Origin: Thermodesulfobacteriota bacterium
GTDB taxonomy: Bacteria > Desulfobacterota > BSN033 > UBA1163
Direction of reading: 5' to 3'
DNA length: 64,000 nucleotides
NCBI GenBank assembly: GCA_035625415.1
Contig: DASPPQ010000068.1
Span: 23,590-87,589, forward strand
The notes beneath the pieces are model-generated. The model was given only the letters and a program-made list of their open reading frames with translations, was not told where the DNA came from and ran no database searches. How positions within the stretch are numbered: position 1 is the stretch's first letter; each line of letters starts with the position of its first letter. A program made the position numbers and the translations under genes. Positions 1 through 64,000 of the stretch are shown here, one piece after another.

Positions 1-287
1 GACCTTCTCCATTCCGCTTTGGCAAGACGAAGGATTGCGGAGATGAGTGTTCCCGCGTGGCTGATCCCGATGAAGAAGACGAAGTTGGTGATGTAGACTC
101 CCCAAAAGATCGGCCTCGCCAGCCCGGTCACGCCCAACCCATGACCGTACTGATAAAGGTAAGCCCATATTGCCCAGAGAATGACAGCGATGAGGATGGA
201 GAGGGTGAGGTAGAATGGCTTTCCTGTCCTTCTGATGGGCTCGAAAAGAGCGGCGTCTTCTTCTAATTTCAACGCTTTTTCTTCCAT
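1..287 (-). CDS. NrfD/PsrC-like polytopic membrane subunit (ActC-like), N-terminal part; gene runs off window start
   Basis: Minus-strand ATG at 287 overlaps the stop of the upstream FeS gene (TAATG). Translation [30 protein letters not shown]...[22 protein letters not shown] is paralogous to the N-terminus of the NrfD-like protein at 50396-51691. No stop before position 1. Confidence 0.6.
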
Positions 288-970
288 TACATTCCCTCTG
301 ACAGATAGATCACCTTAGGCTCCGTACCTAACTCTTCCATCAGTCTGAAGGCCCTCCTCTCACGTGAAAGGGTTGAGACGACGCTGTTGGGATCGTTCAG
401 ATCGCCAAAGTACATGGCGCCGCTCGGGCATGCCTGGACGCAGGCCGGGATATAATCTTCAGGCAGAAGGTCTCTTCCTTCAATCTTTGCCTTTTCTCTT
501 GCTCGGAGAAGACGGTGGCTGCAGAAAGTGCATTTCTCCACCACCCCCTTCGTTCTGACGGAGACATCTCGATTGAGGGAGCCTTTCAGTTCCCTTGGCC
601 ACTCGGGTGGATACCAGTTAAAGTATTTGACGGTGTAGGGGCAGGCGGTGGTGCAATAGCGGCAGCCAATGCATCGGTGATTGATCTGGCCCACAAGTCC
701 TTCTTCATTGATGTACGTAGCGTTGACCGGACAGACTTTTGTGCAGGGCGGATTGTCGCAATGCATGCAGGGGCGTGGAAGAAGCCTGGCTTTGATATGA
801 GGGTACTCCCCTTCGATATAAGAGATCAATTCGATCCAGTGAATGGTACGACCCTTGGCGGACTCTTCTGGCCCAATAATCGCCACATTGTTTTCTGCCT
901 GACAGGCGACCACGCAAGCCTGACAGGCGGTGCATTTATCTAAGTCAATGACCATTCCCCAGCGATGCAT
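287..970 (-). CDS. 4Fe-4S ferredoxin-type subunit of a complex iron-sulfur molybdoenzyme (PsrB/ActB2-like)
   Basis: 227 aa with four Cys clusters ([34 protein letters not shown]). Near-identical N- and C-termini to the paralog at 51681-52382. Confidence 0.8.
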
Positions 971-982
971 CTAAAACCCCTT

Positions 983-1131
983 AAACTCGAAACGCGACAT
1001 CCGAAATTCGAAACAATTCTATCTATTCTATCTAAATGACCAAAATGAGACGTCCAACACATTGCTGTTTTGAAAATTCGCATTTGGAATTTGTTTGGGA
1101 ATTCGATATTCGCATTTCGAATTTCATATTT
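983..1131. repeat. Imperfect palindromic intergenic element with CCAAAT/CGAAAT-type arms (family copy A)
   Basis: Left arm ...catccgaaattcgaaacaattc, right arm atttggaatttgtttgggaattcgatattcgcatttcgaatttc. Same motif family as 3531-3677, 14532-14659, 41688-41807, 48130-48282 and 54895-55036. Confidence 0.5.
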
Positions 1132-1137
1132 TTACAG

Positions 1138-3519
1138 TTAGGCTTTATAAATTTTGACGCGCGTGGATTCATTGATCGGGTATCCGGTCAAAGGATCCAA
1201 ATCTCCCCCGATGAGTCGATAAGGATTTTCCCCCAGGTTTTCGGACCAGCGACCTCCGGATTTGTGTCCCTCGCCAAAAGGAATACTTGCGACCTCCGGC
1301 ATGGCTCCCTTATAAAGGATTGCCCTTGCTTTTATCTTCGCCTTCGGGGATTCCACCCATACCCAGTCTTTATCCTCGACCCCAAGCCGCTTCGCCGTCT
1401 CAGGATTGATCTCCACCCATGTTTCCCATCTCTCAAACACATAGGATCCGACGCTGGCTTGAAGCCAGGGCTGGTTGGCATTGCGGCTGCCTGTCAGCGT
1501 CATTGTTCTAAATATGTTGAGATGAAATGGATACTCTTTTTTATCAGTTCTCTTCTCCGATTCCTCCCAATGGGGGAAGAAAGAAACATCTTTAGGATCA
1601 TAGGCCAAGGGTGGATGAGTTTGCTTCAATCCCTGCGCATAGAACTCGAATTTTTTTGTGGGGGTTCGAAAAACCCGATCCCATTCCTTAAAGTCATAGA
1701 TGGGGTCCCACCATCCCCCTTTCTCTTGAAGCTGTTTCCAGAACTCATCAAAGGTTTTGTAGGAAGGGGCTGCCCAGCCCCCTCTCTCAAGTAGACGGGT
1801 CCAGGCTTGTTCAAACTGGAGGCCGAAGACGTCGCCCCGTTTTGCGTCGAAAACCCCTTTGATCCCGTAAAGCAAGACTTCCTTAAAATCACTCCAGGGA
1901 AAGGCCTTCTGGATCTCTCCCCCTAGGGATTTTGTGATTTGAAGGAGGATGTCACCCGTCGCTTTCGTTTGATAGAGCGGCTCAACGATGGGTTGCCGGA
2001 TTCCGAGAACTGGAAACCCTTTGTTCAAAGAGACAGGATCATCCTGCCATCTTTCAAGGGGCGTATGGTCGGGTAGAATAAGGTCTGCGAATAGGGTCGT
2101 GTCGTCCATGTAGGGGGAAAAACTGACAATCAAAGGAATTTCCACAAAGGCCTTTAAGAAGAGATCTGGATTCGGATTCGAAAAGAGAGGATTACTGTAG
2201 TAAATAAACAGGGCTTCCGGGCGATACGGTTTTCCAGAGGCCGCATTTCTGGCAAAGAAATAGGGTTGCTGGAGCATCACGGAAGATTTCTTCACGCCAT
2301 CGATTCTTTCGACTCGCAGTCCCTTTTCAGCGACAGCATCTTTTCCAAACGGCGGAAGCGACTGAAGGGGAACCGTTCTCGGTACGAGGAGCCCTCCCGA
2401 GGCATCGATGTTACCCGCCAATCCGTTCAGGATTGAAACGGCCATCTGTTGGAAAGGACGATCCCGGAAGCCTATGGCGATAGAGGGCTGGTTTGATGCA
2501 AACTCCCGGGCCAGCCGGATGATCGAATCAACGGGCACGCCTGTCCGCCGAGACACGACATCAGAGTCGTATTCCGAAAGGACAAATTCCTTGAAACCGA
2601 GATGTTCTTTTCCGCTTGGGTCCGTCCAATTTTCAAACCCGGAACTGAGACTGGCCACAAATTCTTTATGGTAAAGTCCCTCCTTAATCATCATATTTGC
2701 AATGCCGAGAGCCAACAACCCTTCGGTTCCGGGCTGGATTGGAAGCCACTCGTCCGCTTTGATGCCGGTGACGGAGAGGCGCGGTTCAATCTGGACCAAT
2801 TTACCACGGCGTTCCGAGTTTCCCCTCCTGAATTGCCCATAAGCACTTAGGGCCTGCACGGGAGACCAGTACGATTCGAGGAGGTCCGAACCAAAAGAGA
2901 GTATGTATCGGACATTTTCGAAGTCATAAGCGGGCAGGGAATGGATTCCCTGAGTGAGATAGAGGCCCTCCATGGTTGGGCCTTCCCATTGAAACTGATT
3001 ATCGATATAATTGGGCGATCCAAAGGTCTCGAGAAAACGTTCCCAAAGACCTCTCATCAACCCCCGGTATCTTCCTCCCAGAAGCACAAGGCGATGAGGC
3101 TCTCCATTTTTCCGGAGTTTTCTCAGTGATTCGGTAACAACGGAAAGCGCCTCATCCCATGAGACCGGTTGCCATCGACCTTCGCCTCTCCTGCCCGACC
3201 TCTTTAAGGGAGTGCGAATGCGGTCCGGATCGTAGAGACCTTGGAGGCTTGCAATCCCTTTGGGACAGAGAGTCCCACGGTTGACAGGATGGAGGGGGTT
3301 TCCAACGATGTTGACGGCCCATCCGTCAATAATTCTAGCCAGTATTCCGCAGCCGCCTGTGCATTGCCCGCAAACGGTAGGAATCCACCTTTCGACACCA
3401 GGAGGATTTAGATTCTTGGCGACTGGGAATTGGGACCATTTCCAGAAACCGCCCCCGAGGGCAATAGCGGTGCCGGCCCCTGCACCCATCTTCAAAAAAT
3501 CCCTACGGCTGAGTTTCAT
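1138..3519 (-). CDS. TAT-exported molybdopterin-oxidoreductase family subunit (PsrA/ActB1-like)
   Basis: Twin-arginine signal MKLSRRDFLKMGAGAG. N-terminal C-x2-C-x3-C...C motif (VCGQCTGGCG...CPKG). About 790 aa with MopB-like length and order. The 20 aa upstream of the TAT Met in the ORF track are translated repeat, so the start is placed at 3519. Confidence 0.8.
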   Translation of the reverse strand: MKLSRRDFLKMGAGAGTAIALGGGFWKWSQFPVAKNLNPPGVERWIPTVCGQCTGGCGILARIIDGWAVNIVGNPLHPVNRGTLCPKGIASLQGLYDPDRIRTPLKRSGRRGEGRWQPVSWDEALSVVTESLRKLRKNGEPHRLVLLGGRYRGLMRGLWERFLETFGSPNYIDNQFQWEGPTMEGLYLTQGIHSLPAYDFENVRYILSFGSDLLESYWSPVQALSAYGQFRRGNSERRGKLVQIEPRLSVTGIKADEWLPIQPGTEGLLALGIANMMIKEGLYHKEFVASLSSGFENWTDPSGKEHLGFKEFVLSEYDSDVVSRRTGVPVDSIIRLAREFASNQPSIAIGFRDRPFQQMAVSILNGLAGNIDASGGLLVPRTVPLQSLPPFGKDAVAEKGLRVERIDGVKKSSVMLQQPYFFARNAASGKPYRPEALFIYYSNPLFSNPNPDLFLKAFVEIPLIVSFSPYMDDTTLFADLILPDHTPLERWQDDPVSLNKGFPVLGIRQPIVEPLYQTKATGDILLQITKSLGGEIQKAFPWSDFKEVLLYGIKGVFDAKRGDVFGLQFEQAWTRLLERGGWAAPSYKTFDEFWKQLQEKGGWWDPIYDFKEWDRVFRTPTKKFEFYAQGLKQTHPPLAYDPKDVSFFPHWEESEKRTDKKEYPFHLNIFRTMTLTGSRNANQPWLQASVGSYVFERWETWVEINPETAKRLGVEDKDWVWVESPKAKIKARAILYKGAMPEVASIPFGEGHKSGGRWSENLGENPYRLIGGDLDPLTGYPINESTRVKIYKA

Positions 3520-3530
3520 CGTATACTCAC

Positions 3531-3677
3531 CAAACTCCAAATTCCAAATTCCAAATCCCAAATCCCAAGTAAATCCCAAGCACCAATTTCAAAATTTCGG
3601 AACGATTTTATTTGAATTTTGAATTTTGCAGATTGGAGTTTATTTGGAATTTGGTGCTTGTCATTTGGTGCTTTCCT
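3531..3677. repeat. Imperfect palindromic intergenic element with (CCAAAT)n left arm and (ATTTGG)n right arm (family copy B)
   Basis: ccaaattccaaattccaaatcccaaatcccaag...aagcaccaatttc // gaatttggtgcttgtcatttggtgcttt. The arms are reverse complements. Spurious ORFs on both strands translate it. Confidence 0.6.
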
Positions 3678-3679
3678 CA

Positions 3680-4186
3680 TTAGACATGGCATTCCAAGCA
3701 ATCATTCGTTACTTTGTTCTCGGAATGGCAGTTCATGCACCAATTCATCGTCATCTTCACCCATGGCCTGGAGGGTGGTCGCTCGCTTTCAGCAATATTT
3801 CCATGGCAGGTCTGACATGGCAGTTTTCCTAGAACCACATGCCGACGGTGGGAAAAGAAGACGTGATCGGGTTCTCCGTATATTCGTCTCCAGGAAATTT
3901 CTCGTCCCTTTTTTTGATATTGTCTGATCTTTTCTTCTTCTGAGGATTTGGTAACCGGTTCTTTATGGCATTCAAGGCAGGTGGTTAGGTCAGGCATTCC
4001 GGAAAAGTTTTGAGTTTTAAAATAACGGTGACAGGAGTCGCACTCTAACCCCTGTTCAATATGTTTCTTATGGTTGAAGGAGATCGGTTGGCCAGTCCTG
4101 GAGCCAATGCCCAAACGGATGAGGAGGAAGAGTATAAGGAACCCTGCCGCCAATCCAATAAGGAAAAATTTCATGCTGTGAGCCAT
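3680..4186 (-). CDS. Pentahaem c-type cytochrome (ActA-like)
   Basis: Five CxxCH motifs (CDSCH, CLECH, CQTCH, CMNCH, CLECH). N-terminal membrane anchor. Lies immediately upstream of the Mo/FeS subunit genes. Confidence 0.75.
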   Translation of the reverse strand: MAHSMKFFLIGLAAGFLILFLLIRLGIGSRTGQPISFNHKKHIEQGLECDSCHRYFKTQNFSGMPDLTTCLECHKEPVTKSSEEEKIRQYQKKGREISWRRIYGEPDHVFFSHRRHVVLGKLPCQTCHGNIAESERPPSRPWVKMTMNWCMNCHSENKVTNDCLECHV

Positions 4187-4345
4187 TTGGTCACTGCCGA
4201 GCTATCCGGAGGATCACCCGACTCCAATAGATCGAATCATAAACAACGATCGTTATTGCAATGAATCTTAAGGGGAAGGGTCTTACAAATCAATACACTA
4301 AATTATGTATTTTTAAAGCAAAAAAACTGTATTTTGAAAAGGCGC

Positions 4346-5650
4346 CTAAATTTTTTTGAAAGTGCCTTTTCTCCAGCCTTGATCTTCTTCTTCGCGCCTG
4401 AAGCTGCGTTCAATATAGCTAACGTGGCTGAATTCCCCTGCCTCAATGGGGATGGCCACCTTCATCAACAGGGTGAAGATGAGGAGCCCTGTTGCCCAGA
4501 TGCCGAAAGACACCATGAGCTCTAAGTGATTGGGAAAATATTCGAAGATTTCGCCGAGAGGATCCGGGACAAACCCGGGTATCACAAAACCGGGTCCCTT
4601 CTCGATCCATACCCCGATGATAATGAGTAAACAGCCCAAATTTAGGGTGGTTAATCGTTTCCGGGTTTGGGGAATCAGAAAGATGATGAATGCGATGACA
4701 TTCATCGTCATCGCCGACCATATCCAAGGCACGAGCTCCTTGTGGCCGTGGAGGCCTTCGAACAGGTATTTAAAGGCTGCAATATGAACCGTTTGAGAAT
4801 AATACTCCTTAAATATCTCGGCAGAGAGAAGAAACAGGTTGAGAAACATGGCGTAGGCGATTAGTTCTGATATCTTGAAGAGGGCATTATCCTCTATCTC
4901 TATATGGTGCACGGATACCTTCCGGATGATCTGAAAAATAATGATGATGATGGCAGGCCCTGAGCAGAAGGCACTGGCCAGAAACCTCGGGGCAAGGATC
5001 GATGCATTCCAGAAGGGACGGGCAGGAAGGCCATTATAAAGGAAGGCCGTGACAGTGTGGATGGCCACCGCCATGGGGATGGAGATTAAGATAAAAGGAA
5101 GAATAAACTTCCAGTTGGGCTCTTTCCGGTAGTAGAACTTGACTAAAAGGTAGATCGGGATAAGAAGGTTCAGGAATAGATAACCGTTGAGGGCAAGGAC
5201 ATCCCAGGCCAAAAGCGATTGGGGAAAGTTCATCAGTCCTATGAAAGGAAGCATGTGCCAGAATCGGTCGAGCCTCCCGAGGTCGACCATCACAAAGAGA
5301 ATGGCCATGACGATGGAGGAGGCGGCGAAGAGCTCACCGAGCACGACAATCTCTTTGATCGGCTTGAAATGGTAGACATAAGACGGAATGACCAGAAGAA
5401 CCGCGGCTGCAGCCGCCCCGACCAGATACGTGAAATTGGCAATGTAGAGGCCCCAGGAAACCTGATCATTCATTTTTGTTGCGATCAGACCTAAATCGTG
5501 TTGCCTCATATAAAATAGAAAACCCATGCCGATGATCGCCATGAGGGAGAAACACCAGGCATAGTACAGGCTGCTCCCTGTTACCACAAGGGTCAAGGTC
5601 CTCTTGTAAAAATGCCATGTTTCATTCAATATTTCCCGCAACTTTTCCAT
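4346..5650 (-). CDS. NrfD/PsrC-family integral membrane protein (ActF/ActC-like)
   Basis: 434 aa, highly hydrophobic with about 10 predicted helices. Lies between the TAT FeS gene and the pentahaem cytochrome gene. Confidence 0.6.
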   Translation of the reverse strand: MEKLREILNETWHFYKRTLTLVVTGSSLYYAWCFSLMAIIGMGFLFYMRQHDLGLIATKMNDQVSWGLYIANFTYLVGAAAAAVLLVIPSYVYHFKPIKEIVVLGELFAASSIVMAILFVMVDLGRLDRFWHMLPFIGLMNFPQSLLAWDVLALNGYLFLNLLIPIYLLVKFYYRKEPNWKFILPFILISIPMAVAIHTVTAFLYNGLPARPFWNASILAPRFLASAFCSGPAIIIIIFQIIRKVSVHHIEIEDNALFKISELIAYAMFLNLFLLSAEIFKEYYSQTVHIAAFKYLFEGLHGHKELVPWIWSAMTMNVIAFIIFLIPQTRKRLTTLNLGCLLIIIGVWIEKGPGFVIPGFVPDPLGEIFEYFPNHLELMVSFGIWATGLLIFTLLMKVAIPIEAGEFSHVSYIERSFRREEEDQGWRKGTFKKI

Positions 5651-5658
5651 ATGCTTTT

Positions 5659-6564
5659 CTATGCTTCAAAGAAGTAATAAAACTTCGGTTCTGTACCTAA
5701 ATCTTCCTTGAGCCTGAAGACCCGCTTTCGATCGATGATATACCGCATTTCGCTATTCGGGTCGAGGAGGTTGCCAAATTTCCTCGTTCCCGTAGGGCAA
5801 GCTTCCACGCAGGCGGGATACCTTCCTTGCCTTACGCGCTGGATACAAAACGTGCATTTTTCCACAGCACACTTCATTCTGGGTCGGTTTCCCAGGTAAT
5901 GGACGGAAGGGTTTATCTCCTCTCTCGGAATGTTTGGCTCCGCCCAGTTGAAAACCCTCCCTTTATAGGGACAGGCTGCGATGCAGTATCTGCAGCCGAT
6001 GCACCAGTTGTAATCAACCACGACGATACCGTCCGGTTCTTGCCAAGTGGCGTGGACAGGGCACACCTTCACACAAGGAGGCTCCTGACATTGCTGACAC
6101 TGAACGGGAAGATAGATAAATCCCTTTTCCGGAACGAGATCAGGATTGTAATAATGTTCTGAGTCTTCAAGATTGATCAGGTTTCCTCTTTTGAGCCTGA
6201 GAACCCTAATCCACTGAAGTTGAGGGTCATGTCGTGAATGGTTATTTTCTTTTACACAGGCGTAAACGCATCTTCGACAGCCAATACATCGGGAAAGCTC
6301 CAGGCCATATGCCCAAAGCGTGTCGGGAACTGCCTCCTGGGTGCTAATTTGAAATTTCCTTCCATACTTTTGCAAGTACCTCTCTTCCAGCTTGGCAATG
6401 ACGCGCCTCTTCTCTTCCAGTGTCATTTCCCGAAAATGTTTCTGTAAAAAGTCCTCGGCCTCCTCCTTCGTGCAGGAGGAGAAGAGGGGGATAGCAAGAC
6501 CTCCTAGGGCAGTCAGTGAAGCATTACGAAGAAACTCTCTTCGGGTGAAACGTCTATTTAGCAT
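5659..6564 (-). CDS. TAT-exported 4Fe-4S cluster protein (NrfC/DsrO/HmcB-like)
   Basis: RREFLRNASLTALGG twin-arginine signal. Four Cys clusters (CIGCRRCVYAC, CQQCQEPPC, CIGCRYCIAAC, CTFCIQR). Confidence 0.7.
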   Translation of the reverse strand: MLNRRFTRREFLRNASLTALGGLAIPLFSSCTKEEAEDFLQKHFREMTLEEKRRVIAKLEERYLQKYGRKFQISTQEAVPDTLWAYGLELSRCIGCRRCVYACVKENNHSRHDPQLQWIRVLRLKRGNLINLEDSEHYYNPDLVPEKGFIYLPVQCQQCQEPPCVKVCPVHATWQEPDGIVVVDYNWCIGCRYCIAACPYKGRVFNWAEPNIPREEINPSVHYLGNRPRMKCAVEKCTFCIQRVRQGRYPACVEACPTGTRKFGNLLDPNSEMRYIIDRKRVFRLKEDLGTEPKFYYFFEA

Positions 6565-7067
6565 TACGAATCCTTTGGTTTTATTGGTGGAGGCTCGGGT
6601 TTTATCGGTTTGAATTTTGGCTGGTGAGGATCGTGGCAGTGAGCACAGAGATAGTAGGTTCTCTTGCCGGATCCCATAAAGTATCCAGTTCTTTTTCCAT
6701 GAATGCCCGCCTTCCAGTCATTATACACAAAACCGTGGCATTCCCCGCAGAGCCGATAGCTTTCAGTGAAGGGAATCAAATCCCCATTATACAGCCGCAG
6801 TTTATCTCGATTCTTCGCATCATGGCAATCAAGACACCACCGCATCGACTCGGCGTGATGGAGCTTGATATCGGTGTGCTCTTCCTTCAAGACTCTCTTC
6901 TTCCGATTCACCTCCATCGAGGCATGACAGTTGCTGCAGGGAAACAATCCCTCTGTCATTGGAGGTGGAGCGACAGGGAACTCTTCGCCCGCCCCATTTG
7001 AAAAGGACGCAAAACAAAGCCCTAACGAAAGCATCCCCAATGCGATGGTCTTGACTGTTTTCTTCAT
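6564..7067 (-). CDS. Periplasmic tetrahaem c-type cytochrome
   Basis: Signal peptide MKKTVKTIALGMLSLGLCFASF. Four CxxCH motifs (CSNCH, CLDCH, CGECH, CAHCH). First gene of the minus-strand operon. Confidence 0.7.
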   Translation of the reverse strand: MKKTVKTIALGMLSLGLCFASFSNGAGEEFPVAPPPMTEGLFPCSNCHASMEVNRKKRVLKEEHTDIKLHHAESMRWCLDCHDAKNRDKLRLYNGDLIPFTESYRLCGECHGFVYNDWKAGIHGKRTGYFMGSGKRTYYLCAHCHDPHQPKFKPIKPEPPPIKPKDS

Positions 7068-7272
7068 TCGTGAACGGCAACTGGGCAGGAGAGAAGGAGT
7101 TTAGTCATTGATCCGAAAGACTGGTGCTACTAAAAACCTTCCCAATAAATCCAACAAAAAAACTTTATTATAATCTGTTAACATCTTCAACGACAAAAAG
7201 CAAATACTTTGGAATCCCGCTCCTTCTGCATCACAGCTTGCAAAGGGGCTGTCTATGTGATAATTTTTCTCC

Positions 7273-8070
7273 ATGCAGGTCGATATTCAACTGGTTCCAT
7301 CTCCACCGAATTCAGATGCCCTTTTAAATCGAACAGTCGTTGTCGTCGATGTTCTGAGAGCGACTTCTGTCATGGTCAATGCGATATCCCAGGGAGCCTT
7401 GGAGATTCTCCCTTTGGCCGGTGTGGAGGAGGCTCTTCAGATGGCTAAGGTTTTTCCGCGGGGTTCCGTGCTTTTAGGCGGGGAGAGGGAAAGTAAGAGT
7501 ATACCGGGATTTGATTTAGGGAATTCTCCCAAAGAGTATGTCGCCGAAAGTGTGAAAGGGAAGAAACTGATCCTGACGACGACCAACGGAACAAAGGCGT
7601 TTCATTTGGTTTCTTCCGGGAAAGAAGTTTTAGTGGGAAGTTTTCTTAACATTGGAGCCGTGGCACGGAGATGTCTTGAGTCAGGGAGGGAGCTGCTCAT
7701 TTTCCTCTCAGGGGATGAAGGAGGTTTTTCTCTGGAGGACACAGTCTGCGGAGGAATGTTGATCGGTCTGATCACAAAGAAAAGGAAGAAATCTATTTCT
7801 CTGACGGATGCCTCCAGATGCGCCCAGATTCTTTATCAAAGATTCAAAAATAATTTATTAGAAGCTTTTCACCTCTCCTATCATGGAAAACAGTTGATTA
7901 ACCGTGGTTTTGAGGATGACCTTGACTATTGCGCTCAAATCGATATTACCTCCCTTGTCCCCGTATTTAGAGAAGGGGTGATCAGGGCCCCCTCATCCCC
8001 ACCCTCTCCCGCGCGGGGAGAGGGGAAGGGTGAGGGGCGTTATGCGATGCAAATTGAGGAGAACGAGTGA
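7273..8070 (+). CDS. 2-phosphosulfolactate phosphatase (ComB) family protein
   Basis: VVVVDVLRATSVMVNA and LGNSPKE motifs are typical of the ComB family. ATGA overlap with the next gene. Confidence 0.5.
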   Translation: MQVDIQLVPSPPNSDALLNRTVVVVDVLRATSVMVNAISQGALEILPLAGVEEALQMAKVFPRGSVLLGGERESKSIPGFDLGNSPKEYVAESVKGKKLILTTTNGTKAFHLVSSGKEVLVGSFLNIGAVARRCLESGRELLIFLSGDEGGFSLEDTVCGGMLIGLITKKRKKSISLTDASRCAQILYQRFKNNLLEAFHLSYHGKQLINRGFEDDLDYCAQIDITSLVPVFREGVIRAPSSPPSPARGEGKGEGRYAMQIEENE

Positions 8071-8540
8071 TGCGACGCCGAGATCGGGAATTAAAGAATA
8101 AGGAAACCCTCTTAGCCATTTTAGAGCAGTCCCCTGTCGGAAGGATGGCCACCGTTAATCGAAAGGGCTATCCGGTGATCAAACCTGTCAACTTTATTTA
8201 TTGGAACGGAAGGATCTATCTCCACTCTTCAACGAAAGGGGAGAAGATCAGCGACATCCGTCGGGGCAGTTCCGTCTGTTTTGAAGTGGACGAGCCTATT
8301 GCCTACGTGGCGGCAGTGGAACCCGCCTGCAAGAGCACATATTACTATCGAAGCGTTATCGTCAAGGGAAGTGCTATCATTGTGAGTCAGGTTGACAGAA
8401 AATTGGAAATTCTCGAAAGACTGATGGAAAAATACCAGCCGGAGGGGGGCTACCAAGGAGTGGCCCCGGAGATTCTGAAGAGAACAGCGGTGATCGAAAT
8501 CTCTATTCGTGAAATGACCGGAAAGGAACATCTGGGTTAG
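8067..8540 (+). CDS. Pyridoxamine 5'-phosphate oxidase-like FMN-binding split-barrel protein
   Basis: 157 aa with a PNPOx/NimA-like pattern (GRMATVNRKGYPVIKPVNF...RIYLHSS). Translationally coupled to both neighbours. Confidence 0.5.
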   Translation: MMRRRDRELKNKETLLAILEQSPVGRMATVNRKGYPVIKPVNFIYWNGRIYLHSSTKGEKISDIRRGSSVCFEVDEPIAYVAAVEPACKSTYYYRSVIVKGSAIIVSQVDRKLEILERLMEKYQPEGGYQGVAPEILKRTAVIEISIREMTGKEHLG

Positions 8541-9761
8541 ATGAAATCTTCTGTCTCTATTGTCAAGTGCAAAGAATATGATGAAGAAAAGGTCTTGAGC
8601 GCGCTTCGCCAGGCCATCGACCTGATCGGAGGGATTCAAACTTTTGTAAACAAAGACAGTCGTGCTCGGCTCGGGGCGCTCTCCTCTCGGCGCTCGTCTC
8701 TCGGCAAAGCCGAGGGAAGCCGAGGGAAGCCACGGGTTCTCCTTAAACCTAATCTCCTTTACGGAAAACCTCCAGAAAAAGCTGTGACGACTCATCCCTC
8801 TGTCGTGAGGGGGATGATCCAGATCGTTCGAGAGGCGGGAGGAGTCCCTTTTATTGGAGATAGTCCTTCGGTCGGAAGTTTGACGAGGACGGCTGAGAAA
8901 GCTGGCATCAAGGCAGTGGCCGATAAGATGAAGTGCCCTCTTGTGGAATTCAACAGACCTGTTCTCCCTTTGAAAGGCGGAGGGAGAACATTTAGACAAT
9001 TGGAAGTTGACCAGACTGTTTTGGAAGCGGATGTGATCATCAACCTTCCTAAATTCAAAACCCATAGCCTGACGCTTCTCACCCTGGGGGTAAAGAACCT
9101 CTTCGGGTGTATCCCCGGACCTAAGAAAGCCTTATGGCATCTCAAGGCAGGAGATGATCGAAAAATCTTTGCCCAAATACTTTTTGATATCTCCCAGGTG
9201 ATCCAGCCCTCCCTCTCCATTTTGGATGGGATTGTGGGGATGGAAGGGAATGGACCGAATAGCGGCCGCCCGATTCCAATAGGATTGGTTCTGGCAAGCG
9301 GGGACCCCTTGAGTTTGGATCAGATCGTATGTGACCTGTTAGGGATTTCAAGGGAATCTCTGTTAACGAATCGTGTGGCGCTTGAACAGGGGATGGGAAA
9401 AGATCCGATTGAGGTTCTGGGGGAAAGGGTACAAGATCTTAAGATTTCCAACTTCCAGTTTCCAGCCCTCTCTCAGCCGGATTGGCACTTACCGGCAATC
9501 TTGAGAAAGGCGTTGAAGAATGCTCTGACTTCCAAACCAGTGATCGATGACGAAGTATGCAAGGATTGTGATCAATGTGCAAAGATCTGCCCACCCCAAG
9601 CCCTAACGAGAAAGGGAACGGATTTGATCTTTGATTACGGAGAATGCATTCGTTGCTTCTGTTGTCTTGAGGTCTGCTCAGAAGGAGCCATCTCGATCAA
9701 ACCAGGATGGGCCTTGAAGCTCGTCAGTGGAAGGTCGAAGGTGGAAAGTGGAAAGCAGTAG
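8541..9761 (+). CDS. DUF362 domain protein with C-terminal 4Fe-4S dicluster
   Basis: DUF362-like core plus CKDCDQCAKICP and CIRCFCCLEVC motifs. Contains a low-complexity insertion (SSRRSSLGKAEGSRGKPR) encoded by a short tandem gccgagggaa repeat. Confidence 0.5.
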   Translation: MKSSVSIVKCKEYDEEKVLSALRQAIDLIGGIQTFVNKDSRARLGALSSRRSSLGKAEGSRGKPRVLLKPNLLYGKPPEKAVTTHPSVVRGMIQIVREAGGVPFIGDSPSVGSLTRTAEKAGIKAVADKMKCPLVEFNRPVLPLKGGGRTFRQLEVDQTVLEADVIINLPKFKTHSLTLLTLGVKNLFGCIPGPKKALWHLKAGDDRKIFAQILFDISQVIQPSLSILDGIVGMEGNGPNSGRPIPIGLVLASGDPLSLDQIVCDLLGISRESLLTNRVALEQGMGKDPIEVLGERVQDLKISNFQFPALSQPDWHLPAILRKALKNALTSKPVIDDEVCKDCDQCAKICPPQALTRKGTDLIFDYGECIRCFCCLEVCSEGAISIKPGWALKLVSGRSKVESGKQ

Positions 9762-9819
9762 GTTGAAGGCAGTAAGCGGAAGGTAGCTGTAGCACCCTCA
9801 TTTACTGTGGGCGAAGATT

Positions 9820-10557
9820 ATGCGTAACATAAAACTCCTCATTGAATACGATGGAACGAATTATCAAGGATGGCAGGTCCAGCCAGGAGGGCCGACCATC
9901 CAGGGGACGCTTGAAGAGAAGCTGTCACGGCTTACAGGCGAGAGAATTCGTTTGACTGGTTCCGGGAGAACGGATTCAGGGGTTCATGCCTTAGGCCAGG
10001 TAGCTCACTTCAGGACACAGAGCCAGATGGATATCCGTGCAATCCAGAGAGCACTCAACAGTCTTCTCCCTCCAAATATTGTTATTCAAAAGGTAGATGA
10101 GGTTGACGAAGGTTTTCATGCACGGAAGCATTCGAAAAGCAAGGTCTACGAGTACCGAATTCTCAATCGGAATCTTCGGTCAGTTTTTCACCACGGGTAT
10201 GTATGGCATATTCCTCAGAAGCTGAATTTGACGGAGATGAAGAAGGCGGCTCAGAGTTTGATTGGAGAACATGACTTTTCTGCGTTCCGCACGGTGGGCT
10301 CTCCCACTCGTACAACCATTCGAAGAGTGATTAGGGCGGAATGGAAGAGGGGGCGAGACGGCCTCATACGGTTCGAGGTCGAAGCAAACGGCTTTTTGAA
10401 ACAAATGATGAGGTCCATCGTCGGAACATTAGTCGAGATTGGAAGAGGAAAGATGAACGCTGCCGATTTTCGTAAGATCTTAAATTCCAAGGACAGGAAA
10501 GAAGCAGGCCCCACCGCCCCAGCCCAGGGATTATTCTTGAAAGAAGTGAAGTATTAA
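9820..10557 (+). CDS. truA: tRNA pseudouridine(38-40) synthase TruA
   Basis: N-terminus MRNIKLLIEYDGTNYQGWQVQ, GRTDSGVHALGQV catalytic motif, 245 aa. Confidence 0.85.
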   Translation: MRNIKLLIEYDGTNYQGWQVQPGGPTIQGTLEEKLSRLTGERIRLTGSGRTDSGVHALGQVAHFRTQSQMDIRAIQRALNSLLPPNIVIQKVDEVDEGFHARKHSKSKVYEYRILNRNLRSVFHHGYVWHIPQKLNLTEMKKAAQSLIGEHDFSAFRTVGSPTRTTIRRVIRAEWKRGRDGLIRFEVEANGFLKQMMRSIVGTLVEIGRGKMNAADFRKILNSKDRKEAGPTAPAQGLFLKEVKY

Positions 10558-10595
10558 TTGTGGCGCTTGGTTGACGGTAGATCGCTAATCAATCT

Positions 10596-10620
10596 GTAGG
10601 GCAAGGCTTTAGCCTTGCTC
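10596..10620 (+). repeat. REP-like hairpin (GTAGGG + 8-bp stem + TTTA loop), left flank of RAYT
   Basis: gtagg gcaaggc ttta gccttgc tc. The 5' GTAG is the tetranucleotide recognised by REP-associated tyrosine transposases. Confidence 0.6.
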
Positions 10621-10670
10621 AAAAACTTTACCCGATAAACACGGAAATTATCCACAAAAAACGCGTTCGG

Positions 10671-11101
10671 TTGAAGGGTTTCGATTATACGGGCTTCTTT
10701 CACTACTTCGTCACAATTTGCACTTACAAAAAAGAGCGGGTTTTTAAGAATGATCTTCTTTTTGTTAGCTGGCTAACTGACACTTTGCGAGAAAAGTCAA
10801 GTTCTTTTGGGTTTAGAGTCTGGGCATACTGTTTTATGCCGGACCATCTTCACCTTTTGATAGAGGGCAAAGATAACAGTTCGGACAAGAGGGGATTCAT
10901 CTCCTCACATAAGCAATCTACGAGCTTTTATTATAAAAAGAAAACGGGCCTGTCACTTTGCGCACGCGCTGAGAAGAGGAGAAGATACAACGAATGTTGC
11001 ACGCTATATTTTCAATAATCCAGTTAGAAAGGGCCTAGTGGACAACTTCAAGAAATACAAATCTCTTGGCTTCTTTGGATTTGACTTACTCATGGTATAA
11101 A
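10671..11101 (+). pseudogene. REP-associated tyrosine transposase (RAYT)/IS200-like Y1 transposase, frameshifted and truncated
   Basis: N-terminal frame has the HuH motif PDHLHLLIEG. A C-terminal segment in another frame reads ARYIFNNPVRKGLVDNFKKY, the conserved RAYT tail. The two frames cannot be joined without a frameshift and the middle part is missing. Confidence 0.6.
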
Positions 11102-11121
11102 TTTAGCATGTATTGTTTAAG

Positions 11122-11146
11122 AGCAACCCTAAAGGGTTGCCCTACA
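11122..11146 (-). repeat. REP-like hairpin in inverted orientation, right flank of RAYT
   Basis: Reverse complement is gtagggcaaccctttagggttgctc. This matches the left REP except for compensated stem bases. Confidence 0.6.
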
Positions 11147-11162
11147 AACAGGGATATTGGAC

Positions 11163-12296
11163 CTATATTCTAATCAATTCATATTCCCTTGTGCCCATCC
11201 CGATTTCTTCGGCATAGGCAAGCTGAATACTCCAGTTAACCAGCGGATAAATCGCTCTAAATTTGTCTTCTCCGGGTTTCCAGGCTCCTGTGAGTTTGGA
11301 AGTTCGGTTTCCTTCCTGCCCATTCACCAAATCAACCGACGCCTGATCGATGGCAACCGGGTCCTCGGAAGAAAGGATCCCGATATCGTTGACAATCGGT
11401 GTATCAGAATATCCGTAGCAGTCACAGGCGGGAGAGATTTGAGTGAGAAAGTTTAAGTGAAGCGTCTTTCCCTTTTTCTTCTGGATAACTCCATAGGCAT
11501 ACTCCACCATTTTCTTTTGAAAAATAGGGACGCTCTCGTTCCATTGGATTTCAATAGCCCCTGAAGAACAGGTGAGGATGCATTCTCCGCACCCGATGCA
11601 TTTTTTGGGATCGATAAAGGCAATACCCTGTTTGGTTTCGACCTCCGACTGCGGTGGCCGCATCGAGATGGCTTCCTGTGAGCACCGGCTAAGACAGGCC
11701 TTACATCCCTTGCAGGCTTTGCCCTTGACTTGGGGTGAGATATTTGAATGCTGACTCAGCTTTCCTTCACGGCTGGCGCACCCCATTCCCAGATTCTTCA
11801 AGGCTCCTCCGAACCCGGACAATTCATGACCTTTGAAATGGGTGACCGCAATCAGTCCATCCGCCATATAGATCTCTCGGGCGATGGAGACTGTTTTGAA
11901 AATGGGTTTGTCAATCCGAACCTTGACGGCACTATTGCCTCTCAAACCATCGGCAATCAGGATAGGGGCATTCACGACAGACTCTGTGAACCCGTTTTCA
12001 AAAGCGGTGATTAGATGGGAGACCGCTTCACCCCGAGTTCCAACATAGAGGGTGTTGGCATCGGTTAAGAAAGGCTTCCCTTTATATTGTTTGACTCGAT
12101 CCACCACCCTTCGTAAAAAGATGGGTCGAACAAAGGCCGTATTTCCTTTCTCCCCAAAATGGAGTTTAATCGCCACCAAATCCTTCTCCCGGATCTTTCC
12201 CTTCAGATCAGCCCGATCCAGAAGGATGTCCAATTTGTCCAGGAGGGTTTTCCCGGGTTCAACCCTGAGATCCGAAAAAAAGACAGAACTCTCCAT
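11163..12296 (-). CDS. DUF362 domain protein with 4Fe-4S dicluster insertion (second paralog)
   Basis: 377 aa. CKGCKACLSRC and CIGCGECILTC motifs. Core resembles the protein at 8541-9761. Confidence 0.5.
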   Translation of the reverse strand: MESSVFFSDLRVEPGKTLLDKLDILLDRADLKGKIREKDLVAIKLHFGEKGNTAFVRPIFLRRVVDRVKQYKGKPFLTDANTLYVGTRGEAVSHLITAFENGFTESVVNAPILIADGLRGNSAVKVRIDKPIFKTVSIAREIYMADGLIAVTHFKGHELSGFGGALKNLGMGCASREGKLSQHSNISPQVKGKACKGCKACLSRCSQEAISMRPPQSEVETKQGIAFIDPKKCIGCGECILTCSSGAIEIQWNESVPIFQKKMVEYAYGVIQKKKGKTLHLNFLTQISPACDCYGYSDTPIVNDIGILSSEDPVAIDQASVDLVNGQEGNRTSKLTGAWKPGEDKFRAIYPLVNWSIQLAYAEEIGMGTREYELIRI

Positions 12297-12423
12297 ATCA
12301 GAACCTCTTAAGAAAACATTCTAAGAAAATCGCACTTCTGTGTCAACGATGGCCTGAGGAGGGTTGACTTTTTATTGAGAAAAAAGGTAATTTAATGTAT
12401 TGTTCTGACGGAAAGGAGAAGAG

Positions 12424-14520
12424 ATGAAGCGAGGCGAACCAACCACCATTCGAAACATAGGAACCTTCGGCCACGGCGGTGAAGGGAAGACCTCCTTGGT
12501 TGAGGCCATTCTCCTTGACGTGGGCGAAAATACCCGTCTTGGCCGTGTGGATGATGGTTCCTCGTTGATGGATTTTGAACCGGAAGAAATCAATCGAAAG
12601 ATTAGCATCAGTGCCTCTCTTTCTCATTTTGAGTGGAATAAACATTCGTTTCATATCATTGATACCCCGGGGTATGCCAATTTTATCGCTGAGGCGAAGG
12701 CCTCCATGAGGGTGGTAGATGGGGCCGTCATCGTCGTCAGCGGAAATTCGGGGGTCAAAGTGCAAACCGAGACCGTGTGGGGATACGCCAATGAGTTTCA
12801 AGTCCCACGAATTCTGTATGTCAGCAAAATGGATACGGAACGGGCCAATTTTCTCAAAGTGGTGGATGAGGTGAAAAAGATTTTTCCTTCTCAACCCCCC
12901 GTTCCTGTTCAACTTCCCATCGGAGGAGACGGAAGTTTTAAGGGCATGGTGGATTTGATTCAGAGGAAGGCTTATTTGTATCGTGAAGATGGGAGCGGTC
13001 AATTCGAACTCAAGGACGTCCCTCCGGACATGAAAGAAGGGGTGGAACGGCTTCGCGAGAAGCTGGTCGAGATCGTGGTGGAAATGGACGATCAATTAAT
13101 GGAAAAATACTTGGAGTCGGGAGAGGTTTCCATAGAGGAGATTACCCGGTGTCTTCGAAAGGGAACGATGGAAAGAAAACTGGTTCCTGCCCTTTGCGGC
13201 TCCTCCACCCGAAACATAGGGATGCAACCTTTTCTTGATCTGGCGATCTCCTGCTTTCCTTCACCGTTGGAAAGGGGTCCGGTTCAGGGAAAGAATCCCA
13301 GGACGGGAGAACCTGAAACCCGTGAACCCAAAGAAGATGCACCTTTCTCCGCCTTTGTCTTTAAGACGATCGCCGATCCCTTTGCCGGAAAACTGAGTCT
13401 CTTCAGGGTTTATTCTGGAACGGCGAATGCAGATTCCACTCTCTATAATTCCAAAAAGGATGTGAAGGAGAGAATCGGCCAAATTTTCTTGTTGGAAGGG
13501 AAGAAGCAGAAGCCGGTTGGCTTCGCCGGCGTAGGCGATATTGTGGCGGTTGCCAAATTGAAAGAAACCACGACGGGTGACACCTTCTCCGATGAGAAAA
13601 AGCCCATTGTATTCGAAGAAACGAAACTCCCCCTTCCTGTGATCTCCTACGCGCTAACCCCAAAGAGCAAAGGGGATGAGGACAAGATCACCGCTTCCCT
13701 GGCGCGCATCCACGAAGAAGATCCGACGATGATGTTGGGCCGGGACGAACAGACCGGTGAGATCATTCTCTCCGGTGTGGGCCAGACCCACGTGGAAGTC
13801 ATCGTTGAAAAATTAAAAAGGAAATTCGGGGTGGAGGTCAACCTCAGTGTCCCGAAAGTTCCGTATAAAGAGACGATCCGTGGATCGAAGACCGGAGTGA
13901 TCTATCGGCATAAAAAACAGACGGGGGGCCGGGGGCAGTTTGCTGAAGTCCATTTCGATGTTTCTTCCCTTCCGCGGGGATCGGGGTTCGAATTCGAAAA
14001 TGCCCTCACGGGAATGAACGTTCCAAGGAATTTTGTTCCGGCGGTTGAGAAGGGAATCGCTGAAGCGATGCAAAGCGGCGTCCTGGCTGGCTACCCAGTC
14101 GTGGACGTAAAAGTCCGATTCTACGACGGGAAGTCTCATGAGGTCGACTCCTCAGAGATGGCATTCAAGATCGCTGCGATCATGGCTTTTAAGAAAGGGG
14201 TTCAGGACGCCAACCCAGTGCTTCTTGAGCCCATCATGAAGGTGGTGGTGACGGCGCCGGACGAGAACATCGGTGATGTGATCGGCGACCTCAACAGCCG
14301 CCGGGGAAGAGTTCTAAGAGTCGATTCCAAAGGGAATTATCAAATGATCGAAGCCAATGTCCCGATGTCGGAGATGTTGAAATATGCTCCGGACCTCAAT
14401 TCCAAAACAGGGGGTCGCGGAACCTTTACCATGGAATTCTCCCACTATGAGGAAGTTCCTGCCCAACTGGCGGATAAGGTGATTGCTCAGGCCAAGAAGG
14501 AAAAGGAGAAAGAAGACTAA
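12424..14520 (+). CDS. Elongation factor G paralog (EF-G2-like translational GTPase)
   Basis: 698 aa. P-loop GHGGEGKTS, DTPG, SKMD and the full five-domain EF-G length. Not in the rpsL-rpsG-fusA context. Confidence 0.75.
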   Translation: MKRGEPTTIRNIGTFGHGGEGKTSLVEAILLDVGENTRLGRVDDGSSLMDFEPEEINRKISISASLSHFEWNKHSFHIIDTPGYANFIAEAKASMRVVDGAVIVVSGNSGVKVQTETVWGYANEFQVPRILYVSKMDTERANFLKVVDEVKKIFPSQPPVPVQLPIGGDGSFKGMVDLIQRKAYLYREDGSGQFELKDVPPDMKEGVERLREKLVEIVVEMDDQLMEKYLESGEVSIEEITRCLRKGTMERKLVPALCGSSTRNIGMQPFLDLAISCFPSPLERGPVQGKNPRTGEPETREPKEDAPFSAFVFKTIADPFAGKLSLFRVYSGTANADSTLYNSKKDVKERIGQIFLLEGKKQKPVGFAGVGDIVAVAKLKETTTGDTFSDEKKPIVFEETKLPLPVISYALTPKSKGDEDKITASLARIHEEDPTMMLGRDEQTGEIILSGVGQTHVEVIVEKLKRKFGVEVNLSVPKVPYKETIRGSKTGVIYRHKKQTGGRGQFAEVHFDVSSLPRGSGFEFENALTGMNVPRNFVPAVEKGIAEAMQSGVLAGYPVVDVKVRFYDGKSHEVDSSEMAFKIAAIMAFKKGVQDANPVLLEPIMKVVVTAPDENIGDVIGDLNSRRGRVLRVDSKGNYQMIEANVPMSEMLKYAPDLNSKTGGRGTFTMEFSHYEEVPAQLADKVIAQAKKEKEKED

Positions 14521-14531
14521 TCTGCAAGAAG

Positions 14532-14659
14532 GTCAAATCTCAAATGTCAAAGCCCAAATACCAAAGGAATGCCCAAATATCTTAATGCGAAAATGTCCTT
14601 TCGACATTTAGATTTTGAGCTTTATTTGAACCTTGGACTTTGACATTTGGAATTTTCGG
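14532..14659. repeat. Imperfect palindromic intergenic element with CAAAT arms (family copy C), central 7-bp hairpin
   Basis: ggtcaaatctcaaatgtcaaagcccaaataccaaagg ... ctttggactttgacatttggaattttc. Centre is aaatgtc ctttc gacattt. Confidence 0.55.
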
Positions 14660-14665
14660 TTTAGC

Positions 14666-15127
14666 ATGCGTGCTGTCATCCAAAGGGTAAAATCTGCCCA
14701 GGTTTGTGTGGATGGCCGAGTATCTGGAGAGATTGGAAGAGGCCTTCTGGTGCTCCTCGGTGTGGGAAAGGGGGACGGGGAGAGTGACCTCTCTTTTCTG
14801 ACCTCCAAGATACCTGAACTCAGAATCTTCGAAGACAACTCCGGGAAGTTTAATCTTTCCTTAAAAGAGATAGGTGGAGAGATATTGGTCGTCTCACAGT
14901 TTACTCTTTTCGGCGATTGCCGGAAAGGAAGGAGACCCTCTTTCTCGGAGGCGGAAGAGCCTTCCGCTGCCAAGCATCTTTATGAACAATTTATTCTAAA
15001 ATTGAAGGAAGAAAGCGTTCCGGTCCAGACAGGGAAATTTCAGGCAAAGATGGAGGTTCATCTTATCAACGATGGGCCGGTAACGCTTCTATTGGACAGC
15101 AGACAGAGACAGGGAGATGAATTATGA
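14666..15127 (+). CDS. dtd: D-aminoacyl-tRNA deacylase
   Basis: [33 protein letters not shown] is the canonical Dtd N-terminus. The 11 codons upstream in the ORF track are repeat sequence. Confidence 0.85.
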
Positions 15128-16632
15128 GAAGCTATATTTACCTCGCTTTCTTAATCTTTTTTTTCCTCCTCATGGGTTCAACAGCGATTGCCCAGACTCC
15201 TGGGAGGGGTAGGGAGACGGGTATGAAAGAGATCAGGGAGCCAGCTGTCGCAGGAGCATTTTATCCCGATAATCCGGAAGTCCTTTCACGGGACGTGAGG
15301 CGTTATCTTGAAAATGCAAAGGGGGAGAAGCTGGAAGGTGAAATTGTTGCTCTCATCTCACCCCACGCTGGATATATGTATTCCGGCCAGGTGGCAGCCT
15401 ACGCCTATAAACTCATAGAGGGAAAAACGTTTGATTCTGTCGTCGTGGTCGCGCCAAGCCACCGGGCTCTTTTTAAAGGAGTATCCCTTTATGATCGGGG
15501 AGGCTTCCGAACGCCTCTCGGGATAGTCCCCGTGGATGTAGATCTCTCCAAGAAGATGATGGGGCAATGGAAAGAGATTCGATATCTTCCGGAGGCCCAT
15601 TCCCAGGAGCATTCCTTGGAAGTTCAAATTCCTTTCTTACAAGTCGTTTTAAAATCATTTAAACTGGTTCCCATTGTGATGGAGCCCTACTGGAGCTGGG
15701 ATACCTGTCAATCTCTTGCATCCGCTATTGCCGAGGCGGTGAAAGGGAAGAAGGTACTAATGATTGCCAGCTCAGACCTCTCCCATTTTCATTCTTATGA
15801 TGAGGCGGTTAATCTTGACAAGATCGTTCTCAGCTATATCGATCGATTCGATCCGGAAGGATTGAATCGAGACTTGAAGAGCGAGCGTTGCGAAGCCTGT
15901 GGCGGGGGGCCGGTGGTTGCAATCATGTTGGCAGCAAAAATGCTGGGCGCCAATCGTGGAAAAGTCTTAAAATATGCGAATTCCGGTGATGTGACCGGGG
16001 ATCGTAGTCGCGTCGTAGGATATGGGGCTGGAGTTCTTTATAAGGCAGCTGGGGGAAAAGAGAAAATGAAAGATGAAAAGAAGGTCGGCGTCGATTTGGG
16101 GTTGAATCAAGAAGAGAAGAAAACCCTCCTTCATATTGCCAGAACGGTAGTCGAGAATAAGGCGAGAGGGAAGGCCGTCCCAGAATTCAAGATTGGATCG
16201 CCTATTCTAAAGGAAAACAGGGGGGCCTTCGTCACTATTCACAAAAGAGGACAACTGCGGGGTTGCATTGGATACATTGAGGGGCATGGGCCGCTTCACA
16301 AGACCATTGAAGAGATGGCCGAAGCTGCTGCATTTCGCGACCCTCGGTTCGGTCCCGTAAGAGAGAATGAACTTTCAGAGTTGGAGTTTGAGATATCTGT
16401 TCTGACCCCTCTCAAAAAAATTAAGGATGCGAATGAGATTCAGGTTGGGAAGCACGGTATCTATATTAAAAAGGGGTGGTTTTCGGGTCTGCTCCTGCCC
16501 CAGGTGGCGACGGAATACGCCTGGGACCGCCAGACATTTTTGGAGCACACCTGCCAGAAGGCAGGCCTTCCTTCCAATGCCTGGAAGGAAAATGATACTG
16601 AAATCTATATTTTTTCAGCAGACATTTTTTGA
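15124..16632 (+). CDS. Fusion of AmmeMemoRadiSam system protein B (MEMO1-like) and AMMECR1 domain, with N-terminal signal peptide
   Basis: Signal-like [24 protein letters not shown]. Memo motifs AGAFYP and [19 protein letters not shown]-terminal AMMECR1 segment [21 protein letters not shown]...[12 protein letters not shown] overlap with dtd. Confidence 0.7.
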
Positions 16633-16648
16633 TCTGTTTACCTTTCCC

Positions 16649-16948
16649 TCATCCGGTCTTGTATATCTGCGCAATGCTGGTTAATCGCGCGGCCAGGTCA
16701 TTAAGGTTCTGAGCTGCTTGATCCACCTGCTGCATGCCTTTCTGCGTTTGGGTCGCCCCTTGATTGATACTCTCCATCCAAAGCCTTTCGGCAGTGGAGC
16801 GCGCACTTCGGCGTGAAGCACGACCTTGGTCGACGACCGATAGGCAATGTCGCCTCTCAGGCAAGCCCTCCGGCAGATGTTGTGAAGAGAAAGTTGTAGA
16901 ATCATTTAACGTTGGCTGTTTTTTATCAGACTGCTTAAAATCAAACAA
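16649..16948 (-). CDS. Hypothetical 99-aa protein; C-terminus resembles a methyl-accepting chemotaxis protein signalling-domain fragment
   Basis: ...ESINQGATQTQKGMQQVDQAAQNLNDLAARLTSIAQ resembles the distal MCP signalling-helix region. No upstream MCP body, so it may be a remnant or a spurious ORF. Confidence 0.25.
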   Translation of the reverse strand: MFDFKQSDKKQPTLNDSTTFSSQHLPEGLPERRHCLSVVDQGRASRRSARSTAERLWMESINQGATQTQKGMQQVDQAAQNLNDLAARLTSIAQIYKTG

Positions 16949-17101
16949 AGCATTTTCTTAAAATGATCATTCAGCGAATATTCCTCCTAATAGAAATCTT
17001 CTCTAACCATTTAATTATCCTAAAGAAACGGAATAATTTCTATCGCCCTTTCAACTGGCATAAGGATTGCTCTATCAATAAATTAAAGACATGCGATTTT
17101 G

Positions 17102-17130
17102 TTGACAATAGGATAGAATTATCATTTAAT
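17102..17130 (+). promoter_or_regulatory. Sigma70-like promoter of kdp leader (TTGACA-17nt-TTTAAT)
   Basis: ttgaca at 17102-17107, 17-nt spacer, tttaat at 17125-17130, in an AT-rich region upstream of the leader. Confidence 0.4.
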
Positions 17131-17139
17131 AATAAATAA

Positions 17140-17291
17140 AAAGGCCGAATTGAAATAAGCGGGGGAACCAGTTTTTAGGGGTGAATTCTAGACATCTAGA
17201 GAGGATATCCCTTAATCCTAACCCGTCAGCTAACTCCGCAGGCGACTAAGGGAGAGAATCGAACGCAGGGGATCCTCCTCTGCTTTTTTTT
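17140..17291 (+). promoter_or_regulatory. Candidate c-di-AMP (ydaO/kimA-class) riboswitch leader with intrinsic terminator, upstream of kdp operon
   Basis: Contains GCGGGGGAACC, GGGGTGAAT and ACCCGTCAGCTAACTCCGCAGGCG, recalled from memory as c-di-AMP riboswitch signature blocks. Ends in hairpin gcagggg-atcct-cctctgc plus T8. Confidence 0.5.
17265..17291 (+). terminator. Rho-independent terminator/attenuator hairpin + T-run in kdp leader
   Basis: 7-bp GC-rich stem (one G-U pair), 5-nt loop, followed by tttttttt. About 195 nt upstream of the first kdp-associated ORF. Confidence 0.6.
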
Positions 17292-17335
17292 GGCATGAAT
17301 ATGACGAATGTGGTGGTGAATGTGGTGAAAAGGGG

Positions 17336-17362
17336 GTAGGGATAACGAATGGTTCGTTTCCC
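17336..17362 (+). repeat. REP-like GTAGGG hairpin (imperfect) in kdp leader
   Basis: gtaggg ataacgaa tgg ttcgtttccc. Preceded by a direct repeat gaatgtggtg x2 (17307-17330). Confidence 0.35.
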
Positions 17363-17486
17363 AAAAATACGGGTTTTTTTGCACTTAAATAAGCGATTCT
17401 ACCTATAGACTCGCTCCTTTTTTATGTGTATGTCTTTTCTATACACCGAAAGGAATTGTTACCGAAATTTTAGGAGGAATCCGGAA

Positions 17487-17582
17487 ATGAACCTTGAGTT
17501 TTGGCTGATAGCGACATTTCTATTGGGCCTTGTAGCAATGGGAATAGTGTACTTATTCTTCATCGCTTGCGAGAAAATTTAA
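17487..17582 (+). CDS. 31-aa hydrophobic peptide with strong RBS (KdpF-like or leader peptide)
   Basis: taggagga is 7 nt upstream of the ATG. MNLEFWLIATFLLGLVAMGIVYLFFIACEKI forms a single predicted TM helix. Not in the ORF track because it is under 60 aa. Confidence 0.35.
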   Translation: MNLEFWLIATFLLGLVAMGIVYLFFIACEKI

Positions 17583-17599
17583 GAGAAGAGGTGATGTTA

Positions 17600-17683
17600 A
17601 TGATGATCTATGTGACAGCGGCTGTGGCGGTATTTTTGTTCGTCTACCTGGTTGCGGCCCTTGTGCGACCCGAATGGTTCTGA
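17600..17683 (+). CDS. kdpF: K+-transporting ATPase subunit F
   Basis: MMIYVTAAVAVFLFVYLVAALVRPEWF (27 aa). Resembles E. coli KdpF ...GYLVYALINAEAF. Directly upstream of kdpA. Confidence 0.65.
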   Translation: MMIYVTAAVAVFLFVYLVAALVRPEWF

Positions 17684-17724
17684 GGGCCGACAGCGGATCC
17701 TGAAAGAGAGAAAGGAGTTAAACA

Positions 17725-19554
17725 ATGTTTATCCAAATCTGGCTTCTACCTTTTTGTTTACTCGCAGCAGCGACCCTGATCGCGTTCCCTTTGAGTCGCT
17801 ACATGGGGTGGATCATGGATGGGAAATACCGGCCTTTGCCGGTGCTGGGCTGGTTCGAAAAGCGTTTGGACAGTGGCTCCCAGAACTGGAAGCAGTATAC
17901 CATCGCATTGCTCATTTTCAACACGCTGATGTTCATCTATGGCTATGTGGTTCTGTCACTCCAGCAGTGGATGCCACTCAATCCGGACGGCAAGGGGATG
18001 ATTTTCCCCACGACTATCTTTCAAGCCGTGACCTCCTTCATGACGAACACGGACCTCCAGCACTATTCGGGCGAACAGGTTTTGTCAAACTTCAGCCAGA
18101 TTTTCTTTGCCATCTTTATGCTGTTTGTGTCTGCGGCGGTCGGCCTATGTGCACTGACTGCGATGATCCGACTCTTCCGTGGCGAGTCCAAAATTGGCAA
18201 CTTCTTTGTAGACATGTGGCGGGTGCTGGTTTACATGTTCGTGCCGACCGCCTTGATTCTCGCCTTCATCTTTATGGTCCAGGGTAGTCCGATGACCTTT
18301 AAAAGTTCTTACCAGGTTTCCACACTCGAACCTGCGGCCATGGGAACCACGGACAAGGGCGAGGCAAAGCAGCAGACGATCATAGTGGGGCCGGTGGCAG
18401 CATTCGAGTCTATGAAGATGCTTGGAACCAACGGGGGTGGATTTTACGGCATGAATTCCGCGCACCCATTTGAAAATCCGACGGGGTTCACGAATTTTTT
18501 CAACACTCTGGGCATGATGATCTTTCCGTTTGCCCTCGTGTTGATGTATGGCCGAATGCTCGGCCGGATGCGGCATGCCTACGTCATTTTCTCAGTCATG
18601 TTGGTGTTGATGGCTGGCACGATCGTCTGGGCAGTCTACTACGATACACTGAAACCAAACCCGGGATTAACCGGCCATCCTATTGCACGAACATACGAAA
18701 TTCCCAGTGGAACAGCACCGGGTGGAAAACGAGTAGTAAGTCTGCCAGCACTCCCAGGGCTGCCGGTGGACCAGTACCTGGGTAACCTTGAAGGGAAGGA
18801 AATGCGATTCGGGATTTCGGCAGGGGCCACCTTCGATGCACTGACGACAGATGTGACGTGCGGCGCGGTGAATGCAGAGGAGAACAGCCTCAACCCGATT
18901 GCAGCCTTGTCGCCCATGGTCGGGATGTGGCTCAACTGTATCTACGGCGGCAAGGGGGTAGGGATGATCAATCTGTTGCTCTACTTAATCATCGGGATCT
19001 TCGTGGCTGGGATGATGGTGGGCCGGACTCCCGAGTATCTGGGTAAGAAAATCGGGGGCCGGGAGGTGAAACTGGCAATCATCGCCCTGCTGGTCCACCC
19101 CTTCATGATTCTCTTCCCTACCGGGCTGTTTGCTGCGACAAGCTGGGGGCTCAAGGCAGTCAGCAACCCTGGTGCGGATGGCTTTTCACAAATCCTGTAC
19201 AACTTTTCCTCGGCCTCCGCCAATAATGGCTCGGCATTCGACGGATTATCAGTTGCCTATGGTTTGGTAAGTAATGCAAATCCGGCGCCGACAGCGATCC
19301 CATGGAATATCGCAGCGGGCCTCGTTGTCGTCTTCAGCCGTTATCTGCCGATTGTGGCGCCGATCGCCATGGCAGCATTTCTCGGAGAGAAGAAATCGAG
19401 CCCTTTTGGTCTGGGGACCCTGCGCGATGATACAGTTACCTTCGGTCTCCTCCTGATCGGGACGATTCTTATCGTCGGAGCGCTCCTTTTTTTGCCTGTC
19501 GCAGCACTGGGACCGCTTGCAGAACACTTAGGTCCCATTCCTTTCGGAGGCTGA
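17725..19554 (+). CDS. kdpA: Potassium-transporting ATPase subunit A
   Basis: 609 aa polytopic protein with typical KdpA selectivity-filter-like repeats (NGGGF region). Sits between kdpF and kdpB. Confidence 0.9.
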
Positions 19555-19754
19555 CCAGGAAGCCTTTATGGCTGCTTATTAAGAAACTTCATTGGTGCCC
19601 TAACAATGATGAATTGCGAGATGAATCAAAGGAGTCCGATATGAATAGAGTACCCGATAGTAAAGAAACCGTGGAGACAGTTCCCTTCAGTTCGGAGCAG
19701 CCGCGATCACTGCGCCGTGTGAAGCCAAGAGGGTTGATAGAAAAGGAAACCGGG

Positions 19755-21803
19755 ATGGCGGCCTTGAAACAGGCTTTCGTGATGCTGCGGCCTGATATCC
19801 AATGGAAGAATCCTGTGATGTTTGTGGTCGAGGTGGGCGCCTTTCTGACCCTTCTGTTTATCGTACAGGCGGCATGGGGTAGGCAGACCAGTCAGGTTCC
19901 GATTGCGTATTTTATCGCCCTTGACGCATGGCTTTTTCTGACGGTTTTGTTTGCGAATTTTGCAACAGCCCTTGCCGAGGCTCGTGGTAAAGCCCAGGCC
20001 GATTCACTCAGGCGAGCCCGTCACGACACGGTGGCCTACCGTTTGAATGTTGCCGGAGCCGTCGAGGAAGTTTCCTCGACGGTTTTGAAACTTGGCGATC
20101 GGGTGGTCATACAGGCAGGGCAAACGATTCCCGGGGACGGGGAGATCATTGAAGGGATCGCCTCCGTGGATGAGTCGGCGATTACTGGCGAATCGGCGCC
20201 GGTCATCCGCGCCGCGGGCGGCGACCGATCGGGCGTGACCGGAGGCACCGTGGTCCTTTCGGATCGGATCATTGTTCGGATTACCAGCGGGGCTGGTGAT
20301 TCGTTCCTCGACCGTATGATCGCGCTGGTGGAAGGGGCCATCCGTCAGCGATCTCCGAATGAGATTGCTCTCACATTATTACTGTCGGCCTTTACACTGG
20401 TCTTCTTGATCGTCGTCATTCCGCTTTGGCCCATGGCCTGGAACGCCGAACAGTATATGATGGGATATCTAGGTCTCCAAGAACCCTTGAGGAGTCTCGG
20501 CACGGATGTTCCGACCCTCATTGCGCTCCTGGTCTGCCTCATCCCCACTACGATTGGCGCTTTGCTTGCAGCCATCGGGATTGCAGGCATGGATCGCGCG
20601 CTACAGGCCAACATCATCGCTAAGAGTGGCAAGGCAGTGGAGTTAGCTGGTGACATCGACGTTGTGCTCCTCGACAAGACGGGCACGATCACGATAGGGA
20701 ACCGGAACGCAACAACCTTCTTGCCAATCGGAAAGTATTCGGCTGCCGACGTTGGGCGGCTTGCTGCCATAGCGTCCGCCGCTGACGAGACTCCTGAGGG
20801 AAAGAGCATCGTCAGGTTGTTCGAGAAGCAAAGCCGAACTCCGGTCATCGTGCCGCCGGACGCCCAGTTTGTGCCATTTACAGCCCAAACGCGCATGAGC
20901 GGCATCGATCTTCCTGACGGCCGGCGAATACGAAAAGGAGCGCCAGACGCCATCACGAAATTCGTCGAGAGCAAGCAAGGCAGCGTGCCGGGTGATCTCA
21001 ATGCATTGGTTGATAGCGTCGCATCCAAAGGGGCAACGCCCTTAGTCGTGGCTGATGACGGCCACATTGCGGGTCTGGTCGTTCTTGAGGATATCCTGAA
21101 ACCTCATATGCGGGAGCGCTTCGTGCGGCTGAGGAAGATGGGACTTAGGACCGTCATGATCACCGGGGATAACCCTCTCACGGCTGCGACCATTGCCGCA
21201 CGAGCAGGGGTCGATGACTTTCTCGCCCAGGCCACGCCCGAGACCAAGCTCTCTTATATCCGTAAGGAGCAGGCTGGTGGAAAGCTTGTCGCCATGATGG
21301 GAGACGGCACGAACGACGCACCGGCTCTGGCCCAGGCGGACGTTGCCCTCGCCATGAACGCAGGTACGCAGGCAGCTAAAGAAGCGGCCAACATGGTCGA
21401 TTTGGACAGTGACCCCACCAAGTTGATCGAGGTGGTAGAAGTGGGAAAGCAGCTTTTGATAACGCGAGGCGCCTTGACGACCTTCTCAATAGCCAATGAC
21501 GTGGCCAAATACTTTGCGATTATTCCAGCGCTATTTGCAGGGACTTTGCCATGGCTCAAGGCGGTTGACATCATGCATCTGCATTCACCGACCTCAGCCA
21601 TCCTGTCGGCTATCATCTTTAACGCGCTCATCATCCCTGCGCTCATCCCCGTCGCACTCAAAGGAGTTAAATACCGGCCTCTCGGTGCCGATGCTCTGTT
21701 GCGCAGGAACCTTCTGATCTGGGGACTGGGAGGCGTGATTCTACCGTTTATCGGCATCAAACTGATTGATCTCATCATGGTGGGTTTTCATTTGACCATT
21801 TGA
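19755..21803 (+). CDS. kdpB: Potassium-transporting ATPase subunit B (P-type ATPase)
   Basis: DKTGTIT phosphorylation motif, TGDN and [10 protein letters not shown], about 682 aa from the Met at 19755. The ORF could start earlier, at 19614 or 19641. Confidence 0.9.
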
Positions 21804-21873
21804 TTTGAAGTGAAGCAAGCCTGCCAATCCACCCCGGTCCAGACCGCGAGCGGTGCAGGCAAGGAGGCATAAT

Positions 21874-22893
21874 ATGTTACAAACCCTTTGGAAGAGCATT
21901 TTGTTGCTGTTATTTGCTGTGGTCATCTGTTGCGTTCTTTACCCGCTGGTTTTATGGGTGATCGGACAGGCCGCCTTTTCCTTTCGGGCTAACGGCAGTC
22001 TGCTGAGAGGTCCCGACGGCAAACCGGTGGGATCGCGGCTTATTGCACAACCCTTTACCAAGGACGAATACTTTCAGCCCCGCCCCTCTGCAGCGTCTTA
22101 CGATGCGTCTGCCTCTTCCTCGTCATCCTTGTCCGCCTCCAACTACGCGCTGCGCGACCGGGTCGCCCGGGCACTTGGTCCAATTGTGAAATATCGAAGT
22201 GGCCCCAAAGTCAGACAGCCTGTGGCACTGGACATCGAAAACTGGTTTCAAAAGGATATATTCCAAGGCAAGCCTCACATCGTGGCTCAGTGGGCGGACC
22301 TGCACAACGGCCTGGCGCAAGCGTGGGTCAAGGCGGACCCCAAGAATGGCGCATATGTAGACGGTTGGACAAAGGCTCATCCAGCTATAGTCGCCCAATG
22401 GATCAAGGACAATCCCGGTACGCCTCAACCAAAGGCCGATGATTTGGCCGTCGTGTTCTTTGTGAACTTCTCCACGGAGAACCCCGGTAGATTCCCTTCT
22501 CTTGTCAGCCGCACAGGAGCCGATGGCAAGACCAAAACAACGATTGAACCGGTCAAGGAGGGGTCCGATATTCAATCGATCTTCTTTGACATGTGGCGGC
22601 AGGATCATCCCGAGGCTGACCTTCAGGACGTTCCCGGCGATCTGGTAACCACTTCCGGTTCCGGGCTCGATCCCCATATTACGCTTCAAAACGCCGAGTT
22701 TCAATTGGATCGGATCGCCTCGAAATGGGCCGCCAACTTAAAACGCGATCCGAAGGTAGTCCAAAAAGAGATTGAGGAGATATTGCAGGAAAACGCTTCG
22801 GCCCCATGGTTTGGGCTCGCGGGTGAGAAGCTCGTGAATGTCCTTGAGGTCAATCTCGAACTTCGGAGGCGGTACGGAGCACCATCGCCATAA
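21874..22893 (+). CDS. kdpC: Potassium-transporting ATPase subunit C with a roughly 150-aa internal insertion
   Basis: N-terminus (VLYPLVLWVIGQAAFSFRANGSL) and C-terminus (TTSGSGLDPHITLQNAEF...VNVLEVNLELRR) match KdpC. The middle segment (about residues 95-245) has no counterpart in 190-aa KdpC proteins. Confidence 0.75.
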   Translation: MLQTLWKSILLLLFAVVICCVLYPLVLWVIGQAAFSFRANGSLLRGPDGKPVGSRLIAQPFTKDEYFQPRPSAASYDASASSSSSLSASNYALRDRVARALGPIVKYRSGPKVRQPVALDIENWFQKDIFQGKPHIVAQWADLHNGLAQAWVKADPKNGAYVDGWTKAHPAIVAQWIKDNPGTPQPKADDLAVVFFVNFSTENPGRFPSLVSRTGADGKTKTTIEPVKEGSDIQSIFFDMWRQDHPEADLQDVPGDLVTTSGSGLDPHITLQNAEFQLDRIASKWAANLKRDPKVVQKEIEEILQENASAPWFGLAGEKLVNVLEVNLELRRRYGAPSP

Positions 22894-22959
22894 GTGGGTA
22901 ACGCAAGATCGGGCAGGGATAGCCTTTATAGACATGGAGACATAAGTCCTGTGGGGTTT

Positions 22960-23024
22960 GTCATTCCGGGCTTGACCCGGAATCCAGTTATTTCCCCCCT
23001 GGATTCCTGCTTCGTAGGAATGAC
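22960..23024. repeat. Nested-stem structured element X1 (outer GTCATTCC/GGAATGAC, inner GGAATCCAG/CTGGATTC, two local hairpins)
   Basis: gtcattcc-gggcttgaccc-ggaatccag-ttatttcccccc-ctggattc-ctgcttcgtag-gaatgac. A second copy with compensatory hairpin changes is at 38070-38145. Confidence 0.5.
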
Positions 23025-23087
23025 GTCCTTTGGTGCTATAAATGGCGCTGTGTATAGAACAGGGAAGAATTAATGGGGGAGGGGAGG

Positions 23088-24383
23088 ATGAAAAAGAGAT
23101 TAATAGGTTTGAGTCTGGCGGTGTTGATAATCCTCACATTTGGAATGAATGCACACGCCGAAGAGGCATCTTCATCGACTTCAGACAAAGAGACTCAGGA
23201 GGTAAAGCCGTCGGAGGCACCGGCACCGCCACCCGGACTGTTGATGAGTCTTTTGGGAAAGGCGGGATTGGCCCAACCTTTGGACAAGGCCGGGATTAAC
23301 ATCTACGGCTACATCGAAGGCGGTTACTTTCATGACTTCCGTGTGCCGGGGACTGGCCATGGTCCAACCTTCATCGGGTTTAATAGCTACAAGGACGCAG
23401 TTACCCTTGACAAGATCAGTCTGAATGTGGAGCGCACGGTTGATCCGGCCAAGAAGCAGTTTGACTTCGGGTTCCACGTGGAAGGTATTTATGGGACGGA
23501 TGCCGCGTTCGTCCATTCGAATGGGCTCTTTGACTCACAGACGGGCCGCTATCAAGGAGACCTTCTCCAAGCCTATGTGGACCTGACCCTTCCCGACCTG
23601 CCGGTAAGAATCCGCGCGGGCAAGTGGCTCGCACTGGAGGGCTTTGAGCAATTTAGCGCCAACATCTACGGGGCCTTCGGCGATCCGGCCAGGGCCCTCT
23701 ATTCCTATAGCTACCAGTATCTCTACGCCGAGCCTTTTACTCAGACGGGCATTCTTGTCACCACGGTGCTCAGCCCGCAGTGGTCATTTGACGCCGGCTT
23801 CACGCGGGGCTGGAACCAGTCGGTTAAAGACGCCAATGGTGTCCTGGACTTTTTGGGCCGCATCACGTTTACGCCCAGCGACAAGACCTCCATCGTTCTC
23901 GTTATGACGGAAGGCCCAGAATTTCCGGCGGGTTTCGGACACAATCTGCCTAAAGGCGACCCCCACCACTGGTGGACCGCGTTGGACCTAGTGGTCACCC
24001 AGAAAATTACTGACAAATTGAGCCTGGGCTTGGGTGGTGATTACGTCTATGCTTCGCAGATCCCCGGATTGACAGGCGGTTCGAAGCAGTGGGGAGGTGT
24101 GGCTGGCTATGCGAGCTATGCATTTGGTCCGCATTTCACGTTCAATACCCGACTGGAGTGGTACAGAGATGCGGCCAACGGCTTCTCCGACGGGGCGCCC
24201 GTCAGGGCCAACTATTATGAGGCCACGGTGGGTGTAGCCATTAAGCCTTTCCCGAATGACAAATTCCTCTCGAAGTGGCTGTTCAGACCGGAAGTGCGTT
24301 ACGACCGCGCTGATCACTCGGTCTTCGACGGGGGAGACAGAAATCAGATCACCTTCAGCGTGGATGCCCTCTTCACCTTTTAG
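23088..24383 (+). CDS. Outer-membrane beta-barrel (porin-like) protein with signal peptide
   Basis: MKKRLIGLSLAVLIILTFGMNAHA signal. Alternating amphipathic beta-strand pattern. C-terminal aromatic FTF. Inserted between kdpC and kdpD. Confidence 0.5.
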   Translation: MKKRLIGLSLAVLIILTFGMNAHAEEASSSTSDKETQEVKPSEAPAPPPGLLMSLLGKAGLAQPLDKAGINIYGYIEGGYFHDFRVPGTGHGPTFIGFNSYKDAVTLDKISLNVERTVDPAKKQFDFGFHVEGIYGTDAAFVHSNGLFDSQTGRYQGDLLQAYVDLTLPDLPVRIRAGKWLALEGFEQFSANIYGAFGDPARALYSYSYQYLYAEPFTQTGILVTTVLSPQWSFDAGFTRGWNQSVKDANGVLDFLGRITFTPSDKTSIVLVMTEGPEFPAGFGHNLPKGDPHHWWTALDLVVTQKITDKLSLGLGGDYVYASQIPGLTGGSKQWGGVAGYASYAFGPHFTFNTRLEWYRDAANGFSDGAPVRANYYEATVGVAIKPFPNDKFLSKWLFRPEVRYDRADHSVFDGGDRNQITFSVDALFTF

Positions 24384-24549
24384 GATCGGTCTTAGATCCC
24401 ATATCCGATCTTATCCTTTAGGTTATAACCCCTTTCTGGTATAATACGTGACGTTTCTGCGGGGCTTGTTTACATGCGGCGTGTAGATTAAGCTAAAGAG
24501 CGGCTCCGTTGGAATTGGATGATCCAGAATAAGGAGACGGGCTTAGAGG

Positions 24550-26601
24550 ATGGAAATACAGAAAAACGATAAAGATGCCGCAAGACCAGATCCAGACGCC
24601 CTCTTAAAGGAAGTTCAGCGTGAGGAAGAAAAAAGGGGGAGATTAAAAATATTTCTCGGTTATGCGCCGGGCGTGGGAAAAACTTACGCAATGCTTAACG
24701 AAGCACGCATATTGAAGAAAAGGGGGGAAGATGTTGTGGTCGGCGTTGTGGAGACTCACGGCCGCGTCGAAACGGAGGAATTACTTAAAGGACTGGAGGT
24801 AATTCCACGACGGGGTGCGGAATATCAGGGTATTGTCCTCGAAGAATTGGATATCGATGCCATACTCGCACGAAAGCCTTCGGTTGCTTTACTAGATGAA
24901 CTTGCCCACAGTAATGCCCCGGGCAGCCGCCATCCGAAGCGATACCAGGATATTGAGGAATTACTCGACAACGGCATTGATGTCTACACAACGGTGAACG
25001 TGCAACACTTCGAAAGCCTGAACGATGTCTTGGAAAAGATTACGGGAATTCGGACGCAGGAGACATTGCCCGATACCTTTTTAGATCGCGCTGACGAGGT
25101 TCAGGTGATTGACGTCCCTCTGGAAGAGCTCTTTGAGAGGCTGAAAGAAGGAAAGGTATACATTCCCAAGCAGGCCGAATTGGCGATGCAGAATTTCTTT
25201 CAGCGGGGCAATCTTGTTGCCTTGCGGGAACTCATGCTCACCCATGCAGCCCACAAAATGGATACCGAGCTTCTGAATTATATGAGGGCAAAGGCTATTT
25301 CCGGCCCCTGGCCAGCGGGGGAGAGAGTGATGGTCTGCATCGCCCCGAGTCCTTATGCAAAACAACTGCTACGCAAGGGTTACCAGATTGCGAAAGATGC
25401 GCATGCCGAATGGTATGCCGTGCATGTTTCCACACCTGCCCTGAAGGAGATGTCGGATAAGGACAAGGCTTACATCGCCGAGGCATTGAATCTCGCAGAA
25501 GAATTGGGGGCAAAAATTGCAACCCTTTCCGGAACGGATGTCGCAAATGAAATCGTCCGTTTTGCCCGTGAATATAATATTAACCATATCGTCATCGGAA
25601 AGCCTCTTCACTCGATGTTGCTTGGATTCTGGAAGGGCTCACCAGCCTCCCGCCTGCTGCATACTCCGAGCGAGTTTGAGCTGCATCTGATCACGCCAAC
25701 CGTTGAAAAGAGAGAGATAGAGGTAAAGCCAACCCCCGAACGGCTTACGCTCAATCCCAAAGAGTATGTCCTGACCGCCCTTATGGTCGTTGCTGTGACC
25801 TTATTGAACTTTTTCCTTCAGGGATTCGTCAATCGCATCGCTCTGGTTTACATCTACTTGATTGTGACGATTGCGGCTGCCCTGCTTTTCGGCACCGGGC
25901 CTTCGGTATTTTCCTCGATCATCAGCCTGCTCACTTTCGATTTTTTCTTTACAGAGCCGAAATACAGCTTCACCACGTACCATCCGCATGACGTCATTAA
26001 TATCTTAGTCTTCTTCCTCACCTCAGTCATTGTTGGTCAGCTTGCCAAGATAACCAAAAGGCAGAATCTTCTTTTGCAGCTTCGCCTTAGGCGAGTGACC
26101 CTCATTGAAGAGATAAGCAAGGAGTTCTTGATGCTCCCTCCCGTTGAACAACTTGTGGGGGGAATGGTTCAAAATTCGAGCGAATGGGAAAATGTTTTGA
26201 CCCTGTTTCGTACCACTGTTCTCGATCACATCAGTCATATTGCGATTAAGTACCTGTCGAGGATTATGGATGCACCCTCCTTTGTCCTTTTTATCGGGAG
26301 GGGCAAGAGACTCCAGATCTGGGCTCGAAGCAGACCGGATATTGACCTCACGCCTAATGAGATGGCGGTTGCCGAGTGGACCTATGCACACGGTGAGCCA
26401 GCTGGAGCTGGGACGCAGACGCTGCCGAGCGTTAAGGTCTTCTTTGTCCCTATGAAAACGCTTGAAGAGACCATTGGTGTCATCGGGATTCAGTTCGATT
26501 TTAAGAATCTTCTGCTTGATCAGCGGCGGCTTCTGGGTGTCATCTCCAATCTCTCAGCCCTTGCTGCTTCAAGATGGGTCAAACCATGGTCTGCCAGCTA
26601 A
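24550..26601 (+). CDS. kdpD: KdpD-type osmosensor lacking the histidine-kinase module (KdpD N-terminal domain + USP + TM + GAF only)
   Basis: LKIFLGYAPGVGKTYAML...VVGVVETHGR...LDELAHSNAPGSRHPKRYQDIEELL matches the KdpD N-terminal domain. A USP-like segment, four predicted TM helices and a GAF-like segment follow. No HisKA/HATPase region. No kdpE in the window. Confidence 0.8.
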   Translation: MEIQKNDKDAARPDPDALLKEVQREEEKRGRLKIFLGYAPGVGKTYAMLNEARILKKRGEDVVVGVVETHGRVETEELLKGLEVIPRRGAEYQGIVLEELDIDAILARKPSVALLDELAHSNAPGSRHPKRYQDIEELLDNGIDVYTTVNVQHFESLNDVLEKITGIRTQETLPDTFLDRADEVQVIDVPLEELFERLKEGKVYIPKQAELAMQNFFQRGNLVALRELMLTHAAHKMDTELLNYMRAKAISGPWPAGERVMVCIAPSPYAKQLLRKGYQIAKDAHAEWYAVHVSTPALKEMSDKDKAYIAEALNLAEELGAKIATLSGTDVANEIVRFAREYNINHIVIGKPLHSMLLGFWKGSPASRLLHTPSEFELHLITPTVEKREIEVKPTPERLTLNPKEYVLTALMVVAVTLLNFFLQGFVNRIALVYIYLIVTIAAALLFGTGPSVFSSIISLLTFDFFFTEPKYSFTTYHPHDVINILVFFLTSVIVGQLAKITKRQNLLLQLRLRRVTLIEEISKEFLMLPPVEQLVGGMVQNSSEWENVLTLFRTTVLDHISHIAIKYLSRIMDAPSFVLFIGRGKRLQIWARSRPDIDLTPNEMAVAEWTYAHGEPAGAGTQTLPSVKVFFVPMKTLEETIGVIGIQFDFKNLLLDQRRLLGVISNLSALAASRWVKPWSAS

Positions 26602-26659
26602 ATTGCTTGACCGGTAAACGCCACGCAAGCCTCAGCTTGCAGCCGAAGGAGAATAATCT

Positions 26660-27868
26660 ATGAGCGACTTCTATCAAGCCGGGGTCATCACCACACTCCA
26701 TCGATTGAAGAAGATTAATCTGGAACGCATGGAAATGGAACTGGAGTTCTATTCACGATACAATCCGATTGCGCTGATACTTCCCTCCCTCTCTTCAGAG
26801 TTAAAGGAGAACGCTCTCAAGACAATCGTCTCAGAGATTCAAAAGGTTAAATACATCAGTGAGGTGATTGTCACCTTAGGGAGAGCAAATGAAAAAGATT
26901 TTGCCTCTGCCAAGGAATTTTTCTCTGTACTTCCACAGCGGACGATCGTCATCTGGAATGATGGGCCAAGGATTCATTCCCTTTACGATATCCTGACCAA
27001 GAATGATATTTCAGCAGGAGAAGATGGAAAAGGACGCTCTACCTGGATGGCCTTTGGTTATGTCCTGGCAAACGAAAAGAGCAACGTCATCGTGCTTCAC
27101 GATTGCGACATCCTAAGTTACGATCGGGAGTTTTTAGCTCGATTGTGCTACCCAGTGGTCAACCCTAATCTGGGCTATGAGTTCTGTAAGGGATATTATA
27201 GTCGCGTTACAAACAAGATGCATGGGAGGGTCACCCGGCTCTTTGTGACCCCTCTCATCCGATCTCTGGAGCGACTTTTAGGATACCTCCCCTTCTTGGT
27301 TTATCTCGACAGTTTTCGATACCCATTGGCAGGAGAATTTTCAATGATTACGGATTTGGCCCGAATTAACCGTATTCCCTGGGATTGGGGACTGGAGGTT
27401 GGAGTTCTATCAGAGGTCTTTCGTAACTGCTCCTTGAGAAGGATCTGCCAGGTCGATTTGACGGATAATTATGAACATAAACACCAGGAGCTTTCCACAG
27501 AAGATCCCAATAGAGGCCTTCTAAAAATGTCCATCGATATTGCGAAAAATCTTTTTCGAAACTTAGCCAGTGAGGGCATTGATCTTTCCGAAAGCCTGCT
27601 GAAAACATTGAAGGCCACTTATCTAAGAACGGCTCAAGAAACTATTACAAAATATCATGATGATGCTGCCATTAATGGCCTCGATTTTGATCGTCATGAG
27701 GAAGGGGTGGCCGTAGAAACCTTTACCAAGGGAATCGAACTGGCAAGTAAAGCCTTCGTGGAAGACCCTCTAAGCATTCCCATCATCTCCGCTTGGAACA
27801 GGGTTACCTCCGCGATCCCGGACTTTTTGGAGAGGCTGAAGAATGCTACCGACGACGACAACACGTAA
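26660..27868 (+). CDS. mpgS: Mannosyl-3-phosphoglycerate synthase (GT55-like)
   Basis: 402 aa. YDILTKNDISAGEDGKGRSTWMAFGYVLA and VIVLHDCD resemble the Pyrococcus/Thermus MpgS motifs ([30 protein letters not shown]). The stop overlaps the start of the phosphatase gene. Confidence 0.6.
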   Translation: MSDFYQAGVITTLHRLKKINLERMEMELEFYSRYNPIALILPSLSSELKENALKTIVSEIQKVKYISEVIVTLGRANEKDFASAKEFFSVLPQRTIVIWNDGPRIHSLYDILTKNDISAGEDGKGRSTWMAFGYVLANEKSNVIVLHDCDILSYDREFLARLCYPVVNPNLGYEFCKGYYSRVTNKMHGRVTRLFVTPLIRSLERLLGYLPFLVYLDSFRYPLAGEFSMITDLARINRIPWDWGLEVGVLSEVFRNCSLRRICQVDLTDNYEHKHQELSTEDPNRGLLKMSIDIAKNLFRNLASEGIDLSESLLKTLKATYLRTAQETITKYHDDAAINGLDFDRHEEGVAVETFTKGIELASKAFVEDPLSIPIISAWNRVTSAIPDFLERLKNATDDDNT

Positions 27869-28682
27869 ACTCGTGATCTTTACAGATCTGGATGGCACTT
27901 TACTCGATCGGGATACCTATTCATTTGAACCCGCCTTGCCTGCCCTTAATCTAATTAAACAGAAAGGTATTCCTCTTATTCTTTCGAGCAGCAAGACCGG
28001 GAACGAGATTGAGCTATTCCAAAAACAATTGGAAAATAGCCACCCCTTTGTTTCCGAAAATGGAGGAGCGATCTTCGTCCCCAAAGATTATTTTTCCTTT
28101 CCGTTCCATTACGACAGAGCATTGGGGGATTATTTCGTTATGGAATTGGGGGCGCCTTATTCCATCATTACTGAAGTCTTAGATTCGATTAGAAAAGAGA
28201 CGGGGATTTCAATAAAAGGCTTCTCTGATTTCACCGAGGAGGAACTGTCTTCCCTTTGCGGGTTGGGCCAGAAAGAGGCGGCGTTTGCTAAGAAGAGAGA
28301 GTACGATGAGCCATTCGTGATCGAAGGCGAAGAGAAAGAATCCGAAATAGTGAAAAGAAAGATAAAAGACAGGGGGATGCACTATGCTTGGGGGGGGAGG
28401 TTTCATCATATCTTCGGAAAAAACGACAAAGGAAAGGCCGTTGAGATTTTGAAAGAACTCTATGAGACTCAATTTTTCTCAATTTTTACGGTGGGGATTG
28501 GAGATAGCCTGAACGACCTGCCCATGTTGTCAATAGTCGATTATCCAATCTTTCTTAAAAAGAAGGCTGATCTCCTACCAGAAACGCTATCGCCGATTCA
28601 AAATGTCAGGGTCATAAATGGGGGAGGTTCCGAGGCCTGGAACGAAGTAATTCTGAGCGTAGTCCACGCGTTAGAAATTTGA
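27843..28682 (+). CDS. mpgP: Mannosyl-3-phosphoglycerate phosphatase (HAD-IIB, YedP family)
   Basis: LVIFTDLDGTLLD...GIPLILSSSKTGNEI...GIGDSLNDLPML is the characteristic MPGP-family pattern. Confidence 0.75.
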   Translation: MLPTTTTRKLVIFTDLDGTLLDRDTYSFEPALPALNLIKQKGIPLILSSSKTGNEIELFQKQLENSHPFVSENGGAIFVPKDYFSFPFHYDRALGDYFVMELGAPYSIITEVLDSIRKETGISIKGFSDFTEEELSSLCGLGQKEAAFAKKREYDEPFVIEGEEKESEIVKRKIKDRGMHYAWGGRFHHIFGKNDKGKAVEILKELYETQFFSIFTVGIGDSLNDLPMLSIVDYPIFLKKKADLLPETLSPIQNVRVINGGGSEAWNEVILSVVHALEI

Positions 28683-28702
28683 CCGGAGAGTACCCCGCAA
28701 TC

Positions 28703-28722
28703 CCCGCCCTTCAGGGCGGGGT
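28703..28722 (+). terminator. GC-rich hairpin after mpgP (ccccgccc ttca gggcgggg), no T-run
   Basis: Perfect 8-bp stem 20 nt after the stop. A second hairpin gctccgccc tttg gggcggagagc lies at about 28770-28793. Confidence 0.3.
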
Positions 28723-28803
28723 CAGGGGGTACAATATAAAAGAAACAGCATGCCGGAAAGCTCCGCCCTTTGGGGCGGAGAGCTTTACTTCGAAGGTAAA
28801 CCG

Positions 28804-30264
28804 ATGGGGTTCTTTTATTGGTTCATCTTTCTAATGACCGTTGCAATATTTATCTTTGCGATCCAAAATTCAACTGCTCCTACTGTTGCAATGAAATTTC
28901 TCATATGGAGATTCGATGCCTCCCTGATCTACACCTTTTTAGGATCGATCGGAGCGGGCATTCTCATGGCCTTTATCTTCTGGATTCCAAGAGCTATCAA
29001 GGTATCCATTCAATCGAAGGAGTTAAAAGAGCGGATAGAAAACCTTGAAAAAGTTTTATACGGACCTGCCGCCCCCGAAGAGGCACAAACCCAGAGAGTT
29101 ATGAAAAAAGCGATCGTTATTCCTGTCTATCTCAGATTCAATCAACCGGAGGAATTACCTCATTTAGAGGAACTGAGGTTGGCGAAGAGGGCAATCGAAA
29201 GCTTGAAGATATTGGAGGACCAGGATTTCACCCTCATCCTTCTTGTCTGTTTTGATTCGACTGGTGGAGAAGAGGAGGTTTCCTTGCTGGAGATGGACAG
29301 ATTCGTCAGAAAGGAGGTTCATAATCTATGGGAAGGGAAAACCATACTTTTCTCATCCCATCATCTGAAAATGTTAAGGAGAAATTTAGATCAAAGAGAT
29401 TTCAGAGGATTCTCTTCCCTTACGGATCTGAAGGGATTTTCAAAGATTCGTAACGTTGGCCTCCTTCTTGCTCAAGCGCTCTCGGTGGATGTGGCTATCT
29501 TCATCGATAATGACGAAGTCTTGGAAGCCCCGCGCTATTTAAAGGTCGCCTGTGAATATTTAAACGAGAGGTGGAATGGTAAGGTTGTGGCCGGAAAAGG
29601 AGGATTTTACGTTAATCCGGATGGGACGATCCTTCTCCCTCCGAGACGGCTTTGGTGGGATTTTCTCTGGAACAAGACGAAATGGATGAATCGGGTTTGG
29701 GAGAGAATCCTCTCATCTAAAGACCGACTCGTCTTTTCGCCGATCCTTTTGGGTGGAAACCTCGTCCTGCATTGTGACCTTTTTCGAAGCGTCCCCTTTG
29801 ACCCATATATTCCGAGAGGAGAGGATATCGATTATCTCATCAATGCCAGCCAGTTTGGGCTATCTCTCTTATTTGATCGAGAGCTCCAGATTAAACACCT
29901 TCACCCCGAAAGATCGGAAGCGTTCTTTCAGGAGGAGTTGCGGGGCGATATTGAACGGTTTCTCTATGAGCGAGAAAAGGTGAAAAGAGGGCTGTGTGTC
30001 GATCTCAACCCTTACCCAGGATATTTTTTGAGGTGGACCCTCTACCCCAGAGCGATTCTCACCTCTCTGTTCCTTAGTCTCAATTATTTGGGAAAAAGAG
30101 AATGGAAAAAGGCAAAGGAGTGTCTCAGCTGCGTGAGGCTCCTTTTTAAGAAGAGGGACGGAGACGGGTTGAACTATCTAAAATTTAGAGCAGATTGGGA
30201 GAGGGTGATGGTGGAAGTTCAAAGAAATTGGATGGTGGAAATATTGAAGAGTTGTTGGGTATAG
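28804..30264 (+). CDS. LapA-like (DUF1049) membrane anchor fused to a GT-A fold glycosyltransferase-like domain
   Basis: N-terminus FYWFIFLMTVAIFIFAIQNSTAPTVAMKFLIWRF...SIGAGILMAF is LapA/YciS-like. It is followed by IVIPVY and a FIDNDEV (DxD-like) segment. The start is placed at Met-19 of the ORF track because the upstream codons lie in a hairpin. Confidence 0.4.
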   Translation: MGFFYWFIFLMTVAIFIFAIQNSTAPTVAMKFLIWRFDASLIYTFLGSIGAGILMAFIFWIPRAIKVSIQSKELKERIENLEKVLYGPAAPEEAQTQRVMKKAIVIPVYLRFNQPEELPHLEELRLAKRAIESLKILEDQDFTLILLVCFDSTGGEEEVSLLEMDRFVRKEVHNLWEGKTILFSSHHLKMLRRNLDQRDFRGFSSLTDLKGFSKIRNVGLLLAQALSVDVAIFIDNDEVLEAPRYLKVACEYLNERWNGKVVAGKGGFYVNPDGTILLPPRRLWWDFLWNKTKWMNRVWERILSSKDRLVFSPILLGGNLVLHCDLFRSVPFDPYIPRGEDIDYLINASQFGLSLLFDRELQIKHLHPERSEAFFQEELRGDIERFLYEREKVKRGLCVDLNPYPGYFLRWTLYPRAILTSLFLSLNYLGKREWKKAKECLSCVRLLFKKRDGDGLNYLKFRADWERVMVEVQRNWMVEILKSCWV

Positions 30265-30279
30265 ATTCTGAGAGGGTGG

Positions 30280-31524
30280 ATGGAAGAGTCGTTTCGGACT
30301 CAGTTAGAAGAGGCTCAAGAGGCCGATATCTTAATCGGGATTCCGAGCTACAATAATGCCCGAACGATCGGTCATGTGGTGCTTGCGGTGATGGCCGGTC
30401 TTGCCAAATACTTTCCAAATGTCAGGGCAGTGATGGTCAACTCGGACGGTGGGTCATCCGACGGAACTCAAGACGAGGTCAGGAGGGTTCAGATCGAAGA
30501 TTTTAAGACCATTCTTACCTCCCATCCCGTCTATCCGATTCAGAAGATTGTTACTCCCTATCATGGAATCCCCGGAAAAGGAAGCGCCTTCCGCACCATT
30601 TTTGAGGCCGCCAGGATTCTAAAGGCAAAGGCCTGTGCAGTGGTCGATTCGGATTTGAGGTCGATCACCCCGGAATGGATGGAACTTCTTCTCAGGCCTA
30701 TTTACGAGGAGGGATTTGACTACGTCGCCCCTCTTTATGCCCGGCATAAATTCGATGGGACCATCACCAATAGTATCGTTTATCCTTTGACACGGGCGCT
30801 CTACGGGAAAAGAATTCGTCAGCCGATTGGAGGGGATTTTGGTTTTTCTGGAAAGCTGGCAGAATTCTATTTGACCAGAGATGTTTGGGAAACCGATGTC
30901 GCCCGGTTCGGAATTGATATCTGGATGACCACACTCGCCGTTGCCGAAGGATTTAAGGCATGTCAATCCTATCTCGGTGCTAAAATCCATGATGCGAAAG
31001 ACCCTGGAAGCGATCTCGGGCCGATGTTTACTCAAGTCGTCTCTTCTGTCTATCGTTTGATGGAGGAATATCAAACTCTTTGGAGAGGGGTTAAAGAATC
31101 GCAACCCATTCCAAGTTTTGGGTTTCATTATGAGGTGGGATTGGAGCCGATTTCTGTAAATGTAGAAGGGATGATAGGAAACTTCAGGCAAGGGGTTCGG
31201 GATCTGGCTGAAATTTGGGAAAAGGTGGTGCTTCCTGAAACAGTCCTATGGCTCGAGTCCATTGCACGGCTATCAGACGGAGCATTCTCCTTTCCCCAAG
31301 ATTTATGGGTTCGTTTAATCTATGATTTCGCTCTAGCCTATTACAAACGCGCGGTCCACCGCGAACATTTGCTGAAATCGATGATCCCCCTTTATTTAGG
31401 CCGGGTGGCGTCATTCGTTAAAGAAAATCAGAAAAGTTCTGCGGAGGAGGTCGAAAGAGAGATCGAATCCCTTTGCCAGGCCTTTGAACAGATGAAGCCT
31501 TATCTCATAGAACGCTGGGCCTGA
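30280..31524 (+). CDS. GT-A fold (family 2-like) glycosyltransferase
   Basis: ILIGIPSYNNARTIGHVV, NSDGGSSDGT and CAVVDSDL (DxD) motifs. 414 aa. Confidence 0.5.
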   Translation: MEESFRTQLEEAQEADILIGIPSYNNARTIGHVVLAVMAGLAKYFPNVRAVMVNSDGGSSDGTQDEVRRVQIEDFKTILTSHPVYPIQKIVTPYHGIPGKGSAFRTIFEAARILKAKACAVVDSDLRSITPEWMELLLRPIYEEGFDYVAPLYARHKFDGTITNSIVYPLTRALYGKRIRQPIGGDFGFSGKLAEFYLTRDVWETDVARFGIDIWMTTLAVAEGFKACQSYLGAKIHDAKDPGSDLGPMFTQVVSSVYRLMEEYQTLWRGVKESQPIPSFGFHYEVGLEPISVNVEGMIGNFRQGVRDLAEIWEKVVLPETVLWLESIARLSDGAFSFPQDLWVRLIYDFALAYYKRAVHREHLLKSMIPLYLGRVASFVKENQKSSAEEVEREIESLCQAFEQMKPYLIERWA

Positions 31525-31536
31525 AAAGAAGAGGAG

Positions 31537-32256
31537 GTGAAGGATATGGGAGAGGTGTGGAAAGTGACCATCACAGATTCCTTGAACAGATTTTTGGGCA
31601 AAGTCATCGTATTCTTACCCAATCTACTGGCGATGATCACCATCCTCGTCGTGGGGTTTTTCGTCGCCTGGATCTTCAAGAAGCTCCTTTTTCGTTTCCT
31701 GAAGGCCATCCAGTTTGACAAGGTGAGCAGACAATGGGGGTTGGCCGATGTCTTGTCCAAAGGAGGGGTGACTTATTCTCCTGCCAACCTTTTGAGCCGT
31801 TTCTTCTATTGGGTGATCGTTCTCGTTACGCTCATTTTAGGGATCAATGCTCTTGAAGTTGCAGCCACTCAAAACTTGATCACCCAATTCTTTAATTACC
31901 TCCCCCACCTTTTTGCTGCAGTGACTATCCTTGTTATCGGATATTTGATTGCCATCTTTCTGGGCCAGGCAACCCTCATTGCAGCGGTTAACGCCCAAAT
32001 GGAATCAGCCAAACTCCTGAGTCGATTGGTCCGATGGTTCTTTATCATTTTTTCCCTGAGCATGGCCCTCTATCAATTAGGCATTGCAGAAAAGGTGATC
32101 ACCGCAGCCTTCTCCGTTATCTTTGGGGGGATTGTTCTTGCTCTTGCCATAGCCTTTGGATGGGGAGGGAGAGAATTAGCCAAGGATCTTCTTGAGAGAC
32201 TGTATAAAAGAAAGGAGAAGGGTGGCGAAGGACCAGACCATATTTCTCATATCTGA
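31537..32256 (+). CDS. Membrane protein with repeated conserved-TM-helix segments (MscS-family N-terminal-like; mechanosensitive channel-related)
   Basis: Four long hydrophobic helices with repeated ...LL..I..LVVGF.VA.I/LGINALEVAATQNL pattern. No cytoplasmic MscS beta-domain. Confidence 0.35.
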   Translation: MKDMGEVWKVTITDSLNRFLGKVIVFLPNLLAMITILVVGFFVAWIFKKLLFRFLKAIQFDKVSRQWGLADVLSKGGVTYSPANLLSRFFYWVIVLVTLILGINALEVAATQNLITQFFNYLPHLFAAVTILVIGYLIAIFLGQATLIAAVNAQMESAKLLSRLVRWFFIIFSLSMALYQLGIAEKVITAAFSVIFGGIVLALAIAFGWGGRELAKDLLERLYKRKEKGGEGPDHISHI

Positions 32257-32259
32257 AAA

Positions 32260-32340
32260 ATGCGCCGTCTCCCGGGTGTCATCTCCAATCTATCCGCCCT
32301 CGCTGCTTCAAGATGGGTGAAGACCTGGACTGTGAAATAA
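32260..32340 (+). repeat. Direct duplicate of the 3' end of kdpD (orphan 26-codon fragment with ATG and stop)
   Basis: atgcgccgtctcccgggtgtcatctccaatctatccgccctcgctgcttcaagatgggtgaagacctgg... encodes MRRLPGVISNLSALAASRWVKTWTVK*. The kdpD C-terminus is ...RRLLGVISNLSALAASRWVKPWSAS* at 26524-26601. The 60-nt core is about 85% identical. Confidence 0.7.
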
Positions 32341-32407
32341 GGGGAAAATCGGAATCATTATTCTATTTCTTTGGCCTCCGCCGCTTCAACCAGCATTTGC
32401 GTGCCTT

Positions 32408-33670
32408 CTACACAAAAAATACGAAGGTAACGATAACAAAGAGAGGGACGAGAATGCCACATGACCAGAGCATATATCCGAAGAAAGAAGGAATGTTGAT
32501 CTTCTGGTGCTCACAAATCACCTTGACCATGAAATTCGGGCCATTCCCAATATAGGAATTTGCTCCCATAAAAACCGCTCCGACCGAAATCGCCTCCAAA
32601 TATTTGATTGGGATTCCGATGATCTCTTTCGGCAACCCGGTTGCCTGAGCAAACCCCTGTGCCAGGCTCAAAAATGTTACATAAGTGGGGGTATTATCGA
32701 GGAAGGAAGAGAGTCCTCCGGTTGTCCAGAAAAAGTGCCAGGGAAGACGAACTCCGAATTCAGCTCCCCGTGCCTCTAAAATGAGAAGTGCAGGGACCAT
32801 CGTTATAAATATAGCTGCGAAGAGAACGGCCACTTCAATGATTGGGGCATAGTTAAACTCATTTCGCTCGCGAATCTTTTTGGGTGTGACAACAAGGGAA
32901 AAGACTGATAACGCGACCATCACGCCTTCCCTAATGGGGGTATCGAAAAATATGACACTTAAGAGCACGCCGATGATGAATAGAATGTTTATTCTTCCGT
33001 GGAGGGAAATAGGTTCCACCATCTTCTTATCCAGCCTTATTGCTTCCGGGGACTCCCTCTTCCAGAAATGAAAATCAATAAAATAAAAGACGATGAGAAT
33101 GAGCGTCATCATGAATATCCAGTAAGGGAAGAGTCTTAGAGTCCAGAAAAACGGGACTCCTCTCAAGTAACCCATGAATAAGGGGGGATCACCAAGAGGA
33201 GTGAGACATCCGCCAATATTGCAGACGATAAAGATAAAGAAAATCGGGATGTGGGCGATCAGCCGCCTTTCGCTGTTCGTCCTTAAGATAGGTCTTATCA
33301 AAAGCATCGCAGCCCCGGTGGTCCCGAATATATTGGCTATGATCCCACCGATCAAAAGGAAAAGGGTATTATGTAAGGGAGTGGCCTCGATATCGCCGCT
33401 TAAGAATATTCCTCCGGAGATAATAAAGAGAGAGGCGAGCAAAATGATAAAGGAGAAATATTCCTTAATTTCATGAATCAATGGGTTGAAATTATTATAC
33501 TGCCAGAAAAGAATAACCACGGGCAGAGAGAGAATTCCAGAGACGATCGCTTTATTCCGATTGCTGTCCCAGAAACGGCTATGGGTAAGCGGTAAAATGG
33601 CAATAGAAAGTAAAAGAAGAACAAAAAAAGACACGGTCCAGAATGGCAGAATTTGTCCTAAATTTTCCAT
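32408..33670 (-). CDS. ArsB/NhaD-superfamily ion transporter (putative Na+/H+ antiporter)
   Basis: 420 aa with about 12 TM helices. GDPPLFMGYLRGVPFFWT and NGPNFMV motifs are typical of NhaD/CitMHS-type permeases. Confidence 0.55.
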   Translation of the reverse strand: MENLGQILPFWTVSFFVLLLLSIAILPLTHSRFWDSNRNKAIVSGILSLPVVILFWQYNNFNPLIHEIKEYFSFIILLASLFIISGGIFLSGDIEATPLHNTLFLLIGGIIANIFGTTGAAMLLIRPILRTNSERRLIAHIPIFFIFIVCNIGGCLTPLGDPPLFMGYLRGVPFFWTLRLFPYWIFMMTLILIVFYFIDFHFWKRESPEAIRLDKKMVEPISLHGRINILFIIGVLLSVIFFDTPIREGVMVALSVFSLVVTPKKIRERNEFNYAPIIEVAVLFAAIFITMVPALLILEARGAEFGVRLPWHFFWTTGGLSSFLDNTPTYVTFLSLAQGFAQATGLPKEIIGIPIKYLEAISVGAVFMGANSYIGNGPNFMVKVICEHQKINIPSFFGYMLWSCGILVPLFVIVTFVFFV

Positions 33671-33825
33671 CCCCGCCCTCTCTTAGCAAAAATCGTCAAC
33701 TAAGTTAACGTCCATTGAGTATCATTGCATAAGGAGTGAGCCGTTCCATGAGACGGCTTGTCAGCCCCCGCAATAACGACTTTGTTAAGTTGGCCGTTAC
33801 AATCTAAAGCATACCGCTATCCCCG

Positions 33826-34551
33826 TCAAGGCTTCTCGCTATCTTTTTGCTGCCGTGTTTTGCCGGAGATGACCAAAGTGATTTCACCCTTTAACTTTCG
33901 TCCGGTGACCTGAGCCTGAACCTCACTGACTTTCCCCCTGAGAACCTCTTCATAGATCTTTGTCAGCTCGCGGGTGAGGACGATCTCTCGGTCCCCGAGG
34001 ACCTCATGGATATCTCTTAGTGTTTCGGAAATACGATGGGGAGATTCGTAAAAGATAAGAGTCTCCTTTACGTCTGCTAATTCCTTCAGGAGATCTCTCC
34101 GCTTCTTCATTTTATGGGGAAAGAATCCCTTAAAAAAAAAGGCATCTGTTGGGAGTCCAGAAACGCTCAGAGCCGCAATCACAGCGGAAGGACCGGGGAT
34201 GGGAACAATAGCGATCCGGTTTTCAACGGCTGCCAGTACGAGGCGGAACCCGGGGTCGGAGATGCCAGGGGTGCCGGCATCCGAAACGAGGGCAATTCGC
34301 TCGCCCTGCATCAGTTTGGAGAGGATGAATTCCTTTTTTCTTAATTCGTTTCCTTCAAAATAACTGGTGAGAGGGGTCTGAATCCCGAAATGCTTGAGGA
34401 AGAGGCCGGTATGCCGAGTGTCCTCCGCGGCAACCAAATCTACTTCTTTAAGGATGCGGAGGGCCCTCAGGGTGATATCCTCCCGGTTTCCAATCGGGGT
34501 GGAAACAATATAGAGCGTGCCCTTTGTGGGGTTGGAAGAACGAAACGTCAT
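33826..34551 (-). CDS. rsmI: 16S rRNA (cytidine1402-2'-O)-methyltransferase RsmI
   Basis: LYIVSTPIGNREDITLRALRILKEVDLVAAEDTRHTG is the tetrapyrrole-methylase-fold RsmI signature. Confidence 0.8.
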   Translation of the reverse strand: MTFRSSNPTKGTLYIVSTPIGNREDITLRALRILKEVDLVAAEDTRHTGLFLKHFGIQTPLTSYFEGNELRKKEFILSKLMQGERIALVSDAGTPGISDPGFRLVLAAVENRIAIVPIPGPSAVIAALSVSGLPTDAFFFKGFFPHKMKKRRDLLKELADVKETLIFYESPHRISETLRDIHEVLGDREIVLTRELTKIYEEVLRGKVSEVQAQVTGRKLKGEITLVISGKTRQQKDSEKP

Positions 34552-34786
34552 AATTCTCTAGAATCATTGACTATTCACAAAACTATCATTTATTAACGAA
34601 TTGAGCAAGAGTGGGCCGCAAAAAATTTGTTGACAAATGGTGTCAAAATCCATAAAGATATTGTCAAGCTTCTCGGCCCGTAGCAGGGCCGTTCGGCTGG
34701 CCTTCTCAGAGAGTTAGTCATCCCGTGTGGCTTCTGCGGGCAATCGGGGGTAGCACTTTAAGTGCGGGATTGAGGCAAAGGGATTT

Positions 34787-36553
34787 ATGGCCGAAGAGGT
34801 TTCAGCAGATAAAAAGGCTCTTGATCTCAGCGCTGAGATGCCCTCGGTTGAAGGAATGGAAAGCGACGAGGAGTTCATCGTCGCCAGAGATTTGATGAGC
34901 GCCTTCATCAAGGCGATCAAGGCCTTTCGTTTTTACCCACCGGATAACCCGGCCCTGAAAGGATTCCGAGACCAGGTCCTTAAGAAATTCCAATTTTTCC
35001 TGAACAAATATCAGTCCCTTGTGATTCAGGTAGGAGAATACGATCTCTCCTTTAAGGGGAAGATCTTATATGAAAATAGAGATGTGAAGACGAGTCTTGC
35101 CCTTCTTCTGCACAAAGACGGGTTGAGGGAAATCCGTTTTATGAAGGGACTGGAAGAATGGGAGGTTCAGGGGATCATTGATATCCTCAAGCAGAGCGAC
35201 AATATCAATCAATTGGAGGATGACATCGTTACCTTGATGTGGGAAAAGGATTTCGAACACATCAGTCATTTGGCAACGGATGAATTCTTGGAGGAGACAC
35301 CCGTTGTCATACCCGAGAATATTGAACAGTTCAGAAAGAATCTTTTCTTCAAACCTCTTGCGCACCATGTGGAGATAGACCCCGAAGAAGAAGGTTCAGA
35401 GGATGGGGGCGATTTGGATGAGCTCCTTTCCAAGGGGGTCGAGGAACCTGCTCCATTTGTTTCAGATCGAAGCGTCTATTTCCTCACCTCAGACGAAGTC
35501 GATGGGTTGAGAAAGGATGTTGAAGCGGAGATCGATCCAACCTTTATTTTCAATATTCTGGACATCCTGTATGAAATTTTGACTTTGGAAAAAGAGCCCG
35601 AGCCCTATCAAGATGCGGTCAATGTCTTGATCAAGGCACTCGACGCCTTTTTGACCCTCGGCGAGTTCACCAAAGCAACCGATCTTTTGAAACGAGTGAA
35701 TATCATCCTTAAAACTTATGACTTGCAGGATTGGCAGATCGAGAGCATCCGGAGAATCATCGTAGAGGCTGGCGACGACGTGCGGATCAACCGGATCGGC
35801 AAGGTGTTGGAGAGGATAGACGTTCGCCTGGAAGATGTCAACGTCTATCTTTTGCTCCTTCAAAAAAACGCTATCGCCCCTCTCATCAAGCTCTTAGGGG
35901 AACTTAAGAACTCGAAGGCGAGAAGAGTATTCTGTGACGCCCTCTCCGAAATCGGAAAGAACGCCGTTGAGCTGATCACTCCTTTTATTGACGACCGGCG
36001 ATGGTTCTTGGTTCGAAATATTACCTACATCTTAGGCCGAATTGGAAAGGAACAATCCCTTCCGTACATCCTAAAGGCATTCAATCATGAGGAAAATCGG
36101 GTGAGGAGAGAAGCTGTGCAGGCGCTGGGGCTCATCGGCGGGTCGAAGGCCGTCGGAGTATTAGTCAAGGCGCTCACAGACAATGATGTCCGAATCCGTT
36201 GTATGGCGGCGATTAACTTGGGGAAGGTAGGCAAAGAAGCTGGCCTCATTCCTCTTCTGGAAGTGGTGGAATTTAAAGAGTTTTATAAAAGAGAACCGGT
36301 GGAGATCAAAGCCTTCTTCAACGCTATCGGGATGGTTGGCTCCAACGAAGCGGTTCCCATACTGGAGCAACTCTTAGGGCGAAAGAGTTGGTTCGGCCGA
36401 GGGCCCACGGATGAAATCCGGTTCGGAGCAGCGAGAGCGATAGCCATGATTGGAAGCCCCGAGGCAAAAGCCATCCTGGAGGAAGGGAAGAGCTCAAAGG
36501 ACGATTCCATCCGGGAAGCTTGCCTCCAGGCGTTGAGGGGCCAATCCTCCTGA
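34787..36553 (+). CDS. HEAT-repeat (PBS-lyase-like) protein with unknown N-terminal domain
   Basis: C-terminal third has repeated ...RRWFLVRNITYILGRIG..., ...RVRREAVQALGLIGG..., ...VRIRCMAAINLGKVG... HEAT-like units. Confidence 0.5.
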   Translation: MAEEVSADKKALDLSAEMPSVEGMESDEEFIVARDLMSAFIKAIKAFRFYPPDNPALKGFRDQVLKKFQFFLNKYQSLVIQVGEYDLSFKGKILYENRDVKTSLALLLHKDGLREIRFMKGLEEWEVQGIIDILKQSDNINQLEDDIVTLMWEKDFEHISHLATDEFLEETPVVIPENIEQFRKNLFFKPLAHHVEIDPEEEGSEDGGDLDELLSKGVEEPAPFVSDRSVYFLTSDEVDGLRKDVEAEIDPTFIFNILDILYEILTLEKEPEPYQDAVNVLIKALDAFLTLGEFTKATDLLKRVNIILKTYDLQDWQIESIRRIIVEAGDDVRINRIGKVLERIDVRLEDVNVYLLLLQKNAIAPLIKLLGELKNSKARRVFCDALSEIGKNAVELITPFIDDRRWFLVRNITYILGRIGKEQSLPYILKAFNHEENRVRREAVQALGLIGGSKAVGVLVKALTDNDVRIRCMAAINLGKVGKEAGLIPLLEVVEFKEFYKREPVEIKAFFNAIGMVGSNEAVPILEQLLGRKSWFGRGPTDEIRFGAARAIAMIGSPEAKAILEEGKSSKDDSIREACLQALRGQSS

Positions 36554-36568
36554 GGAATCAACCGTCTG

Positions 36569-38020
36569 ATGCCAGAAGAGAAACCCACCACCCTTGATCA
36601 CGAACATCTGCCGACAAAATTAGGAACAGAATTTGTCACAAAATTCAATCGACTCCTAAAAGGAGCGGCCATCTACGATCAGAAGAATGTCAACATCGAC
36701 CGCCTGACGCGTGAATGTGTCCAGACGATCAACGGTATCATCCGATCTCAAGGAAATTTTTTCTTGAAGATCGTTCGTGATAATTTTTTCTTCAATAATA
36801 CCCGGATTGTTGTGAGAGCTGATAAATATCCCATCTTCAAAGCATTTTGGCAGGAGATGAAAAAGCGGTGGATCGGGGAGGTGGAGTTTTTAGAAGAGGT
36901 GAAGGGAGAGCACCTGACGGATTTTGTTTATCTTCTCTCGGGGCTGGAGGAAAATAATGAGAGCAATTACCTCTATGTTAAGAAGCAATTAGAATACCGA
37001 AACATCCAATCCATCGAAGTCGGGAAACTGGAGTTCTTTAGAGACGAAGAGATCTATGTCGATTCGGAGGATCGGAAGAAACATTCGAAAGAGGTCTATT
37101 TTAAGTCCATCGGCTTGGTCAAGGAAGTGGTGGAGAACATCAATCAACAAAAAGCGCTCAATATCCGAAAAGCCAAGCGCCTGATGCAAAACGCTGTCAA
37201 CGCTATCTTGCAGGATGATTCCACTCTGTTGGGATTGGCGAATATCAAGAACTATGACGAATACACCTTCAATCATTCCGTGAATGTGGCCATCTATGCC
37301 ATTGCCTTGGGGCAGAGGATCGGCATTCCCAAGAAGCACCTTTCTCATCTGGGCATGGCAGGGTTATTCCATGATATGGGAAAGACGAGAATTCCGAAGG
37401 AGATTCTTAACAAAACGGGAAAGTTGTCCCCTGAAGAATGGTCGGTCATGCGCTCCCACCCCGTCGTCGGGACGGAACTCATCATGAGGATGAAGGAATG
37501 GGGAGAACTCTCCACCCGGATGATTGAAGGCGCTTTTGAGCACCACCTTCGGTATGATTTGACCGGGTATCCGAGACTTACCCGGAAGAGAAAGATCAGC
37601 CTATTTGGCAGAATCGTAGCCATTGGCGATTTTTATGATGCCTTGGTGAGACCGCGGGTCTACAATCGATTCCCGTATGTGTCCGAAAAAATTCTTGGAA
37701 TCATGCTGGAACGGAGTGGAAAAGACTTCGACCCTGCCATCGTCAAGGTCTTCATCAACATGATCGGCATCTTCCCTCTCGGGACCCTGGTTCTGCTAAA
37801 CACGAATGAAATGGGGATTGTTACCCACATCCAAGAGGATACAGAACTGATCGACCGGCCGAGGGTCTGCCTTCTTTATTACGGCGACGGGGAGTATCGG
37901 AAAGGAAAAATGGTGGATCTGAAAGAGAGGGACGACGCGAGCGGGGATTTCAAGAGGAGCGTCGTCAAAACCCTCGACCCAAATCAATATAACATCAACG
38001 CGGCCGAATTTCTTATGTAA
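36569..38020 (+). CDS. HD-GYP domain c-di-GMP phosphodiesterase with N-terminal domain of unknown function
   Basis: HDMGKTRIP (HD) and LTGYPRL (GYP) motifs. Lies 16 nt downstream of the HEAT-repeat gene. Confidence 0.75.
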   Translation: MPEEKPTTLDHEHLPTKLGTEFVTKFNRLLKGAAIYDQKNVNIDRLTRECVQTINGIIRSQGNFFLKIVRDNFFFNNTRIVVRADKYPIFKAFWQEMKKRWIGEVEFLEEVKGEHLTDFVYLLSGLEENNESNYLYVKKQLEYRNIQSIEVGKLEFFRDEEIYVDSEDRKKHSKEVYFKSIGLVKEVVENINQQKALNIRKAKRLMQNAVNAILQDDSTLLGLANIKNYDEYTFNHSVNVAIYAIALGQRIGIPKKHLSHLGMAGLFHDMGKTRIPKEILNKTGKLSPEEWSVMRSHPVVGTELIMRMKEWGELSTRMIEGAFEHHLRYDLTGYPRLTRKRKISLFGRIVAIGDFYDALVRPRVYNRFPYVSEKILGIMLERSGKDFDPAIVKVFINMIGIFPLGTLVLLNTNEMGIVTHIQEDTELIDRPRVCLLYYGDGEYRKGKMVDLKERDDASGDFKRSVVKTLDPNQYNINAAEFLM

Positions 38021-38069
38021 CCTACCTGAAAACTAACCAAAGATATTTGAAATCTTGGCATTACTTTCT

Positions 38070-38145
38070 CGTTATTCCTGCGGAAACAGGAATCCAGGAT
38101 TTTCCTTGTGAGAACTTTTCTGGATTCTCGCTTTCGCGGGAATGA
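38070..38145. repeat. Nested-stem structured element X2 (second copy of the 22960-23024 element)
   Basis: gttattcc-tgcggaaaca-ggaatccag-gattttccttgtgagaacttttc-tggattc-tcgctttcgcg-ggaatgac. Sits in a convergent intergenic region (HD-GYP + strand / mazG - strand). Confidence 0.5.
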
Positions 38146-38175
38146 CACCCGTTAGTTACCGACGCAACTTGCAAT

Positions 38176-38721
38176 TTATCTTTTCTTTTTTGATTCCTCC
38201 CATAGTCGGTCCATTTCGATGAGGTTAGACTGGGAAAAGGATTTTCCTTCCTTGTGGAGGGAAATCTCAATATAATGAAAACGAGACACAAACTTGGCTA
38301 AAGCCTTTTTCAGCGCCTCCTCTGGGTGGATGCAGAGAATCCGCGAAACGTTTGCGATGACAAAAAGGAGATCCCCGATTTCCTCGCGAATCCTTCTCCT
38401 GTCCCGAAGCGAAAGGGCTTCTCTAAACTCTTTCATTTCTTCTTCCAATTTATTCAACACCCCTTCGATATTTGGCCAGTCAAATCCTACCCGGGAAGCC
38501 TTTTGTGTCAATTGGTAGGCTCGGGAAAGGGATGAGGAATCCCGAGATGTTCCTTCCAAAATAGATCTCCGTTCCTTTTTAAGATTCTTTCTCATCAACC
38601 GATGGGGGACCACTCCCTCCTTCTTTTTCTTCATTTTCGGCAAAGCCTCCAAGTCCCGTAATTCGTAGTCAAAACCCAAGACCCCAGGAATATCTCTGTC
38701 ATGCTGAAATTTTTTCAACAT
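38176..38721 (-). CDS. mazG: MazG-family nucleoside triphosphate pyrophosphohydrolase (short form)
   Basis: C-terminal 110 aa carry the MazG EExGDLLF-type motif (EEIGDLLFVIANVSRIL). The true start may be the internal Met at about 38595. Confidence 0.6.
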   Translation of the reverse strand: MLKKFQHDRDIPGVLGFDYELRDLEALPKMKKKKEGVVPHRLMRKNLKKERRSILEGTSRDSSSLSRAYQLTQKASRVGFDWPNIEGVLNKLEEEMKEFREALSLRDRRRIREEIGDLLFVIANVSRILCIHPEEALKKALAKFVSRFHYIEISLHKEGKSFSQSNLIEMDRLWEESKKKR

Positions 38722-38909
38722 CTCTCATTTTCGGTAACCCATAGATCCTGAACCAAGTTCAGGATGACGATTGCGGATTATGGCCGAGTAATGTGAGATT
38801 GCCAAGCTCCTGTTTTTATGTTATTTAACTACTTTTAAAATAAAGGATTTTTGATTTTTGGTCAATAAAGAGTAGCATTTGATAGAATAATGCTTGCGCA
38901 TAGGAAGGA

Positions 38910-41723
38910 ATGGTAATGGATTACCGTCACACATTAAATCTCCCTAAAACGGACTTCCCCATGAAGGCCAATTTGGCGAAAAGGGAACCTGAGATGCTGG
39001 CGGCCTGGGAGGCGATGGGAATCTATCGTCAAATCATCCAAGGGGCCAAAGGAAGGCCGAAATATATCCTTCACGATGGACCTCCCTATGCAAACGGAAA
39101 TATTCATATCGGGACCGCCTTGAACAAAATCCTAAAAGACTTCATCGTTAAATCGAAGTTCATGACCGGGTTTGACAGCCACTACGTTCCGGGATGGGAC
39201 TGCCATGGGTTACCCGTTGAACACGAAGTGGAAAAAGGCCTCGGCGCGAAAAAAGCCGGTCTCAGTATCGTCGAAATCCGGCGCAGATGCCGGGAGTACG
39301 CAGCAAAATTTGTCGGGATTCAGAAAAAGGAATTTAAGCGGCTCGGAGTTTTCGGGGAATGGGAAAATCCATATCTGACCATGAATTTTGAATATCAGGC
39401 AACCATTGTTCGAGAGTTCGGAAAGTTCCTTTTGGATGGCTTGGTTTACAAAGGAAAAAAGCCCGTCTACTGGTGTCCTACCTGCAAAACGGCTTTAGCT
39501 GAGGCCGAGGTAAAATACGAAGATATCCGTTCCTCCTCCATCTATGTGAAATTTAGAATGATCTCCGATATCGGGAGGGAGTTCCAAAGCCTCAGTGGAA
39601 AACCCGTTTTCGTCATCATTTGGACGACCACTCCCTGGACAATCCCGGCTAATTTGGCAATTGCACTCCATCCTGATTTCACTTATGCAGCAGTGGACGT
39701 GGGGGGTGAAGTCTACATCCTGGCAGAGGGTCTCTTGGAAGAGGTGATGAAGAAATTCGGAATCAAGACATATAAGGTATTGGAGAAATTTCCGGGGAAG
39801 AGATTAGAAGGACTGAAAGCCAGGCATCCCTTCCTCGACCGGGACTCCCTGATCATTCTTGCCTCCTACGTGACTTTGGACGCCGGAACAGGAAGTGTTC
39901 ACACCGCGCCCGGCCATGGTCAGGAGGACTATGAGAGTGGAGTGCAATATGGCCTGGAGGTCTACAGCCCGGTGGACGATGACGGCCGTTTTACCCCGGA
40001 TGTCCTTTTCTTTGCGGGACAGTTCGTTTTTGATGCGAACAACGCTGTAAATAAGAAGCTGGCCGAGGTCGGGGCACTCCTGAAAGAAGAGGTCATGGTG
40101 CATTCCTATCCCCATTGTTGGCGGACCAATGACCCGATTATCTTTCGAGCTACGGAGCAATGGTTCATTTCCATGGATAAGAAAGGATTGAGACAGAATG
40201 CTCTGAAAGCCATCGGTGAGGTGACCTGGATCCCTCCCTGGGGAAGGGATCGTATTCACGGGATGATTGAGAACCGACCGGATTGGTGTGTGTCCAGGCA
40301 GAGGGCCTGGGGCATTCCCATCACCGTTTATTACTGTTCGGCCTGCGAGCAACCCCTGATCAGTCGGCAGGTCATTGACCACACCGTCCGCCTTTTTGAG
40401 ACGGAGGGAGCGGACATCTGGTTTGAAGAGGGGACGAATCGCCTCTTGCCAAAAGGAACCCAATGTCCTGCATGCGGCGGAAAAGATTTTAAGAAGGAGA
40501 CGGATATTCTGGATGTCTGGTTTGACTCAGGAGTTTCCTATGCGGCGGTCCTGGAGAAACGGAAAGAGCTTGAGTATCCGGCCAGTCTTTATCTGGAGGG
40601 AAGCGATCAACACCGGGGATGGTTCCACAGCTCTCTTCTCACTTCTGTCGGCACGAGGGGTCGTGCTCCCTATCTCTCCGTTCTTACCCACGGGTTTGTC
40701 GTGGACGGAGAGGGGAAAAAGATGTCGAAGTCAGCGGGGAATGTGATCGCACCCGAAGAGGTGATCAATCAGCTAGGAGCCGATGTCCTGAGACTTTGGG
40801 TTGCGGCGGAGGATTACAAGGATGACATCAAGATCTCTAACGAAATCCTGAAACGGCTGGCGGATAGCTATTTCCGCATTCGAAATACGTACCGCTTTCT
40901 ATTAGGAAATCTCTACGACTTCCACCCCGAGAAAGACCGGGTTCCCTATCGTGACCTTGAAGAGATGGATCGATGGGCCCTCCATCGGCTCCAGAAAGTC
41001 ACCGCCAGAATTCGCGAGGCTTATGAACGGTTTGAATTCCATGTGGTCTACCACAGCGTTCAGAATTTTTGCGCCGTGGAGATGAGTGCCCTTTATTTCG
41101 ATATTTTGAAGGACCGGCTTTATACATTCCCCTCCGGATCCCGGGGCCGGAAATCGGCGCAGACCGCACTGTACGAAATTTTAGAGGTTTTGACTTGCCT
41201 CATGGCTCCCATTCTTTCGTTTACTTCGGAAGAGGTCTGGAAATATCTTCCTCAAAGACCGGACAAGGCTGAAAGTGTTCACCTGACTGCCTTTCCCGAA
41301 GTGCAGGGTGAATATCTGGACGATGCATTAAGTGAAAGGTGGGACCGGATCTGGGAGATTCGAGCCGTGGTGACCAAGGCTTTGGAAGAGGCCCGGAGGG
41401 AGAAGGTGATCGGGCTCTCGCTGGACGCACAAGTCCATGTCTATCTTCCTGAAAAGGTCTTTTCATTCCTTAAATCTTACGAGAAGGACCTAAAGTCAAT
41501 TTTTATCGTCTCCTCGGTCACCCTTCATCCCGCTGTCAACGGAACCGGGGATGAAAAGGAAACGAGGGTGGAAGTACTCCGGGCAGAGGGCAAGAAATGT
41601 GAGAGATGCTGGAATTACGAAGTGACTGTGGGGGAGCATCCGGAGCATCAGACGATCTGCGGCAGATGCGTCGAGGCGATCCAGGGAGCAAGCACCAAAT
41701 CCCAAGCACCAAACACCAAATAA
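38910..41723 (+). CDS. ileS: Isoleucine--tRNA ligase (type 1, Zn-finger C-terminus)
   Basis: PYANGNIHIGTALNKI (HIGH) and KKMSKSAGN (KMSKS). C-terminus CERCWNY...CGRCV. 937 aa. Confidence 0.95.
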   Translation: MVMDYRHTLNLPKTDFPMKANLAKREPEMLAAWEAMGIYRQIIQGAKGRPKYILHDGPPYANGNIHIGTALNKILKDFIVKSKFMTGFDSHYVPGWDCHGLPVEHEVEKGLGAKKAGLSIVEIRRRCREYAAKFVGIQKKEFKRLGVFGEWENPYLTMNFEYQATIVREFGKFLLDGLVYKGKKPVYWCPTCKTALAEAEVKYEDIRSSSIYVKFRMISDIGREFQSLSGKPVFVIIWTTTPWTIPANLAIALHPDFTYAAVDVGGEVYILAEGLLEEVMKKFGIKTYKVLEKFPGKRLEGLKARHPFLDRDSLIILASYVTLDAGTGSVHTAPGHGQEDYESGVQYGLEVYSPVDDDGRFTPDVLFFAGQFVFDANNAVNKKLAEVGALLKEEVMVHSYPHCWRTNDPIIFRATEQWFISMDKKGLRQNALKAIGEVTWIPPWGRDRIHGMIENRPDWCVSRQRAWGIPITVYYCSACEQPLISRQVIDHTVRLFETEGADIWFEEGTNRLLPKGTQCPACGGKDFKKETDILDVWFDSGVSYAAVLEKRKELEYPASLYLEGSDQHRGWFHSSLLTSVGTRGRAPYLSVLTHGFVVDGEGKKMSKSAGNVIAPEEVINQLGADVLRLWVAAEDYKDDIKISNEILKRLADSYFRIRNTYRFLLGNLYDFHPEKDRVPYRDLEEMDRWALHRLQKVTARIREAYERFEFHVVYHSVQNFCAVEMSALYFDILKDRLYTFPSGSRGRKSAQTALYEILEVLTCLMAPILSFTSEEVWKYLPQRPDKAESVHLTAFPEVQGEYLDDALSERWDRIWEIRAVVTKALEEARREKVIGLSLDAQVHVYLPEKVFSFLKSYEKDLKSIFIVSSVTLHPAVNGTGDEKETRVEVLRAEGKKCERCWNYEVTVGEHPEHQTICGRCVEAIQGASTKSQAPNTK

Positions 41724-41807
41724 GCTCCAATGAATAGAATTCAAGTTTCCAAAAGAAAAAGTCTCGGTCATTGGGATTTGGAATTTAGAATTTGGAATTT
41801 AAGCACC
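41688..41807. repeat. Imperfect palindromic element with CCAAAT arms (family copy D); left arm lies inside the ileS 3' end
   Basis: agcaagcaccaaatcccaagcaccaaacaccaaataa (last 11 codons of ileS) ... cattgggatttggaatttagaatttggaatttaagcacc. Confidence 0.6.
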
Positions 41808-41851
41808 TAATCAAGAAGGCTTTCGGTTCGTGAATAGACGTAGGTGTAAGG

Positions 41852-42370
41852 GTGGGCATGAAACGGAAATATTGGATCTTTTTGATTTTCTGTTTTGGAG
41901 TTCTGGCGCTCGACCAGTGGACCAAATATCTGATCGTGCAAAAACTGCGTCTCTATCAAAGCGTGCAGGTGATCGACGGATTCTTTAACATTGTCCAGGT
42001 GAGGAATACAGGCGGTGCTTTCGGAATTTTCGGAGGAGGAAAAGGAGGGATCGGTTCCATCCTCTTTGTGGTTGTTTCCCTGATTGCCATTGGGGCCATC
42101 GTTTTTCTCTTCGTTAAAACCAGGGAAAATGAAAAGACTCTCGCCCTCTCATTTTCTTTAATTCTGAGTGGCGCCCTGGGAAACCTCATCGACCGTCTCC
42201 ACTACGGGGAAGTTGTAGATTTCCTGGACTTTCATCTATCTACTTATCACTGGCCCGCCTTCAACGTAGCGGATTCGGCCATCTGCATCGGCATCGGGCT
42301 AATGGCGTTACAGGTATTGATCAGGGATCATAAGAAAAGAACCAAATCCAAAGCACCAAGCCCCAAATAG
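41852..42370 (+). CDS. lspA: Lipoprotein signal peptidase (signal peptidase II)
   Basis: LDQWTKYLIV...NTGGAFGIF...NLIDRL...DFLDF is the LspA pattern. Classic ileS-lspA linkage. Confidence 0.85.
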   Translation: MGMKRKYWIFLIFCFGVLALDQWTKYLIVQKLRLYQSVQVIDGFFNIVQVRNTGGAFGIFGGGKGGIGSILFVVVSLIAIGAIVFLFVKTRENEKTLALSFSLILSGALGNLIDRLHYGEVVDFLDFHLSTYHWPAFNVADSAICIGIGLMALQVLIRDHKKRTKSKAPSPK

Positions 42371-42380
42371 ACTCCAAAAA

Positions 42381-42842
42381 ATGCACCCCGTTCTGTTTCA
42401 ATTCGGAACTTTGCGCATTTACGCGTATGGGTTCTTCATCGCCGTGGGTTTTGTCTCCGCCGTGGTCCTTGCCACCTTGAAAATTCGAAAACCAAATACT
42501 GGGATTTCTTTTGAAAACATCGTGGATCTCTTCTTCTACACAGTCCTGTCAGCTCTTATCGGGTCGAGAGTGCTGTTTGTATTGATCAATTTTGACCTTT
42601 GCCGGAACCATCCGATGCAGATATTCAAGATATGGGAAGGAGGCTTGGTCTTTTACGGCGGGCTTGCCTTGGCTGTCATGGTGGCCTTCTGGTATATGAG
42701 GTGGAACCGGTTGCCCGTTTGGAAATTGGCTGATCTTGTTGGCCATTCCCTCTTTTTTTATGTTATTCTATATGAAGAAAAGATATCGGAGATACAAAGT
42801 TGGCTGTTCTTGAAATCGTTAAATATCCTCATCCGATCTTGA
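42381..42842 (+). pseudogene. lgt: Prolipoprotein diacylglyceryl transferase, N-terminal 40% only (C-terminal catalytic half deleted)
   Basis: Residues 1-125 align to Lgt (FGTLRIYAYGFFIAVGF...VWEGGLVFYGGLALAVM...ADLVGHSL). The reading frame then reads unrelated sequence into def. About 60 nt remain before the def start, so the G..NGEL.GR signature region is absent. Confidence 0.6.
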
Positions 42843-43315
42843 AGAGACGTTCCGAGAACGTAAGTGAGATCGATGGAGAATTAGAAAGATTAATTGAAGA
42901 CATGAAGGAGACCATGTACACGGCGGGTGGAGTCGGATTGGCTGCCTGCCAGGTCGGGGTTCCCCGAAGGGTGATCGTTCTCGATGTCAGTCCAATCGAT
43001 CCTCAATACAGTTTCTTCGCTATGATCAACCCGGAAATCATATCGGAAGAAGGGGAGATTGACCATGAGGAGGGATGTTTGAGCGTCCCGGATTGCTTGG
43101 AAAAGGTGAAAAGGAAGGAAAGGGTCTGTGTGAAGGGGTTGTCTCCACAAGGAACGGAGACGGAGATCAAAGTGGACGGCATATTGGCCATTGCGCTTCA
43201 ACATGAGATTGATCACACCAATGGCATCCTCATCCTGGACAGGGTGAGCCGGCTGAAGAGAGAAATCTATCGGAATAAATTGAAGAAAGAAAAGCGTAAG
43301 GAAGAAAAACGTTGA
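42800..43315 (+). CDS. def: Peptide deformylase
   Basis: GVGLAACQVG, EGCLS and HEIDH motifs. Confidence 0.9.
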   Translation: MAVLEIVKYPHPILKRRSENVSEIDGELERLIEDMKETMYTAGGVGLAACQVGVPRRVIVLDVSPIDPQYSFFAMINPEIISEEGEIDHEEGCLSVPDCLEKVKRKERVCVKGLSPQGTETEIKVDGILAIALQHEIDHTNGILILDRVSRLKREIYRNKLKKEKRKEEKR

Positions 43316-44256
43316 ACACACCGCCCTGGCGGATCGTTTTCATTGGGACACCATCCTTTGCACTTCCAGCTCTGAAATCTCTTTTAGAGGCACCCGATAA
43401 ACTGGTAGGTGTCGTGACCCAGCCGGACAGGAAGAAGGGAAGGGGAAGAAAAGCTGTTATTTCTCCCGTAAAGGAACTTGCCCTTCAGCATGGCCTTAAC
43501 CCTCTTCAGCCGGAACAGGCAAAGGAAGAAAGCTTTCGGAATGCGTTGAAGGATCTTCAACCGGATCTCATCGTTGTGGCGGCGTACGGTCAGATTTTGC
43601 CAAAATCGGTCTTAGATATCCCCAGATATGGCGCCGTCAATGTCCATGCTTCCCTACTTCCCAAGTATCGGGGAGCCGCTCCAATTTCCTGGGCTATCCT
43701 AAAGGGAGAGAAAGTGACAGGAGTGACGACGATGGCGATGGATGAGGGCATGGATACCGGGGACATCCTTTTACAGTCTGAGGTCACAATCGCTGAGGAG
43801 GATACATGTCAGACGCTCCACGATCGGCTAGCCTCTTTAGGAGCGCGGCTGCTGATAGAGACTCTCGATAAAATGAAGAAGGGACATATTCAGCCCCTTC
43901 CACAGGACCCTTCGAAAGCGACCTACGCTCCAGCGCTCAAAAAAGAGGATGGACACATTGATTGGAAAAAGGAGGCTGGAGAGATTGATCGTCAAGTCCG
44001 TGCCTTCAATCCGTGGCCCGGTGCGTTTACGAGATTGGACGACCGGCTATTAAGAATCTATAGAGGAGCAGTAAGGGAAAGACCGGTAACGGGGAAAACG
44101 GGTACTGTGGTCTGGGTGGGATCGGATTTCATAGAAGTGGAAGCAGGGAGGGATGCTTACGTCATCAAAGAAGTCCAATTGGAGGGAAGAAGGATAATGA
44201 GCATCCGGGAATTCCTTCCCGGGCATCTCATCCCCGTGGGAGCGGTCTTTCATTGA
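43312..44256 (+). CDS. fmt: Methionyl-tRNA formyltransferase
   Basis: N-terminal formyltransferase fold (IVFIGTPSFALPAL, HASLLPKYRGAAPI). ATGA overlap with def. Confidence 0.9.
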   Translation: MNTPPWRIVFIGTPSFALPALKSLLEAPDKLVGVVTQPDRKKGRGRKAVISPVKELALQHGLNPLQPEQAKEESFRNALKDLQPDLIVVAAYGQILPKSVLDIPRYGAVNVHASLLPKYRGAAPISWAILKGEKVTGVTTMAMDEGMDTGDILLQSEVTIAEEDTCQTLHDRLASLGARLLIETLDKMKKGHIQPLPQDPSKATYAPALKKEDGHIDWKKEAGEIDRQVRAFNPWPGAFTRLDDRLLRIYRGAVRERPVTGKTGTVVWVGSDFIEVEAGRDAYVIKEVQLEGRRIMSIREFLPGHLIPVGAVFH

Positions 44257-44398
44257 ATATGCGTTTCCTTTGCCCTCTCCGCCAGTTGGGAAAGGGGCGG
44301 CGCAAGGGAGAAAGCGGTTGCTCGACGGTCAGATTAATGATTGACAAAAGATCGCGTAATGATTATCCTCTCCGTTTAAGAAGGAGGTTGAGCTATCA

Positions 44399-45259
44399 AT
44401 GAATCAATTCAAGACATTCTTTTTGATGCTGGTTTTAACAGTTCTCCTTGTCCTGGTAGGGAGCGTCATCGGAGGAAGGAATGGGGCTATATACTTTTTC
44501 ATTTTCGCTGCCCTGATCAATTTCATCACCTATTGGTTTAGCGACAAGATCATTCTTCGGATGTATGGAGCAAAGGAAGTTTCTCAAAGCGAGGCGCCTG
44601 AGCTTTATCAGATCGTAGGAGAGCTAACGAACAAGGCGAGCTTGCCGATGCCGAAGGTCTATATTATGGAAAATGACGCTCCGAATGCCTTCGCGACAGG
44701 GAGAAATCCAGAACACGCAGCGGTAGCGGTCACAACCGGTATTTTGAGAATCCTTTCTACGGATGAACTAATGGGCGTCATTGGGCATGAGCTCTCCCAT
44801 ATTCGACATCGGGATATGCTGATTGGCACGGTTGCCGCCACAATCGCTGGCGCGATCACGATGCTCGCCAGGGTCGCCCAGTTTGGAGCCATTTTTGGAG
44901 GGATGAGATCGGATGACGATGAAGGAGGCGGAGGAGGAAACTTCCTGTTCGTTCTCCTTTTCTCTATCGTTGCTTCGTTTGCAGCTTTACTGATTCAGAT
45001 GGCCATTTCTCGGTCCAGGGAATATTTAGCCGATGAGGGCGGAGCGCATCTCAGCAATCCCCTCTCTTTAGCAAAAGCTCTGGGCAAATTAGAAGTGGCC
45101 GCTCAGAGGATTCCCATGGATGCCAATCCTTCTACCGCTCATATGTTCATCGTCAACCCGCTGAGAGGGGGAGGAGTTCTTTCTCTCTTTAGCACCCATC
45201 CGCCGATTGAGGAGCGGATCGCCAAACTCGAGGAGATGGCGAGGACGGGAAGGTTTTGA
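44399..45259 (+). CDS. htpX: Membrane zinc metalloprotease HtpX (M48)
   Basis: [10 protein letters not shown] (HExxH) with flanking TM helices. 286 aa. Confidence 0.85.
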
Positions 45260-45307
45260 CCGGCAAGTGCCCTGCGGCCCAATCTTTCCGAGGGCAAAGG
45301 GCACAAT

Positions 45308-46705
45308 ATGAGTGGCAATTCATTCCCGGGAAGTTCCGTCATTATGGGAGCTTCGAAAAAGACCCCAAGGGCGATCTGCCTCGACATCCTGAATTGGGTT
45401 GAGGAGGCGGATCTTCATCCAGACCGTCTTCTTACGGACTCATTCAAACGCTACCGCCACCTTACTTTGCTTGACCGCTCTTTCCTCACGGAATTGACTT
45501 ATGGGACTATTCGCTGGCGTGGAAAGCTCGATTGGGTGATCCATCATTTTTCGAAAATCCCTTTCGAGAAGATTGAATTAGAAACTCTCAATATCCTCCG
45601 CCTCGGGGTCTACCAAATCCTTTTTTTGTCAAGAACCCCTTCCTCGGCTGCTGTGAACGAGTCAGTAGCGTTGGCTAAACGAATACGAGGAAGAGGAGGA
45701 GCAGGCTTTGTCAACGCCGTGCTCCGTTCCTCCATCCGTCAGAAAGACGAAATCCGCTATCCGGGCATCACCGAAGATCCAGCGCTCCATCTCTCCGTCG
45801 TCCAATCGCATCCGCTCTGGTTAGTTCAGAGATGGATCAAGGAGATGGGTGTCGAAGAAACTGTTCGCATCTGCGCGTTCAACAATCAGATCTCCTCCCT
45901 GACGCTCCGAGCCAACACCTTGAAGATAAATCGAAAAGACCTCATGGCAAAGTTAGGGAGAGAAGGGTTAGAATCACTTCCGACCGCTTATTCGAAAGAG
46001 GGAATTATGCTACCAGACCCTCCCCCCGTATCAGAACTTCCGTTCCTTAAACGAGGCTTTTACGTGATTCAGGACGAGGCCTCCCAACTGGTCACTTCCA
46101 TATTGGGTCCAAAGCCGGGAGAACGAATCCTTGATGCCTGTGCTGCTCCGGGTGGAAAGACCACTCATACGGCTCAAGAAATGGGAAACCAGGGAAAAAT
46201 CTATGCCCTGGATCTTAGTAAGGGAAAGTTGGAATTAATCGAAGAAATATGTGAAAGATTGGGGATAGGGATAGTCACCTTGCTCAAGGGAGACGCCGCT
46301 ACATCTCTTCCTCTCTCCAAAGACTTAGTGTTCGATCGGGTTTTGGCAGATGTTCCTTGTTCAGGGTTTGGAACGCTTCGCAAGAACCCTGATCTGAAAT
46401 GGAGAAGAGAGGAGAAGGACATCCGGAGATTGAGCGAACGACAGCTTTCGATATTGGCTAATCTTTCGACCTATGTAAAAGAAAGAGGCATCTTGACTTA
46501 TAGCACCTGCACGGTCTTTCATGAAGAGAATGAGGATGTGGTCGAGAAATTCTTGGAGGGACATCCGGCATTCAAACTCGATCGGATTGATAACGACCTT
46601 TCAGAAAAATGGCGCCCGTTGATCCAAAACGGATATTTGAAAACCTTTCCCCCTAAAAATGAAATGGATGGGTTCTTTGCGGCGCGGTTGAGAAAAGAAT
46701 CTTAA
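45308..46705 (+). CDS. rsmB: 16S rRNA (cytosine967-C5)-methyltransferase RsmB
   Basis: NusB-like N-terminus, SAM-binding DACAAPGGKT, catalytic DVPCSGFGTLRKNPD. def-fmt-rsmB linkage. Confidence 0.8.
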   Translation: MSGNSFPGSSVIMGASKKTPRAICLDILNWVEEADLHPDRLLTDSFKRYRHLTLLDRSFLTELTYGTIRWRGKLDWVIHHFSKIPFEKIELETLNILRLGVYQILFLSRTPSSAAVNESVALAKRIRGRGGAGFVNAVLRSSIRQKDEIRYPGITEDPALHLSVVQSHPLWLVQRWIKEMGVEETVRICAFNNQISSLTLRANTLKINRKDLMAKLGREGLESLPTAYSKEGIMLPDPPPVSELPFLKRGFYVIQDEASQLVTSILGPKPGERILDACAAPGGKTTHTAQEMGNQGKIYALDLSKGKLELIEEICERLGIGIVTLLKGDAATSLPLSKDLVFDRVLADVPCSGFGTLRKNPDLKWRREEKDIRRLSERQLSILANLSTYVKERGILTYSTCTVFHEENEDVVEKFLEGHPAFKLDRIDNDLSEKWRPLIQNGYLKTFPPKNEMDGFFAARLRKES

Positions 46706-46724
46706 TCAGAAAAACAAGTGGGCA

Positions 46725-47342
46725 ATGCAAGAGATTCACTATTTGATTAAGGGATTCATCGTCGGATTATCCATTTCCGTTCCGGTGGGTCCTATCGGGA
46801 TATTATGTATCCGACGGACTCTGGCGCAAGGCCGTATGGTGGGATTTCTTTCAGGCCTGGGAGCGGCTACGGCCGATGCCTTTTACGGAGCCATCGCCGG
46901 TTTCGGACTGACCTTTCTTGTTGATTTTCTAATCGGTAAGCAGTATTGGCTTCATCTGATCGGGGGCGGGCTGCTTATTATCCTGGGTGTAAAGACATTT
47001 CTCTCTAAACCTGCCGAAGAAGGGGTCCCCGTGGAACGGAACAGCCCTTGGCATGCATATCTTTCAACCCTTTTTCTAACCCTCACGAATCCCATGACCA
47101 TTATCTTCTTTGCGGCCGTTTTCGCCGGACTGGGAGTCGGAAGCGAGGGCGATCACTTTCTATTAGCAGGAATGTTGGTGACGGGGATTTTCGTCGGCTC
47201 TGCAATGTGGTGGCTCGTTCTGTGCGGCTTCACCGGTCTATTGCAGAAACTGCTCAATCTCAAGAGATTGCAGTGGCTAAACAGAATCTCGGGTTTGATC
47301 ATTTTAGGTTTTGGCTTGTTTGCGCTATTGGGTTTGCTGTAA
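46725..47342 (+). CDS. LysE/RhtB-family amino-acid exporter
   Basis: 205 aa, six TM helices. N-terminus GFIVGLSISVPVGPIGILCIRRTL is typical of LysE/YggA. Confidence 0.7.
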   Translation: MQEIHYLIKGFIVGLSISVPVGPIGILCIRRTLAQGRMVGFLSGLGAATADAFYGAIAGFGLTFLVDFLIGKQYWLHLIGGGLLIILGVKTFLSKPAEEGVPVERNSPWHAYLSTLFLTLTNPMTIIFFAAVFAGLGVGSEGDHFLLAGMLVTGIFVGSAMWWLVLCGFTGLLQKLLNLKRLQWLNRISGLIILGFGLFALLGLL

Positions 47343-47412
47343 TAAGGAAGTCAGCTTAATTTCATTGAATAAACGTTGGGATTTAATAATATTGTCTAAC
47401 AGATGTACGGTT

Positions 47413-47440
47413 GTAGGGTGCGTTCCCAGAACGCGCTGTC
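47413..47440 (+). repeat. Imperfect REP-like GTAGGG hairpin upstream of rpe
   Basis: gtaggg tgcgttc cca gaacgcgc. The 6-bp stem is conserved, the rest diverges. Confidence 0.3.
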
Positions 47441-47469
47441 ACAGCTCATAGAGTAAACGGGAGGTTCGA

Positions 47470-48123
47470 TTGAAAAAAATAGCGCCTTCGATTTTATCGG
47501 CGGATTTCAGCCGGCTCGGTGAGGAGGTCAGGGCAGTCGAAAAGGCTGGGGCGGATGTGATCCATGTCGATGTGATGGATGGGCATTTCGTTCCGAACAT
47601 CACCATCGGCCCTTTGGTTGTGGAGGGACTGAGGAAGTTAACCTCACGGCCTCTCGATGTGCATTTAATGATCGAAAACCCTGATCGCTATATTGAAGCC
47701 TTTGCTCAGGCGGGCGGCGATTGGATAACGATTCATGCTGAGGTGTGCCCCCATCTCAAGAGGACAATCAAGAAGATTCGCGGGCTGAATGTGAGGCCGG
47801 GTGTCGTGCTTAAGCCTGCAACTTCGTTGAACGTCCTTCATACCGTTCTTGAGGATGTGGACTTAGTCCTGGTTATGTCGGTTAACCCCGGGTTTGGCGG
47901 GCAATCGTTTATTCCTTCCACGCTGAAAAAGATTGAACGGTTGAGAAAAATGGTCGATCAAAACCGCCACCCGCTGGAAATAGAGGTGGATGGAGGAGTC
48001 AAAATCGAGAACATCAGGAGGGTCTCAGCAGCCGGCGGAGACATCTTCGTTGTTGGTACGGGCATCTTTAAGACCGAAAGCTACGAAGAGACTATAAAGA
48101 AGTTGAGAGAAGAAATTGGGTGA
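47470..48123 (+). CDS. rpe: Ribulose-phosphate 3-epimerase
   Basis: IAPSILSADFSRLGEEV...HVDVMDGHFVPN...DGGV. TTG start. Confidence 0.9.
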   Translation: MKKIAPSILSADFSRLGEEVRAVEKAGADVIHVDVMDGHFVPNITIGPLVVEGLRKLTSRPLDVHLMIENPDRYIEAFAQAGGDWITIHAEVCPHLKRTIKKIRGLNVRPGVVLKPATSLNVLHTVLEDVDLVLVMSVNPGFGGQSFIPSTLKKIERLRKMVDQNRHPLEIEVDGGVKIENIRRVSAAGGDIFVVGTGIFKTESYEETIKKLREEIG

Positions 48124-48129
48124 CGGAAG

Positions 48130-48282
48130 TACCAAGTTCCAAGCACCAAATCCCAAATAAATTTCAATCACCAAAATCCGAAAAGCCGGGATGGTCATTT
48201 GAGATTGAAATTTGGGCGTAGGGAACGGTTTCAAACCGTTCCCTAAAGGTATTTGGAATTTGTGATTTGGGATTTAAGACAA
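48130..48282. repeat. Imperfect palindromic element with CCAAAT arms (family copy F) enclosing a central REP-like hairpin (48218-48245)
   Basis: accaagttccaagcaccaaatcccaaataaatttcaatcaccaaaatccg ... gtaggg aacggtt tca aaccgtt ccc ... ggtatttggaatttgtgatttgggatttaag. Confidence 0.6.
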
Positions 48283-48307
48283 CCATGGTTCGCACTTACT
48301 CTACGCG

Positions 48308-48946
48308 TTGTTTAGAATAATGGAGCTTTCCAAACAGAAAAATTACCAACAGTCCTTTGATTTGGCCTGTGCCTCCATCAAAAAAATGAATCTGGAGGAG
48401 AGGGCAAGGAAAGCCGGGGCTGATTATCAAAGAGGGGAAGAGGGGGAGAAGATCACTATTGAGTTTTTTTCAGAACCCTATCGTCTCCGGTTTCCTCAGA
48501 TAGAATTCTATTCTCCGTCTAAGAAGGTGGTTTCATTGGTCACTCGCATCCTCCTACTCCATTACCTCATCCATGCGGATGGAAATCCTCTCACGGGAAA
48601 ATGGGTGGCCTACAAGGATATTCCAGGAGGCCTTCTTTACGCGGGTGTTTTTGCGAGACGAGTGACAGAACCTTTACAGCGGAAATTTGGCAAATCAGCC
48701 GAATCATTTAGGGAGGCCGGAATGGAATCGGGGGGAGAACCTGTGGAAATCGGGGATGCCTCTTTCGTCCTCCATGCTTTCCCTCGTGTGCCTCTTCAGT
48801 ATGTCCTTTGGGAGGGTGACGACGAGTTTCCGCCGTCCGTCCAGCTTCTTTTCGACGCGTCTGTAGATCATTACCTTACGTTAGAGGATATCGTTGTTCT
48901 TGGACAGGTAACCGCCGGTAGAATAATCAACCGTTCTGGGGTCTGA
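48308..48946 (+). CDS. Hypothetical protein (DUF3786-like?)
   Basis: 212-aa ORF with coding-like composition. No motif recognised with confidence. Confidence 0.3.
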   Translation: MFRIMELSKQKNYQQSFDLACASIKKMNLEERARKAGADYQRGEEGEKITIEFFSEPYRLRFPQIEFYSPSKKVVSLVTRILLLHYLIHADGNPLTGKWVAYKDIPGGLLYAGVFARRVTEPLQRKFGKSAESFREAGMESGGEPVEIGDASFVLHAFPRVPLQYVLWEGDDEFPPSVQLLFDASVDHYLTLEDIVVLGQVTAGRIINRSGV

Positions 48947-49016
48947 ACCTCGGGACCTGTCGCAAATTGTGAGAGAGGGGCTGAAGTATTTTAAAATTCT
49001 ATTTAGGGAGACAAGA

Positions 49017-49907
49017 ATGGAAGAAGTCATTTATCTCGAGAGGCCAGTTCTTCATGAGCCCTATTTGATCATCGGGTTTGAGGGATGGCCCAATGCAGGA
49101 GAGATTTCCTCTTTCGCTCTTCGGCATTTAATCGATAGTTTAGGGGCAAGAGAATTCGCCTCCATTCCGACAGAGAATTTTTATCAAATGTCTTCCCTGC
49201 GACCAATGGCAGTGATTAAGGAAGGACGACTGATCGAACTGAAGTCTTCGGGCAATCATTTTTATTACGTCAAGGGACTCCCTTCCAACGACCTTATCCT
49301 TTTCTCCGGCGTGGAGCCTCACCTTCGGTGGAACGTTTTTGCTGATCTTATTCTCGATTTGGCTGAGCGATTCCGCGTGACACAAGTTCTTACCATCGGT
49401 GGCACTTACGATTACGTCCCTCACACTTATCCTCCGATGGTCAGCAGCCTGTTCAATCATGAAGAATTGCGAGAAAGGGTGGTCGGGGCCGGGCTGGGGT
49501 TGACGGAATACTCCGGACCCATCAGCATCCACACTTTTATTCTCGAGGCGGCCGGGAAGAGAAATTTGGATGCGATCAGCCTTTGGGGTCATGCCCCACA
49601 ATATCTTCAAACGAGGAATGTAAAAGTGGCCTGCTCCCTCCTTAAGAAACTGATCGATTTGACCGGAATAGAGATCGATCTCTCCGATCTTGAGAAGGCC
49701 GGCGAATACTTCGATCAGCAGATCAACCAATTGGTGGAGGAAGATCCGAAGCTCCAAGAGGTCATCGGCAAGTTAGAAGAAGCCTACAAGGGGTCCGAAA
49801 GAATTCTTCAACCGTTAAGAAAGGAAGAGGGGGCGAAAGAAGACAAAGTGGTCTACATTCAAGCCTTCCTAAAGAAATCGGAGGATGAAGAGAAGAAAGA
49901 TGGGTGA
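49017..49907 (+). CDS. PAC2 (proteasome assembly chaperone 2-like) family protein
   Basis: YLIIGFEGWPNAGEISSFAL...LTIGGTYDYVPH...YSGPISIHT matches the PAC2-family pattern. The start is probably MEEVIYLERP. Confidence 0.5.
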   Translation: MEEVIYLERPVLHEPYLIIGFEGWPNAGEISSFALRHLIDSLGAREFASIPTENFYQMSSLRPMAVIKEGRLIELKSSGNHFYYVKGLPSNDLILFSGVEPHLRWNVFADLILDLAERFRVTQVLTIGGTYDYVPHTYPPMVSSLFNHEELRERVVGAGLGLTEYSGPISIHTFILEAAGKRNLDAISLWGHAPQYLQTRNVKVACSLLKKLIDLTGIEIDLSDLEKAGEYFDQQINQLVEEDPKLQEVIGKLEEAYKGSERILQPLRKEEGAKEDKVVYIQAFLKKSEDEEKKDG

Positions 49908-49958
49908 ATTTTCGGTCACTTGAGCCTCGACCTCTCGGTTCCTTAATTCCTCAAATGC

Positions 49959-50363
49959 TTATTTTGGCTTGCCTGCTGGTCGGGCAGCGAATTCCATGAC
50001 CGTGTAGACGAGTGCCCAGCGCTGCTGCTCAGTGTATTGAGTCCATGCGACCATCCCCGAATTCGGAATCCCCTTCAAAATGACTTCGAAGATTTTCCGA
50101 GGGTCCCCCTTCGTATTGGGCCATTCTTTCAATGCATTTCGGAAATCGCTTGGGGGAGGTTTGAGAACGGCCCCAGCTACTCCTTTTCCATCACCATTGG
50201 AACCGTGACAGGTTGCACAAATCTGATCGTAGATTTTTCTTCCTTCCTTTAGCATTTCGGGCGTCTTCTTGGGAGGCTTCGAATCTGCACCAAAACTGAT
50301 CGGAGCGGTAAGGAAAAGAAAACTAGCCATTACGATCCATGTCCATCTTTTTATTCTCCCCAT
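49959..50363 (-). CDS. Monohaem c-type cytochrome (ActE-like)
   Basis: Signal peptide plus a single CATCHG haem site. Last gene of the module-2 operon. Confidence 0.6.
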   Translation of the reverse strand: MGRIKRWTWIVMASFLFLTAPISFGADSKPPKKTPEMLKEGRKIYDQICATCHGSNGDGKGVAGAVLKPPPSDFRNALKEWPNTKGDPRKIFEVILKGIPNSGMVAWTQYTEQQRWALVYTVMEFAARPAGKPK

Positions 50364-50395
50364 TTTTTTCCTCCTCTACTTTAGAAATTTATTTT

Positions 50396-51691
50396 CTATC
50401 CTGCCACAGGATTCGGGCCAGACTTCTCCCTCTGCTCCTTCTCCGTCTCCCATATGGAGATGACCGGGAAAAGTTTCGAGAAGAGGACGAAAGCCAGAGT
50501 GAACCCTGCAAAAAGGCCAGCCGTCATAGACCACTCCACCCAAGAAGGGCTATAAGCCCCTCGGCCGTAAGGAAGACGGGGTTGGGTGAAAGAGGGAATG
50601 ATGATGAGGAATCGTTCCAGCCACATCCCAATAATGATCGAAATTGACGAGATCAGAAGTCCTGGAATGGTGCGCCGCCAGATGAGCATTGGAAAAGGAA
50701 AGAAAAAACAGAGAACAGTCATCGTCCAAAAGAGAGGAGCGTATTTACCCGTCAGCTTGCTCCATAGGACCGCAAGCTCATAGGAATCGCCTCCATAGCC
50801 TGCCGTCAGGTGTTCGGCAAAAGTAAAGTAGAACCATAGTAGTGTGAAGACGAGTAGCAGCAATCCCATATTATTGAAGTGGTAGGGCGTCAGATAGCCC
50901 TCCAAATGATAAACCTTCCTTAGAACAATGATGACCACAATGATTGTGGCAATCCCCGAAAAGATGGCTCCCGTTACAAAATAGGGGGCAAAGATCGAAC
51001 TATGCCACATGGGCTGTGTCTGCATTCCAAAAACCCAGGAGACCACTGTATGAACACTCACGGCGATAGGGATGACAGCGATACACAAGATGCCTATCGC
51101 CTTTCCCAAATTGCGTTGCTGTCTTTCCGTTCCCATCCACCCGAAGGAGAGGGGCTTATATAGCCATCTTCGGCCCGGGAACCGGTCCCTGAGGAAGGCA
51201 ACGTCAGGGATCATCAGTACCAAAAGGAAAATATTGCTGACGGTGAAGTAGGTCATGATGCACGTAAAATCCCAAATAAGGGGAGACTTAAACTGTGCAT
51301 GGAGGGCCACCCAGTAGAAGAGGTAAGATCGACCGAGGTCGAAGAGGATATTTGTCGGGCCTGCCGCCAGGGCGAAAACAGTCACAGCCTCTGCAGCACG
51401 GCCGAAAGGAGTCCCCCATCGGGCGTGAGTGATTCTTAGCACTGCCGAGACCAGAGCACCCGCATGGCTAATCCCGATGAAGAAGACGAAATTGACAAGG
51501 TAGAGAGCCCATGACACGGGGTGGCCCATCCCGGTCTCTCCTAAACCCTCGATAAATTGCCAGACAAAAGCGATGACAGACCAGAGGACAACCGCTGAAA
51601 GCAAACCTGTCACGATCACAGAACCTCTCCCCCATCGGGTCAGCGGTTCGATCAGGCGGCTATGCTTTTGCGCAACAGCGTCACTGTCCAT
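50396..51691 (-). CDS. NrfD/PsrC-family quinol-interacting membrane subunit (ActC-like)
   Basis: 431 aa, 10 predicted TM helices. [20 protein letters not shown]. 11-nt overlap with the FeS gene. Confidence 0.75.
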   Translation of the reverse strand: MDSDAVAQKHSRLIEPLTRWGRGSVIVTGLLSAVVLWSVIAFVWQFIEGLGETGMGHPVSWALYLVNFVFFIGISHAGALVSAVLRITHARWGTPFGRAAEAVTVFALAAGPTNILFDLGRSYLFYWVALHAQFKSPLIWDFTCIMTYFTVSNIFLLVLMIPDVAFLRDRFPGRRWLYKPLSFGWMGTERQQRNLGKAIGILCIAVIPIAVSVHTVVSWVFGMQTQPMWHSSIFAPYFVTGAIFSGIATIIVVIIVLRKVYHLEGYLTPYHFNNMGLLLLVFTLLWFYFTFAEHLTAGYGGDSYELAVLWSKLTGKYAPLFWTMTVLCFFFPFPMLIWRRTIPGLLISSISIIIGMWLERFLIIIPSFTQPRLPYGRGAYSPSWVEWSMTAGLFAGFTLAFVLFSKLFPVISIWETEKEQREKSGPNPVAG

Positions 51692-52382
51692 CGTCCCATT
51701 CCCCTTCTTTCAAATAGAAGACTTTTGGTTCCGTCCCTAGATCCTCCATCAGCCGAAAGGCACGTTTGCTCTTGGAGAGCTTAGAAACTCTACTTTCGGA
51801 GTCATTCAAATCACCGAAATAGAGGGCTTCGCTGGGACAAGTCTCGACACAAGCGGGAGTAACTTCGCCATCCTTAATCGTTCGGTTCTCTTTCTTTGCA
51901 TTCATCTTGGCTCTTCGAATCCTTTGAATACAAAAATTGCACTTCTCCGTGATGCCCTTTCTCCGGGGGTAGACATCTGGATTCAACCCTTTCTTATACG
52001 CTTCCGGCCAGGAAGGCGGATACCAGTTGAAATAACGCACCGTATAAGGGCAGTTGGAGATACACATCCTCACCCCGATGCAACGGGAATAGACTTGTGC
52101 GACAATGCCTTCCGGATTTTTGTAGGTGGCTTCAACAGGGCAGACCTTGGTACAGGGCGGTTTATCACAATGCATGCAAGGCAGGGGATTGAAGCGCATC
52201 TCCACATTGGGATAGGCTCCCTTGATCTCATGGATGAGATTCATCCAGAATTTTGCCCTTCCCAGTTTGGCGTATTTTTCTCCCATAATGGGAATATTAT
52301 TCTCCTGGCGGCAGGCCACGACGCAGGCCTGACAGGCGGTGCATTTATCTAAATCAATCACCATTCCCCAGCGATACATCAT
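51681..52382 (-). CDS. 4Fe-4S ferredoxin-type subunit (PsrB/ActB2-like), paralog of 287-970
   Basis: [29 protein letters not shown] plus three further Cys clusters. 233 aa. Confidence 0.8.
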   Translation of the reverse strand: MMYRWGMVIDLDKCTACQACVVACRQENNIPIMGEKYAKLGRAKFWMNLIHEIKGAYPNVEMRFNPLPCMHCDKPPCTKVCPVEATYKNPEGIVAQVYSRCIGVRMCISNCPYTVRYFNWYPPSWPEAYKKGLNPDVYPRRKGITEKCNFCIQRIRRAKMNAKKENRTIKDGEVTPACVETCPSEALYFGDLNDSESRVSKLSKSKRAFRLMEDLGTEPKVFYLKEGEWDDGQ

Positions 52383-52478
52383 GAATCCTGTCTCTTAGTC
52401 TTTTTGTCTTACAGTCTCATAGTTTTTTCATTCAAGGGTCTTATTGTCAATTGACCATTCGACCATAACACTACAGGA

Positions 52479-54866
52479 CTATGTGACTTTATACACCTTC
52501 ACCCTGGATGAAAAATAAGAGACAAATCCACCCAGATGATCGTACTCTCTCGCAAGAAGCTCATTTGGATTGATCCCTCGCCCCCTTGCCCACCGGCCAT
52601 AGGCCTTGTGGCCCTGTCCGTAAGGAATATGGATGTGCTTTGGGTGCGTCCCGGGGAAGAGCCTCGCTTTCGCTTTCAGCTTCCCTGCCATCGACTCCAC
52701 CCAGATCAGGTCTCCGTCTTTGATGCCCATTTTTTGTGCAGTTTGCGGATTGATCTCGACCCACGATTCCCACCTCTCATAGAGATGGGGCCCGACGATC
52801 TCTTGGAGATAGGGTTGATTTGCTCCTCTTCCTTCTGCCATGGTCATCAGCTTATAGTCGATGAGATGGAAGGGGTATTCCCTTTCTTCTCCCACCCATC
52901 TCGGTTTTTCGTAATGGGGAAGAAAGGCTCTGTCCCCCCTTGCTTCAACCTTCAACTCCCCCAAAATGTAATCTATATCTTCCGAATTTTTTTTGGAGAT
53001 CTCTTGCAAGCCTCGCTCCATCCCCAAGGAATAGAATTCAAACTTCCCAGAAGGGGTGTTGAATTTCCTTTTCCATTCTCCAAAAGGGTAGAGGGAATCC
53101 CACCAGCCGCCTCGCTCAATTAAAGTCTTCCAGAATTCATCAAAGTCTTCTGCCTTGATGGAGCCTCGTTTGGACGCGAAAACGCCCTTGATCGCCTCTT
53201 TCAAAGCCTCTTGAAAATCTTTCCAGGGAAAAGACTTCGCGACGGTTCCCCCCAAGCCTTTTGCGATTTCGATGATGACATCGCCTGTATTTCTAACATC
53301 ATGGAGAGGAGGGTCAATGGTGGGGCTCCTTAATCCAAACATAGGGAATCCCAAGCCTGGTTCAACATGGTCATCCTGCCAGCGTTCGAAATAGGTTCCG
53401 TCGGGGAGGACAAGATCGGAGAGCATCGTCGTCTCATCCATAAACGGGGAGAAACTGACGATAAAAGGAATCTTCTCTAATGCCTTCTCAAATTTCTCAG
53501 GTTGGGGAAGGCTGAAGACAGGATTGGTATAATAAAGGAAAAGTGTATCAACAGGGTAGGGTTCTCCCTTCAGGATTTTCTCCGGAAGTGCAGAAGGAAG
53601 CTCCGTGGCGAAAGGGAAGGGAGTGCTTCCGGCTCGATCTATGCGCAGTTGGGAAAGACCCCTTAATGCAACTGCATCCCTCTGAACGGCAGGCCAGTTC
53701 TGAAAAGGAGGCTTTCTCTGGAGCAAAAGACCTCCACGGGTATCGATCGACCCAACGAGGGCGTTAAGGCTATCTACAGCCATTTGTGAATAAGTTCCAT
53801 TGGTCTGCATACCCACCCCCCGTCCTGTGACGGCAATGGCGGGCGGGTGAGAAGAAAATTCTTTGGCGATCCGAATAATGATCTCTTCAGGGACCCCCGT
53901 GAAAGAAGAAACCTGCTTAGGTGAATATTCTCTGAGCACCAGGGTCTTAAAACCCATGTGAGTCTTTCCGTCACTGTCCCTCCAATCCTCAAACCCAAAT
54001 GTATGGCGATCAAGAAATTGATGATCGTATTTTTTCTCCTTGATGATCCAGTGGGCAATTCCCAGGGCCAGCGCTCCGTCTGTCCCAGGCCGAACAGGGA
54101 TCCACTGGTCCGCCTTCGATGCTGTGATGGAGAATCTCGGCTCAATCTGGACAAGTTTCCCCCTGACTCCTGGTCTGCCTCTCCTTAGAAACCCATAGCC
54201 CCAAAGATTTCTGATTGAAGGCCTCGATGCCTCCAGAAGGCTCGCTCCAAAGGAGAGGACATAATTTACTTCTTCCCAGTGGATAGCCAAAAAGTCTCTT
54301 ACACCCATCGTGAAGAGATGACCTTTCAGAATACCCTCGGAGCCCCTGGCGGGATTTCCAAGATGGTTTGGAGAACCGAAGGCTTCGACGAACCTTGCCA
54401 TGAGTTCGGCCATGTGACCGCGATATCTTCCTCCCAACACCATCAGATGGTGAGGTCTCCCCTCCAGACGAATGGCCTTCAACCTCCGGGTGACAAGACC
54501 AATTGCTTCCTCCCAGGAGATCTTCTCCCAATTCCCCTCTCCACGCTTCCCTCTTCTTATCATGGGCTGCTGGATTCGATCGGGATCATAAAGGACTTGA
54601 AGCCCTGATTGACCTTTTGGACAGAGACGCCCTCGATTGATCGGGTAATCTTTTATTCCTTCCAGCTTGACTGGCCAATGATTGACTGAGCGTATGCGGA
54701 GACCACAGCCACTCGGACACTGGAGGCAGATTCCTGTCGACCAGTACTCTTCGTAAGGAACCCATTCCCCTTCTTTGGGCAAGGCATGAAGGAGTTCGTC
54801 TGACAGGGCCATCCCAAAGGTCGCCGCACCGATCAATTTTAACAATGTTCTTCTATTAATGTTCAC
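52479..54866 (-). CDS. TAT-exported molybdopterin-oxidoreductase family subunit (PsrA/ActB1-like), paralog of 1138-3519
   Basis: GTG start. NINRRTLLKLIGAATFGMA TAT signal. CLQCPSGCG...CPKG N-terminal Cys motif. 795 aa. Confidence 0.8.
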   Translation of the reverse strand: MNINRRTLLKLIGAATFGMALSDELLHALPKEGEWVPYEEYWSTGICLQCPSGCGLRIRSVNHWPVKLEGIKDYPINRGRLCPKGQSGLQVLYDPDRIQQPMIRRGKRGEGNWEKISWEEAIGLVTRRLKAIRLEGRPHHLMVLGGRYRGHMAELMARFVEAFGSPNHLGNPARGSEGILKGHLFTMGVRDFLAIHWEEVNYVLSFGASLLEASRPSIRNLWGYGFLRRGRPGVRGKLVQIEPRFSITASKADQWIPVRPGTDGALALGIAHWIIKEKKYDHQFLDRHTFGFEDWRDSDGKTHMGFKTLVLREYSPKQVSSFTGVPEEIIIRIAKEFSSHPPAIAVTGRGVGMQTNGTYSQMAVDSLNALVGSIDTRGGLLLQRKPPFQNWPAVQRDAVALRGLSQLRIDRAGSTPFPFATELPSALPEKILKGEPYPVDTLFLYYTNPVFSLPQPEKFEKALEKIPFIVSFSPFMDETTMLSDLVLPDGTYFERWQDDHVEPGLGFPMFGLRSPTIDPPLHDVRNTGDVIIEIAKGLGGTVAKSFPWKDFQEALKEAIKGVFASKRGSIKAEDFDEFWKTLIERGGWWDSLYPFGEWKRKFNTPSGKFEFYSLGMERGLQEISKKNSEDIDYILGELKVEARGDRAFLPHYEKPRWVGEEREYPFHLIDYKLMTMAEGRGANQPYLQEIVGPHLYERWESWVEINPQTAQKMGIKDGDLIWVESMAGKLKAKARLFPGTHPKHIHIPYGQGHKAYGRWARGRGINPNELLAREYDHLGGFVSYFSSRVKVYKVT

Positions 54867-54894
54867 TGCCTAATCCGAATTCGCATAGAGCGCC

Positions 54895-55036
54895 GCGTTT
54901 AAAATCCCAAATCACAAATTTCAAATCGCAAATAAGCACCAATTTCGAATTTCCAATGACCGAACACATTGTATTTCCAATTTGAGCGATTGGAAAATTT
55001 ATTCGAAATTTGGCGTTTGGAATTTGGTGCTTCCGT
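54895..55036. repeat. Imperfect palindromic element with CCAAAT arms (family copy G)
   Basis: aaaatcccaaatcacaaatttcaaatcgcaaataagcaccaatttcgaatttccaatg ... cattggaaaatttattcgaaatttggcgtttggaatttggtgcttccg. Confidence 0.6.
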
Positions 55037-55066
55037 ATCTCTATGCTCTCGCTATGCGCTGCGCGC

Positions 55067-55615
55067 TTAACTGGAGTGGCATGCATAGCAATCCGTCGCG
55101 GCTCCTTTTCTCTTGTGGCAGTCCAGGCACCACTCCATATACAATCGATCAACCATTCTTACAGGGGTATCACTGACACCCGTGACCCCGTGACAGGTGG
55201 AGCAATCGATTTGGCCCTGGATATGAATCCAGTGAGGGAAGACGACAAATTTCGGAAGCTCGTACATCCGATTCCAGGGAATTCTCTTATTCGCTTTCAC
55301 GTATTCAACCACTTTTAGCGCCTCAGGCCTCTTACTGATTGCATCACTCGAATGGCAGGCTCGACAGAGTTCGATGTTTGGAATCCCGGCAGCACGGTGT
55401 TCGCTGGCATGCGAGTGGCAGAAAATACAGTTCAACCTGGCCACTTCTTTGTGGTGGATATGATTGAAGCGGACGGGTTGATCGACAGGCTCACTTTTTA
55501 GAATCGGGAAGACAAAGAAAATTAGAGATTTCATTGGGACCCGGAAACGATGCCATGCAACAGTGATGGTAAGAAGAATCACGAGGACCACCACAAGAAA
55601 GCCAATCTTCTTCAT
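55067..55615 (-). CDS. Pentahaem c-type cytochrome (ActA-like)
   Basis: N-terminal TM anchor. Five CxxCH motifs (CIFCH, CRACH, CSTCH, CLDCH, CYACH). Confidence 0.75.
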   Translation of the reverse strand: MKKIGFLVVVLVILLTITVAWHRFRVPMKSLIFFVFPILKSEPVDQPVRFNHIHHKEVARLNCIFCHSHASEHRAAGIPNIELCRACHSSDAISKRPEALKVVEYVKANKRIPWNRMYELPKFVVFPHWIHIQGQIDCSTCHGVTGVSDTPVRMVDRLYMEWCLDCHKRKGAATDCYACHSS

Positions 55616-55689
55616 AGTTTCAGTTTATTCTCAAACGTCAAAGTCTGTCAACTCAAAATCGGCCACCAACGCTTCACCAGTTCAAATCA

Positions 55690-56610
55690 CTAACTCAGCA
55701 ACCTGTCTAAGGAAAGGAGTGAGATGACGAGGACGGCATAAATATTCAATTTCATGAAGGTGATCCTTAACAAGCGTTTATTGTCATGAGAACTTAGAAA
55801 AATGATGGCACTCCAAAACAGCCAACACGCTGCAGCCACTAATAGAAGATAGCAGAAAAAATAATTCAGAAGTCCGAATAGAGGAATGATCAGAGAAGAA
55901 ACTCCTGTCGCCAAAAGCCATGTGAAGATGATCCGTTTGATCTGTTTCGTCGAGAAGATCTTTATGATGGAAGGAAACCCGACCCTCTCGTAATCTTTTG
56001 AACAATCCAGAAGAAGGAGCCAGAAGTGAGGCACCTGCCAGATAAAGAAGAAGAGAGCGACTCCCCAGATCCGGGGATCAAGGATGTTCCCCGCCCCTGC
56101 TACCCATCCCAAAACCGGGGGAATGGCGCCCACCAGGGCCCCGGGCACCGCTGCAAACGCTATTTTCTGCTTCAGAGGGGTATAGATCAAGTTGTACCAG
56201 AGGACGGCAAAGAGACCTAAAGCCAATGCCGGTTCTCCGGCTCCGAGAAGGAGGATGAGAGCCCCTGAAAGAATCAGGCTTAGAGAAATCCGGAGAGCCG
56301 TCTCAGGATTCAATCTTCCAGAAGGGATGGGCCTTGATTTTGTCCTATCCATCAGTTTGTCTATTTCTCTTTCTTGATATTGATTGAGCGCGCTCGAACC
56401 GCATGCGAGAAGGAAAACCGCCACCGTTGGCACCAGCATATGGATTGTGATCTTTCCCTTTGCAAGAAGATACCCTGTTGCCGCGGTAAGCGTTGCAAGG
56501 AGAGAGATCCTTATTTTTGCGAGGTCAGGGAGGATAGCGAACCACTCTCTCCATACGTAGGCTCTATCCTTCGAAATCTCCCTGACATTTCGTAGCGCCT
56601 GCACAATCAT
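55690..56610 (-). CDS. ctaB: Protohaem IX farnesyltransferase (haem O synthase)
   Basis: UbiA-family polytopic protein, 306 aa. 4-nt overlap with the coxB stop. Confidence 0.85.
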   Translation of the reverse strand: MIVQALRNVREISKDRAYVWREWFAILPDLAKIRISLLATLTAATGYLLAKGKITIHMLVPTVAVFLLACGSSALNQYQEREIDKLMDRTKSRPIPSGRLNPETALRISLSLILSGALILLLGAGEPALALGLFAVLWYNLIYTPLKQKIAFAAVPGALVGAIPPVLGWVAGAGNILDPRIWGVALFFFIWQVPHFWLLLLDCSKDYERVGFPSIIKIFSTKQIKRIIFTWLLATGVSSLIIPLFGLLNYFFCYLLLVAAACWLFWSAIIFLSSHDNKRLLRITFMKLNIYAVLVISLLSLDRLLS

Positions 56611-57527
56611 CCTTTCAAACTCTTTATGAATTCGACGAGTGCGTTCAGTTCCTCCTCGGTTAGGCCTATTTTAGGCATGATAGGTGGGTATCCTTCAACG
56701 TGGACCACGTTAGGCTCGGATATGAATTTGCGGATGAAAGTCTCATCAACGACTACTACCTCCTTCTTCCCACCACTTGTGACCTCTTCCTTTTTTCCGA
56801 AAAGACCCTTAAAACTTGGTCCCACCCGTGGCGTTCCGTCGGTGCTGTGACAGGCAAAGCATCCCTTCTCCTGATAAACCCTGGGTCCTTGAGGGGGACC
56901 CTTCAACGCCACTTCTTCTTTCTTAGTCTGATACCACTTTGTAAACTCCTCTTCGGGGAGGACGACTATTTTTGTAAGCATGTGAGAGTGTTCGAGGCCG
57001 CAATACTGCGAACACAGAACATCAAATGTCCCCACTTCTGTCGGCTGAAACCACAGATAGTTTGTCATTCCAGGAACGACATCCTGTTTGATCCGGAAGG
57101 CGGGGATATAAAAACCATGGATAACATCGAGTGAATTCATTACCAGTTTGACCGGCTTCCCGACGGGAACCCTTAATTCCGTGTCTTGAGTTCCGTTTTC
57201 GTACTGAAACAGCCAGGACCACTGACGGGCGATCACCTTTATTGGCATCGCTCCCGGAGGAACTTTCTTCAAGAACTCGAAGCCTGTCAGCCCGTAGTAG
57301 AACATCGTTAGAACGATCAGCGTCGGTATGACTGTCCAGGTCACTTCCAGCCAGGTGCTCCCTTCAATGTCAACCGGCTTGGGGTGTTTTTCTCGACGGT
57401 AACGAATTAAGAAATAGACCATCAAAAATGTGATGAGTCCCAGAAGAAGAACACAGATCAAGAGGATATATAGAAAGACGTTATCGACAACTCTTCCGGA
57501 TAAGCCTGTGGCTCCTGAGAAAATCAT
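56607..57527 (-). CDS. coxB: Cytochrome c oxidase subunit II with fused C-terminal cytochrome c domain (caa3-type)
   Basis: CuA site CSQYCGLEHSHM. ARQWSWLFQY. C-terminal CFACHS haem motif. Confidence 0.9.
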   Translation of the reverse strand: MIFSGATGLSGRVVDNVFLYILLICVLLLGLITFLMVYFLIRYRREKHPKPVDIEGSTWLEVTWTVIPTLIVLTMFYYGLTGFEFLKKVPPGAMPIKVIARQWSWLFQYENGTQDTELRVPVGKPVKLVMNSLDVIHGFYIPAFRIKQDVVPGMTNYLWFQPTEVGTFDVLCSQYCGLEHSHMLTKIVVLPEEEFTKWYQTKKEEVALKGPPQGPRVYQEKGCFACHSTDGTPRVGPSFKGLFGKKEEVTSGGKKEVVVVDETFIRKFISEPNVVHVEGYPPIMPKIGLTEEELNALVEFIKSLKG

Positions 57528-57826
57528 TTCACACCCCCTCGAAAGGCCAGGTCTGAAAAGGTCAAAAGGATAAAGACGAGAAAAACGGCCATGACAAGAG
57601 GGATAATGACCTTAAAGATGAGAAGTCTTTCGGATCTGAGGTGCATGAAGTAATTTAGAACCAGTCCGGACTTCGTTCCTGCGATCGCCAAAGCGATGAG
57701 AATGGTCCAGCCGCCAAGTGCCATTCCTGCAACGCTAAGCGTCGTTCCTGTCAGGATGACCAACCCCACCCAGACAAGGACATAGGTTCGATACCTTGTA
57801 CCATGGGACTCTTCTTCAGGCTTCAA
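57524..57826 (-). CDS. Cytochrome c oxidase subunit IV (prokaryotic caa3-type small subunit)
   Basis: 100 aa with three TM helices. Lies between coxC and coxB, with a 4-nt overlap with coxB. Confidence 0.5.
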   Translation of the reverse strand: MKPEEESHGTRYRTYVLVWVGLVILTGTTLSVAGMALGGWTILIALAIAGTKSGLVLNYFMHLRSERLLIFKVIIPLVMAVFLVFILLTFSDLAFRGGVK

Positions 57827-57885
57827 TTCAAGTTCCTCCGTAAATCCCCCTACTCCCCCCTTTACTAAAAGGGGGGTGGGGGGGA

Positions 57886-58506
57886 TTACGTAATCAGATA
57901 GAACAGGGGGTATAGAAAGATCCAGATGATATCGACCAGGTGCCAGTATAATCCCGCATTTTCCAAGGGAATGAAGCGCATCTGGTTAAGCCTGTTTTTG
58001 TCAATGAGAATTAACATTACAGAGAGGATGCAGACCCCCACGAGCACATGGAGTCCGTGGAGACCTGTCATCACATAGTAAAGGCCGAAAAAAAGAATCT
58101 CCCCCTTCGCACGGGCCAATAGGGTCGGAGAATTCGGATAAATACCATGTTCAATTTTACCGCCCCATTCAAAGCCCTTGTTCCCGAGAAAGAGGAGGCC
58201 AAGAGCGATTGTAGCCATCAGCAAGACCATTGACAATCTGCGCTCGCCCTTTCGGAGGGCTGTGATGGAGGCTGCTACGCATAAGCTGCTGGTCAGGAGG
58301 ATAATGGTGTTTAACGTGCCGAGAAGGATCTCCAGTTGCCTCGAGGCATGATGAAAATTGACGGGGTCTTTATAGCGGTAGGCAGAGTAGAGGATGAACA
58401 TCCCTCCAAAGAGGAGAAGTTCGGACAGAATGAAAAGCCACATACCCAGCTTGGCGCTGGTATCCTCCCTGGTCTCTTCAAAGACAGCCTCTCGTGCTTC
58501 ATCCAT
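57886..58506 (-). CDS. coxC: Cytochrome c oxidase subunit III
   Basis: COX3-like seven-helix protein. Start placed at MDEAREAVFEE so that it does not overlap coxA. Confidence 0.8.
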   Translation of the reverse strand: MDEAREAVFEETREDTSAKLGMWLFILSELLLFGGMFILYSAYRYKDPVNFHHASRQLEILLGTLNTIILLTSSLCVAASITALRKGERRLSMVLLMATIALGLLFLGNKGFEWGGKIEHGIYPNSPTLLARAKGEILFFGLYYVMTGLHGLHVLVGVCILSVMLILIDKNRLNQMRFIPLENAGLYWHLVDIIWIFLYPLFYLIT

Positions 58507-60136
58507 TATGTTCAAGCTCCTTAAAATCATGAGGGCCATGTTGGATAACCGGGATTTTTTCAAAGTTCTCAGTTGGAGGCGGGGAAGGGATCTGCCATTC
58601 AAGCGTCACTCCGTCCCAAGGATTGTCTTCAGCTTTTTCGCCTTTGAAAAGCCCGTGGAATAGATTGGCAAACATGATGATTAGGCCGGCGATAAGAATC
58701 CACGAGCCGAATGTTGCTGTCAGGTGGAGGGTTCGGAATTGGGGAAGATAATCATAATATCTCCGGGGCATCCCTTCCCAGCCTAGCAGGAGCATGGAAA
58801 AATAGAACATATTGAATCCGATCAACATGATGACCCATGCGCGTATGGCCATTTTTCGGCTGTACATGCGGCCAAACATCTTGGGGAACCAGTAATGGAA
58901 AGCGGCAAAAAGACCGAATCCCATTCCGCCAAAGATAATGTAGTGAAAATGGGCCGGGATCCAATACGTATCGTGGAGGTGGACATTGGGTGCCAGGGCC
59001 CCCTGGATCAAGCCTGTAAGCCCCCCTATCGAAAAGAGGAAGATAAAAGAGAGACAAAAGAGGAGAGGAGGCTCGATGACAATAGAGCCTTTGTGGAGTG
59101 TCGCAACCCAATTGAAGACTTTGATTGCGCTGGGAATGGCTACCAAAAAGGTGAGAAGAGAGAAGAGGAGGTCAGCAAAATCGCTCTGTCCGCTCACGAA
59201 CATATGATGGCCCCAAACGAGGGATCCCACCGCAGCGATGGCCATGCCCGAAAGGGCGATCGCCATATATCCAAAAATCTTCTTCCTGGCAAACACGGGA
59301 ACCACATCCGAGACGATCCCCATTGCAGGAAGGATCATGATATAAGTCGCGGGGTGTGAATAGATCCAAAACATATGTTGGTAAAGAATAGGGTCACCTC
59401 CCTTGGCCGGATCAAACACGCCTACTCCAAAAAATCTTTCGAGAAAGATGAGAACCATTGTAATTCCGATCACCGGTGTAGCAAGAATTTGAACCCATGA
59501 CGTTGAGTAGATTCCCCAGACAAAAAGGGGCAGACGCCTCCAGGTCATTCCGGGAGCCCTTAGTCTGTGAGTCGTTGTCACAAGGTTAATACCCGTCAGA
59601 ATAGAGGACATGCCTAAAATAAAGACACCAAAAACTGCAAGCGGGACGTTGACGGTCGTCCGCAGACTATACGGCGCATAGAATGTCCATCCTGTATCAG
59701 GAGGCCCTTGGCCGGTGAAGACAGAAATAAAGACCACGCCTGCCCCGGTAATGTAAAGCCACCAGGAAAGGAGGTTGATTTTCGGAAAAGCGACATCCCT
59801 TGCGCCGATCTGGATTGGAAGGAAGAAATTTCCAAAAATGGTCGGGATGGCCGGGATGACGACCAGAAAGATCATAATGATCCCGTGCAGCGTGAAGAGG
59901 GAATTGTATGTCTGAGGTTTCATGATGGCCCCTCCGGGTGCAATCATCTCCAGACGCATGAAGAATCCCAGGACAACTCCACTAAAAAAGAAGGCGATGA
60001 CAAAAATGAAGTAAAGAAGGCCGATTCTCTTGTGGTCTAGGGTGAGAATCCATGAAAGGATTCCGTGATATCGCCCTTGGTTATTATAAAAACTGGTTCT
60101 TGGGGCAATGCCCCCCGTAGCTCCGTCCGACGTCAT
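58499..60136 (-). CDS. coxA: Cytochrome c oxidase subunit I
   Basis: 545 aa. WFFGHPEVY-type and HHMF haem/CuB ligand regions (GHHMFVSG, WIPAHFHY). Confidence 0.95.
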   Translation of the reverse strand: MTSDGATGGIAPRTSFYNNQGRYHGILSWILTLDHKRIGLLYFIFVIAFFFSGVVLGFFMRLEMIAPGGAIMKPQTYNSLFTLHGIIMIFLVVIPAIPTIFGNFFLPIQIGARDVAFPKINLLSWWLYITGAGVVFISVFTGQGPPDTGWTFYAPYSLRTTVNVPLAVFGVFILGMSSILTGINLVTTTHRLRAPGMTWRRLPLFVWGIYSTSWVQILATPVIGITMVLIFLERFFGVGVFDPAKGGDPILYQHMFWIYSHPATYIMILPAMGIVSDVVPVFARKKIFGYMAIALSGMAIAAVGSLVWGHHMFVSGQSDFADLLFSLLTFLVAIPSAIKVFNWVATLHKGSIVIEPPLLFCLSFIFLFSIGGLTGLIQGALAPNVHLHDTYWIPAHFHYIIFGGMGFGLFAAFHYWFPKMFGRMYSRKMAIRAWVIMLIGFNMFYFSMLLLGWEGMPRRYYDYLPQFRTLHLTATFGSWILIAGLIIMFANLFHGLFKGEKAEDNPWDGVTLEWQIPSPPPTENFEKIPVIQHGPHDFKELEHNG

Positions 60137-60948
60137 ACCTGTTGCTCCTCTTTAAGACGCTGTCTTCTCCCTTTGAAAAGAAGGAATACGACAAATAATA
60201 TCGCAAAAGATAGGGTGATGGTTCCAGTAACTCTCAACATGTTGAAGACGAGTTTGTTGGCTTTTGGATCGTAACGGAAGCAGAAGCGAACCACCCTCAC
60301 AATGGTGGGCCCAATCCTTCCCTGAGAAGCTTCTACGAACGCCAGCTTAAGATCGAAGGGGAGGGGGTCCGCGCCGTACATGTAGCGGACAACCTTTCCA
60401 TTAGGGGCGAGGATAACTAACGATACTGGATGTTCAAAATCTTCCCCCACTCTTTTGAAATGGAAACCTATGGCATCCGTCAGTTTACGAATATTCTCTT
60501 TGTCTCCTGTCAAGAATCTCCAGACATCCGCAGGGAAAGGTTTTTGGATCATTTTTAGATAAGTTTTTTTCTTTTGCAGGGCAAGATCTGGCTTTTCCGT
60601 TTCATCAAAACTGATGGTTAGAACGGTATATTCCTTGCCAGGTTCGGCGGGCAACTTATCCAGAGCATCTGCCAAATTTTGCAACAGTAAACTACAGACA
60701 TTCGGGCAATGTAAGTAGACTGGAGTGACAATGGTGGGGGTATGAATCAGTTGTCTTAGACTAACGGCAATGCCGTTCTCATCATGGAACGTCAGATCAA
60801 GGGGGACGAGTTGTCCCAATTTTTCATCAATCCCGATTCCGGAAAGATCTTTCGGTTGCTCATGCTCCATGTGACCACTGACAGTGTTGCCGAAAACAAA
60901 GAATCCTATCAGCAAAATGATTAGCTTTATGGTGAACGACGTTTTCAT
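60133..60948 (-). CDS. SCO1/SenC copper chaperone
   Basis: CPNVC thioredoxin-like copper-binding motif. N-terminal TM anchor from MKTSFTIKLIILLIGFFVF. ATGA overlap with coxA. Confidence 0.7.
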   Translation of the reverse strand: MKTSFTIKLIILLIGFFVFGNTVSGHMEHEQPKDLSGIGIDEKLGQLVPLDLTFHDENGIAVSLRQLIHTPTIVTPVYLHCPNVCSLLLQNLADALDKLPAEPGKEYTVLTISFDETEKPDLALQKKKTYLKMIQKPFPADVWRFLTGDKENIRKLTDAIGFHFKRVGEDFEHPVSLVILAPNGKVVRYMYGADPLPFDLKLAFVEASQGRIGPTIVRVVRFCFRYDPKANKLVFNMLRVTGTITLSFAILFVVFLLFKGRRQRLKEEQQV

Positions 60949-60995
60949 TATATCCCTCTCCCTAACGCTCCCCATCGAGAGACTATGTCGCAATT

Positions 60996-61051
60996 GTAGG
61001 GGGCTTGATTCATCAAGCCCCCTAATAGGGCTCAATGAATTGAGCCCCTAC
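60996..61051. repeat. BIME-like pair of convergent REP hairpins upstream of sco1
   Basis: gtagg gggcttga ttca tcaagccccc, then taata, then gggctcaa tgaa ttgagccc ctac. The second is reverse-oriented; its reverse complement is gtaggggctcaattcattgagccc. Confidence 0.65.
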
Positions 61052-61761
61052 AACATATTGTGTGCGCGTATTCGGTAAATCATATTAAGAGACGGTCCCC
61101 AACGGAGAGAGATCAGAGCTAAAATATATTGATGCGTATGTAATAGTAATCTACGGGAAAAGGGTTGATATCGTAAATGGGGAATTCACTGTATTTGGGT
61201 GGAAATCTTAAGGTATTTTTTGGGGGATTCTTCTTATCCAGCATCGCGGACCTTGAAATTTCTCCCTCCAATGATTGGCTCTAACTAAAAGGTGTAAAAG
61301 TTAGAGTTAGAGAATGGGGGACGAGAAAACAATTTTGACCTGCGGGAATTATTTTACACTGAAAGAAAGTTAGAGAGAATTTTGAGAAGATTAGAATTGA
61401 TTTGACATCGAGAATAGATTAGATGTTAAATATAAGCAGGAGGCAATGGGTCTTTCGGCATCTGTCCAGGGGTACGGCGATGGGAGTCAATGAATAAAAG
61501 CCCTTGTAGCTCTAACGTGCCCGCGGCGGGGGTGACTGATTTGGGCTACAAGGGCTTTGCTTTATTCGCTGCCTCATATTAAGGGTTTACATTATGTTTT
61601 AATGTATATCCCCGTGATATTATAACAATGTGTTAAGCAACGGACCTAGCCATTTAGGTGTTGAAAGAAGGGGAACTTCAACTGCCATGATATTTCAGTT
61701 TTGCGAAGTCATTGTCGAATAGGCCTCGTGAGTTCGACCATTTGAGGGGGAGGTTACGGCA

Positions 61762-62319
61762 ATGGAGGTAACTCGATTGGTCCCAAAAGAGAGGAGAGGG
61801 CTTGTCGTTGTGATTACAGGCAACGGTAAGGGAAAGACGACATCCGGTCTCGGTATTGCGGTTCGGGCATGCGGTCACAACATGAGGGTCTGTATCATCC
61901 AGTTCATGAAGGGTGATATCTATGCAGGTGAATGGGATGGCGTAAAGAAGATGGGTTGCGAGGTGGAGCTGATTTCCACTGGCAAAGGGTTTTGCGGTAT
62001 TCAGGGAAATCCCTATCCTTACAAAGAACACAGAGCGAATGCTCAGGAGGCGATCAAATTAACGCATCAGAAAATGGAATCAGGCCGGGAAGATATTCTT
62101 ATATTGGATGAAATCAACAACGCTCTGCACCTTCGACTGGTGGATCTGGAACAGGTCTTAGAAATCATCCGACGCAAGCCCCGTTTGATGCATCTTGTTT
62201 TGACCGGACGGGACGCCCATCCTCAAGTGGTCGAGCTAGCGGATACGGTCAGCGAAATTAAGGAAGTGAAGCACGCCTTTAGCAAGGGGATTGAACCGCA
62301 GCCCGGGATCGATTATTAA
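61762..62319 (+). CDS. cobO: Cob(I)yrinic acid a,c-diamide / cob(I)alamin adenosyltransferase (CobO/BtuR family)
   Basis: GNGKGKTTSGLG P-loop and IQFMKG. 185 aa. Confidence 0.8.
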   Translation: MEVTRLVPKERRGLVVVITGNGKGKTTSGLGIAVRACGHNMRVCIIQFMKGDIYAGEWDGVKKMGCEVELISTGKGFCGIQGNPYPYKEHRANAQEAIKLTHQKMESGREDILILDEINNALHLRLVDLEQVLEIIRRKPRLMHLVLTGRDAHPQVVELADTVSEIKEVKHAFSKGIEPQPGIDY

Positions 62320-62366
62320 TAGTCGCGCGGGCAGGTCCCTGAAAGCAATTTCATGGTGTTTCTTTT

Positions 62367-63179
62367 GTGATTCCAAGCCAGGAGGTGGAATTGACTTTAC
62401 TGCAAGCAGTCATACTCGGATTGGCCCAAGGTCTGGGAGAATTCTTGCCCATATCCAGTTCAGCCCATTTAGTCCTGATTCCCTGGCTTTTCATGTGGAA
62501 GGATCCCGGGCTTACTTTCGATGTCGCCCTGCATATCGGCACGCTTGTTGCCGTCGTCATTTACTTCTGGAAGGACTGGTGGCAATTAATCATAAAAGGC
62601 TTTACAGATGCTCGAAGTGTAACAGGGCGATTGTTTTGGTATTTGGTTGCGGCAAGTGTGCCTGGAGCGGCTGCGGGATTTTTTTTCGAAAAAAAGGCCG
62701 AAACTGTCTTCAGATCCCCTGTTCTTATTGCCGCGATGTTGATCGTGATGGGCATTTTTCTTTACTGGGCAGATCGCAGAAGCGCCAAGAATATAGAGAT
62801 GACCCATATCACTTTTAGGACAAGCATCCTGATCGGGATATCGCAGGCGCTGGCGATCATTCCGGGGGTTTCCCGTTCGGGCATTACGATGACGACAGGA
62901 CTGCTGACGGGAACGACCAGAGAAGGGGCAGCCAGGTTTTCGTTCTTGTTGTCAGCTCCCATCATCTTCGGCGCTGCTATGGTGAAACTGCCGGAGGTGA
63001 TTTCGAATTCGTCTCTGATTACTGTAAATTTTGCGACGGGGATGCTGGTCTCTTGTGTTACCGGCATAATGAGTATTGGTTTTCTGCTTCGGTATGTTCA
63101 AACCAAAAATTTCTTACCATTCGCCTGGTATAGGTTTATATTGGGTGGAGTAGTGATAATAATTGCGCTATCGCGGTAA
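62367..63179 (+). CDS. uppP: Undecaprenyl-diphosphatase
   Basis: LLQAVILGLAQGLGEFLPISSSAHL and PGVSRSGITMT are BacA/UppP motifs. Confidence 0.9.
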   Translation: MIPSQEVELTLLQAVILGLAQGLGEFLPISSSAHLVLIPWLFMWKDPGLTFDVALHIGTLVAVVIYFWKDWWQLIIKGFTDARSVTGRLFWYLVAASVPGAAAGFFFEKKAETVFRSPVLIAAMLIVMGIFLYWADRRSAKNIEMTHITFRTSILIGISQALAIIPGVSRSGITMTTGLLTGTTREGAARFSFLLSAPIIFGAAMVKLPEVISNSSLITVNFATGMLVSCVTGIMSIGFLLRYVQTKNFLPFAWYRFILGGVVIIIALSR

Positions 63180-63189
63180 AATAAAGCTG

Positions 63190-64000
63190 CTATCTTCCGA
63201 GAAATTCGCCAATCGGTGCGAGGGGTTCGATATGATCGCAAAGTATCTTAAAGATAGCTAACATAGGAAATGCCAGCATCGCGCCAACGATGCCCCACAT
63301 CCACCCCCAAAAAATTAGCCATACAAAAATCACTACGGGATTAAGGGTGAAACGCAACCCGAGCAGCATAGGAGTGACAATTTGACCCTGAATTGTCTCC
63401 AGGGCAATGTAGATGGCCGGTGCCAGCAGTACCCGGCCGACGCTATCAAACGTGAGGAATGCTACCACCGTTACGACTGAGATGCCGATCAAAGGCCCGA
63501 TATACGGAAGGAAAACGAGAAATCCGGCCATCACCCCCCAGAGCACGGGGTTGGGCAACCCGATGAAGTACATGGCGAGACCGACTGAAATCCCCATAAA
63601 GATATTGATCACAGTTACGGTATAAAGGTAGCGGGAGGTATGGTGTTCGACTTCGCGAGTAATTTTCACGATCTGTTTTTTTTTGTCAAGTCCGGGAAAG
63701 AGTTTAATCAACTTCCGTAAAAATAAGTCCCCCGAAGCGAGAAGGAAGTAGAGAAGGATAAACATTACCGAACTCTTAACGATAACTTCCCTCGTACCGG
63801 ACAAAACAGCATCGGCGATACCGGGAGGGTGTATCTCAACTTCAGGTTTCTTTTCCGTACCCATTCTCGTAATTCTTTTCAACTCTTCAACCGCGTTGTT
63901 TACCCGTTCCAAAGGCGTGCGCAAAAAACCGACCTTTGACTCGATCTGGTGGAGGCTCTCAGGGGCTTTGTCGATCCATTCGGCGGCGGGTGCGGAAAGT
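63190..64000 (-). CDS. AI-2E (UPF0118/PerM) family transporter, C-terminal part; 5' end beyond window
   Basis: C-terminus LIFWGWMWGIVGAMLAFPMLAIF. The reading frame stays open upstream of the annotated Met to the window end (...LSAPAAEWIDKAPESLHQIESKVGF...). Confidence 0.6.
   Translation of the reverse strand, partial: LSAPAAEWIDKAPESLHQIESKVGFLRTPLERVNNAVEELKRITRMGTEKKPEVEIHPPGIADAVLSGTREVIVKSSVMFILLYFLLASGDLFLRKLIKLFPGLDKKKQIVKITREVEHHTSRYLYTVTVINIFMGISVGLAMYFIGLPNPVLWGVMAGFLVFLPYIGPLIGISVVTVVAFLTFDSVGRVLLAPAIYIALETIQGQIVTPMLLGLRFTLNPVVIFVWLIFWGWMWGIVGAMLAFPMLAIFKILCDHIEPLAPIGEFLGR

What the first reader, a model, noticed from the sequence alone, without database searches (positions are those of the whole stretch)
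26521..32340. About 70-bp direct duplication of the kdpD 3' end brackets a 5.7-kb osmoprotectant gene block
The last about 25 codons of the kinase-less kdpD, including its stop codon (26524-26601, ...RRLLGVISNLSALAASRWVKPWSAS*), recur at 32260-32340. The second copy is an orphan ATG-initiated fragment (MRRLPGVISNLSALAASRWVKTWTVK*) placed right after the stop of the MscS-like gene. Between the two copies lie mpgS, mpgP, two GT-A glycosyltransferases and a conserved-TM-helix membrane protein. Flanking direct repeats that duplicate a gene's 3' end are the footprint of site-specific integration, or of a duplication-mediated insertion, so this block was probably acquired as a unit at the end of kdpD. 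No integrase remains inside it.
Basis: seen in the sequence. Interest (0 to 1): 0.75.

Follow-up and report, generated by a model that had tools for sequence, protein, structure and literature searches.

The report
Orphaned kdpD tail marks recombination scar
A 79-base second copy of the end of the potassium-sensor gene kdpD is the leftover tail of an older kdpD, stranded when a five-gene osmoprotectant operon was spliced in by ordinary recombination between related bacteria, so it is a tidy but ordinary genome scar.

Summary
The repeat is real. 26523-26601 and 32262-32340 match at 59/71 in the core, in frame, both ending in a stop codon (E = 3e-16 within the window).

Copy 2 is the orphaned 3' end of a former kdpD. 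The spacer after its stop is homologous to the spacer after the intact kdpD stop in relatives where kdpD directly faces the convergent NhaD-type (CitMHS_2) gene. These are the empty sites (L004, L119).

Copy 1, its downstream spacer and the five-gene block match relatives where kdpD is followed by the same block with no second copy (L032, L129, L001, L130/131).

The right junction lies 5-7 nt after the MscS-like gene's stop and shares only a GC with kdpD. The orphan's ATG comes from the block's own 3' flank.

Fifteen identified genes around the locus include no integrase or transposase, and there is no tRNA and no terminal inverted repeat. About 75 other copies of the block sit in unrelated contexts without kdpD repeats. 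kdpD itself is a recombination mosaic.

Best reading: recombination anchored by homology on one side and joined illegitimately on the other, not site-specific integration. Which DNA partner was resident is unresolved. Ordinary; low interest.

The parts
24550..26601 (+). kdpD, kinase-less form (KdpD-Usp-DUF4118-GAF, 683 aa). It is a recombination mosaic.
   Evidence: Pfam and NCBIfam. Identity to L129: 78-82% over 24501-24950 (which includes the kdpD 5' end), 98-100% for 24951-25850, 87-91% for 25851-26450 and 97% for 26451-26600, which covers the tail.
26523..26601 (+). Copy 1: the functional kdpD 3' end, last 26 codons plus stop.
   Evidence: It is 76/78 identical to the kdpD end of L032 and 75/78 to that of L129, both block-linked kdpD genes.
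26602..26659 (+). kdpD-GpgS spacer. This is native to the kdpD-block arrangement, not an insertion joint.
   Evidence: Homologous to the same spacer in L001, L032 and L129.
26660..27868 (+). GpgS-like glycosyl-3-phosphoglycerate synthase (402 aa).
   Evidence: NF040724 GpgS_Meth, E = 2e-108, 363 bits, below the 700 cutoff. Distant match to GT81 GpgS/MpgS structures in the PDB.
27843..28682 (+). Mannosyl/glucosyl-3-phosphoglycerate phosphatase family (HAD-IIB, 279 aa).
   Evidence: TIGR02461 scores 256.9 bits, above its 244.35 cutoff.
28750..30264 (+). 504-aa protein with an N-terminal LapA domain. The rest is uncharacterised.
   Evidence: Pfam LapA_dom only, even at E <= 1. No PDB relative.
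30280..31524 (+). GT2-type glycosyltransferase (414 aa), weakly GpgS-like.
   Evidence: PF00535, E = 1.3e-5. PRK13915, E = 2.7e-12, below cutoff.
31537..32256 (+). MscS-like membrane protein that has only the conserved-TM-helix module (239 aa). It is the last gene of the block.
   Evidence: PF05552. In L001 and L032 a full MscS gene (344 aa) follows it; that gene is absent here.
32257..32263 (+). Illegitimate junction. AAAATGC is the block's own 3' flank. GC (32262-32263) is the only microhomology with kdpD.
   Evidence: The window and L032 are identical through TGAAAAATGC and then diverge. From G 32262 the window follows kdpD codons (Q)RRL.
32262..32340 (+). Copy 2: orphaned 3' end (last 26 codons plus stop) of a former kdpD. 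It is a pseudogene relic, and its ATG at 32260 is accidental.
   Evidence: It encodes the consensus KdpD tail except for one L-to-P change, and 11 of its 16 differences from copy 1 are at third codon positions.
32341..32407 (.). Native post-kdpD spacer between kdpD and the convergent transporter gene.
   Evidence: Homologous to the sequence right after the kdpD stop in L004, L002 and L003, and to the sequence next to CitMHS_2 in L110.
32408..33670 (-). NhaD-type Na+/H+ antiporter (CitMHS_2, 420 aa). In empty-site relatives it is the neighbour of kdpD.
   Evidence: Pfam PF16980, E = 5e-149. kdpD and CitMHS_2 are convergent and adjacent in L004 and L119.

Best explanation
Copy 2 is a relic, not an attachment site. 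Two arrangements coexist in related Thermodesulfobacteriota:
- (A) kdpD followed by a five-gene operon: GpgS-like synthase, phosphoglycerate-sugar phosphatase, LapA-domain protein, GT2 glycosyltransferase and an MscS-like protein.
- (B) kdpD directly facing the convergent NhaD-type transporter gene.

The window is a recombinant of the two. It carries arrangement A up to 5-7 nt past the stop of the last block gene. It then carries arrangement B from 77-79 nt before the kdpD stop onward.

Favoured route: DNA of type A entered a type-B genome. It paired by homology inside kdpD on the left, and its non-homologous right end was joined illegitimately at a GC dinucleotide inside the resident kdpD. 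This is homology-facilitated illegitimate recombination. A single crossover followed by deletion would give the same product.

The result replaced most of the resident kdpD with the donor's kdpD 3' part plus the block. It stranded the resident gene's last 26 codons in front of the transporter gene.

Shown: the two parental arrangements, the junction position, the native context of each copy, mosaicism in kdpD, and the lack of recombinase genes.

Inferred: the order of events, which partner was resident, and the enzymology.
For: (1) Flanks. The sequence after the copy-2 stop (32341-32407) is homologous to the sequence after the intact kdpD stop in L004, L002 and L003. The sequence after the copy-1 stop is homologous to the kdpD-GpgS spacer of L001, L032 and L129.

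(2) Empty sites. kdpD and CitMHS_2 are adjacent and convergent in L004 and L119.

(3) Donor-like arrangement. kdpD-block occurs without any second copy in L032, L129, L001 and L130/131. Copy 1 is 96-97% identical to the kdpD ends of L032 and L129, whereas copy 2 is at most 83% identical to any sampled kdpD end.

(4) Junction. The window equals L032 through TGAAAAATGC and then switches to kdpD, with GC the only shared bases.

(5) Codon pattern. Eight of 9 differences in codons 2-21 are at third positions (P = 0.001), and 11 of 16 overall (P = 0.004). Copy 2 still encodes the consensus tail. The copies therefore diverged as parts of two functional kdpD genes, not after an in-place duplication.

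(6) kdpD as anchor. Identity to L129 jumps from 78-82% to 98-100% near 24900-24950, while the DNA upstream of kdpD is unrelated. The block is 91-99% identical to L129 and, at its two ends, 93-98% to L032, compared with 75-90% for the kdpC/BBP2 backbone.

(7) No mobility genes. The five block genes fill 26660-32256, with spacers of at most 67 nt. Fifteen identified genes from Tyr_deacylase to HD_5 include no integrase or transposase; one 74-aa gene has no family hit. There is no tRNA and no terminal inverted repeat.

(8) Precedent. Homology-facilitated illegitimate recombination is defined in PMC3240628, and orphaned 3' ends are attributed to it in T6SS and Rhs loci in PMC5361080.
Against: - The junction microhomology is only 2 nt, below the 3-10 bp typical of experimentally observed events (PMC3240628).
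- kdpD carries several recombination tracts of different ages, so the left crossover of the founding event cannot be identified. The high identity to L129 may reflect later allelic exchange.
- No sampled kdpD allele matches copy 2 closely, so the resident lineage before the event is not documented.
- L110 has the block next to CitMHS_2 with a different junction. It keeps about 20 nt of block flank and at most 10 nt of kdpD. This could mean a larger relic eroded independently in each lineage (a two-step history), or a second independent event.
- The direction of transfer is not resolved.
Confidence: 0.6

Rival explanations
1. Same kind of scar, but the other history. The block was already resident after kdpD, inherited vertically as in L032 or L130. 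Then one of two things happened. Either DNA from a kdpD-CitMHS_2 relative, anchored by homology in the tetrapyrrole-methylase or HEAT genes on the right, replaced whatever followed the block. Or a second complete kdpD copy downstream of the block was deleted down to its last 77-79 nt.
For: - L032, the closest relative on the left backbone (kdpC 87%, BBP2 85%, kdpD 92% aa), already has the block after kdpD.
- L130/131 show kdpD-block-CitMHS431-TrkH-TrkA followed by the window's own right-hand backbone, so a replacement of the right flank needs only one event.
- L110's different junction fits independent erosion of a longer relic.
- The interval contains other gene-end relics: a CitMHS_2 3' remnant in L002 and L003 and a 115-codon fragment in L005.
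Against: - The kdpD 3' part plus block has much closer relatives (L129 mostly 91-100% nt, L032 93-98%) than either flanking backbone (75-90% nt). This marks it as the recently moved piece.
- No locus fetched here carries two full-length GAF-ended kdpD genes.
Confidence: 0.25
2. Site-specific integration. The block is an integrative element whose attP mimics the kdpD 3' end, the two copies are attL and attR, and the integrase has been lost or acts in trans.
For: A direct repeat that duplicates a gene's 3' end and restores the reading frame is the classical footprint. The copies share identical runs of 18 and 17 nt.
Against: - No integrase gene or remnant.
- Five relatives have the same kdpD-block left side with no attR.
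- About 75 other copies of the block sit in more than 60 different flank types without kdpD fragments.
- The left edge of copy 2 is a 2-nt microhomology join at a non-conserved point.
- The block's right end is cut relative to L001 and L032, where a full MscS gene follows.
- Copy 1 matches the donor-type allele throughout and copy 2 throughout does not. No crossover is visible inside the repeat.
Confidence: 0.05
3. In-place tandem duplication of the kdpD end, followed by drift. Alternatively, the 26-codon ORF is a functional micro-protein kept by selection.
For: The reading frame, the stop position and an ATG are all preserved, and only one private amino-acid change is present.
Against: - Each copy sits in the native flank of a different arrangement.
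- The differences are overwhelmingly synonymous, as expected for two functional genes that diverged before the join.
- The ATG derives from the block's flank.
- No Shine-Dalgarno-like motif precedes the ATG (read directly from the sequence).
- No significant RNA structure is predicted.
- The relic is absent from all other lineages examined.
Confidence: 0.03

Closest known systems
Homology-facilitated illegitimate recombination (HFIR). Described experimentally in Acinetobacter baylyi, Streptococcus pneumoniae and Pseudomonas stutzeri, and in E. coli conjugation (PMC3240628).
   Same: - One end of the incoming DNA recombines by homology (here within kdpD, which is visibly mosaic), and the other end is joined illegitimately.
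- The insertion is coupled to loss of resident DNA.
- No dedicated recombinase is involved and no target-site duplication is made.
   Different: - The junction microhomology is 2 nt here, against the usual 3-10 bp.
- The inferred insert is much larger than the roughly 1 kb typical in experiments: 5.7 kb of block plus imported kdpD sequence.
- This case is inferred from comparative genomics in an uncultured bacterium, with no experimental evidence and an unresolved direction of transfer.
Orphaned 3' gene ends left by displacement in Rhs, CDI and T6SS effector-immunity loci (PMC5361080 and the references it cites).
   Same: A conserved gene body serves as the recombination anchor. New downstream cargo arrives with a new 3' end, and the old 3' end is pushed downstream and survives as an orphan fragment.
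   Different: - Here the anchor is a sensor gene and the cargo is an osmoprotectant operon.
- There is one orphan, not an array.
- The orphan has no associated immunity-like function and no sign of being reused.
Integrative genomic islands with att repeats that duplicate the 3' end of a tRNA or protein gene.
   Same: A direct repeat of a gene's 3' end brackets a multi-gene block that is absent from related genomes.
   Different: There is no integrase, no conserved att core, and no recurrence of the repeat in other copies of the block. The left 'junction' is native gene order in relatives, and the right junction is a microhomology join.
Two-step glucosylglycerate/mannosylglycerate pathways (GpgS or MpgS plus a phosphatase), as in Methanococcoides burtonii and Persephonella marina, and the first steps of mannosylglucosylglycerate synthesis (PMC3736172).
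   Same: A GpgS-type synthase gene overlaps a phosphatase gene of the mannosyl-3-phosphoglycerate phosphatase family.
   Different: - The synthase scores below the NCBIfam equivalog cutoff.
- The operon has three further conserved genes of unknown role: a LapA-domain protein, a GT2 glycosyltransferase and an MscS-like TM module.
- The second glycosyltransferase is GT2-type, whereas MggA is assigned to GT4 (PMC3736172).

Membership tests
Site-specific integrative element (att-flanked island) | Integrase or recombinase gene in or next to the element | tested here: not met
   The five block genes fill 26660-32256, with spacers of at most 67 nt. Precomputed Pfam hits for 15 of the 16 complete genes in the identical contig L120 show no integrase or transposase; the sixteenth, a 74-aa gene, has no family hit.
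Site-specific integrative element (att-flanked island) | The same attL/attR repeat bounds other integrated copies of the element | tested here: not met
   Only contigs identical to the window carry two copies. L032, L129, L001 and L130/131 have kdpD-block with one copy. About 75 other block loci have no kdpD sequence.
Site-specific integrative element (att-flanked island) | Crossover within a shared core: attL is host-left plus element-right, and attR is element-left plus host-right | tested here: not met
   Copy 1 matches the block-linked allele over its whole length (76/78 to L032). Copy 2 differs from that allele over its whole length (62/78). No switch point is visible.
Homology-facilitated illegitimate recombination product | A homologous anchor on one side, with evidence of exchange in it | tested here: met
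   kdpD is mosaic. Identity to L129 is 78-82%, then 98-100%, then 87-91%, then 91-97%, and the upstream DNA is unrelated.
Homology-facilitated illegitimate recombination product | A non-homologous junction with short microhomology (usually 3-10 bp) | tested here: inconclusive
   The junction maps to 32262-32263 with only GC shared. That is shorter than the typical range quoted in PMC3240628.
Homology-facilitated illegitimate recombination product | Insertion coupled to deletion of resident DNA | tested here: inconclusive
   Only the last 77-79 nt of the second kdpD remain. This is consistent with replacement of the rest, but a two-step route (duplication, then deletion) gives the same result.
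Homology-facilitated illegitimate recombination product | RecA dependence and uptake of linear DNA | not testable with these tools
   The organism is uncultured and known only from metagenome assemblies.
Transposon or IS-mediated insertion | Transposase gene, terminal inverted repeats and a short target-site duplication | tested here: not met
   No inverted repeat lies at the block ends. The best pairs are 20-28 nt at 71-85% complementarity and scattered. There is no transposase.
Glucosylglycerate/mannosylglycerate two-step pathway | GpgS or MpgS synthase equivalog | tested here: inconclusive
   NF040724 GpgS_Meth, E = 2e-108, but 363 bits against a 700 cutoff. Distant GT81 matches in the PDB.
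Glucosylglycerate/mannosylglycerate two-step pathway | Cognate phosphatase of the mannosyl-3-phosphoglycerate phosphatase (MPGP) family | tested here: met
   TIGR02461 scores 256.9 bits, above its 244.35 cutoff.

The most novel reading that the evidence does not exclude
The 3' end of the kinase-less kdpD is a preferred docking point for osmoadaptation cassettes in this clade. The interval between kdpD and the tetrapyrrole-methylase gene holds, in different relatives, the glucosylglycerate-type operon, TrkAH, a histidine kinase with response regulator, NhaD-type and ArsB/CitMHS transporters, and MscS. On this reading these cassettes are captured by a dedicated mechanism, possibly trans-encoded, that recognises the conserved kdpD tail, and the window preserves one of its footprints.
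Probability: 0.05. Interest if true: 0.6.

Novelty: new member of a known kind. Interest (0 to 1): 0.22.

Why it matters
This is a clean natural example of how a bacterium gains a whole operon from a relative without any mobile-element machinery. Both parental arrangements, the exact junction and the stranded gene tail are all recoverable from metagenomes.

It shows that kdpD and the region downstream of it act as a recombination-prone slot for osmotic-stress genes in peat and wetland Thermodesulfobacteriota. It also shows that a conserved, uncharacterised five-gene glucosylglycerate-type operon is exchanged frequently among these lineages.

It warns against reading every repeat of a gene's 3' end as an att site. 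It does not reveal a new mechanism.

Tried and rejected
- **Locating the crossover against L001-L004.** Sliding-window identity of kdpD against these four relatives gave flat profiles of roughly 76-95% with no visible breakpoint. Closer relatives (L129, L032) were needed.
- **Finding the source allele of copy 2.** KdpD proteins with the exact tail ...AASRWVKTWTVK exist (P0126, P0145-147). Their genes are followed by MarR, not CitMHS_2, and are only 64-65/78 identical to copy 2 at the DNA level. The source was not found.
- **Composition.** Block GC is 0.44-0.49, against a window mean of 0.489 and 0.44 for CitMHS_2. This is not anomalous. The kdpABC-BBP2 genes (0.54-0.56) are the outliers. Composition is uninformative for transfer between close relatives.
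- **RNA structure or terminator in copy 2.** Folding z-scores are 0.58 and -0.82, no terminator-like site was found, and the only Rfam hit in the window lies elsewhere.
- **L110 as a second relic.** The apparent kdpD remnant is at most 10 nt, and a similar decamer occurs in unrelated spacers of L130. Only the post-kdpD spacer is securely homologous.
- **The GT2 gene as MggA** (mannosylglucosyl-3-phosphoglycerate synthase). Rejected, because MggA is assigned to GT4 (PMC3736172).
- **The 504-aa protein as a glycosyltransferase.** No support from Pfam at E <= 1 or from PDB sequence searches.

Full report
**Observation**

The repeat is real. The repeat finder reports 26523-26593 versus 32262-32332, 71 nt at 83% identity and 5739 nt apart. 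Nothing else in 20-40 kb comes close. blastn of the kdpD end against the whole window finds only this second hit, with E = 2.9e-16. Both copies run in frame to a stop codon, at 26599-26601 and 32338-32340.

Gene content:
- kdpB, then kdpC (346 aa), then a BBP2 porin gene.
- A kinase-less kdpD (KdpD-Usp-DUF4118-GAF, 24550-26601).
- A five-gene block: a GpgS-like synthase; a phosphatase of the mannosyl-3-phosphoglycerate phosphatase family that passes its equivalog cutoff; a 504-aa LapA-domain protein; a GT2 glycosyltransferase; and a 239-aa protein with the MscS conserved-TM-helix module.
- Copy 2.
- A convergent CitMHS_2 (NhaD-type) transporter gene.

**What the relatives show**

A scan of species-representative genomes with KdpD returned 29 loci, mostly Thermodesulfobacteriota and Syntrophaceae metagenome-assembled genomes. 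Mapping the window's proteins onto them gave the following:
- L004: kdpB-kdpC-kdpD directly followed by the convergent CitMHS_2 gene and then the window's own right-hand genes.
- L002 and L003: kdpD followed by the tetrapyrrole-methylase gene, with only a roughly 100-nt remnant of CitMHS_2.
- L001: kdpD followed by the whole block, but behind a different kdpAB operon and with no second copy.

A short-query blastn found one kdpD-tail copy per locus wherever it matched (11 of the 29 genome loci) and never a second copy.

A metagenome scan with the last block gene returned 80 loci. Two are identical to the window and carry both copies. L032 has kdpC-BBP2-kdpD-block followed by a full MscS gene and no copy 2. 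The rest carry the same five-gene unit without kdpD. Their neighbouring ORFs fall into more than 60 clusters.

Further look-ups added:
- L119, a second empty site.
- L129, kdpD-block with kdpD 94% identical at the protein level.
- L130 and L131: kdpD-block-CitMHS431-TrkH-TrkA followed by the window's right-hand backbone.
- L118, with the block inverted on the far side of CitMHS_2.
- L110, with the block convergent with CitMHS_2 across a 94-nt spacer.

The window's own arrangement is identical in six contigs compared at the DNA level, from several samples (L030, L031, L120-L123). The kdpD look-up counted ten contigs carrying the identical protein.

**Anatomy of the two copies**

Alignment shows that the spacer after the copy-2 stop (32341-32407) is homologous to the spacer after the intact kdpD stop in L004, L002 and L003. 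The spacer after the copy-1 stop is homologous to the kdpD-GpgS spacer in L001, L032 and L129. Copy 2 is therefore the end of a kdpD that once directly abutted the transporter gene. Copy 1 belongs to the kdpD-block arrangement.

Copy 1 is 76/78 identical to the kdpD end of L032 and 75/78 to that of L129. Copy 2 is only 61-65/78 identical to any sampled kdpD end.

At the right junction, the window and L032 are identical through the MscS-like stop plus AAAATGC (32254-32263) and then diverge. From G 32262 the window follows kdpD codons. The only overlap is GC. The ATG of the 'orphan ORF' is part of the block's own 3' flank, since AAATGC is also present in L001. Its reading frame is a coincidence.

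**Evidence that the copies come from two functional genes**

Copy 2 still encodes the consensus KdpD tail, RRL(L>P)GVISNLSALAASRWVKTWTVK. The unmutated version occurs in several database proteins.

Of the 16 nucleotide differences between the copies in codons 2-26, 11 are at third positions (P = 0.004). In the conserved codons 2-21 the count is 8 of 9 (P = 0.001). The divergence therefore accumulated under protein-level selection in two separate kdpD genes. It did not arise by decay after an in-place duplication.

**Evidence for homologous exchange in kdpD and in the block**

Against L129, the DNA upstream of kdpD is unrelated. Identity then runs as follows:
- 24501-24950 (including the kdpD 5' end): 78-82%.
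- 24951-25850: 98-100%.
- 25851-26450: 87-91%.
- kdpD tail through the LapA-domain gene: 91-99%.

Against L032, the kdpC/BBP2 backbone is 75-90% identical. The segment 26201-27999 and the GT2 3' part through the MscS-like gene are 93-98%. The phosphatase gene is only 60-73%, although it is 90-92% identical to L042.

So the kdpD 3' part plus block has much closer relatives than either flank, and it is itself a patchwork. This is what frequent homologous exchange between related lineages produces. It also makes kdpD a plausible recombination anchor.

**Evidence against dedicated mobility machinery**

- The block genes fill the interval, with spacers of at most 67 nt.
- The gene list for the identical contig L120 shows no integrase, transposase or recombinase family among the 15 genes with a family hit, from Tyr_deacylase to HD_5.
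- There is no tRNA gene in the window.
- No terminal inverted repeats bound the block.
- Composition is unremarkable: block GC 0.44-0.49 against a window mean of 0.489.
- Copy 2 shows no significant RNA structure or terminator.

**Mechanism**

The window is a recombinant of two arrangements that both exist in relatives. The join is homologous on one side and illegitimate on the other.

The favoured version is homology-facilitated illegitimate recombination. DNA carrying the kdpD 3' part plus the block pairs within the resident kdpD, and its free end joins at a GC 77-79 nt before the resident stop. In experimental systems this process needs homology at one end only, and it usually leaves a 3-10 bp microhomology at the junction (PMC3240628). 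The same mechanism has been proposed for orphaned 3' gene ends in T6SS and Rhs loci (PMC5361080).

Three caveats apply:
- The microhomology here is only 2 nt.
- The multiple recombination tracts in kdpD prevent identification of the founding crossover.
- The mirror-image history, or a two-step history (a second kdpD copy later deleted), gives the same final sequence. L110's different junction hints at independent erosion or a second event.

Site-specific integration is not supported. The kdpD-block side is native gene order in five relatives without an attR. No crossover is visible within the repeat. No other copy of the block carries the repeat.

**Verdict**

It is a new instance of a known kind of event and of low general interest.

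Noticed in passing
window 17133-17259 (+): A c-di-AMP riboswitch (RF00379, 98 bits, E = 5e-22) lies upstream of kdpA. The kdp operon with the kinase-less KdpD therefore appears to be under c-di-AMP control.
   Followed up: no
window 21853-22893 and 23073-24383: KdpC is 346 aa, against about 190 aa normally. Two KdpC-matching stretches are separated by an insert of about 140 aa. An OmpL-like BBP2 beta-barrel porin gene sits between kdpC and kdpD. This 'type 1' operon has higher GC (0.54-0.56) than the rest of the window. In several relatives a different kdpAB (37% and 57% aa identity) precedes an 81-90% identical kdpD.
   Followed up: partly
window 24951-25850: A 900-nt stretch inside kdpD is 98-100% identical to metagenome contig L129 (Ga0120198_0010274). 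The flanking parts of the gene are 78-91% identical, and the DNA upstream of kdpD is unrelated. This looks like a very recent homologous recombination tract.
   Followed up: yes
window 28001-28400: The phosphatase gene is only 60-73% identical to L032 and L001 but 90-92% identical to L042, while the neighbouring genes are 94-98% identical to L032. The block is mosaic internally.
   Followed up: partly
window 26660-32256; L030-L109, L118, L129-L132: The five-gene unit (GpgS-like, MPGP-like phosphatase, 504-aa LapA-domain protein, GT2, MscS TM-helix protein) is conserved in order in about 80 fetched loci with many different neighbours. The 504-aa protein and the second glycosyltransferase have no assigned role, so the solute made may not be plain glucosylglycerate.
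   Followed up: partly
L002/L003 about 12050-12160; L005 18247-18591: Other gene-end relics occur in the same interval. L002 and L003 keep a roughly 100-nt remnant of the CitMHS_2 3' end where that gene is otherwise deleted. L005 keeps a 115-codon CitMHS_2 fragment that is 92% identical at the protein level. The stretch from kdpD to the tetrapyrrole-methylase gene is a hotspot of illegitimate rearrangement, carrying TrkAH, a histidine kinase with response regulator, ArsB/CitMHS, MscS or MarR in different relatives.
   Followed up: partly
window 32341-32407: The spacer after the kdpD stop (GGGGAAAATCGGAATCATTATTC...) is conserved in L004 and L110, and in L002 and L003, where the convergent transporter gene has been lost. 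It contains a weak GGAAT/ATTC hairpin followed, on the minus strand, by a T-run. It may be a shared terminator.
   Followed up: partly
L001 17688-18722; L032 10810-11838: In L001 and L032 the 239-aa TM-helix protein is followed by a separate 344-aa gene that carries the MscS channel domains (TM helices 2/3, beta-domain and C-terminal domain). The channel may therefore be split over two genes, and the window keeps only the first half.
   Followed up: no

Follow-up and report, generated by a model that had tools for sequence, protein, structure and literature searches.

The C-terminal tails shared by IleS and LspA in the window (i.e. the whole 64-kb stretch of DNA analysed here) very probably arose as a by-product of an intergenic repeat that is dispersed and restricted to one lineage. 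The ileS CDS (38910..41723, + strand, from the ORF list) encodes 937 aa including the repeat-encoded tail, and its homologues, 81–91 % identical, carry the Pfam domains tRNA-synt_1, Anticodon_1 and zf-FPG_IleRS. The extension (41688..41723, +) comprises an Ala linker (GCA), STKSQAPNTK and TAA; the gene ends GGA GCA AGC ACC AAA TCC CAA GCA CCA AAC ACC AAA TAA, and the protein ...QGA-STKSQAPNTK. The lspA CDS (41858..42370, +), with PF01252 homologues, encodes 170 aa from its ATG (alternative start GTG at 41852) and ends AGA ACC AAA TCC AAA GCA CCA AGC CCC AAA TAG, i.e. ...KK-RTKSKAPSPK; this exact product was found on two independent Logan contigs.

The first-pass annotation had claimed that these two unrelated proteins end in one peptide encoded by repeat DNA that also supplies the stop codon, and the sequence is as it described. 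Both ten-residue tails are the first 34 nt of the repeat element read in one phase, in which the codon AGC or AGA begins at the second base of AAGCACC or AAGAACC, and the stops TAA and TAG belong to the repeat's conserved CAAATAA. The two regions form a 46-nt direct repeat (D2; 41690–41735 vs 42337–42382, 83 % identity) that extends ~12 nt beyond both stop codons, with lgt starting 10 nt after the lspA stop (ATG at 42381).

The element is an imperfect palindrome of ~130 nt (median 130 nt, range ~110–150 nt), in which the palindrome spans the whole element and the arms, 70–88 % complementary, are built of 7-nt tandem units (AAGCACC, AAATnnC and CCAAATy). Its consensus is AAGCACCAAATnnCAAGCACCAAATnnCAAATAAATTCCAATGACC...loop...GGTCATT..GGAATTTGGAGCTTATTTGGGATTTGGAATTTGnGATTTGGGA. 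The 5' boundary is sharp, since positions −1 and −2 are A at 120–122 of the 122 metagenome sites, as is the start itself, AAGCACCAAAT (120–122 of 122 copies); position −3, by contrast, varies (T 41, C 32, G 27 and A 22). No sharp boundary marks the right end, which reads ...ATTTGGGA or ...ATTTGGAA and in most copies is not the complement of the left end AAGCACC; ATTTGGTGC lies within 260 nt in 25 of the 122 copies. No target-site duplication was seen at the 122 copies, nor any conserved flanking base beyond AA, and a TA or TAA duplication was dropped as a candidate, with T at −3 in 41/122 copies and an unconserved flank. No clean empty site was found either, the orthologous loci compared differing by whole-spacer replacement.

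Most copies can form a stable hairpin, 75 % of the metagenome sites folding with a z-score below −2. RNAalifold applied to 35 aligned copies returned no pairs and no conserved pairing register; single copies fold strongly, and the register slides along the heptamers, so that no covariation is claimed. The sense RNA is weakly more stable than the antisense (30/49, p 0.012), a strand asymmetry too weak to be kept as a sign of an RNA role. Rfam gave no match at the gathering score over the whole window save a c-di-AMP riboswitch elsewhere, and nothing in 41600–42450 at E up to 1. A Rho-independent terminator was rejected: no terminator-like site, with a GC stem followed by a T run, lies over either element in 41500–42600, and the stems are A/T-rich and exceed 40 pairs. 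A viral origin was likewise discarded (4 matches in 2.9 million viral contigs), and a literature search with the repeat sequence returned unrelated primer matches and nothing else.

Copies in the window were located by nhmmer with the family profile, which made the best orientation clear; four of them are complete, two are degenerate, and the one that encodes the lspA tail is an orphan left arm. Both tail-encoding copies had initially been taken for left arms. This holds for lspA, whose orphan arm (42337..42382, +; partial match to profile positions 1–80, E 6e-7) has ~46 nt of similarity to the repeat, no loop, no right arm and no hairpin (fold z 0.0), but not for ileS, where the copy is a complete hairpin (41690..41800, +; E 6e-23) with a left arm at 41690–41735 and a right arm at 41763–41800 (inverted repeat I2, 88 % complementary). 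The ileS right arm falls ~23 nt short of the family consensus, and the copy folds at −26.4 kcal/mol (z −1.85).

The other complete copies lie at 3543..3673 (−; E 7e-32, fold z −3.87, CCAAATT ×5.6), with its AAGCACC end 6 nt past the stop of gene 3680–4186(−); at 48127..48275 (+; E 2.5e-21, −55.7 kcal/mol, z −5.67), beginning 3 nt past the TGA of gene 47470–48123(+) and holding an extra GC-rich inner hairpin; and at 54905..55032 (−; E 1e-25, inverted repeats I2 and I8), 34 nt past the stop of gene 55067–55615(−). Each complete copy and the orphan arm is thus directly 3' of a gene on the same strand, with the stop codon inside the element at two and 3, 6 or 34 nt before it at the others. A diverged relative with a TCAAAT-type heptamer hairpin (14537..14651, no strand assigned; E ~1e-8 on both strands, fold z −5.08, 44-nt arms I1) begins ~10 nt past the stop of gene 12424–14520(+), and a degenerate copy lies at 997..1113 (no strand assigned; E 1e-5). 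TRF found period-7 arrays at 3530–3568, 14533–14559, 41689–41720, 41771–41800, 48127–48149, 48251–48275 and 54902–54933. With up to three mismatches, CCAAATCCNAAGCACCAA matched the window 8 times vs 0.25 expected, a count reached in 0 of 100 shuffles; CCAAAT alone is weakly enriched (77 vs 62).

Beyond the window, a DNA-pattern scan of metagenomes gave at least 120 stretches with at least 124 distinct sites among the matches listed. The element is restricted to this uncultured, sulfate-reducer-like lineage: the window and its close relatives have ~10 AAGCACCAAA per 100 kb, whereas the 1.08 Mb of distant loci examined have 0. Its preferred site is right behind the 3' end of a gene, in that gene's sense orientation and often 3–15 nt past the stop. 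Among the 124 listed sites, a same-strand ORF of 100 codons or more ends between −200 and +130 nt at 84, and 25 have a stop 1–15 nt upstream; where a long ORF lies upstream, 68 listed sites have it on the same strand and 27 on the opposite one. Because copies are dispersed and vary in presence at orthologous sites, we infer a small non-autonomous repeat that spreads by mobility or recombination.

How the element came to be translated can be followed at ileS. The tails are lineage-specific extensions, 116 of the 120 closest IleS homologues having the native end ...EAIQ(G/E/K) and no tail, and 0/71 distant LspA carrying one; the tailed LspA relatives L204 and L005 have the repeat DNA along with the residues, so that the outcome named in advance as contradicting the first-pass annotation, orthologs with these residues but no repeat DNA, did not occur. 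It had further been suggested that the repeat was inserted into gene 3' ends. For ileS this is not borne out, as the native ...EAIQG is intact and the comparison indicates stop loss beside a resident element. In relative L006 the same element lies 8 nt downstream of the intact in-frame TAA of ileS; relative to it, the fused alleles show a 9-nt in-frame gap spanning that TAA, and the spacer is homologous throughout among the window, L204, L206 and L006 (alignment A1). As far as these alignments can tell, the ileS tail therefore arose when the stop beside an element already in place was lost, and the element did not insert into the gene itself. The fusion junction is common to the window, L204 and L206 (the latter two with an IleS identity of 82–84 %), and all fused alleles share this one junction. 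Fused alleles are scattered over the IleS tree, which would require recombination or repeated loss. Independent recurrent gains, first suggested by these scattered positions, were rejected because the window, L204 and L206 share homology at the junction and along the whole 134–152-nt spacer, even in the 3' part outside the repeat.

At lspA, the 120 close homologues fall into 61 with the full tail, 16 with a short one (ending STK or STKS), 8 in which another phase is used or reading goes deeper, 3 carrying insertions and 32 with other ends, i.e. 27 with a partial or other-frame tail besides the 61 full ones. The fusion is thus present in about three quarters (~73 %) of the clade, in homologues of 75–99 % identity, and tailless versions are 4–7 residues shorter with other end sequences. 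A full element stands at the lspA end in L204, with a 140-nt spacer, and in L005, and by this comparison the left arm in the window is the remnant of a complete element that lost its loop and right arm. To judge from the sequences compared, the ileS and lspA fusion events are neither recent nor specific to this genome. Taken together, the loci offer a clean natural series of C-terminus remodelling by repeats in the essential IleS, LspA and RNase III; its steps are an element past an intact stop, a 9-nt indel, a fused tail and finally right-arm loss.

These loci also bear on whether a mobile element was inserted directly into the final codons of the two genes, landing within the stop codon or on it, replacing the native end and bringing its own stop. 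The sharp 5' boundary, the dispersal of copies and the many copies 3–15 nt past a stop, together with four metagenome sites where the element's first two A's are also the last two of the gene's TAA (taaGCACC), would suit such an event, as would lspA, for which the loci compared include no unfused intermediate bearing the same element and whose tailless versions are shorter and end differently. We nevertheless regard direct insertion as unlikely, given the complete native C-terminus of ileS, the L006 element beyond an intact TAA with the corresponding gap in the fused alleles, the single junction of all fused ileS alleles and the fact that no target-site duplication was seen.

Under the preferred explanation, i.e. 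translation of a resident repeat, a ribosome would read into the left arm once the native stop is lost or where the element abuts the stop. In phase one it would read AGC ACC AAA Tnn CAA GCA CCA AAT nnC AAA TAA as S-T-K-x-Q-A-P-N-x-K-stop, which is the tail of ileS and lspA; the second phase would give APNPKHQIPNKFQ, ended by the TGA of CCAATGACC, and the third would stay open longer, giving ...KHQIPSTKSQINSN... In the left arm, the stops in CAAATAA and CCAATGA close two of the three phases after ~10 or 13 codons, while the third is open into the loop and gives tails of ~15–25 residues; therefore, all fusions are short C-terminal tails. A hairpin that holds the stop may also influence termination or the stability of the mRNA. 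REP sequences less than ~15 nt from a stop codon reportedly lower expression via ribosome stalling, and by analogy a similar consequence of the stop-adjacent element would be plausible here. At least five other metagenome protein families end in the same repeat, with Pfam-confirmed fusions carrying the tail after the last domain in SAM_HAT, Fer2_2, HHH, RNase III+dsrm and Vut_1 proteins. For annotation, many genes of the lineage and its relatives are expected to bear spurious-looking yet real tails of 10–20 residues (STKSQAPNxK, APNPKHQIPNKFQ, KHQIPSTK...), and many small 'hypothetical proteins' to be translated repeat arms; recognising the element lets both be flagged.

Another rival reading is an assembly or gene-calling artefact, in which a frameshift or collapse in repeat DNA of a metagenome assembly falsely joins ORFs to the repeat. 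Repeats pose difficulties for assembly, the organism behind the window is uncultured, and the neighbouring lgt has a 359-nt deletion that is a possible cause for suspicion. However, both junctions recur base for base on contigs from runs SRR7004202 and SRR7004205 and, in the same frame, in other species-level lineages (L204, L206, L005, L123 and L135, from NCBI and JGI assemblies), and the tail is found on dozens of independently assembled proteins, which leaves an artefact extremely improbable.

The persistence of the lspA tail calls for a further explanation. In three unbiased DNA sequences, the tail DNA is 0.83–0.96 identical vs 0.47–0.73 at lspA third codon positions, i.e. it has lasted in lineages whose synonymous sites are close to saturation. 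This conservation, and the full tail in 61/120 LspA homologues with part of it in 27 more, could be taken to mean that the tail is a selected functional peptide (a Lys-rich cytoplasmic tail, degron or interaction motif) carried by or recruited from the repeat; a basic tail would also fit a cytoplasmic C-terminus, given LspA topology and the positive-inside rule. However, the tail is conserved at all three codon positions, GCA CCA being without synonymous variation in every DNA copy seen, and its variable residues 4 and 9 are the NN positions of the repeat, where GA or AA yields the forms ending at STK. The constraint is therefore most probably on the DNA and not on the peptide. The same 30 nt also occur at more than 100 sites, mostly intergenic, the tail is missing in 116/120 IleS and 32/120 LspA, and its carriers, which are cytoplasmic, membrane and nucleic-acid enzymes, have nothing in common. 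A selected peptide is thus very unlikely, and the tail presumably has no selected function. To account for the lspA tail as a by-product, one must invoke nucleotide-level constraint or homogenisation among copies.

In a more speculative reading, the element would be more than selfish DNA and serve as a sense-oriented 3'-end module for termination, mRNA stability or adjacent-gene coupling, with the stop-in-stem arrangement at ileS and lspA selected. It draws on the sense-strand bias (68 vs 27) and the clustering within 15 nt of stops, as well as on the conservation of the left arm far above synonymous sites and the retention of the lspA fusion in most of the clade. We consider this role quite improbable. 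As an example of what a module could do, ribosome arrival would be tied to hairpin opening in the ileS-lspA-lgt operon.

Compared with known systems, the shared tails are of a familiar type, such as selfish or structural repeats are known to leave behind, and show no new mechanism, and we judge the element to fall with the MITE/REP-like repeats that overlap gene 3' ends. MITEs are non-coding, shorter than ~300–500 bp and present in many copies, as is this element with 110–150 nt and at least 124 metagenome sites. In Coxiella burnetii, QMITE1 and QMITE2 overlap the C-terminal codons of pntAA (42 bp) and nagZ (50 bp), and in enhC an in-frame QMITE2 adds 33 residues and a stop in one strain, while in another an indel puts the stop just before QMITE2 (PMC5896051). 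The QMITEs and the present element alike are small non-coding, hairpin-forming dispersed repeats with a fused/unfused polymorphism (here the window vs L006); however, the sequence is unrelated, the host lineage differs, the arms here are 7-nt tandem arrays, and no clear signature of terminal inverted repeats with target-site duplication was seen in the copies compared. The enterobacterial units RU-1/ERIC, RU-2 and RU-3 have been found inside annotated genes (Delihas 2007, PMC2759123); they too are intergenic palindromes with ORFs (~100–170 bp) whose gene fusions give unrelated proteins a common peptide, although they are read in frame over longer stretches, whereas the fusions here are short C-terminal tails.

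REPs carry a GTAG or CGTC tag at the end of a 20–40-nt palindrome (PMC3733652), and REPINs are paired inverted units with hairpins of ~100 nt (PMC3116915). The present element resembles them as a many-copy extragenic palindrome at gene 3' ends, but it has no GTAG/CGTC tag, starts with AAGCACC and consists of 7-nt tandem units instead of 20–40-nt palindromes. Cyanobacteria also have heptamer repeats of the STRR type. TAACTGA heptamers of Beggiatoaceae and Cyanobacteria overlap stop codons (PMC4679880). Both kinds share with the element its mainly intergenic tandem 7-nt units (TRF period 7); in contrast, the heptamer here is AAGCACC / AAATnnC, which is neither TAACTGA nor an STRR unit. TAACTGA arrays are direct and lie for the most part before start codons, whereas the element pairs two opposed arrays into a long hairpin located after stops. 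A heptamer-built, sense-oriented, stop-hugging element appears undescribed and merits genome-wide and transcript-level study, and its heptamer-armed palindromes could possibly be made and spread by a mechanism unlike classical MITE or REP transposition. Rickettsia palindromic elements are selfish repeats that enter coding genes and add a common peptide to unrelated proteins; unlike those, which insert in frame within a gene and let translation pass through them, the element described here affects gene ends alone and terminates the protein.

The genes ileS (38910-41723, 937 aa, ending ...CGRCVEAIQGASTKSQAPNTK) and lspA (from an ATG at 41858 or a GTG at 41852 to 42370, ending ...LIRDHKKRTKSKAPSPK) were delimited by reading the sequence together with the ORF listing, and both end in the CCAAAT repeat, a dispersed imperfect palindrome of about 130 nt that starts with AAGCACC and carries 7-nt tandem units in its arms. 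A 46-nt direct repeat of 83 % identity (41690-41735 versus 42337-42382) supplies the last 34 nt of both genes, extends about 12 nt past both stop codons and is read in the same phase in each, giving the tail peptides ...EAIQGASTKSQAPNTK and ...KKRTKSKAPSPK. Coordinates, ORFs and direct repeat therefore bear out the first-pass annotation, according to which the repeat donated both the tails and the stop codon. One detail of its description differs: the ileS copy is a complete hairpin element with its right arm at 41763-41800, and only the lspA copy is an orphan arm without a right arm. The region of the lspA copy has no folding advantage over shuffled sequence (z 0.0), and the ATG of lgt lies 10 nt past the lspA stop. 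Overall, an 18-nt core of the repeat (up to three mismatches) occurs eight times in the window versus 0.25 expected, a number reached in none of 100 shuffles. Mechanically called ORFs at 41606-41737 (+) and 41496-41771 (-) consist mostly of repeat arms (e.g. ...GSKHQIPSTKHQISSNE*), so that the element yields spurious small 'hypothetical proteins' in additional phases as well as on the complementary strand.

The complete copies in the window are located at about 3543-3673 (-), 41690-41800 (+), 48127-48275 (+) and 54905-55032 (-). A gene on the same strand lies directly 5' of all four and of the orphan arm at 42337-42382: the stop codons of ileS and lspA fall within the element, while those of the genes at 3680-4186, 47470-48123 and 55067-55615 precede AAGCACC by 6, 3 and 34 nt, respectively. 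A degenerate copy (997-1113) and a diverged TCAAAT-type relative (14537-14651) were also found. Every arm is a period-7 tandem array according to TRF, arm complementarity is 70-88 %, and for most copies the fold is much more stable than that of shuffled sequence (z -3.9, -5.7 and -5.1); the ileS copy is weaker (z -1.85) owing to a right arm around 23 nt short of the consensus. With a family profile built from 35 copies, the two orientations of every copy in the window score very differently (107 vs 60, 87 vs 42, 78 vs 31 and 73 vs 46 bits); therefore, the element has a definable direction. An intrinsic terminator was considered and rejected, as no terminator-like GC stem with a T run is present at the ileS or lspA copy.

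At 3517-3545 (-), a large minus-strand gene probably starts with the ATG at 3519-3517, preceded by GGTGAG (6-nt spacer) and GGAG, both located in a G/T-rich heptamer extension of the 3543-3673 element. Since the right arm of the family also often includes TTGGAGCTT, the element may supply Shine-Dalgarno-like motifs to downstream genes. The same copy tempts ORF callers to lengthen this gene to a TTG at 3579, within the repeat.

The family consensus, AAGCACCAAATnnCAAGCACCAAATnnCAAATAAATTCCAATGACC, was derived from an alignment of element copies. Its first phase reads S-T-K-(Tnn)-Q-A-P-N-(nnC)-K-TAA and its second A-P-N-P-K-H-Q-I-P-N-K-F-Q-TGA, while the third is open (K-H-Q-I-P-S-T-K-S-Q-I-N-S-N...); between them, the three phases account for all tail types. 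The variable tail residues, i.e. positions 4 (S/F/Y/C/L) and 9 (P/T/S/N/Y/H/I/F), coincide exactly with the variable NN positions of the repeat, and NN = GA or AA gives the STK* forms. The peptide motif first noticed at the two C-termini is thus the repeat consensus translated literally.

Among the 120 closest LspA proteins (75-99 % identity), 61 carry the full repeat tail (..STKSQAPNPK type), 16 stop early at ..STK* or ..STKS*, eight read the repeat in another phase or more deeply (..APNPKHQIPNKFQ, ..STKPQINSNESNSKQT, ..APSDKPVPEEFRNKSK*), three have an internal insertion in the tail and 32 have an unrelated short end. The close relatives are metagenome-assembled genomes labelled Thermodesulfobacteriota, uncultured Syntrophaceae or delta proteobacterium; beyond this clade, LspA identity falls below 50 %, and none of 71 distant LspA from other taxa (39-49 % identity) has a similar C-terminus. 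In two relatives, L204 (spacer of 140 nt) and L005, the lspA tail is followed by the loop and right arm of a complete element, whereas only ACTCCAAAAA lies between lspA and the lgt ATG in the window. The lspA fusion is thus an old one with a wide distribution across the clade, and loop and right arm were deleted later in the window.

In 116 of the 120 closest IleS proteins (81-91 % identity) the C-terminus lies one or two residues past ...C.RCVEAIQ, and only P0158, P0174, P0197 and P0233 carry the 11-residue extension (A/T/G)(S/G)TK(S/F)QAP(N/S)(T/N)K. Therefore, the ileS tail is a lineage-specific addition to a protein that is complete without it, and the lineage specificity proposed by the first-pass annotation was confirmed for both genes. 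At the DNA level, two kinds of ileS-lspA spacer occur. Type A, with the CCAAAT element fused to ileS, is present in the window, L204 (P0174) and L206 (P0233), and is homologous over its entire 134-152 nt, including the non-repeat 3' part ...AATCAAGAAGGCTTTCGGTTCGTGAATAG...GGTGTAAGGGTGGG. Three relatives have type B instead, in which ATTGCGGA precedes a GC-rich palindrome: L203 (P0121), which is closest to the window, L205 (P0194) and L005. Their ileS stops at the usual place. The two spacer alleles (window 41724-41857 versus L203, L205 and L005) are unrelated.

A further relative, L006, is an informative intermediate on the alignment of the ileS 3' ends: it has the element and spacer of type A, yet its ileS ends ...CAA AAA TAA, followed by AGT GAG GTA AGC ACC AAA, i.e. 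with the element in frame 8 nt past an intact stop. A 9-nt in-frame gap over this TAA sets the fused alleles apart from L006. The repeat insertion into the ileS 3' end postulated at first is thus not borne out; on the simplest reading, the tail arose by stop loss, with a small indel removing the stop beside a resident element so that translation would continue into the left arm. Fused ileS alleles occupy at least four separate places in a neighbour-joining tree of IleS cores, each with an unfused sister, a pattern that could also be read as recurrent fusion. As junction and spacer are clearly homologous, the scattered positions instead suggest exchange by recombination, or repeated replacement, of spacer alleles. 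The ileS and lspA fusions are both inherited alleles and did not arise in this genome. The distribution of spacer types likewise conflicts with the IleS protein tree, every type A lineage having a type B sister at 90-93 % identity.

The tail DNA was compared at three lspA loci chosen without regard to DNA pattern (window, L204 and L005). Over its first 24 nt the tail shows an identity of 0.83-0.96, versus 0.47-0.73 for lspA third codon positions, and no synonymous change at GCA CCA or ACC AAA was found in any DNA copy examined. Since all three codon positions are conserved as in intergenic copies, this small sample favours constraint or homogenisation acting on the DNA or RNA over a selected peptide. 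RNAalifold found no conserved pairing register across 35 copies, and the sense-strand stability bias is weak. Neither a target-site duplication nor a clean empty site was found among the sites and loci compared. Liang, Rudd and Deutscher (2015) reportedly found that a REP located up to about 15 nt from a stop codon reduces expression in E. coli. Effects of a stop codon buried in a stem on termination or ribosome rescue are conceivable here, an idea also raised for Coxiella repeats (PMC5896051).

Similar repeat-gene junctions have been described elsewhere: Coxiella QMITEs overlap several gene 3' ends, and enhC gains 33 repeat-encoded residues or not depending on an indel (PMC5896051); genes fused to RU/ERIC units are known from enterobacteria (PMC2759123); and arrays of the heptamer TAACTGA extend over the stop codons of the genes preceding them (PMC4679880). 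The phenomenon therefore matches known bacterial repeats, while neither Rfam nor the searchable literature contains a match to the element sequence itself. It lacks the GTAG or CGTC tag that defines REPs and agrees in part with the definition of MITEs.

A scan of metagenome contigs for exact matches to GCACCAAATNNCAAGCACCAA gave at least 120 stretches with at least 124 distinct sites. Among the matches listed, A occupies both positions directly 5' of GCACC in 120-122 of 122 sites and the position before them is mixed; the 5' boundary is thus sharp, and these 122 sites show no obvious target duplication. At 84 of the 124 sites listed, an ORF of 100 codons or more on the same strand ends between -200 and +130 nt; its stop lies 1-15 nt upstream at 25 of these 84 and within the left arm at 13, some of the latter being spurious antisense ORFs on high-GC contigs. 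Again among the matches listed, a long upstream ORF shares the element's strand at 68 sites and lies on the other strand at 27, the median element length is 130 nt, and 75 % of sites fold with z < -2. Pfam identified five genuine fusions in this set with the tail past the last domain, i.e. a SAM hydroxide adenosyltransferase, a [2Fe-2S] protein, an HhH protein, an RNase III and a Vut_1 transporter. Two more LspA fusions and one probable TRAM-domain end were noted as well. The core 10-mer reaches about 10 per 100 kb in the window and close relatives, and was absent from 1.08 Mb around distant lspA genes.

Downstream of lspA, the window's lgt (42381-42842) is cut to 153 aa, compared with 256-262 aa in relatives. 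The lgt-def stretch aligns with that of L203 (lgt 3554-4324) in two blocks, bases 1-353 with 1-353 and bases 357-940 with 713-1296, so around 359 nt, roughly Lgt residues 119-237, are missing, and the frame past the deletion runs into junk before def. An identical 153-aa product was called on an independent Logan contig (L001). Since Lgt makes the LspA substrate, either a second lgt would be present elsewhere or the truncated gene may be a population variant or pseudogene.

Other repeats occur in the window and in spacers of its relatives. A second repeat family, GC-rich palindromes (CCCCTCaCCCttCCCCTCTCCC...GGGAGAGGGGAAGGGTGAGGGG; window 7989-8037 and 57843-57887), fills the ileS-lspA or lspA-lgt spacers of relatives (L203 2870-2920, L205, L005). 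A sister family of heptamer-armed hairpins with GTCAAAT/CTCAAAT units (window 14537-14651, L203 3426-3553, L206 6414-6570), whose arms are built of complementary units in each copy (left GTCAAAG, right CTTTGAC), lies at the lspA-lgt junction in relatives, directly 3' of agc(a/c)ccaaatcctaa. Seven-nucleotide tandem arrays are common in spacers of the clade: (AACTCCG)n and (AACTCTT)n adjoin lgt upstream (L204 6594-6633, L205 4822-4851, and the lspA-lgt spacers of L004 and L006), (ATTGCGG)n occurs in L005, and (AGTGGAA)n and (CTCGGCT)n in the window (9726-9783 and 8664-8705). The L205 lspA ORF terminates in the AACTCTT array (..aaaaactcttaa) and thus takes its stop from a different heptamer array. 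Finally, Rfam detected a full-length c-di-AMP riboswitch (ydaO/yuaA leader, RF00379) at 17133-17259 (+) of the window (98 bits, E 5e-22).

Follow-up and report, generated by a model that had tools for sequence, protein, structure and literature searches.

An ACIII-like module adjoining caa3-type oxidase genes in an uncultured Thermodesulfobacteriota bacterium

ACIII reduces caa3 oxidases directly and is encoded beside the oxidase genes (PMC5928083), the combination being represented by Rhodothermus marinus (6F0K) and Flavobacterium johnsoniae (6BTM). Among its subunits, ActD has been proposed as the coupling element (PMC5928083). Split forms of the complex have also been described, namely actAB1B2CDE, in which ActF is missing, in Nitrospirales, and a split form that retains ActF in Beta- and Zetaproteobacteria that oxidise iron (PMC12342949, PMC4643136). 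Related parts are found in two further groups. The QrcABCD complex of Desulfovibrio (Nitratidesulfovibrio) vulgaris combines a multihaem cytochrome c, a Mo-family protein, an FeS protein and an NrfD protein, and its QrcB was described as lacking redox cofactors (PMC13059093). In the Psr/Phs/Arr lineage (2VPZ, 6CZ7), the large subunit provides a Mo ligand (Cys or Sec).

Here we analysed a window of 64,000 nucleotides from an uncultured bacterium related to syntrophic bacteria of the sulfate-reducer type. The gene cluster that it contains is a variant of the known arrangement and not a new kind of system. It resembles ACIII with caa3 in its N-terminally anchored pentahaem ActA, in the FeS domain, which has three [4Fe-4S] motifs beside one of [3Fe-4S] type, in the ten-helix ActC-type NrfD subunit that keeps most proton-channel residues, in the ActE-like monohaem cytochrome c and in the neighbouring genes for an A2-type caa3 oxidase with a cytochrome c domain in subunit II. 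ACIII has, however, ActD and ActF, both missing from the present cluster, and a single ActB gene where two genes are found here. Compared with ACIII, B1 is also far less degenerate, having kept FS0, a TAT signal and full-length similarity to ArrA, two quinol-site residues are altered, and the oxidase genes lie upstream, not downstream, in the order I-III-IV-II. The split variants share with this cluster the separate B1 and B2, the CX2CX3CX27C motif in B1 and a neighbouring oxygen reductase (PMC12342949; PMC4643136), and the Nitrospirales form lacks ActF, as here. These variants nevertheless keep ActD, which is absent here, and the oxidase that neighbours the Nitrospirales form is bd-like, whereas the present one is of the haem-copper caa3 type.

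Layout of the cluster and its oxidase genes

All eleven ORFs were found on the minus strand between positions 49959 and 61035 (Table 1), with the order and family assignments that the initial annotation had given them. The first six products are a Sco-like protein, COX subunits I, III, IV and II (the last extended by a cytochrome c domain) and CtaB; the other five are a pentahaem cytochrome, a TAT-exported protein of the molybdopterin family, an FeS protein with four clusters, a membrane protein of the NrfD type and a monohaem cytochrome c. The uniform tight packing with overlaps of 4-11 nt that had been described does not hold, as only five of the ten junctions overlap (by 4, 8, 4, 4 and 11 nt) and the remaining five are gaps of 59, 74, 200, 96 and 32 nt. 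The 11-nt overlap of the FeS and NrfD genes is kept at -8/-11 nt in relatives. The hairpin between cox3 and cox4 is missing in the closest relative (L027) and is probably a variable intergenic insertion. The gap between the pentahaem and large-subunit genes measures about 93 nt in that same relative against 200 nt here, where it is occupied by a palindromic repeat with related copies at 3520-3680, 41690-41800 and 48140-48275.

Table 1. Genes and intergenic elements of the cluster, with their positions in the window
Feature	Positions	Strand	Characteristics
Sco-like copper chaperone	60133..61035	-	PF02630 SCO1/SenC 3.4e-10
Haem-copper oxidase subunit I, A2 subtype	58499..60136	-	PF00115 2.8e-144
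Oxidase subunit III	57886..58506	-	PF00510 1.2e-24; ORF reaches 58602
GC-rich hairpin, cox3-cox4 gap	57827..57885	-	-28.7 kcal/mol; U-run tail absent
caa3-type oxidase subunit IV	57524..57826	-	TIGR02229 49.1 bits (cutoff 37.25); PF03626 7e-11
Oxidase subunit II with C-terminal cytochrome c domain (IIc)	56607..57527	-	TIGR02866 181 bits (cutoff 147.7)
Haem O synthase (CtaB/CyoE-like), UbiA protein	55690..56610	-	PF01040 1.7e-47
ActA-like membrane-anchored pentahaem cytochrome c	55067..55615	-	five CxxCH; one N-terminal hydrophobic segment
Palindromic repeat, 200 nt, pentahaem/large-subunit gap	54867..55066	-	-60.3 kcal/mol
ActB1/QrcB-like TAT-exported molybdopterin-family subunit	52479..54866	-	PF04879, PF00384, PF01568
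ActB2/QrcC-like FeS subunit	51681..52382	-	three [4Fe-4S] and one [3Fe-4S]-type motif; signal peptide absent
ActC-like NrfD-family quinol-interacting membrane subunit	50396..51691	-	6f0k_C (ActC) 6.2e-74, residues 6-417
ActE-like monohaem class I cytochrome c	49959..50363	-	one CATCH motif; N-terminal signal or anchor

The Sco-like protein harbors a CPNVC motif at residue 110 and hydrophobic segments at its N- and C-termini. Its longest ORF begins at TTG 61035, located within a hairpin, and a Shine-Dalgarno-like sequence precedes ATG 60948; the latter is the likely start and would give a protein of 271 aa, the relatives measuring 269-274 aa. Subunit I, whose gene overlaps sco by 4 nt, presents the motifs YSHPAT (residue 259) and HHMF (residue 310), and its best solved match is the Thermus caa3 oxidase (2yev_A, 3e-123). 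The start of cox3 is probably ATG 58506, not 58602; related subunits III measure about 198 aa, and with this start the gene overlaps cox1 by 8 nt. In subunit II (PF00116, PF02790 and PF00034; gene overlapping cox4 by 4 nt), the CuA motif CSQYCGLEHSHM is found at residue 172 and CFACH at residue 223. The CtaB-like protein, encoded with a 4-nt overlap on cox2, reaches 198.9 bits with TIGR01473, below the cutoff of 210.3. An A2-type caa3 oxidase is thus indicated by the CuB/haem-ligand and YSHP motifs of subunit I, by CuA and the fused cytochrome c of subunit II and by the presence of subunits III and IV. With the NCBIfam models, subunits II and IV exceed the cutoffs and subunit I falls slightly short (TIGR02891, 650 bits for 670.75). 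Haem A in the active site would require the haem A synthase CtaA; ctaB is present, but no ctaA was found among the scanned ORFs of the window, and the caa3 label refers to subunits and motifs, not to the haem type.

The Act-like subunits

The four best solved matches of the pentahaem cytochrome are all ActA (8k9e_A with 5.7e-27, 6lod_A, 6btm_A and 6f0k_A). For the FeS subunit, the best solved match is the C-terminal domain of ActB (6f0k_B residues 797-1023, 2.4e-63). Its cysteine motifs are located at residues 14, 69, 101 (CxxVxxCxxxC) and 148/178; the stretch CIGVRMCISNC aligns with CIGTRYCSNNC of R. marinus ActB, and the [3Fe-4S] motif and the CPY tyrosine are in common with ACIII. The membrane subunit matches the other three ActC chains at about 1e-64, whereas PsrC gave no match among solved structures and the QrcD model none at E<0.001. 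Among the ActC functional residues listed in PMC8076601, 18/23 are kept, including 16/19 of the proposed proton channel (Glu394/Arg395 among them) and 2/4 of the quinol site (His139, Ser164, Asp169 and Asp253). Two of the three charged quinol-site residues are altered (His139 to Asp, Asp253 to Val), and these alterations are conserved in the family. The solved matches of the monohaem cytochrome c are, in rank order, 6h5l_B (3.8e-18), ActE 6lod_E (1.5e-10) and ActE 6f0k_E (1.4e-7). The lipobox cysteine is absent from this protein; R. marinus ActE is lipid-anchored. With ActA, ActC, ActE and the C-terminal domain of ActB among the best solved matches, the ACIII-like character proposed by the initial annotation is supported, and B1 and B2 are indeed separate genes.

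The absence of ActD and ActF that had been noted extends to the relatives. A Pfam-verified ActD (PF11821; L106:4934-5506), a subunit described as exclusive to ACIII, found no counterpart by tblastn in the window or among the orthologous loci L001-L035, whereas the same query did identify ActD in about 27 distant loci, where it follows the NrfD gene. The interval between the NrfD and monohaem genes is a gap of 32 nt with no unassigned ORF inside. As for ActF, tblastn and phmmer found only one NrfD-like gene per orthologous locus, and the ActF query lands on the ActC-like gene itself. Neither subunit was thus detected in the window, nor in orthologous loci and the flanks available for relatives.

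Four subunits and a split large subunit without ActD or ActF also recall QrcABCD, which is alike in its core of multihaem cytochrome c, Mo-family, FeS and NrfD proteins, in a Mo-family protein without Mo ligand, in a four-cluster FeS protein whose proximal cluster is [3Fe-4S] and in a ten-helix NrfD subunit. The host belongs to the same phylum, Thermodesulfobacteriota, a DsrP-containing cluster is present in the same window, and, for subunits A, B and C, the NCBIfam models that score highest relative to their cutoffs are those of Qrc (QrcA 88.5/180, QrcB 316/440, QrcC 276.9/400). The complex might then work in the Qrc direction, accepting electrons from low-potential cytochromes of the periplasm (oxidation of hydrogen or formate) to reduce menaquinone, and feed the quinone pool, not the oxidase. 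We consider this quite improbable, as all these scores stay below the family cutoffs and QrcD is without match, against 1e-64 to 6e-74 for the ActC chains. Moreover, five haems are present here and six in QrcA, the large subunit has a complete FS0 motif whereas QrcB is cofactor-less (PMC13059093), and the partners are an oxidase and a class I monohaem cytochrome c instead of the hydrogenase and tetrahaem c3 to which Qrc is linked.

The large molybdopterin-family subunit carries a TAT signal (RRTLLK at residue 5) and an FS0 [4Fe-4S] motif (CX2CX3CX27C, residues 47-82) that contains the sole four cysteines of the protein. It aligns over its full length with ArrA (6cz7, 1.8e-99) and less strongly with PsrA (4e-66) and solved ActB (1.7e-13). 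TAT signal, FS0 and domain order are shared with the large subunit of the Psr/Phs/Arr lineage, to whose ArrB/PsrB the FeS subunit is homologous. The two pterin-binding Pfam domains are still recognised (115 and 57.5 bits) and score above those of a fused canonical-type ActB (PF00384 50.7 bits, PF01568 no match). The similarity to ArrA and PsrA, the TAT signal, FS0 and the pterin-binding domains would suit a working Mo/W-bisPGD enzyme of that lineage, perhaps with a serine ligand, acting on a substrate in the periplasm, for instance an oxyanion of sulfur or arsenic; the Ser adjoining the ligand column is invariant, and two distant homologues (L031 and L103) retain Cys at the column itself. Such an activity is highly improbable, however. 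The ArrA Cys-ligand column is occupied by Gly in RGSEG, invariant in 10 orthologues, and by Trp in another Act-like module of the window (module 1, the present one being module 2); throughout the Act-like family the ligand loop is hypervariable, and it is wholly different between module 2, module 1 and other members. Of the ArrA substrate-site residues, only the RY pair is kept in the alignment. All NCBIfam equivalog models of the large subunit, QrcB included, remain under cutoff, far so for ArrA (368/1600) and PhsA (322/694), and the three partner subunits are ACIII-type. Since all four cysteines belong to FS0 and none is left to bind Mo, the large subunit is, as judged from its sequence, not a bona fide Psr/Phs reductase. 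The initial annotation had raised a grouping with these reductases as a point against an ActB-like role; raw similarity is indeed closest to ArrA and PsrA, but in predicted function the subunit does not group with them, the Mo-ligand cysteine being absent. The Psr/Phs/Arr systems further differ by the extra pentahaem and monohaem subunits found here and by the membrane subunit, which is ActC-type here, PsrC being undetected by sequence.

Conservation in relatives and the second module

Of the 23 informative species-level MAGs (Syntrophaceae/Thermodesulfobacteriota), 20 keep the order sco-coxI-III-IV-II-ctaB-actA-B1-B2-C, the large subunit showing 70-87% identity across these relatives. The contiguity of the Act-like module with ctaB, caa3 and sco, as first annotated, is thus conserved, which argues for a functional link of the oxidase and Act-like halves. 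The monohaem cytochrome c gene follows downstream in 17 of the related loci, whereas the subgroup of L002, L005, L007, L008 and L029 lacks it.

The two halves may alternatively be independent adjoining units, the Act-like complex serving another periplasmic acceptor (c-type cytochromes, metal or nitrogen-oxide reductases) and the oxidase being fed by soluble cytochromes from periplasmic dehydrogenases, as in Desulfovibrio. The gap of 74 nt before actA, with the promoter-like site TTGACA-18-TAAACT (10/12) directly upstream of the gene, would be in line with this, as would three loci (L010, L015 and L023) where the Act-like half has no oxidase within 5-9 kb upstream and a fourth (L009) where a 3.8 kb insertion separates the halves. 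Further away, cox1 was found in the flanks of none of 77 more distant ActC-like loci (42-59% identity), many of which continue with multi-domain cytochromes c. Independence nevertheless appears unlikely in view of the order and orientation conserved in most informative genomes, the ActE-like cytochrome that ends the cluster and the ACIII-oxidase linkage with direct electron transfer established in other phyla (PMC5928083). Moreover, promoter-like and terminator-like matches in the cluster are no more frequent than chance, the promoter-like ones being compared with shuffled sequence. The eleven genes, with gaps of up to 200 nt, may be transcribed as one unit, as the initial annotation suggested. 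In more distant relatives, class I cytochromes c follow the four-gene module, which fits an output to high-potential acceptors.

Modules 1 and 2 had been attributed to a fairly recent duplication on the basis of nearly identical blocks in their FeS and NrfD paralogs. The shared block of 23 protein letters is real, but overall identity is low, with 61.5% for the FeS subunit, 44% for the Mo subunit and 34.5% for the pentahaem cytochrome; the NrfD gene of module 1 is truncated by the window start, about 94 residues being visible. At 35-61% identity, and with module-1-type sequences in a different clade of the membrane-subunit tree, a recent duplication is not supported. In this NJ tree, 99 of 100 bootstrap replicates recover an ActD-bearing clade that contains R. 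marinus ActC and excludes the window clade; the latter is monophyletic in all 100 and sister to the ActD-bearing clade in 56 only. Because its membrane subunit falls outside the ActD-bearing clade with a bootstrap of 99, the Act-like complex does not, strictly speaking, belong to ACIII on phylogenetic grounds.

Proposed electron transfer chain

Homology and conserved gene order lead us to infer two membrane complexes in series, which would pass electrons from menaquinol through cytochrome c to the A2-type caa3 oxidase and O2, a reading that we hold to be reasonably probable. Such a chain may bypass bc1, as the initial annotation suggested. The first complex would be a five-subunit, ACIII-related quinol:cytochrome c oxidoreductase. 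Menaquinol would be oxidised at a periplasm-side site of the ActC-like subunit adjoining the [3Fe-4S] cluster of the FeS subunit, and the three [4Fe-4S] clusters would relay the electrons to the membrane-anchored pentahaem cytochrome, from which they would reach the monohaem cytochrome c. Having lost its catalytic metal ligand, the large subunit would probably provide a scaffold and carry the signal-less FeS subunit along in TAT export, and it may still bind one [4Fe-4S] cluster. [quoted passage not shown]

This menaquinol-to-O2 chain is supported by the intact CuA, haem c, CuB and A2 YSHP motifs of the oxidase and by its best solved match, the Thermus enzyme. Counting against it are the absence of ActF and of ActD, the proposed coupling element, the altered quinol-site residues, the gap and promoter-like site before actA, the loci with no oxidase or with an insertion, and the subgroup missing the monohaem cytochrome. 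A host of an anaerobic lineage could use such a chain to conserve energy under microaerobic conditions, to defend itself against oxygen, or for both purposes.

Gene order and conservation of the cluster

The 11 minus-strand open reading frames of the cluster, assigned to families by profile searches (see table), probably encode a menaquinol-to-oxygen chain, as their sequences and conserved synteny suggest, with Sco and CtaB as its presumed assembly factors. The YSHPAT and HHMF motifs of subunit I, whose closest solved relative is the Thermus caa3 oxidase, form the A2 signature of the oxidase classification. The haem composition implied by the name caa3 is assumed from the subunit architecture, since no ctaA was seen in the 64-kb window.

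No contig matched the sequence of the molybdopterin-family large subunit exactly. At E ≤ 1e-20, this subunit returned 2946 homologues; the best 120 of these are 75-85% identical, and the named ones belong to Thermodesulfobacteriota and Syntrophaceae MAGs. A scan that took one genome for each species, with the 11 window proteins mapped onto the returned loci and their 10-kb flanks, yielded 29 loci from MAGs of uncultured Syntrophaceae, Thermodesulfobacteriota and "delta proteobacterium", plus one Methylomirabilia locus. The order sco-coxI-III-IV-II-ctaB-pentahaem-large subunit-FeS-NrfD was found in 20 of the 23 loci with enough upstream sequence, and the monohaem gene follows downstream in 17 loci and is missing in one subgroup. 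A reading of the oxidase and Act-like genes as independent neighbouring units, which would fit the three loci carrying the Act-like half without an oxidase (L010, L015, and L023) and the one where a 3.8-kb insertion separates the two halves (L009), seems unlikely beside this shared order. In three loci (L012, L030, and L015), a same-strand gene of about 2 kb for a 647-aa biotin carboxylase/biotin carrier-type protein sits between the ActC-like and monohaem cytochrome genes.

The genes had been described as packed with overlaps of 4-11 nt, which holds for five of the ten junctions, the other five being gaps of 59, 74, 200, 96, and 32 nt. The TTG start of the sco frame (61035) falls inside a hairpin, and a start at ATG 60948, which follows a purine-rich stretch, yields a protein of 271 aa, as in relatives. 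The 200-nt gap between the pentahaem and large-subunit genes contains a long imperfect palindrome (-60 kcal/mol), a member of a dispersed intergenic repeat with GCACCAAATTCCAAA / TTTGGAATTTGGTGC-like arms, of which one copy sits before the large-subunit gene of module 1, the paralogous Act-like gene set at the window start. The 59-nt cox3-cox4 gap harbors a GC-rich hairpin that lacks a U tail. A regulatory role for both structures was considered and rejected, as the closest relatives lack them or have different ones, and one is a dispersed repeat; since neither is conserved in the closest relative of all, they are taken as variable insertions. A promoter-like site (10/12 matches) lies directly upstream of the pentahaem gene; across the region, promoter-like and terminator-like sites are no commoner than in shuffled sequence. 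An Rfam search of positions 49000-62500 at E ≤ 0.1 gave no match. Some 500 nt before sco begins, within a region of roughly 800 nt without convincing gene or Rfam match, an inverted repeat with 34-nt arms (76% complementary) and T-rich flanks could be a bidirectional terminator insulating the cluster, or belong to a small RNA missed by annotation.

Features of the window and of related metagenome loci (window coordinates unless a locus is named)
Feature	Coordinates	Strand and place	Evidence	Overlap with next gene
Whole cluster, 11 ORFs	61035 down to 49959	minus		
SCO1/SenC protein		minus, first gene	profile search; CPNVC motif	4 nt
Haem-copper oxidase subunit I		minus	PF00115, 3e-144; YSHPAT and HHMF	8 nt (coxIII start taken as ATG at 58506)
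Oxidase subunit III		minus	profile search	
caa3-type subunit IV		minus	TIGR02229, above cutoff	4 nt
Subunit II with fused cytochrome c domain		minus	TIGR02866 above cutoff, PF00034; intact CuA motif, CFACH haem site	4 nt
Haem O synthase-like UbiA protein (CtaB)		minus	profile search	
Small multihaem cytochrome		minus	five CxxCH motifs, one membrane anchor	
Molybdopterin-family large subunit, 795 aa		minus	profile search; twin-arginine signal	
Four-cluster ferredoxin-like FeS protein, 233 aa	51681-52382	minus	profile search	11 nt
NrfD-family membrane protein, 431 aa		minus	profile search	
Class I cytochrome c, 134 aa		minus, last gene	profile search; one CxxCH	
Palindrome gap	54867-55066	between pentahaem and large-subunit genes		
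Other repeat copies	3520-3680; 41690-41800; 48140-48275			
Inverted repeat	61482-61573	upstream of sco		
Module 1: pentahaem gene, large subunit, FeS subunit, truncated NrfD gene	4186 down to window start	minus		
Module 1 FeS subunit	287-970			
Tetrahaem c, DsrO-like, DsrP	4346-7067	minus, directly upstream of module 1		
kdpABC and next porin-like gene	17725-24383			
lgt ORF	42381-42842			
Fused-ActB then split-type cluster	L106, 448-12392			
Biotin carboxylase-type gene	L012, 14521-16464			
Large subunits with ligand cysteine	L031, 10001-12415; L103, 6927-9335			

The molybdopterin-family subunit and its partners

Compared with solved structures, the large subunit is in raw similarity nearest to the arsenate reductase ArrA over its full length (1.8e-99) and to Thermus PsrA (4e-66), and matches ActB weakly (about 1e-13). 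It carries a TAT signal (RRTLLK) and an exact CX2CX3CX27C motif for the [4Fe-4S] site FS0, the four cysteines of which are the only ones in the protein. In the ArrA and PsrA alignments, the column of the Mo-ligand cysteine is occupied by a glycine within RGSEG, invariant in ten orthologues, and by a tryptophan in the module 1 paralogue; an invariant serine adjoins the former ligand position. All NCBIfam equivalog models score below cutoff, the best in proportion to its cutoff being QrcB (316/440), followed by PhsA (322/694) and ArrA (368/1600). A bona fide Psr, Phs, or Arr identity was rejected on the missing ligand cysteine and these scores, and we conclude from its sequence that the subunit is an ActB1/QrcB-type protein that has lost the catalytic ligand. 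With 115 bits for PF00384 and 57.5 bits for PF01568, against 50.7 bits and no PF01568 match in the fused ActB of locus L106, it has, by domain scores, degenerated less than canonical ActB1. In act clusters of iron oxidisers, a split-off B1 that carries the FS0 motif was described (PMC4643136). The FeS subunit lacks a signal peptide, and its TAT export partner is therefore probably the large subunit, by analogy with the export of complex iron-sulfur molybdoenzymes.

With glycine in the ligand column, a still catalytic Mo/W subunit is hardly credible, despite the similarity to ArrA. Because FS0, the TAT signal, both pterin-binding domains, the full-length ArrA similarity, and the invariant serine are all kept, it might be imagined that the protein is no dead scaffold, and binds Mo/W-bisPGD or offers FS0 as an entry point, a periplasmic substrate being oxidised at the expense of oxygen; we regard this as very improbable. 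If true, the cluster would be a substrate-to-oxygen chain, its caa3 oxidase fed directly via an ACIII-type haem wire. Of 35 further large subunits taken from ActC-like loci, nearly all keep FS0, and their ligand loop is hypervariable. Only two of the 35, of Methylomirabilia type (L031 and L103, 37-40% identity), have a cysteine at the PsrA ligand position (RCLHPE and RCLAPE); several multi-domain class I cytochromes c are encoded behind both, and the two may be still-catalytic relatives of the family. Two others (L056 and L057) have a cysteine elsewhere within the loop.

Returning to the probable menaquinol-to-oxygen chain, the membrane subunit matches four solved ActC chains near full length (6e-74 to 7e-64), ActF weakly, and PsrC not at all. 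The best solved match of the FeS subunit is the ActB C-terminal domain (2e-63), with ArrB and PsrB behind; those of the pentahaem protein are four ActA chains, and ActE chains rank second and third for the monohaem protein. The sequence CIGVRMCISNC of the FeS subunit aligns exactly onto CIGTRYCSNNC of R. marinus ActB, such a three-cysteine motif being the [3Fe-4S] site that in ACIII and Qrc adjoins the quinol pocket (PMC6303296). When the residue list of R. marinus ActC (PMC8076601; PMC5928083) was mapped onto the window protein, 11 of 13 cytoplasmic and five of six periplasmic half-channel residues were kept, Glu394/Arg395 among the latter, and only two of the four quinol-site residues; the replacements of His139 by Asp and of Asp253 by Val are both conserved among relatives.

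Relation to ACIII, Qrc, and module 1

Gene clusters of alternative complex III (ACIII) are known beside oxygen reductases, and direct electron transfer from ACIII to caa3 oxidases is well established (PMC5928083; PMC3903129). ActF-less clusters with a split ActB (actAB1B2CDE) beside an oxidase are reported from Nitrospirales and "other phyla" (PMC12342949), and species with a single quinol-binding subunit were noted (PMC3543383). ActD is described as conserved across species and exclusive to ACIII, and is a proposed coupling element (PMC5928083). In the literature searched, no form that is both ActD-less and oxidase-linked came to light, although key surveys may mention one.

With a single Pfam-verified ActD from L106 as probe (PF11821, 106.6 bits), no ActD-like sequence was detected in the 64-kb window or in any orthologous locus with its 10-kb flanks; one follows the NrfD gene in about 27 more distant loci. 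ActF-like similarity in the window and orthologous loci maps to no gene but the ActC-like one. When metagenomes were scanned with the membrane-subunit alignment, 80 loci (42-74% identity) were returned. Their commonest layout is pentahaem-large subunit-FeS-NrfD, where ActD may be present or absent and multi-domain class I cytochromes c often come next; no cox1 was found in their flanks, except in three short contigs of the oxidase-linked clade.

A neighbour-joining tree of 108 membrane subunits was rooted with the DsrP of the window and bootstrapped on 55 of them; in this distance-based tree, where the outgroup is the one curated reference among Qrc, Psr, and Dsr proteins, the oxidase-linked clade was monophyletic in 100/100 replicates. 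A clade with all ActD-positive loci, the fused-ActB locus, and R. marinus ActC was recovered in 99/100, and the two clades were sisters in 56/100 only. A recently reduced canonical ACIII was rejected, as the membrane subunit falls in a separate, ActD-less clade; within the broad family that they share, the complex belongs to a lineage of its own that has no ActD. That this ActD/ActF-less, oxidase-linked lineage represents the ancestral ACIII state, ActD being dispensable for quinol:cytochrome c activity, is the milder form of the idea of a live large subunit, and we see very little chance for the idea in either form. In locus L106, a fused-ActB cluster (ActA, 928-aa ActB, ActC, ActD, ActF-like) is directly followed by a split-type one (ActA, B1, B2, ActC, ActD-like, cytochrome c), so that one organism has the two architectures in tandem.

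The four-subunit layout is common to Qrc and the window complex, but Qrc models score below cutoff and the QrcD model has no match. Moreover, QrcA is a hexahaem protein whereas its counterpart has five haems, and QrcB is cofactor-less (PMC13059093) whereas the large subunit keeps FS0. Quinone reduction in the Qrc direction appears quite improbable, and menaquinol oxidation is the direction that we favour.

The initial annotation had suggested a fairly recent duplication for modules 1 and 2 on account of near-identical shared blocks. The N-terminal FeS block is real, corresponds to the first cluster-binding motif, and is also near identical in R. marinus ActB. The modules share 34.5% (pentahaem), 44% (large subunit), and 61.5% (FeS subunit) identity, module-1-type sequences lie in a different membrane-subunit clade, and a recent origin had to be abandoned: by sequence, the modules are old paralogues. 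The module 1 FeS subunit has a four-cysteine, [4Fe-4S]-type motif where that of module 2 has three cysteines, the [3Fe-4S]-type motif beside the quinone site being shared by module 2, ACIII, and Qrc; the cluster closest to the quinone may therefore have a different potential in each of the two paralogous complexes. Upstream of module 1 are genes for a tetrahaem cytochrome c with four CxxCH, a TAT-signal DsrO-like FeS protein (183.7 bits, cutoff 200), and DsrP (403.9 bits, above 350), with no dsrM or dsrK nearby; the order FeS-NrfD-pentahaem-large subunit-FeS-NrfD recurs in four metagenome loci (L036, L040, L059, and L108).

Genomic setting and significance

The cluster is flanked by housekeeping genes (IleRS, LspA, Def, Fmt, RsmB, Rpe, CobA, and BacA) with unremarkable GC content around it, and is part of the core chromosome rather than an island. 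Elsewhere in the window, kdpABC and the next porin-like gene (GC 0.53-0.57 against 0.46-0.50 for the remainder of the window) may have been acquired horizontally. The lgt frame, of 153 aa, spans positions 1-120 of the 240-position PF01790 profile before overlapping def, and may reflect truncation of lgt, a frameshift, or a fault in the assembly.

Proton pumping has been proposed for ACIII, in which ActD would be the coupling element and ActF would provide a second channel. The cluster would represent a natural ACIII relative without ActD and ActF, beside a caa3 oxidase and conserved in about twenty species-level lineages; it would therefore offer a ready-made minimal system to ask what these two subunits contribute. 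Its large subunit takes a middle position between Arr/Psr enzymes that still work and the degenerate ActB1 domain, informing the origin of ACIII and Qrc from molybdoenzymes. Syntrophaceae-like Thermodesulfobacteriota, uncultured bacteria of peat, soil, and groundwater usually deemed anaerobes, are also seen to have a complete candidate chain from menaquinol to oxygen encoded in the core chromosome, a point of relevance for oxygen tolerance and for the turnover of carbon where oxic and anoxic zones meet.
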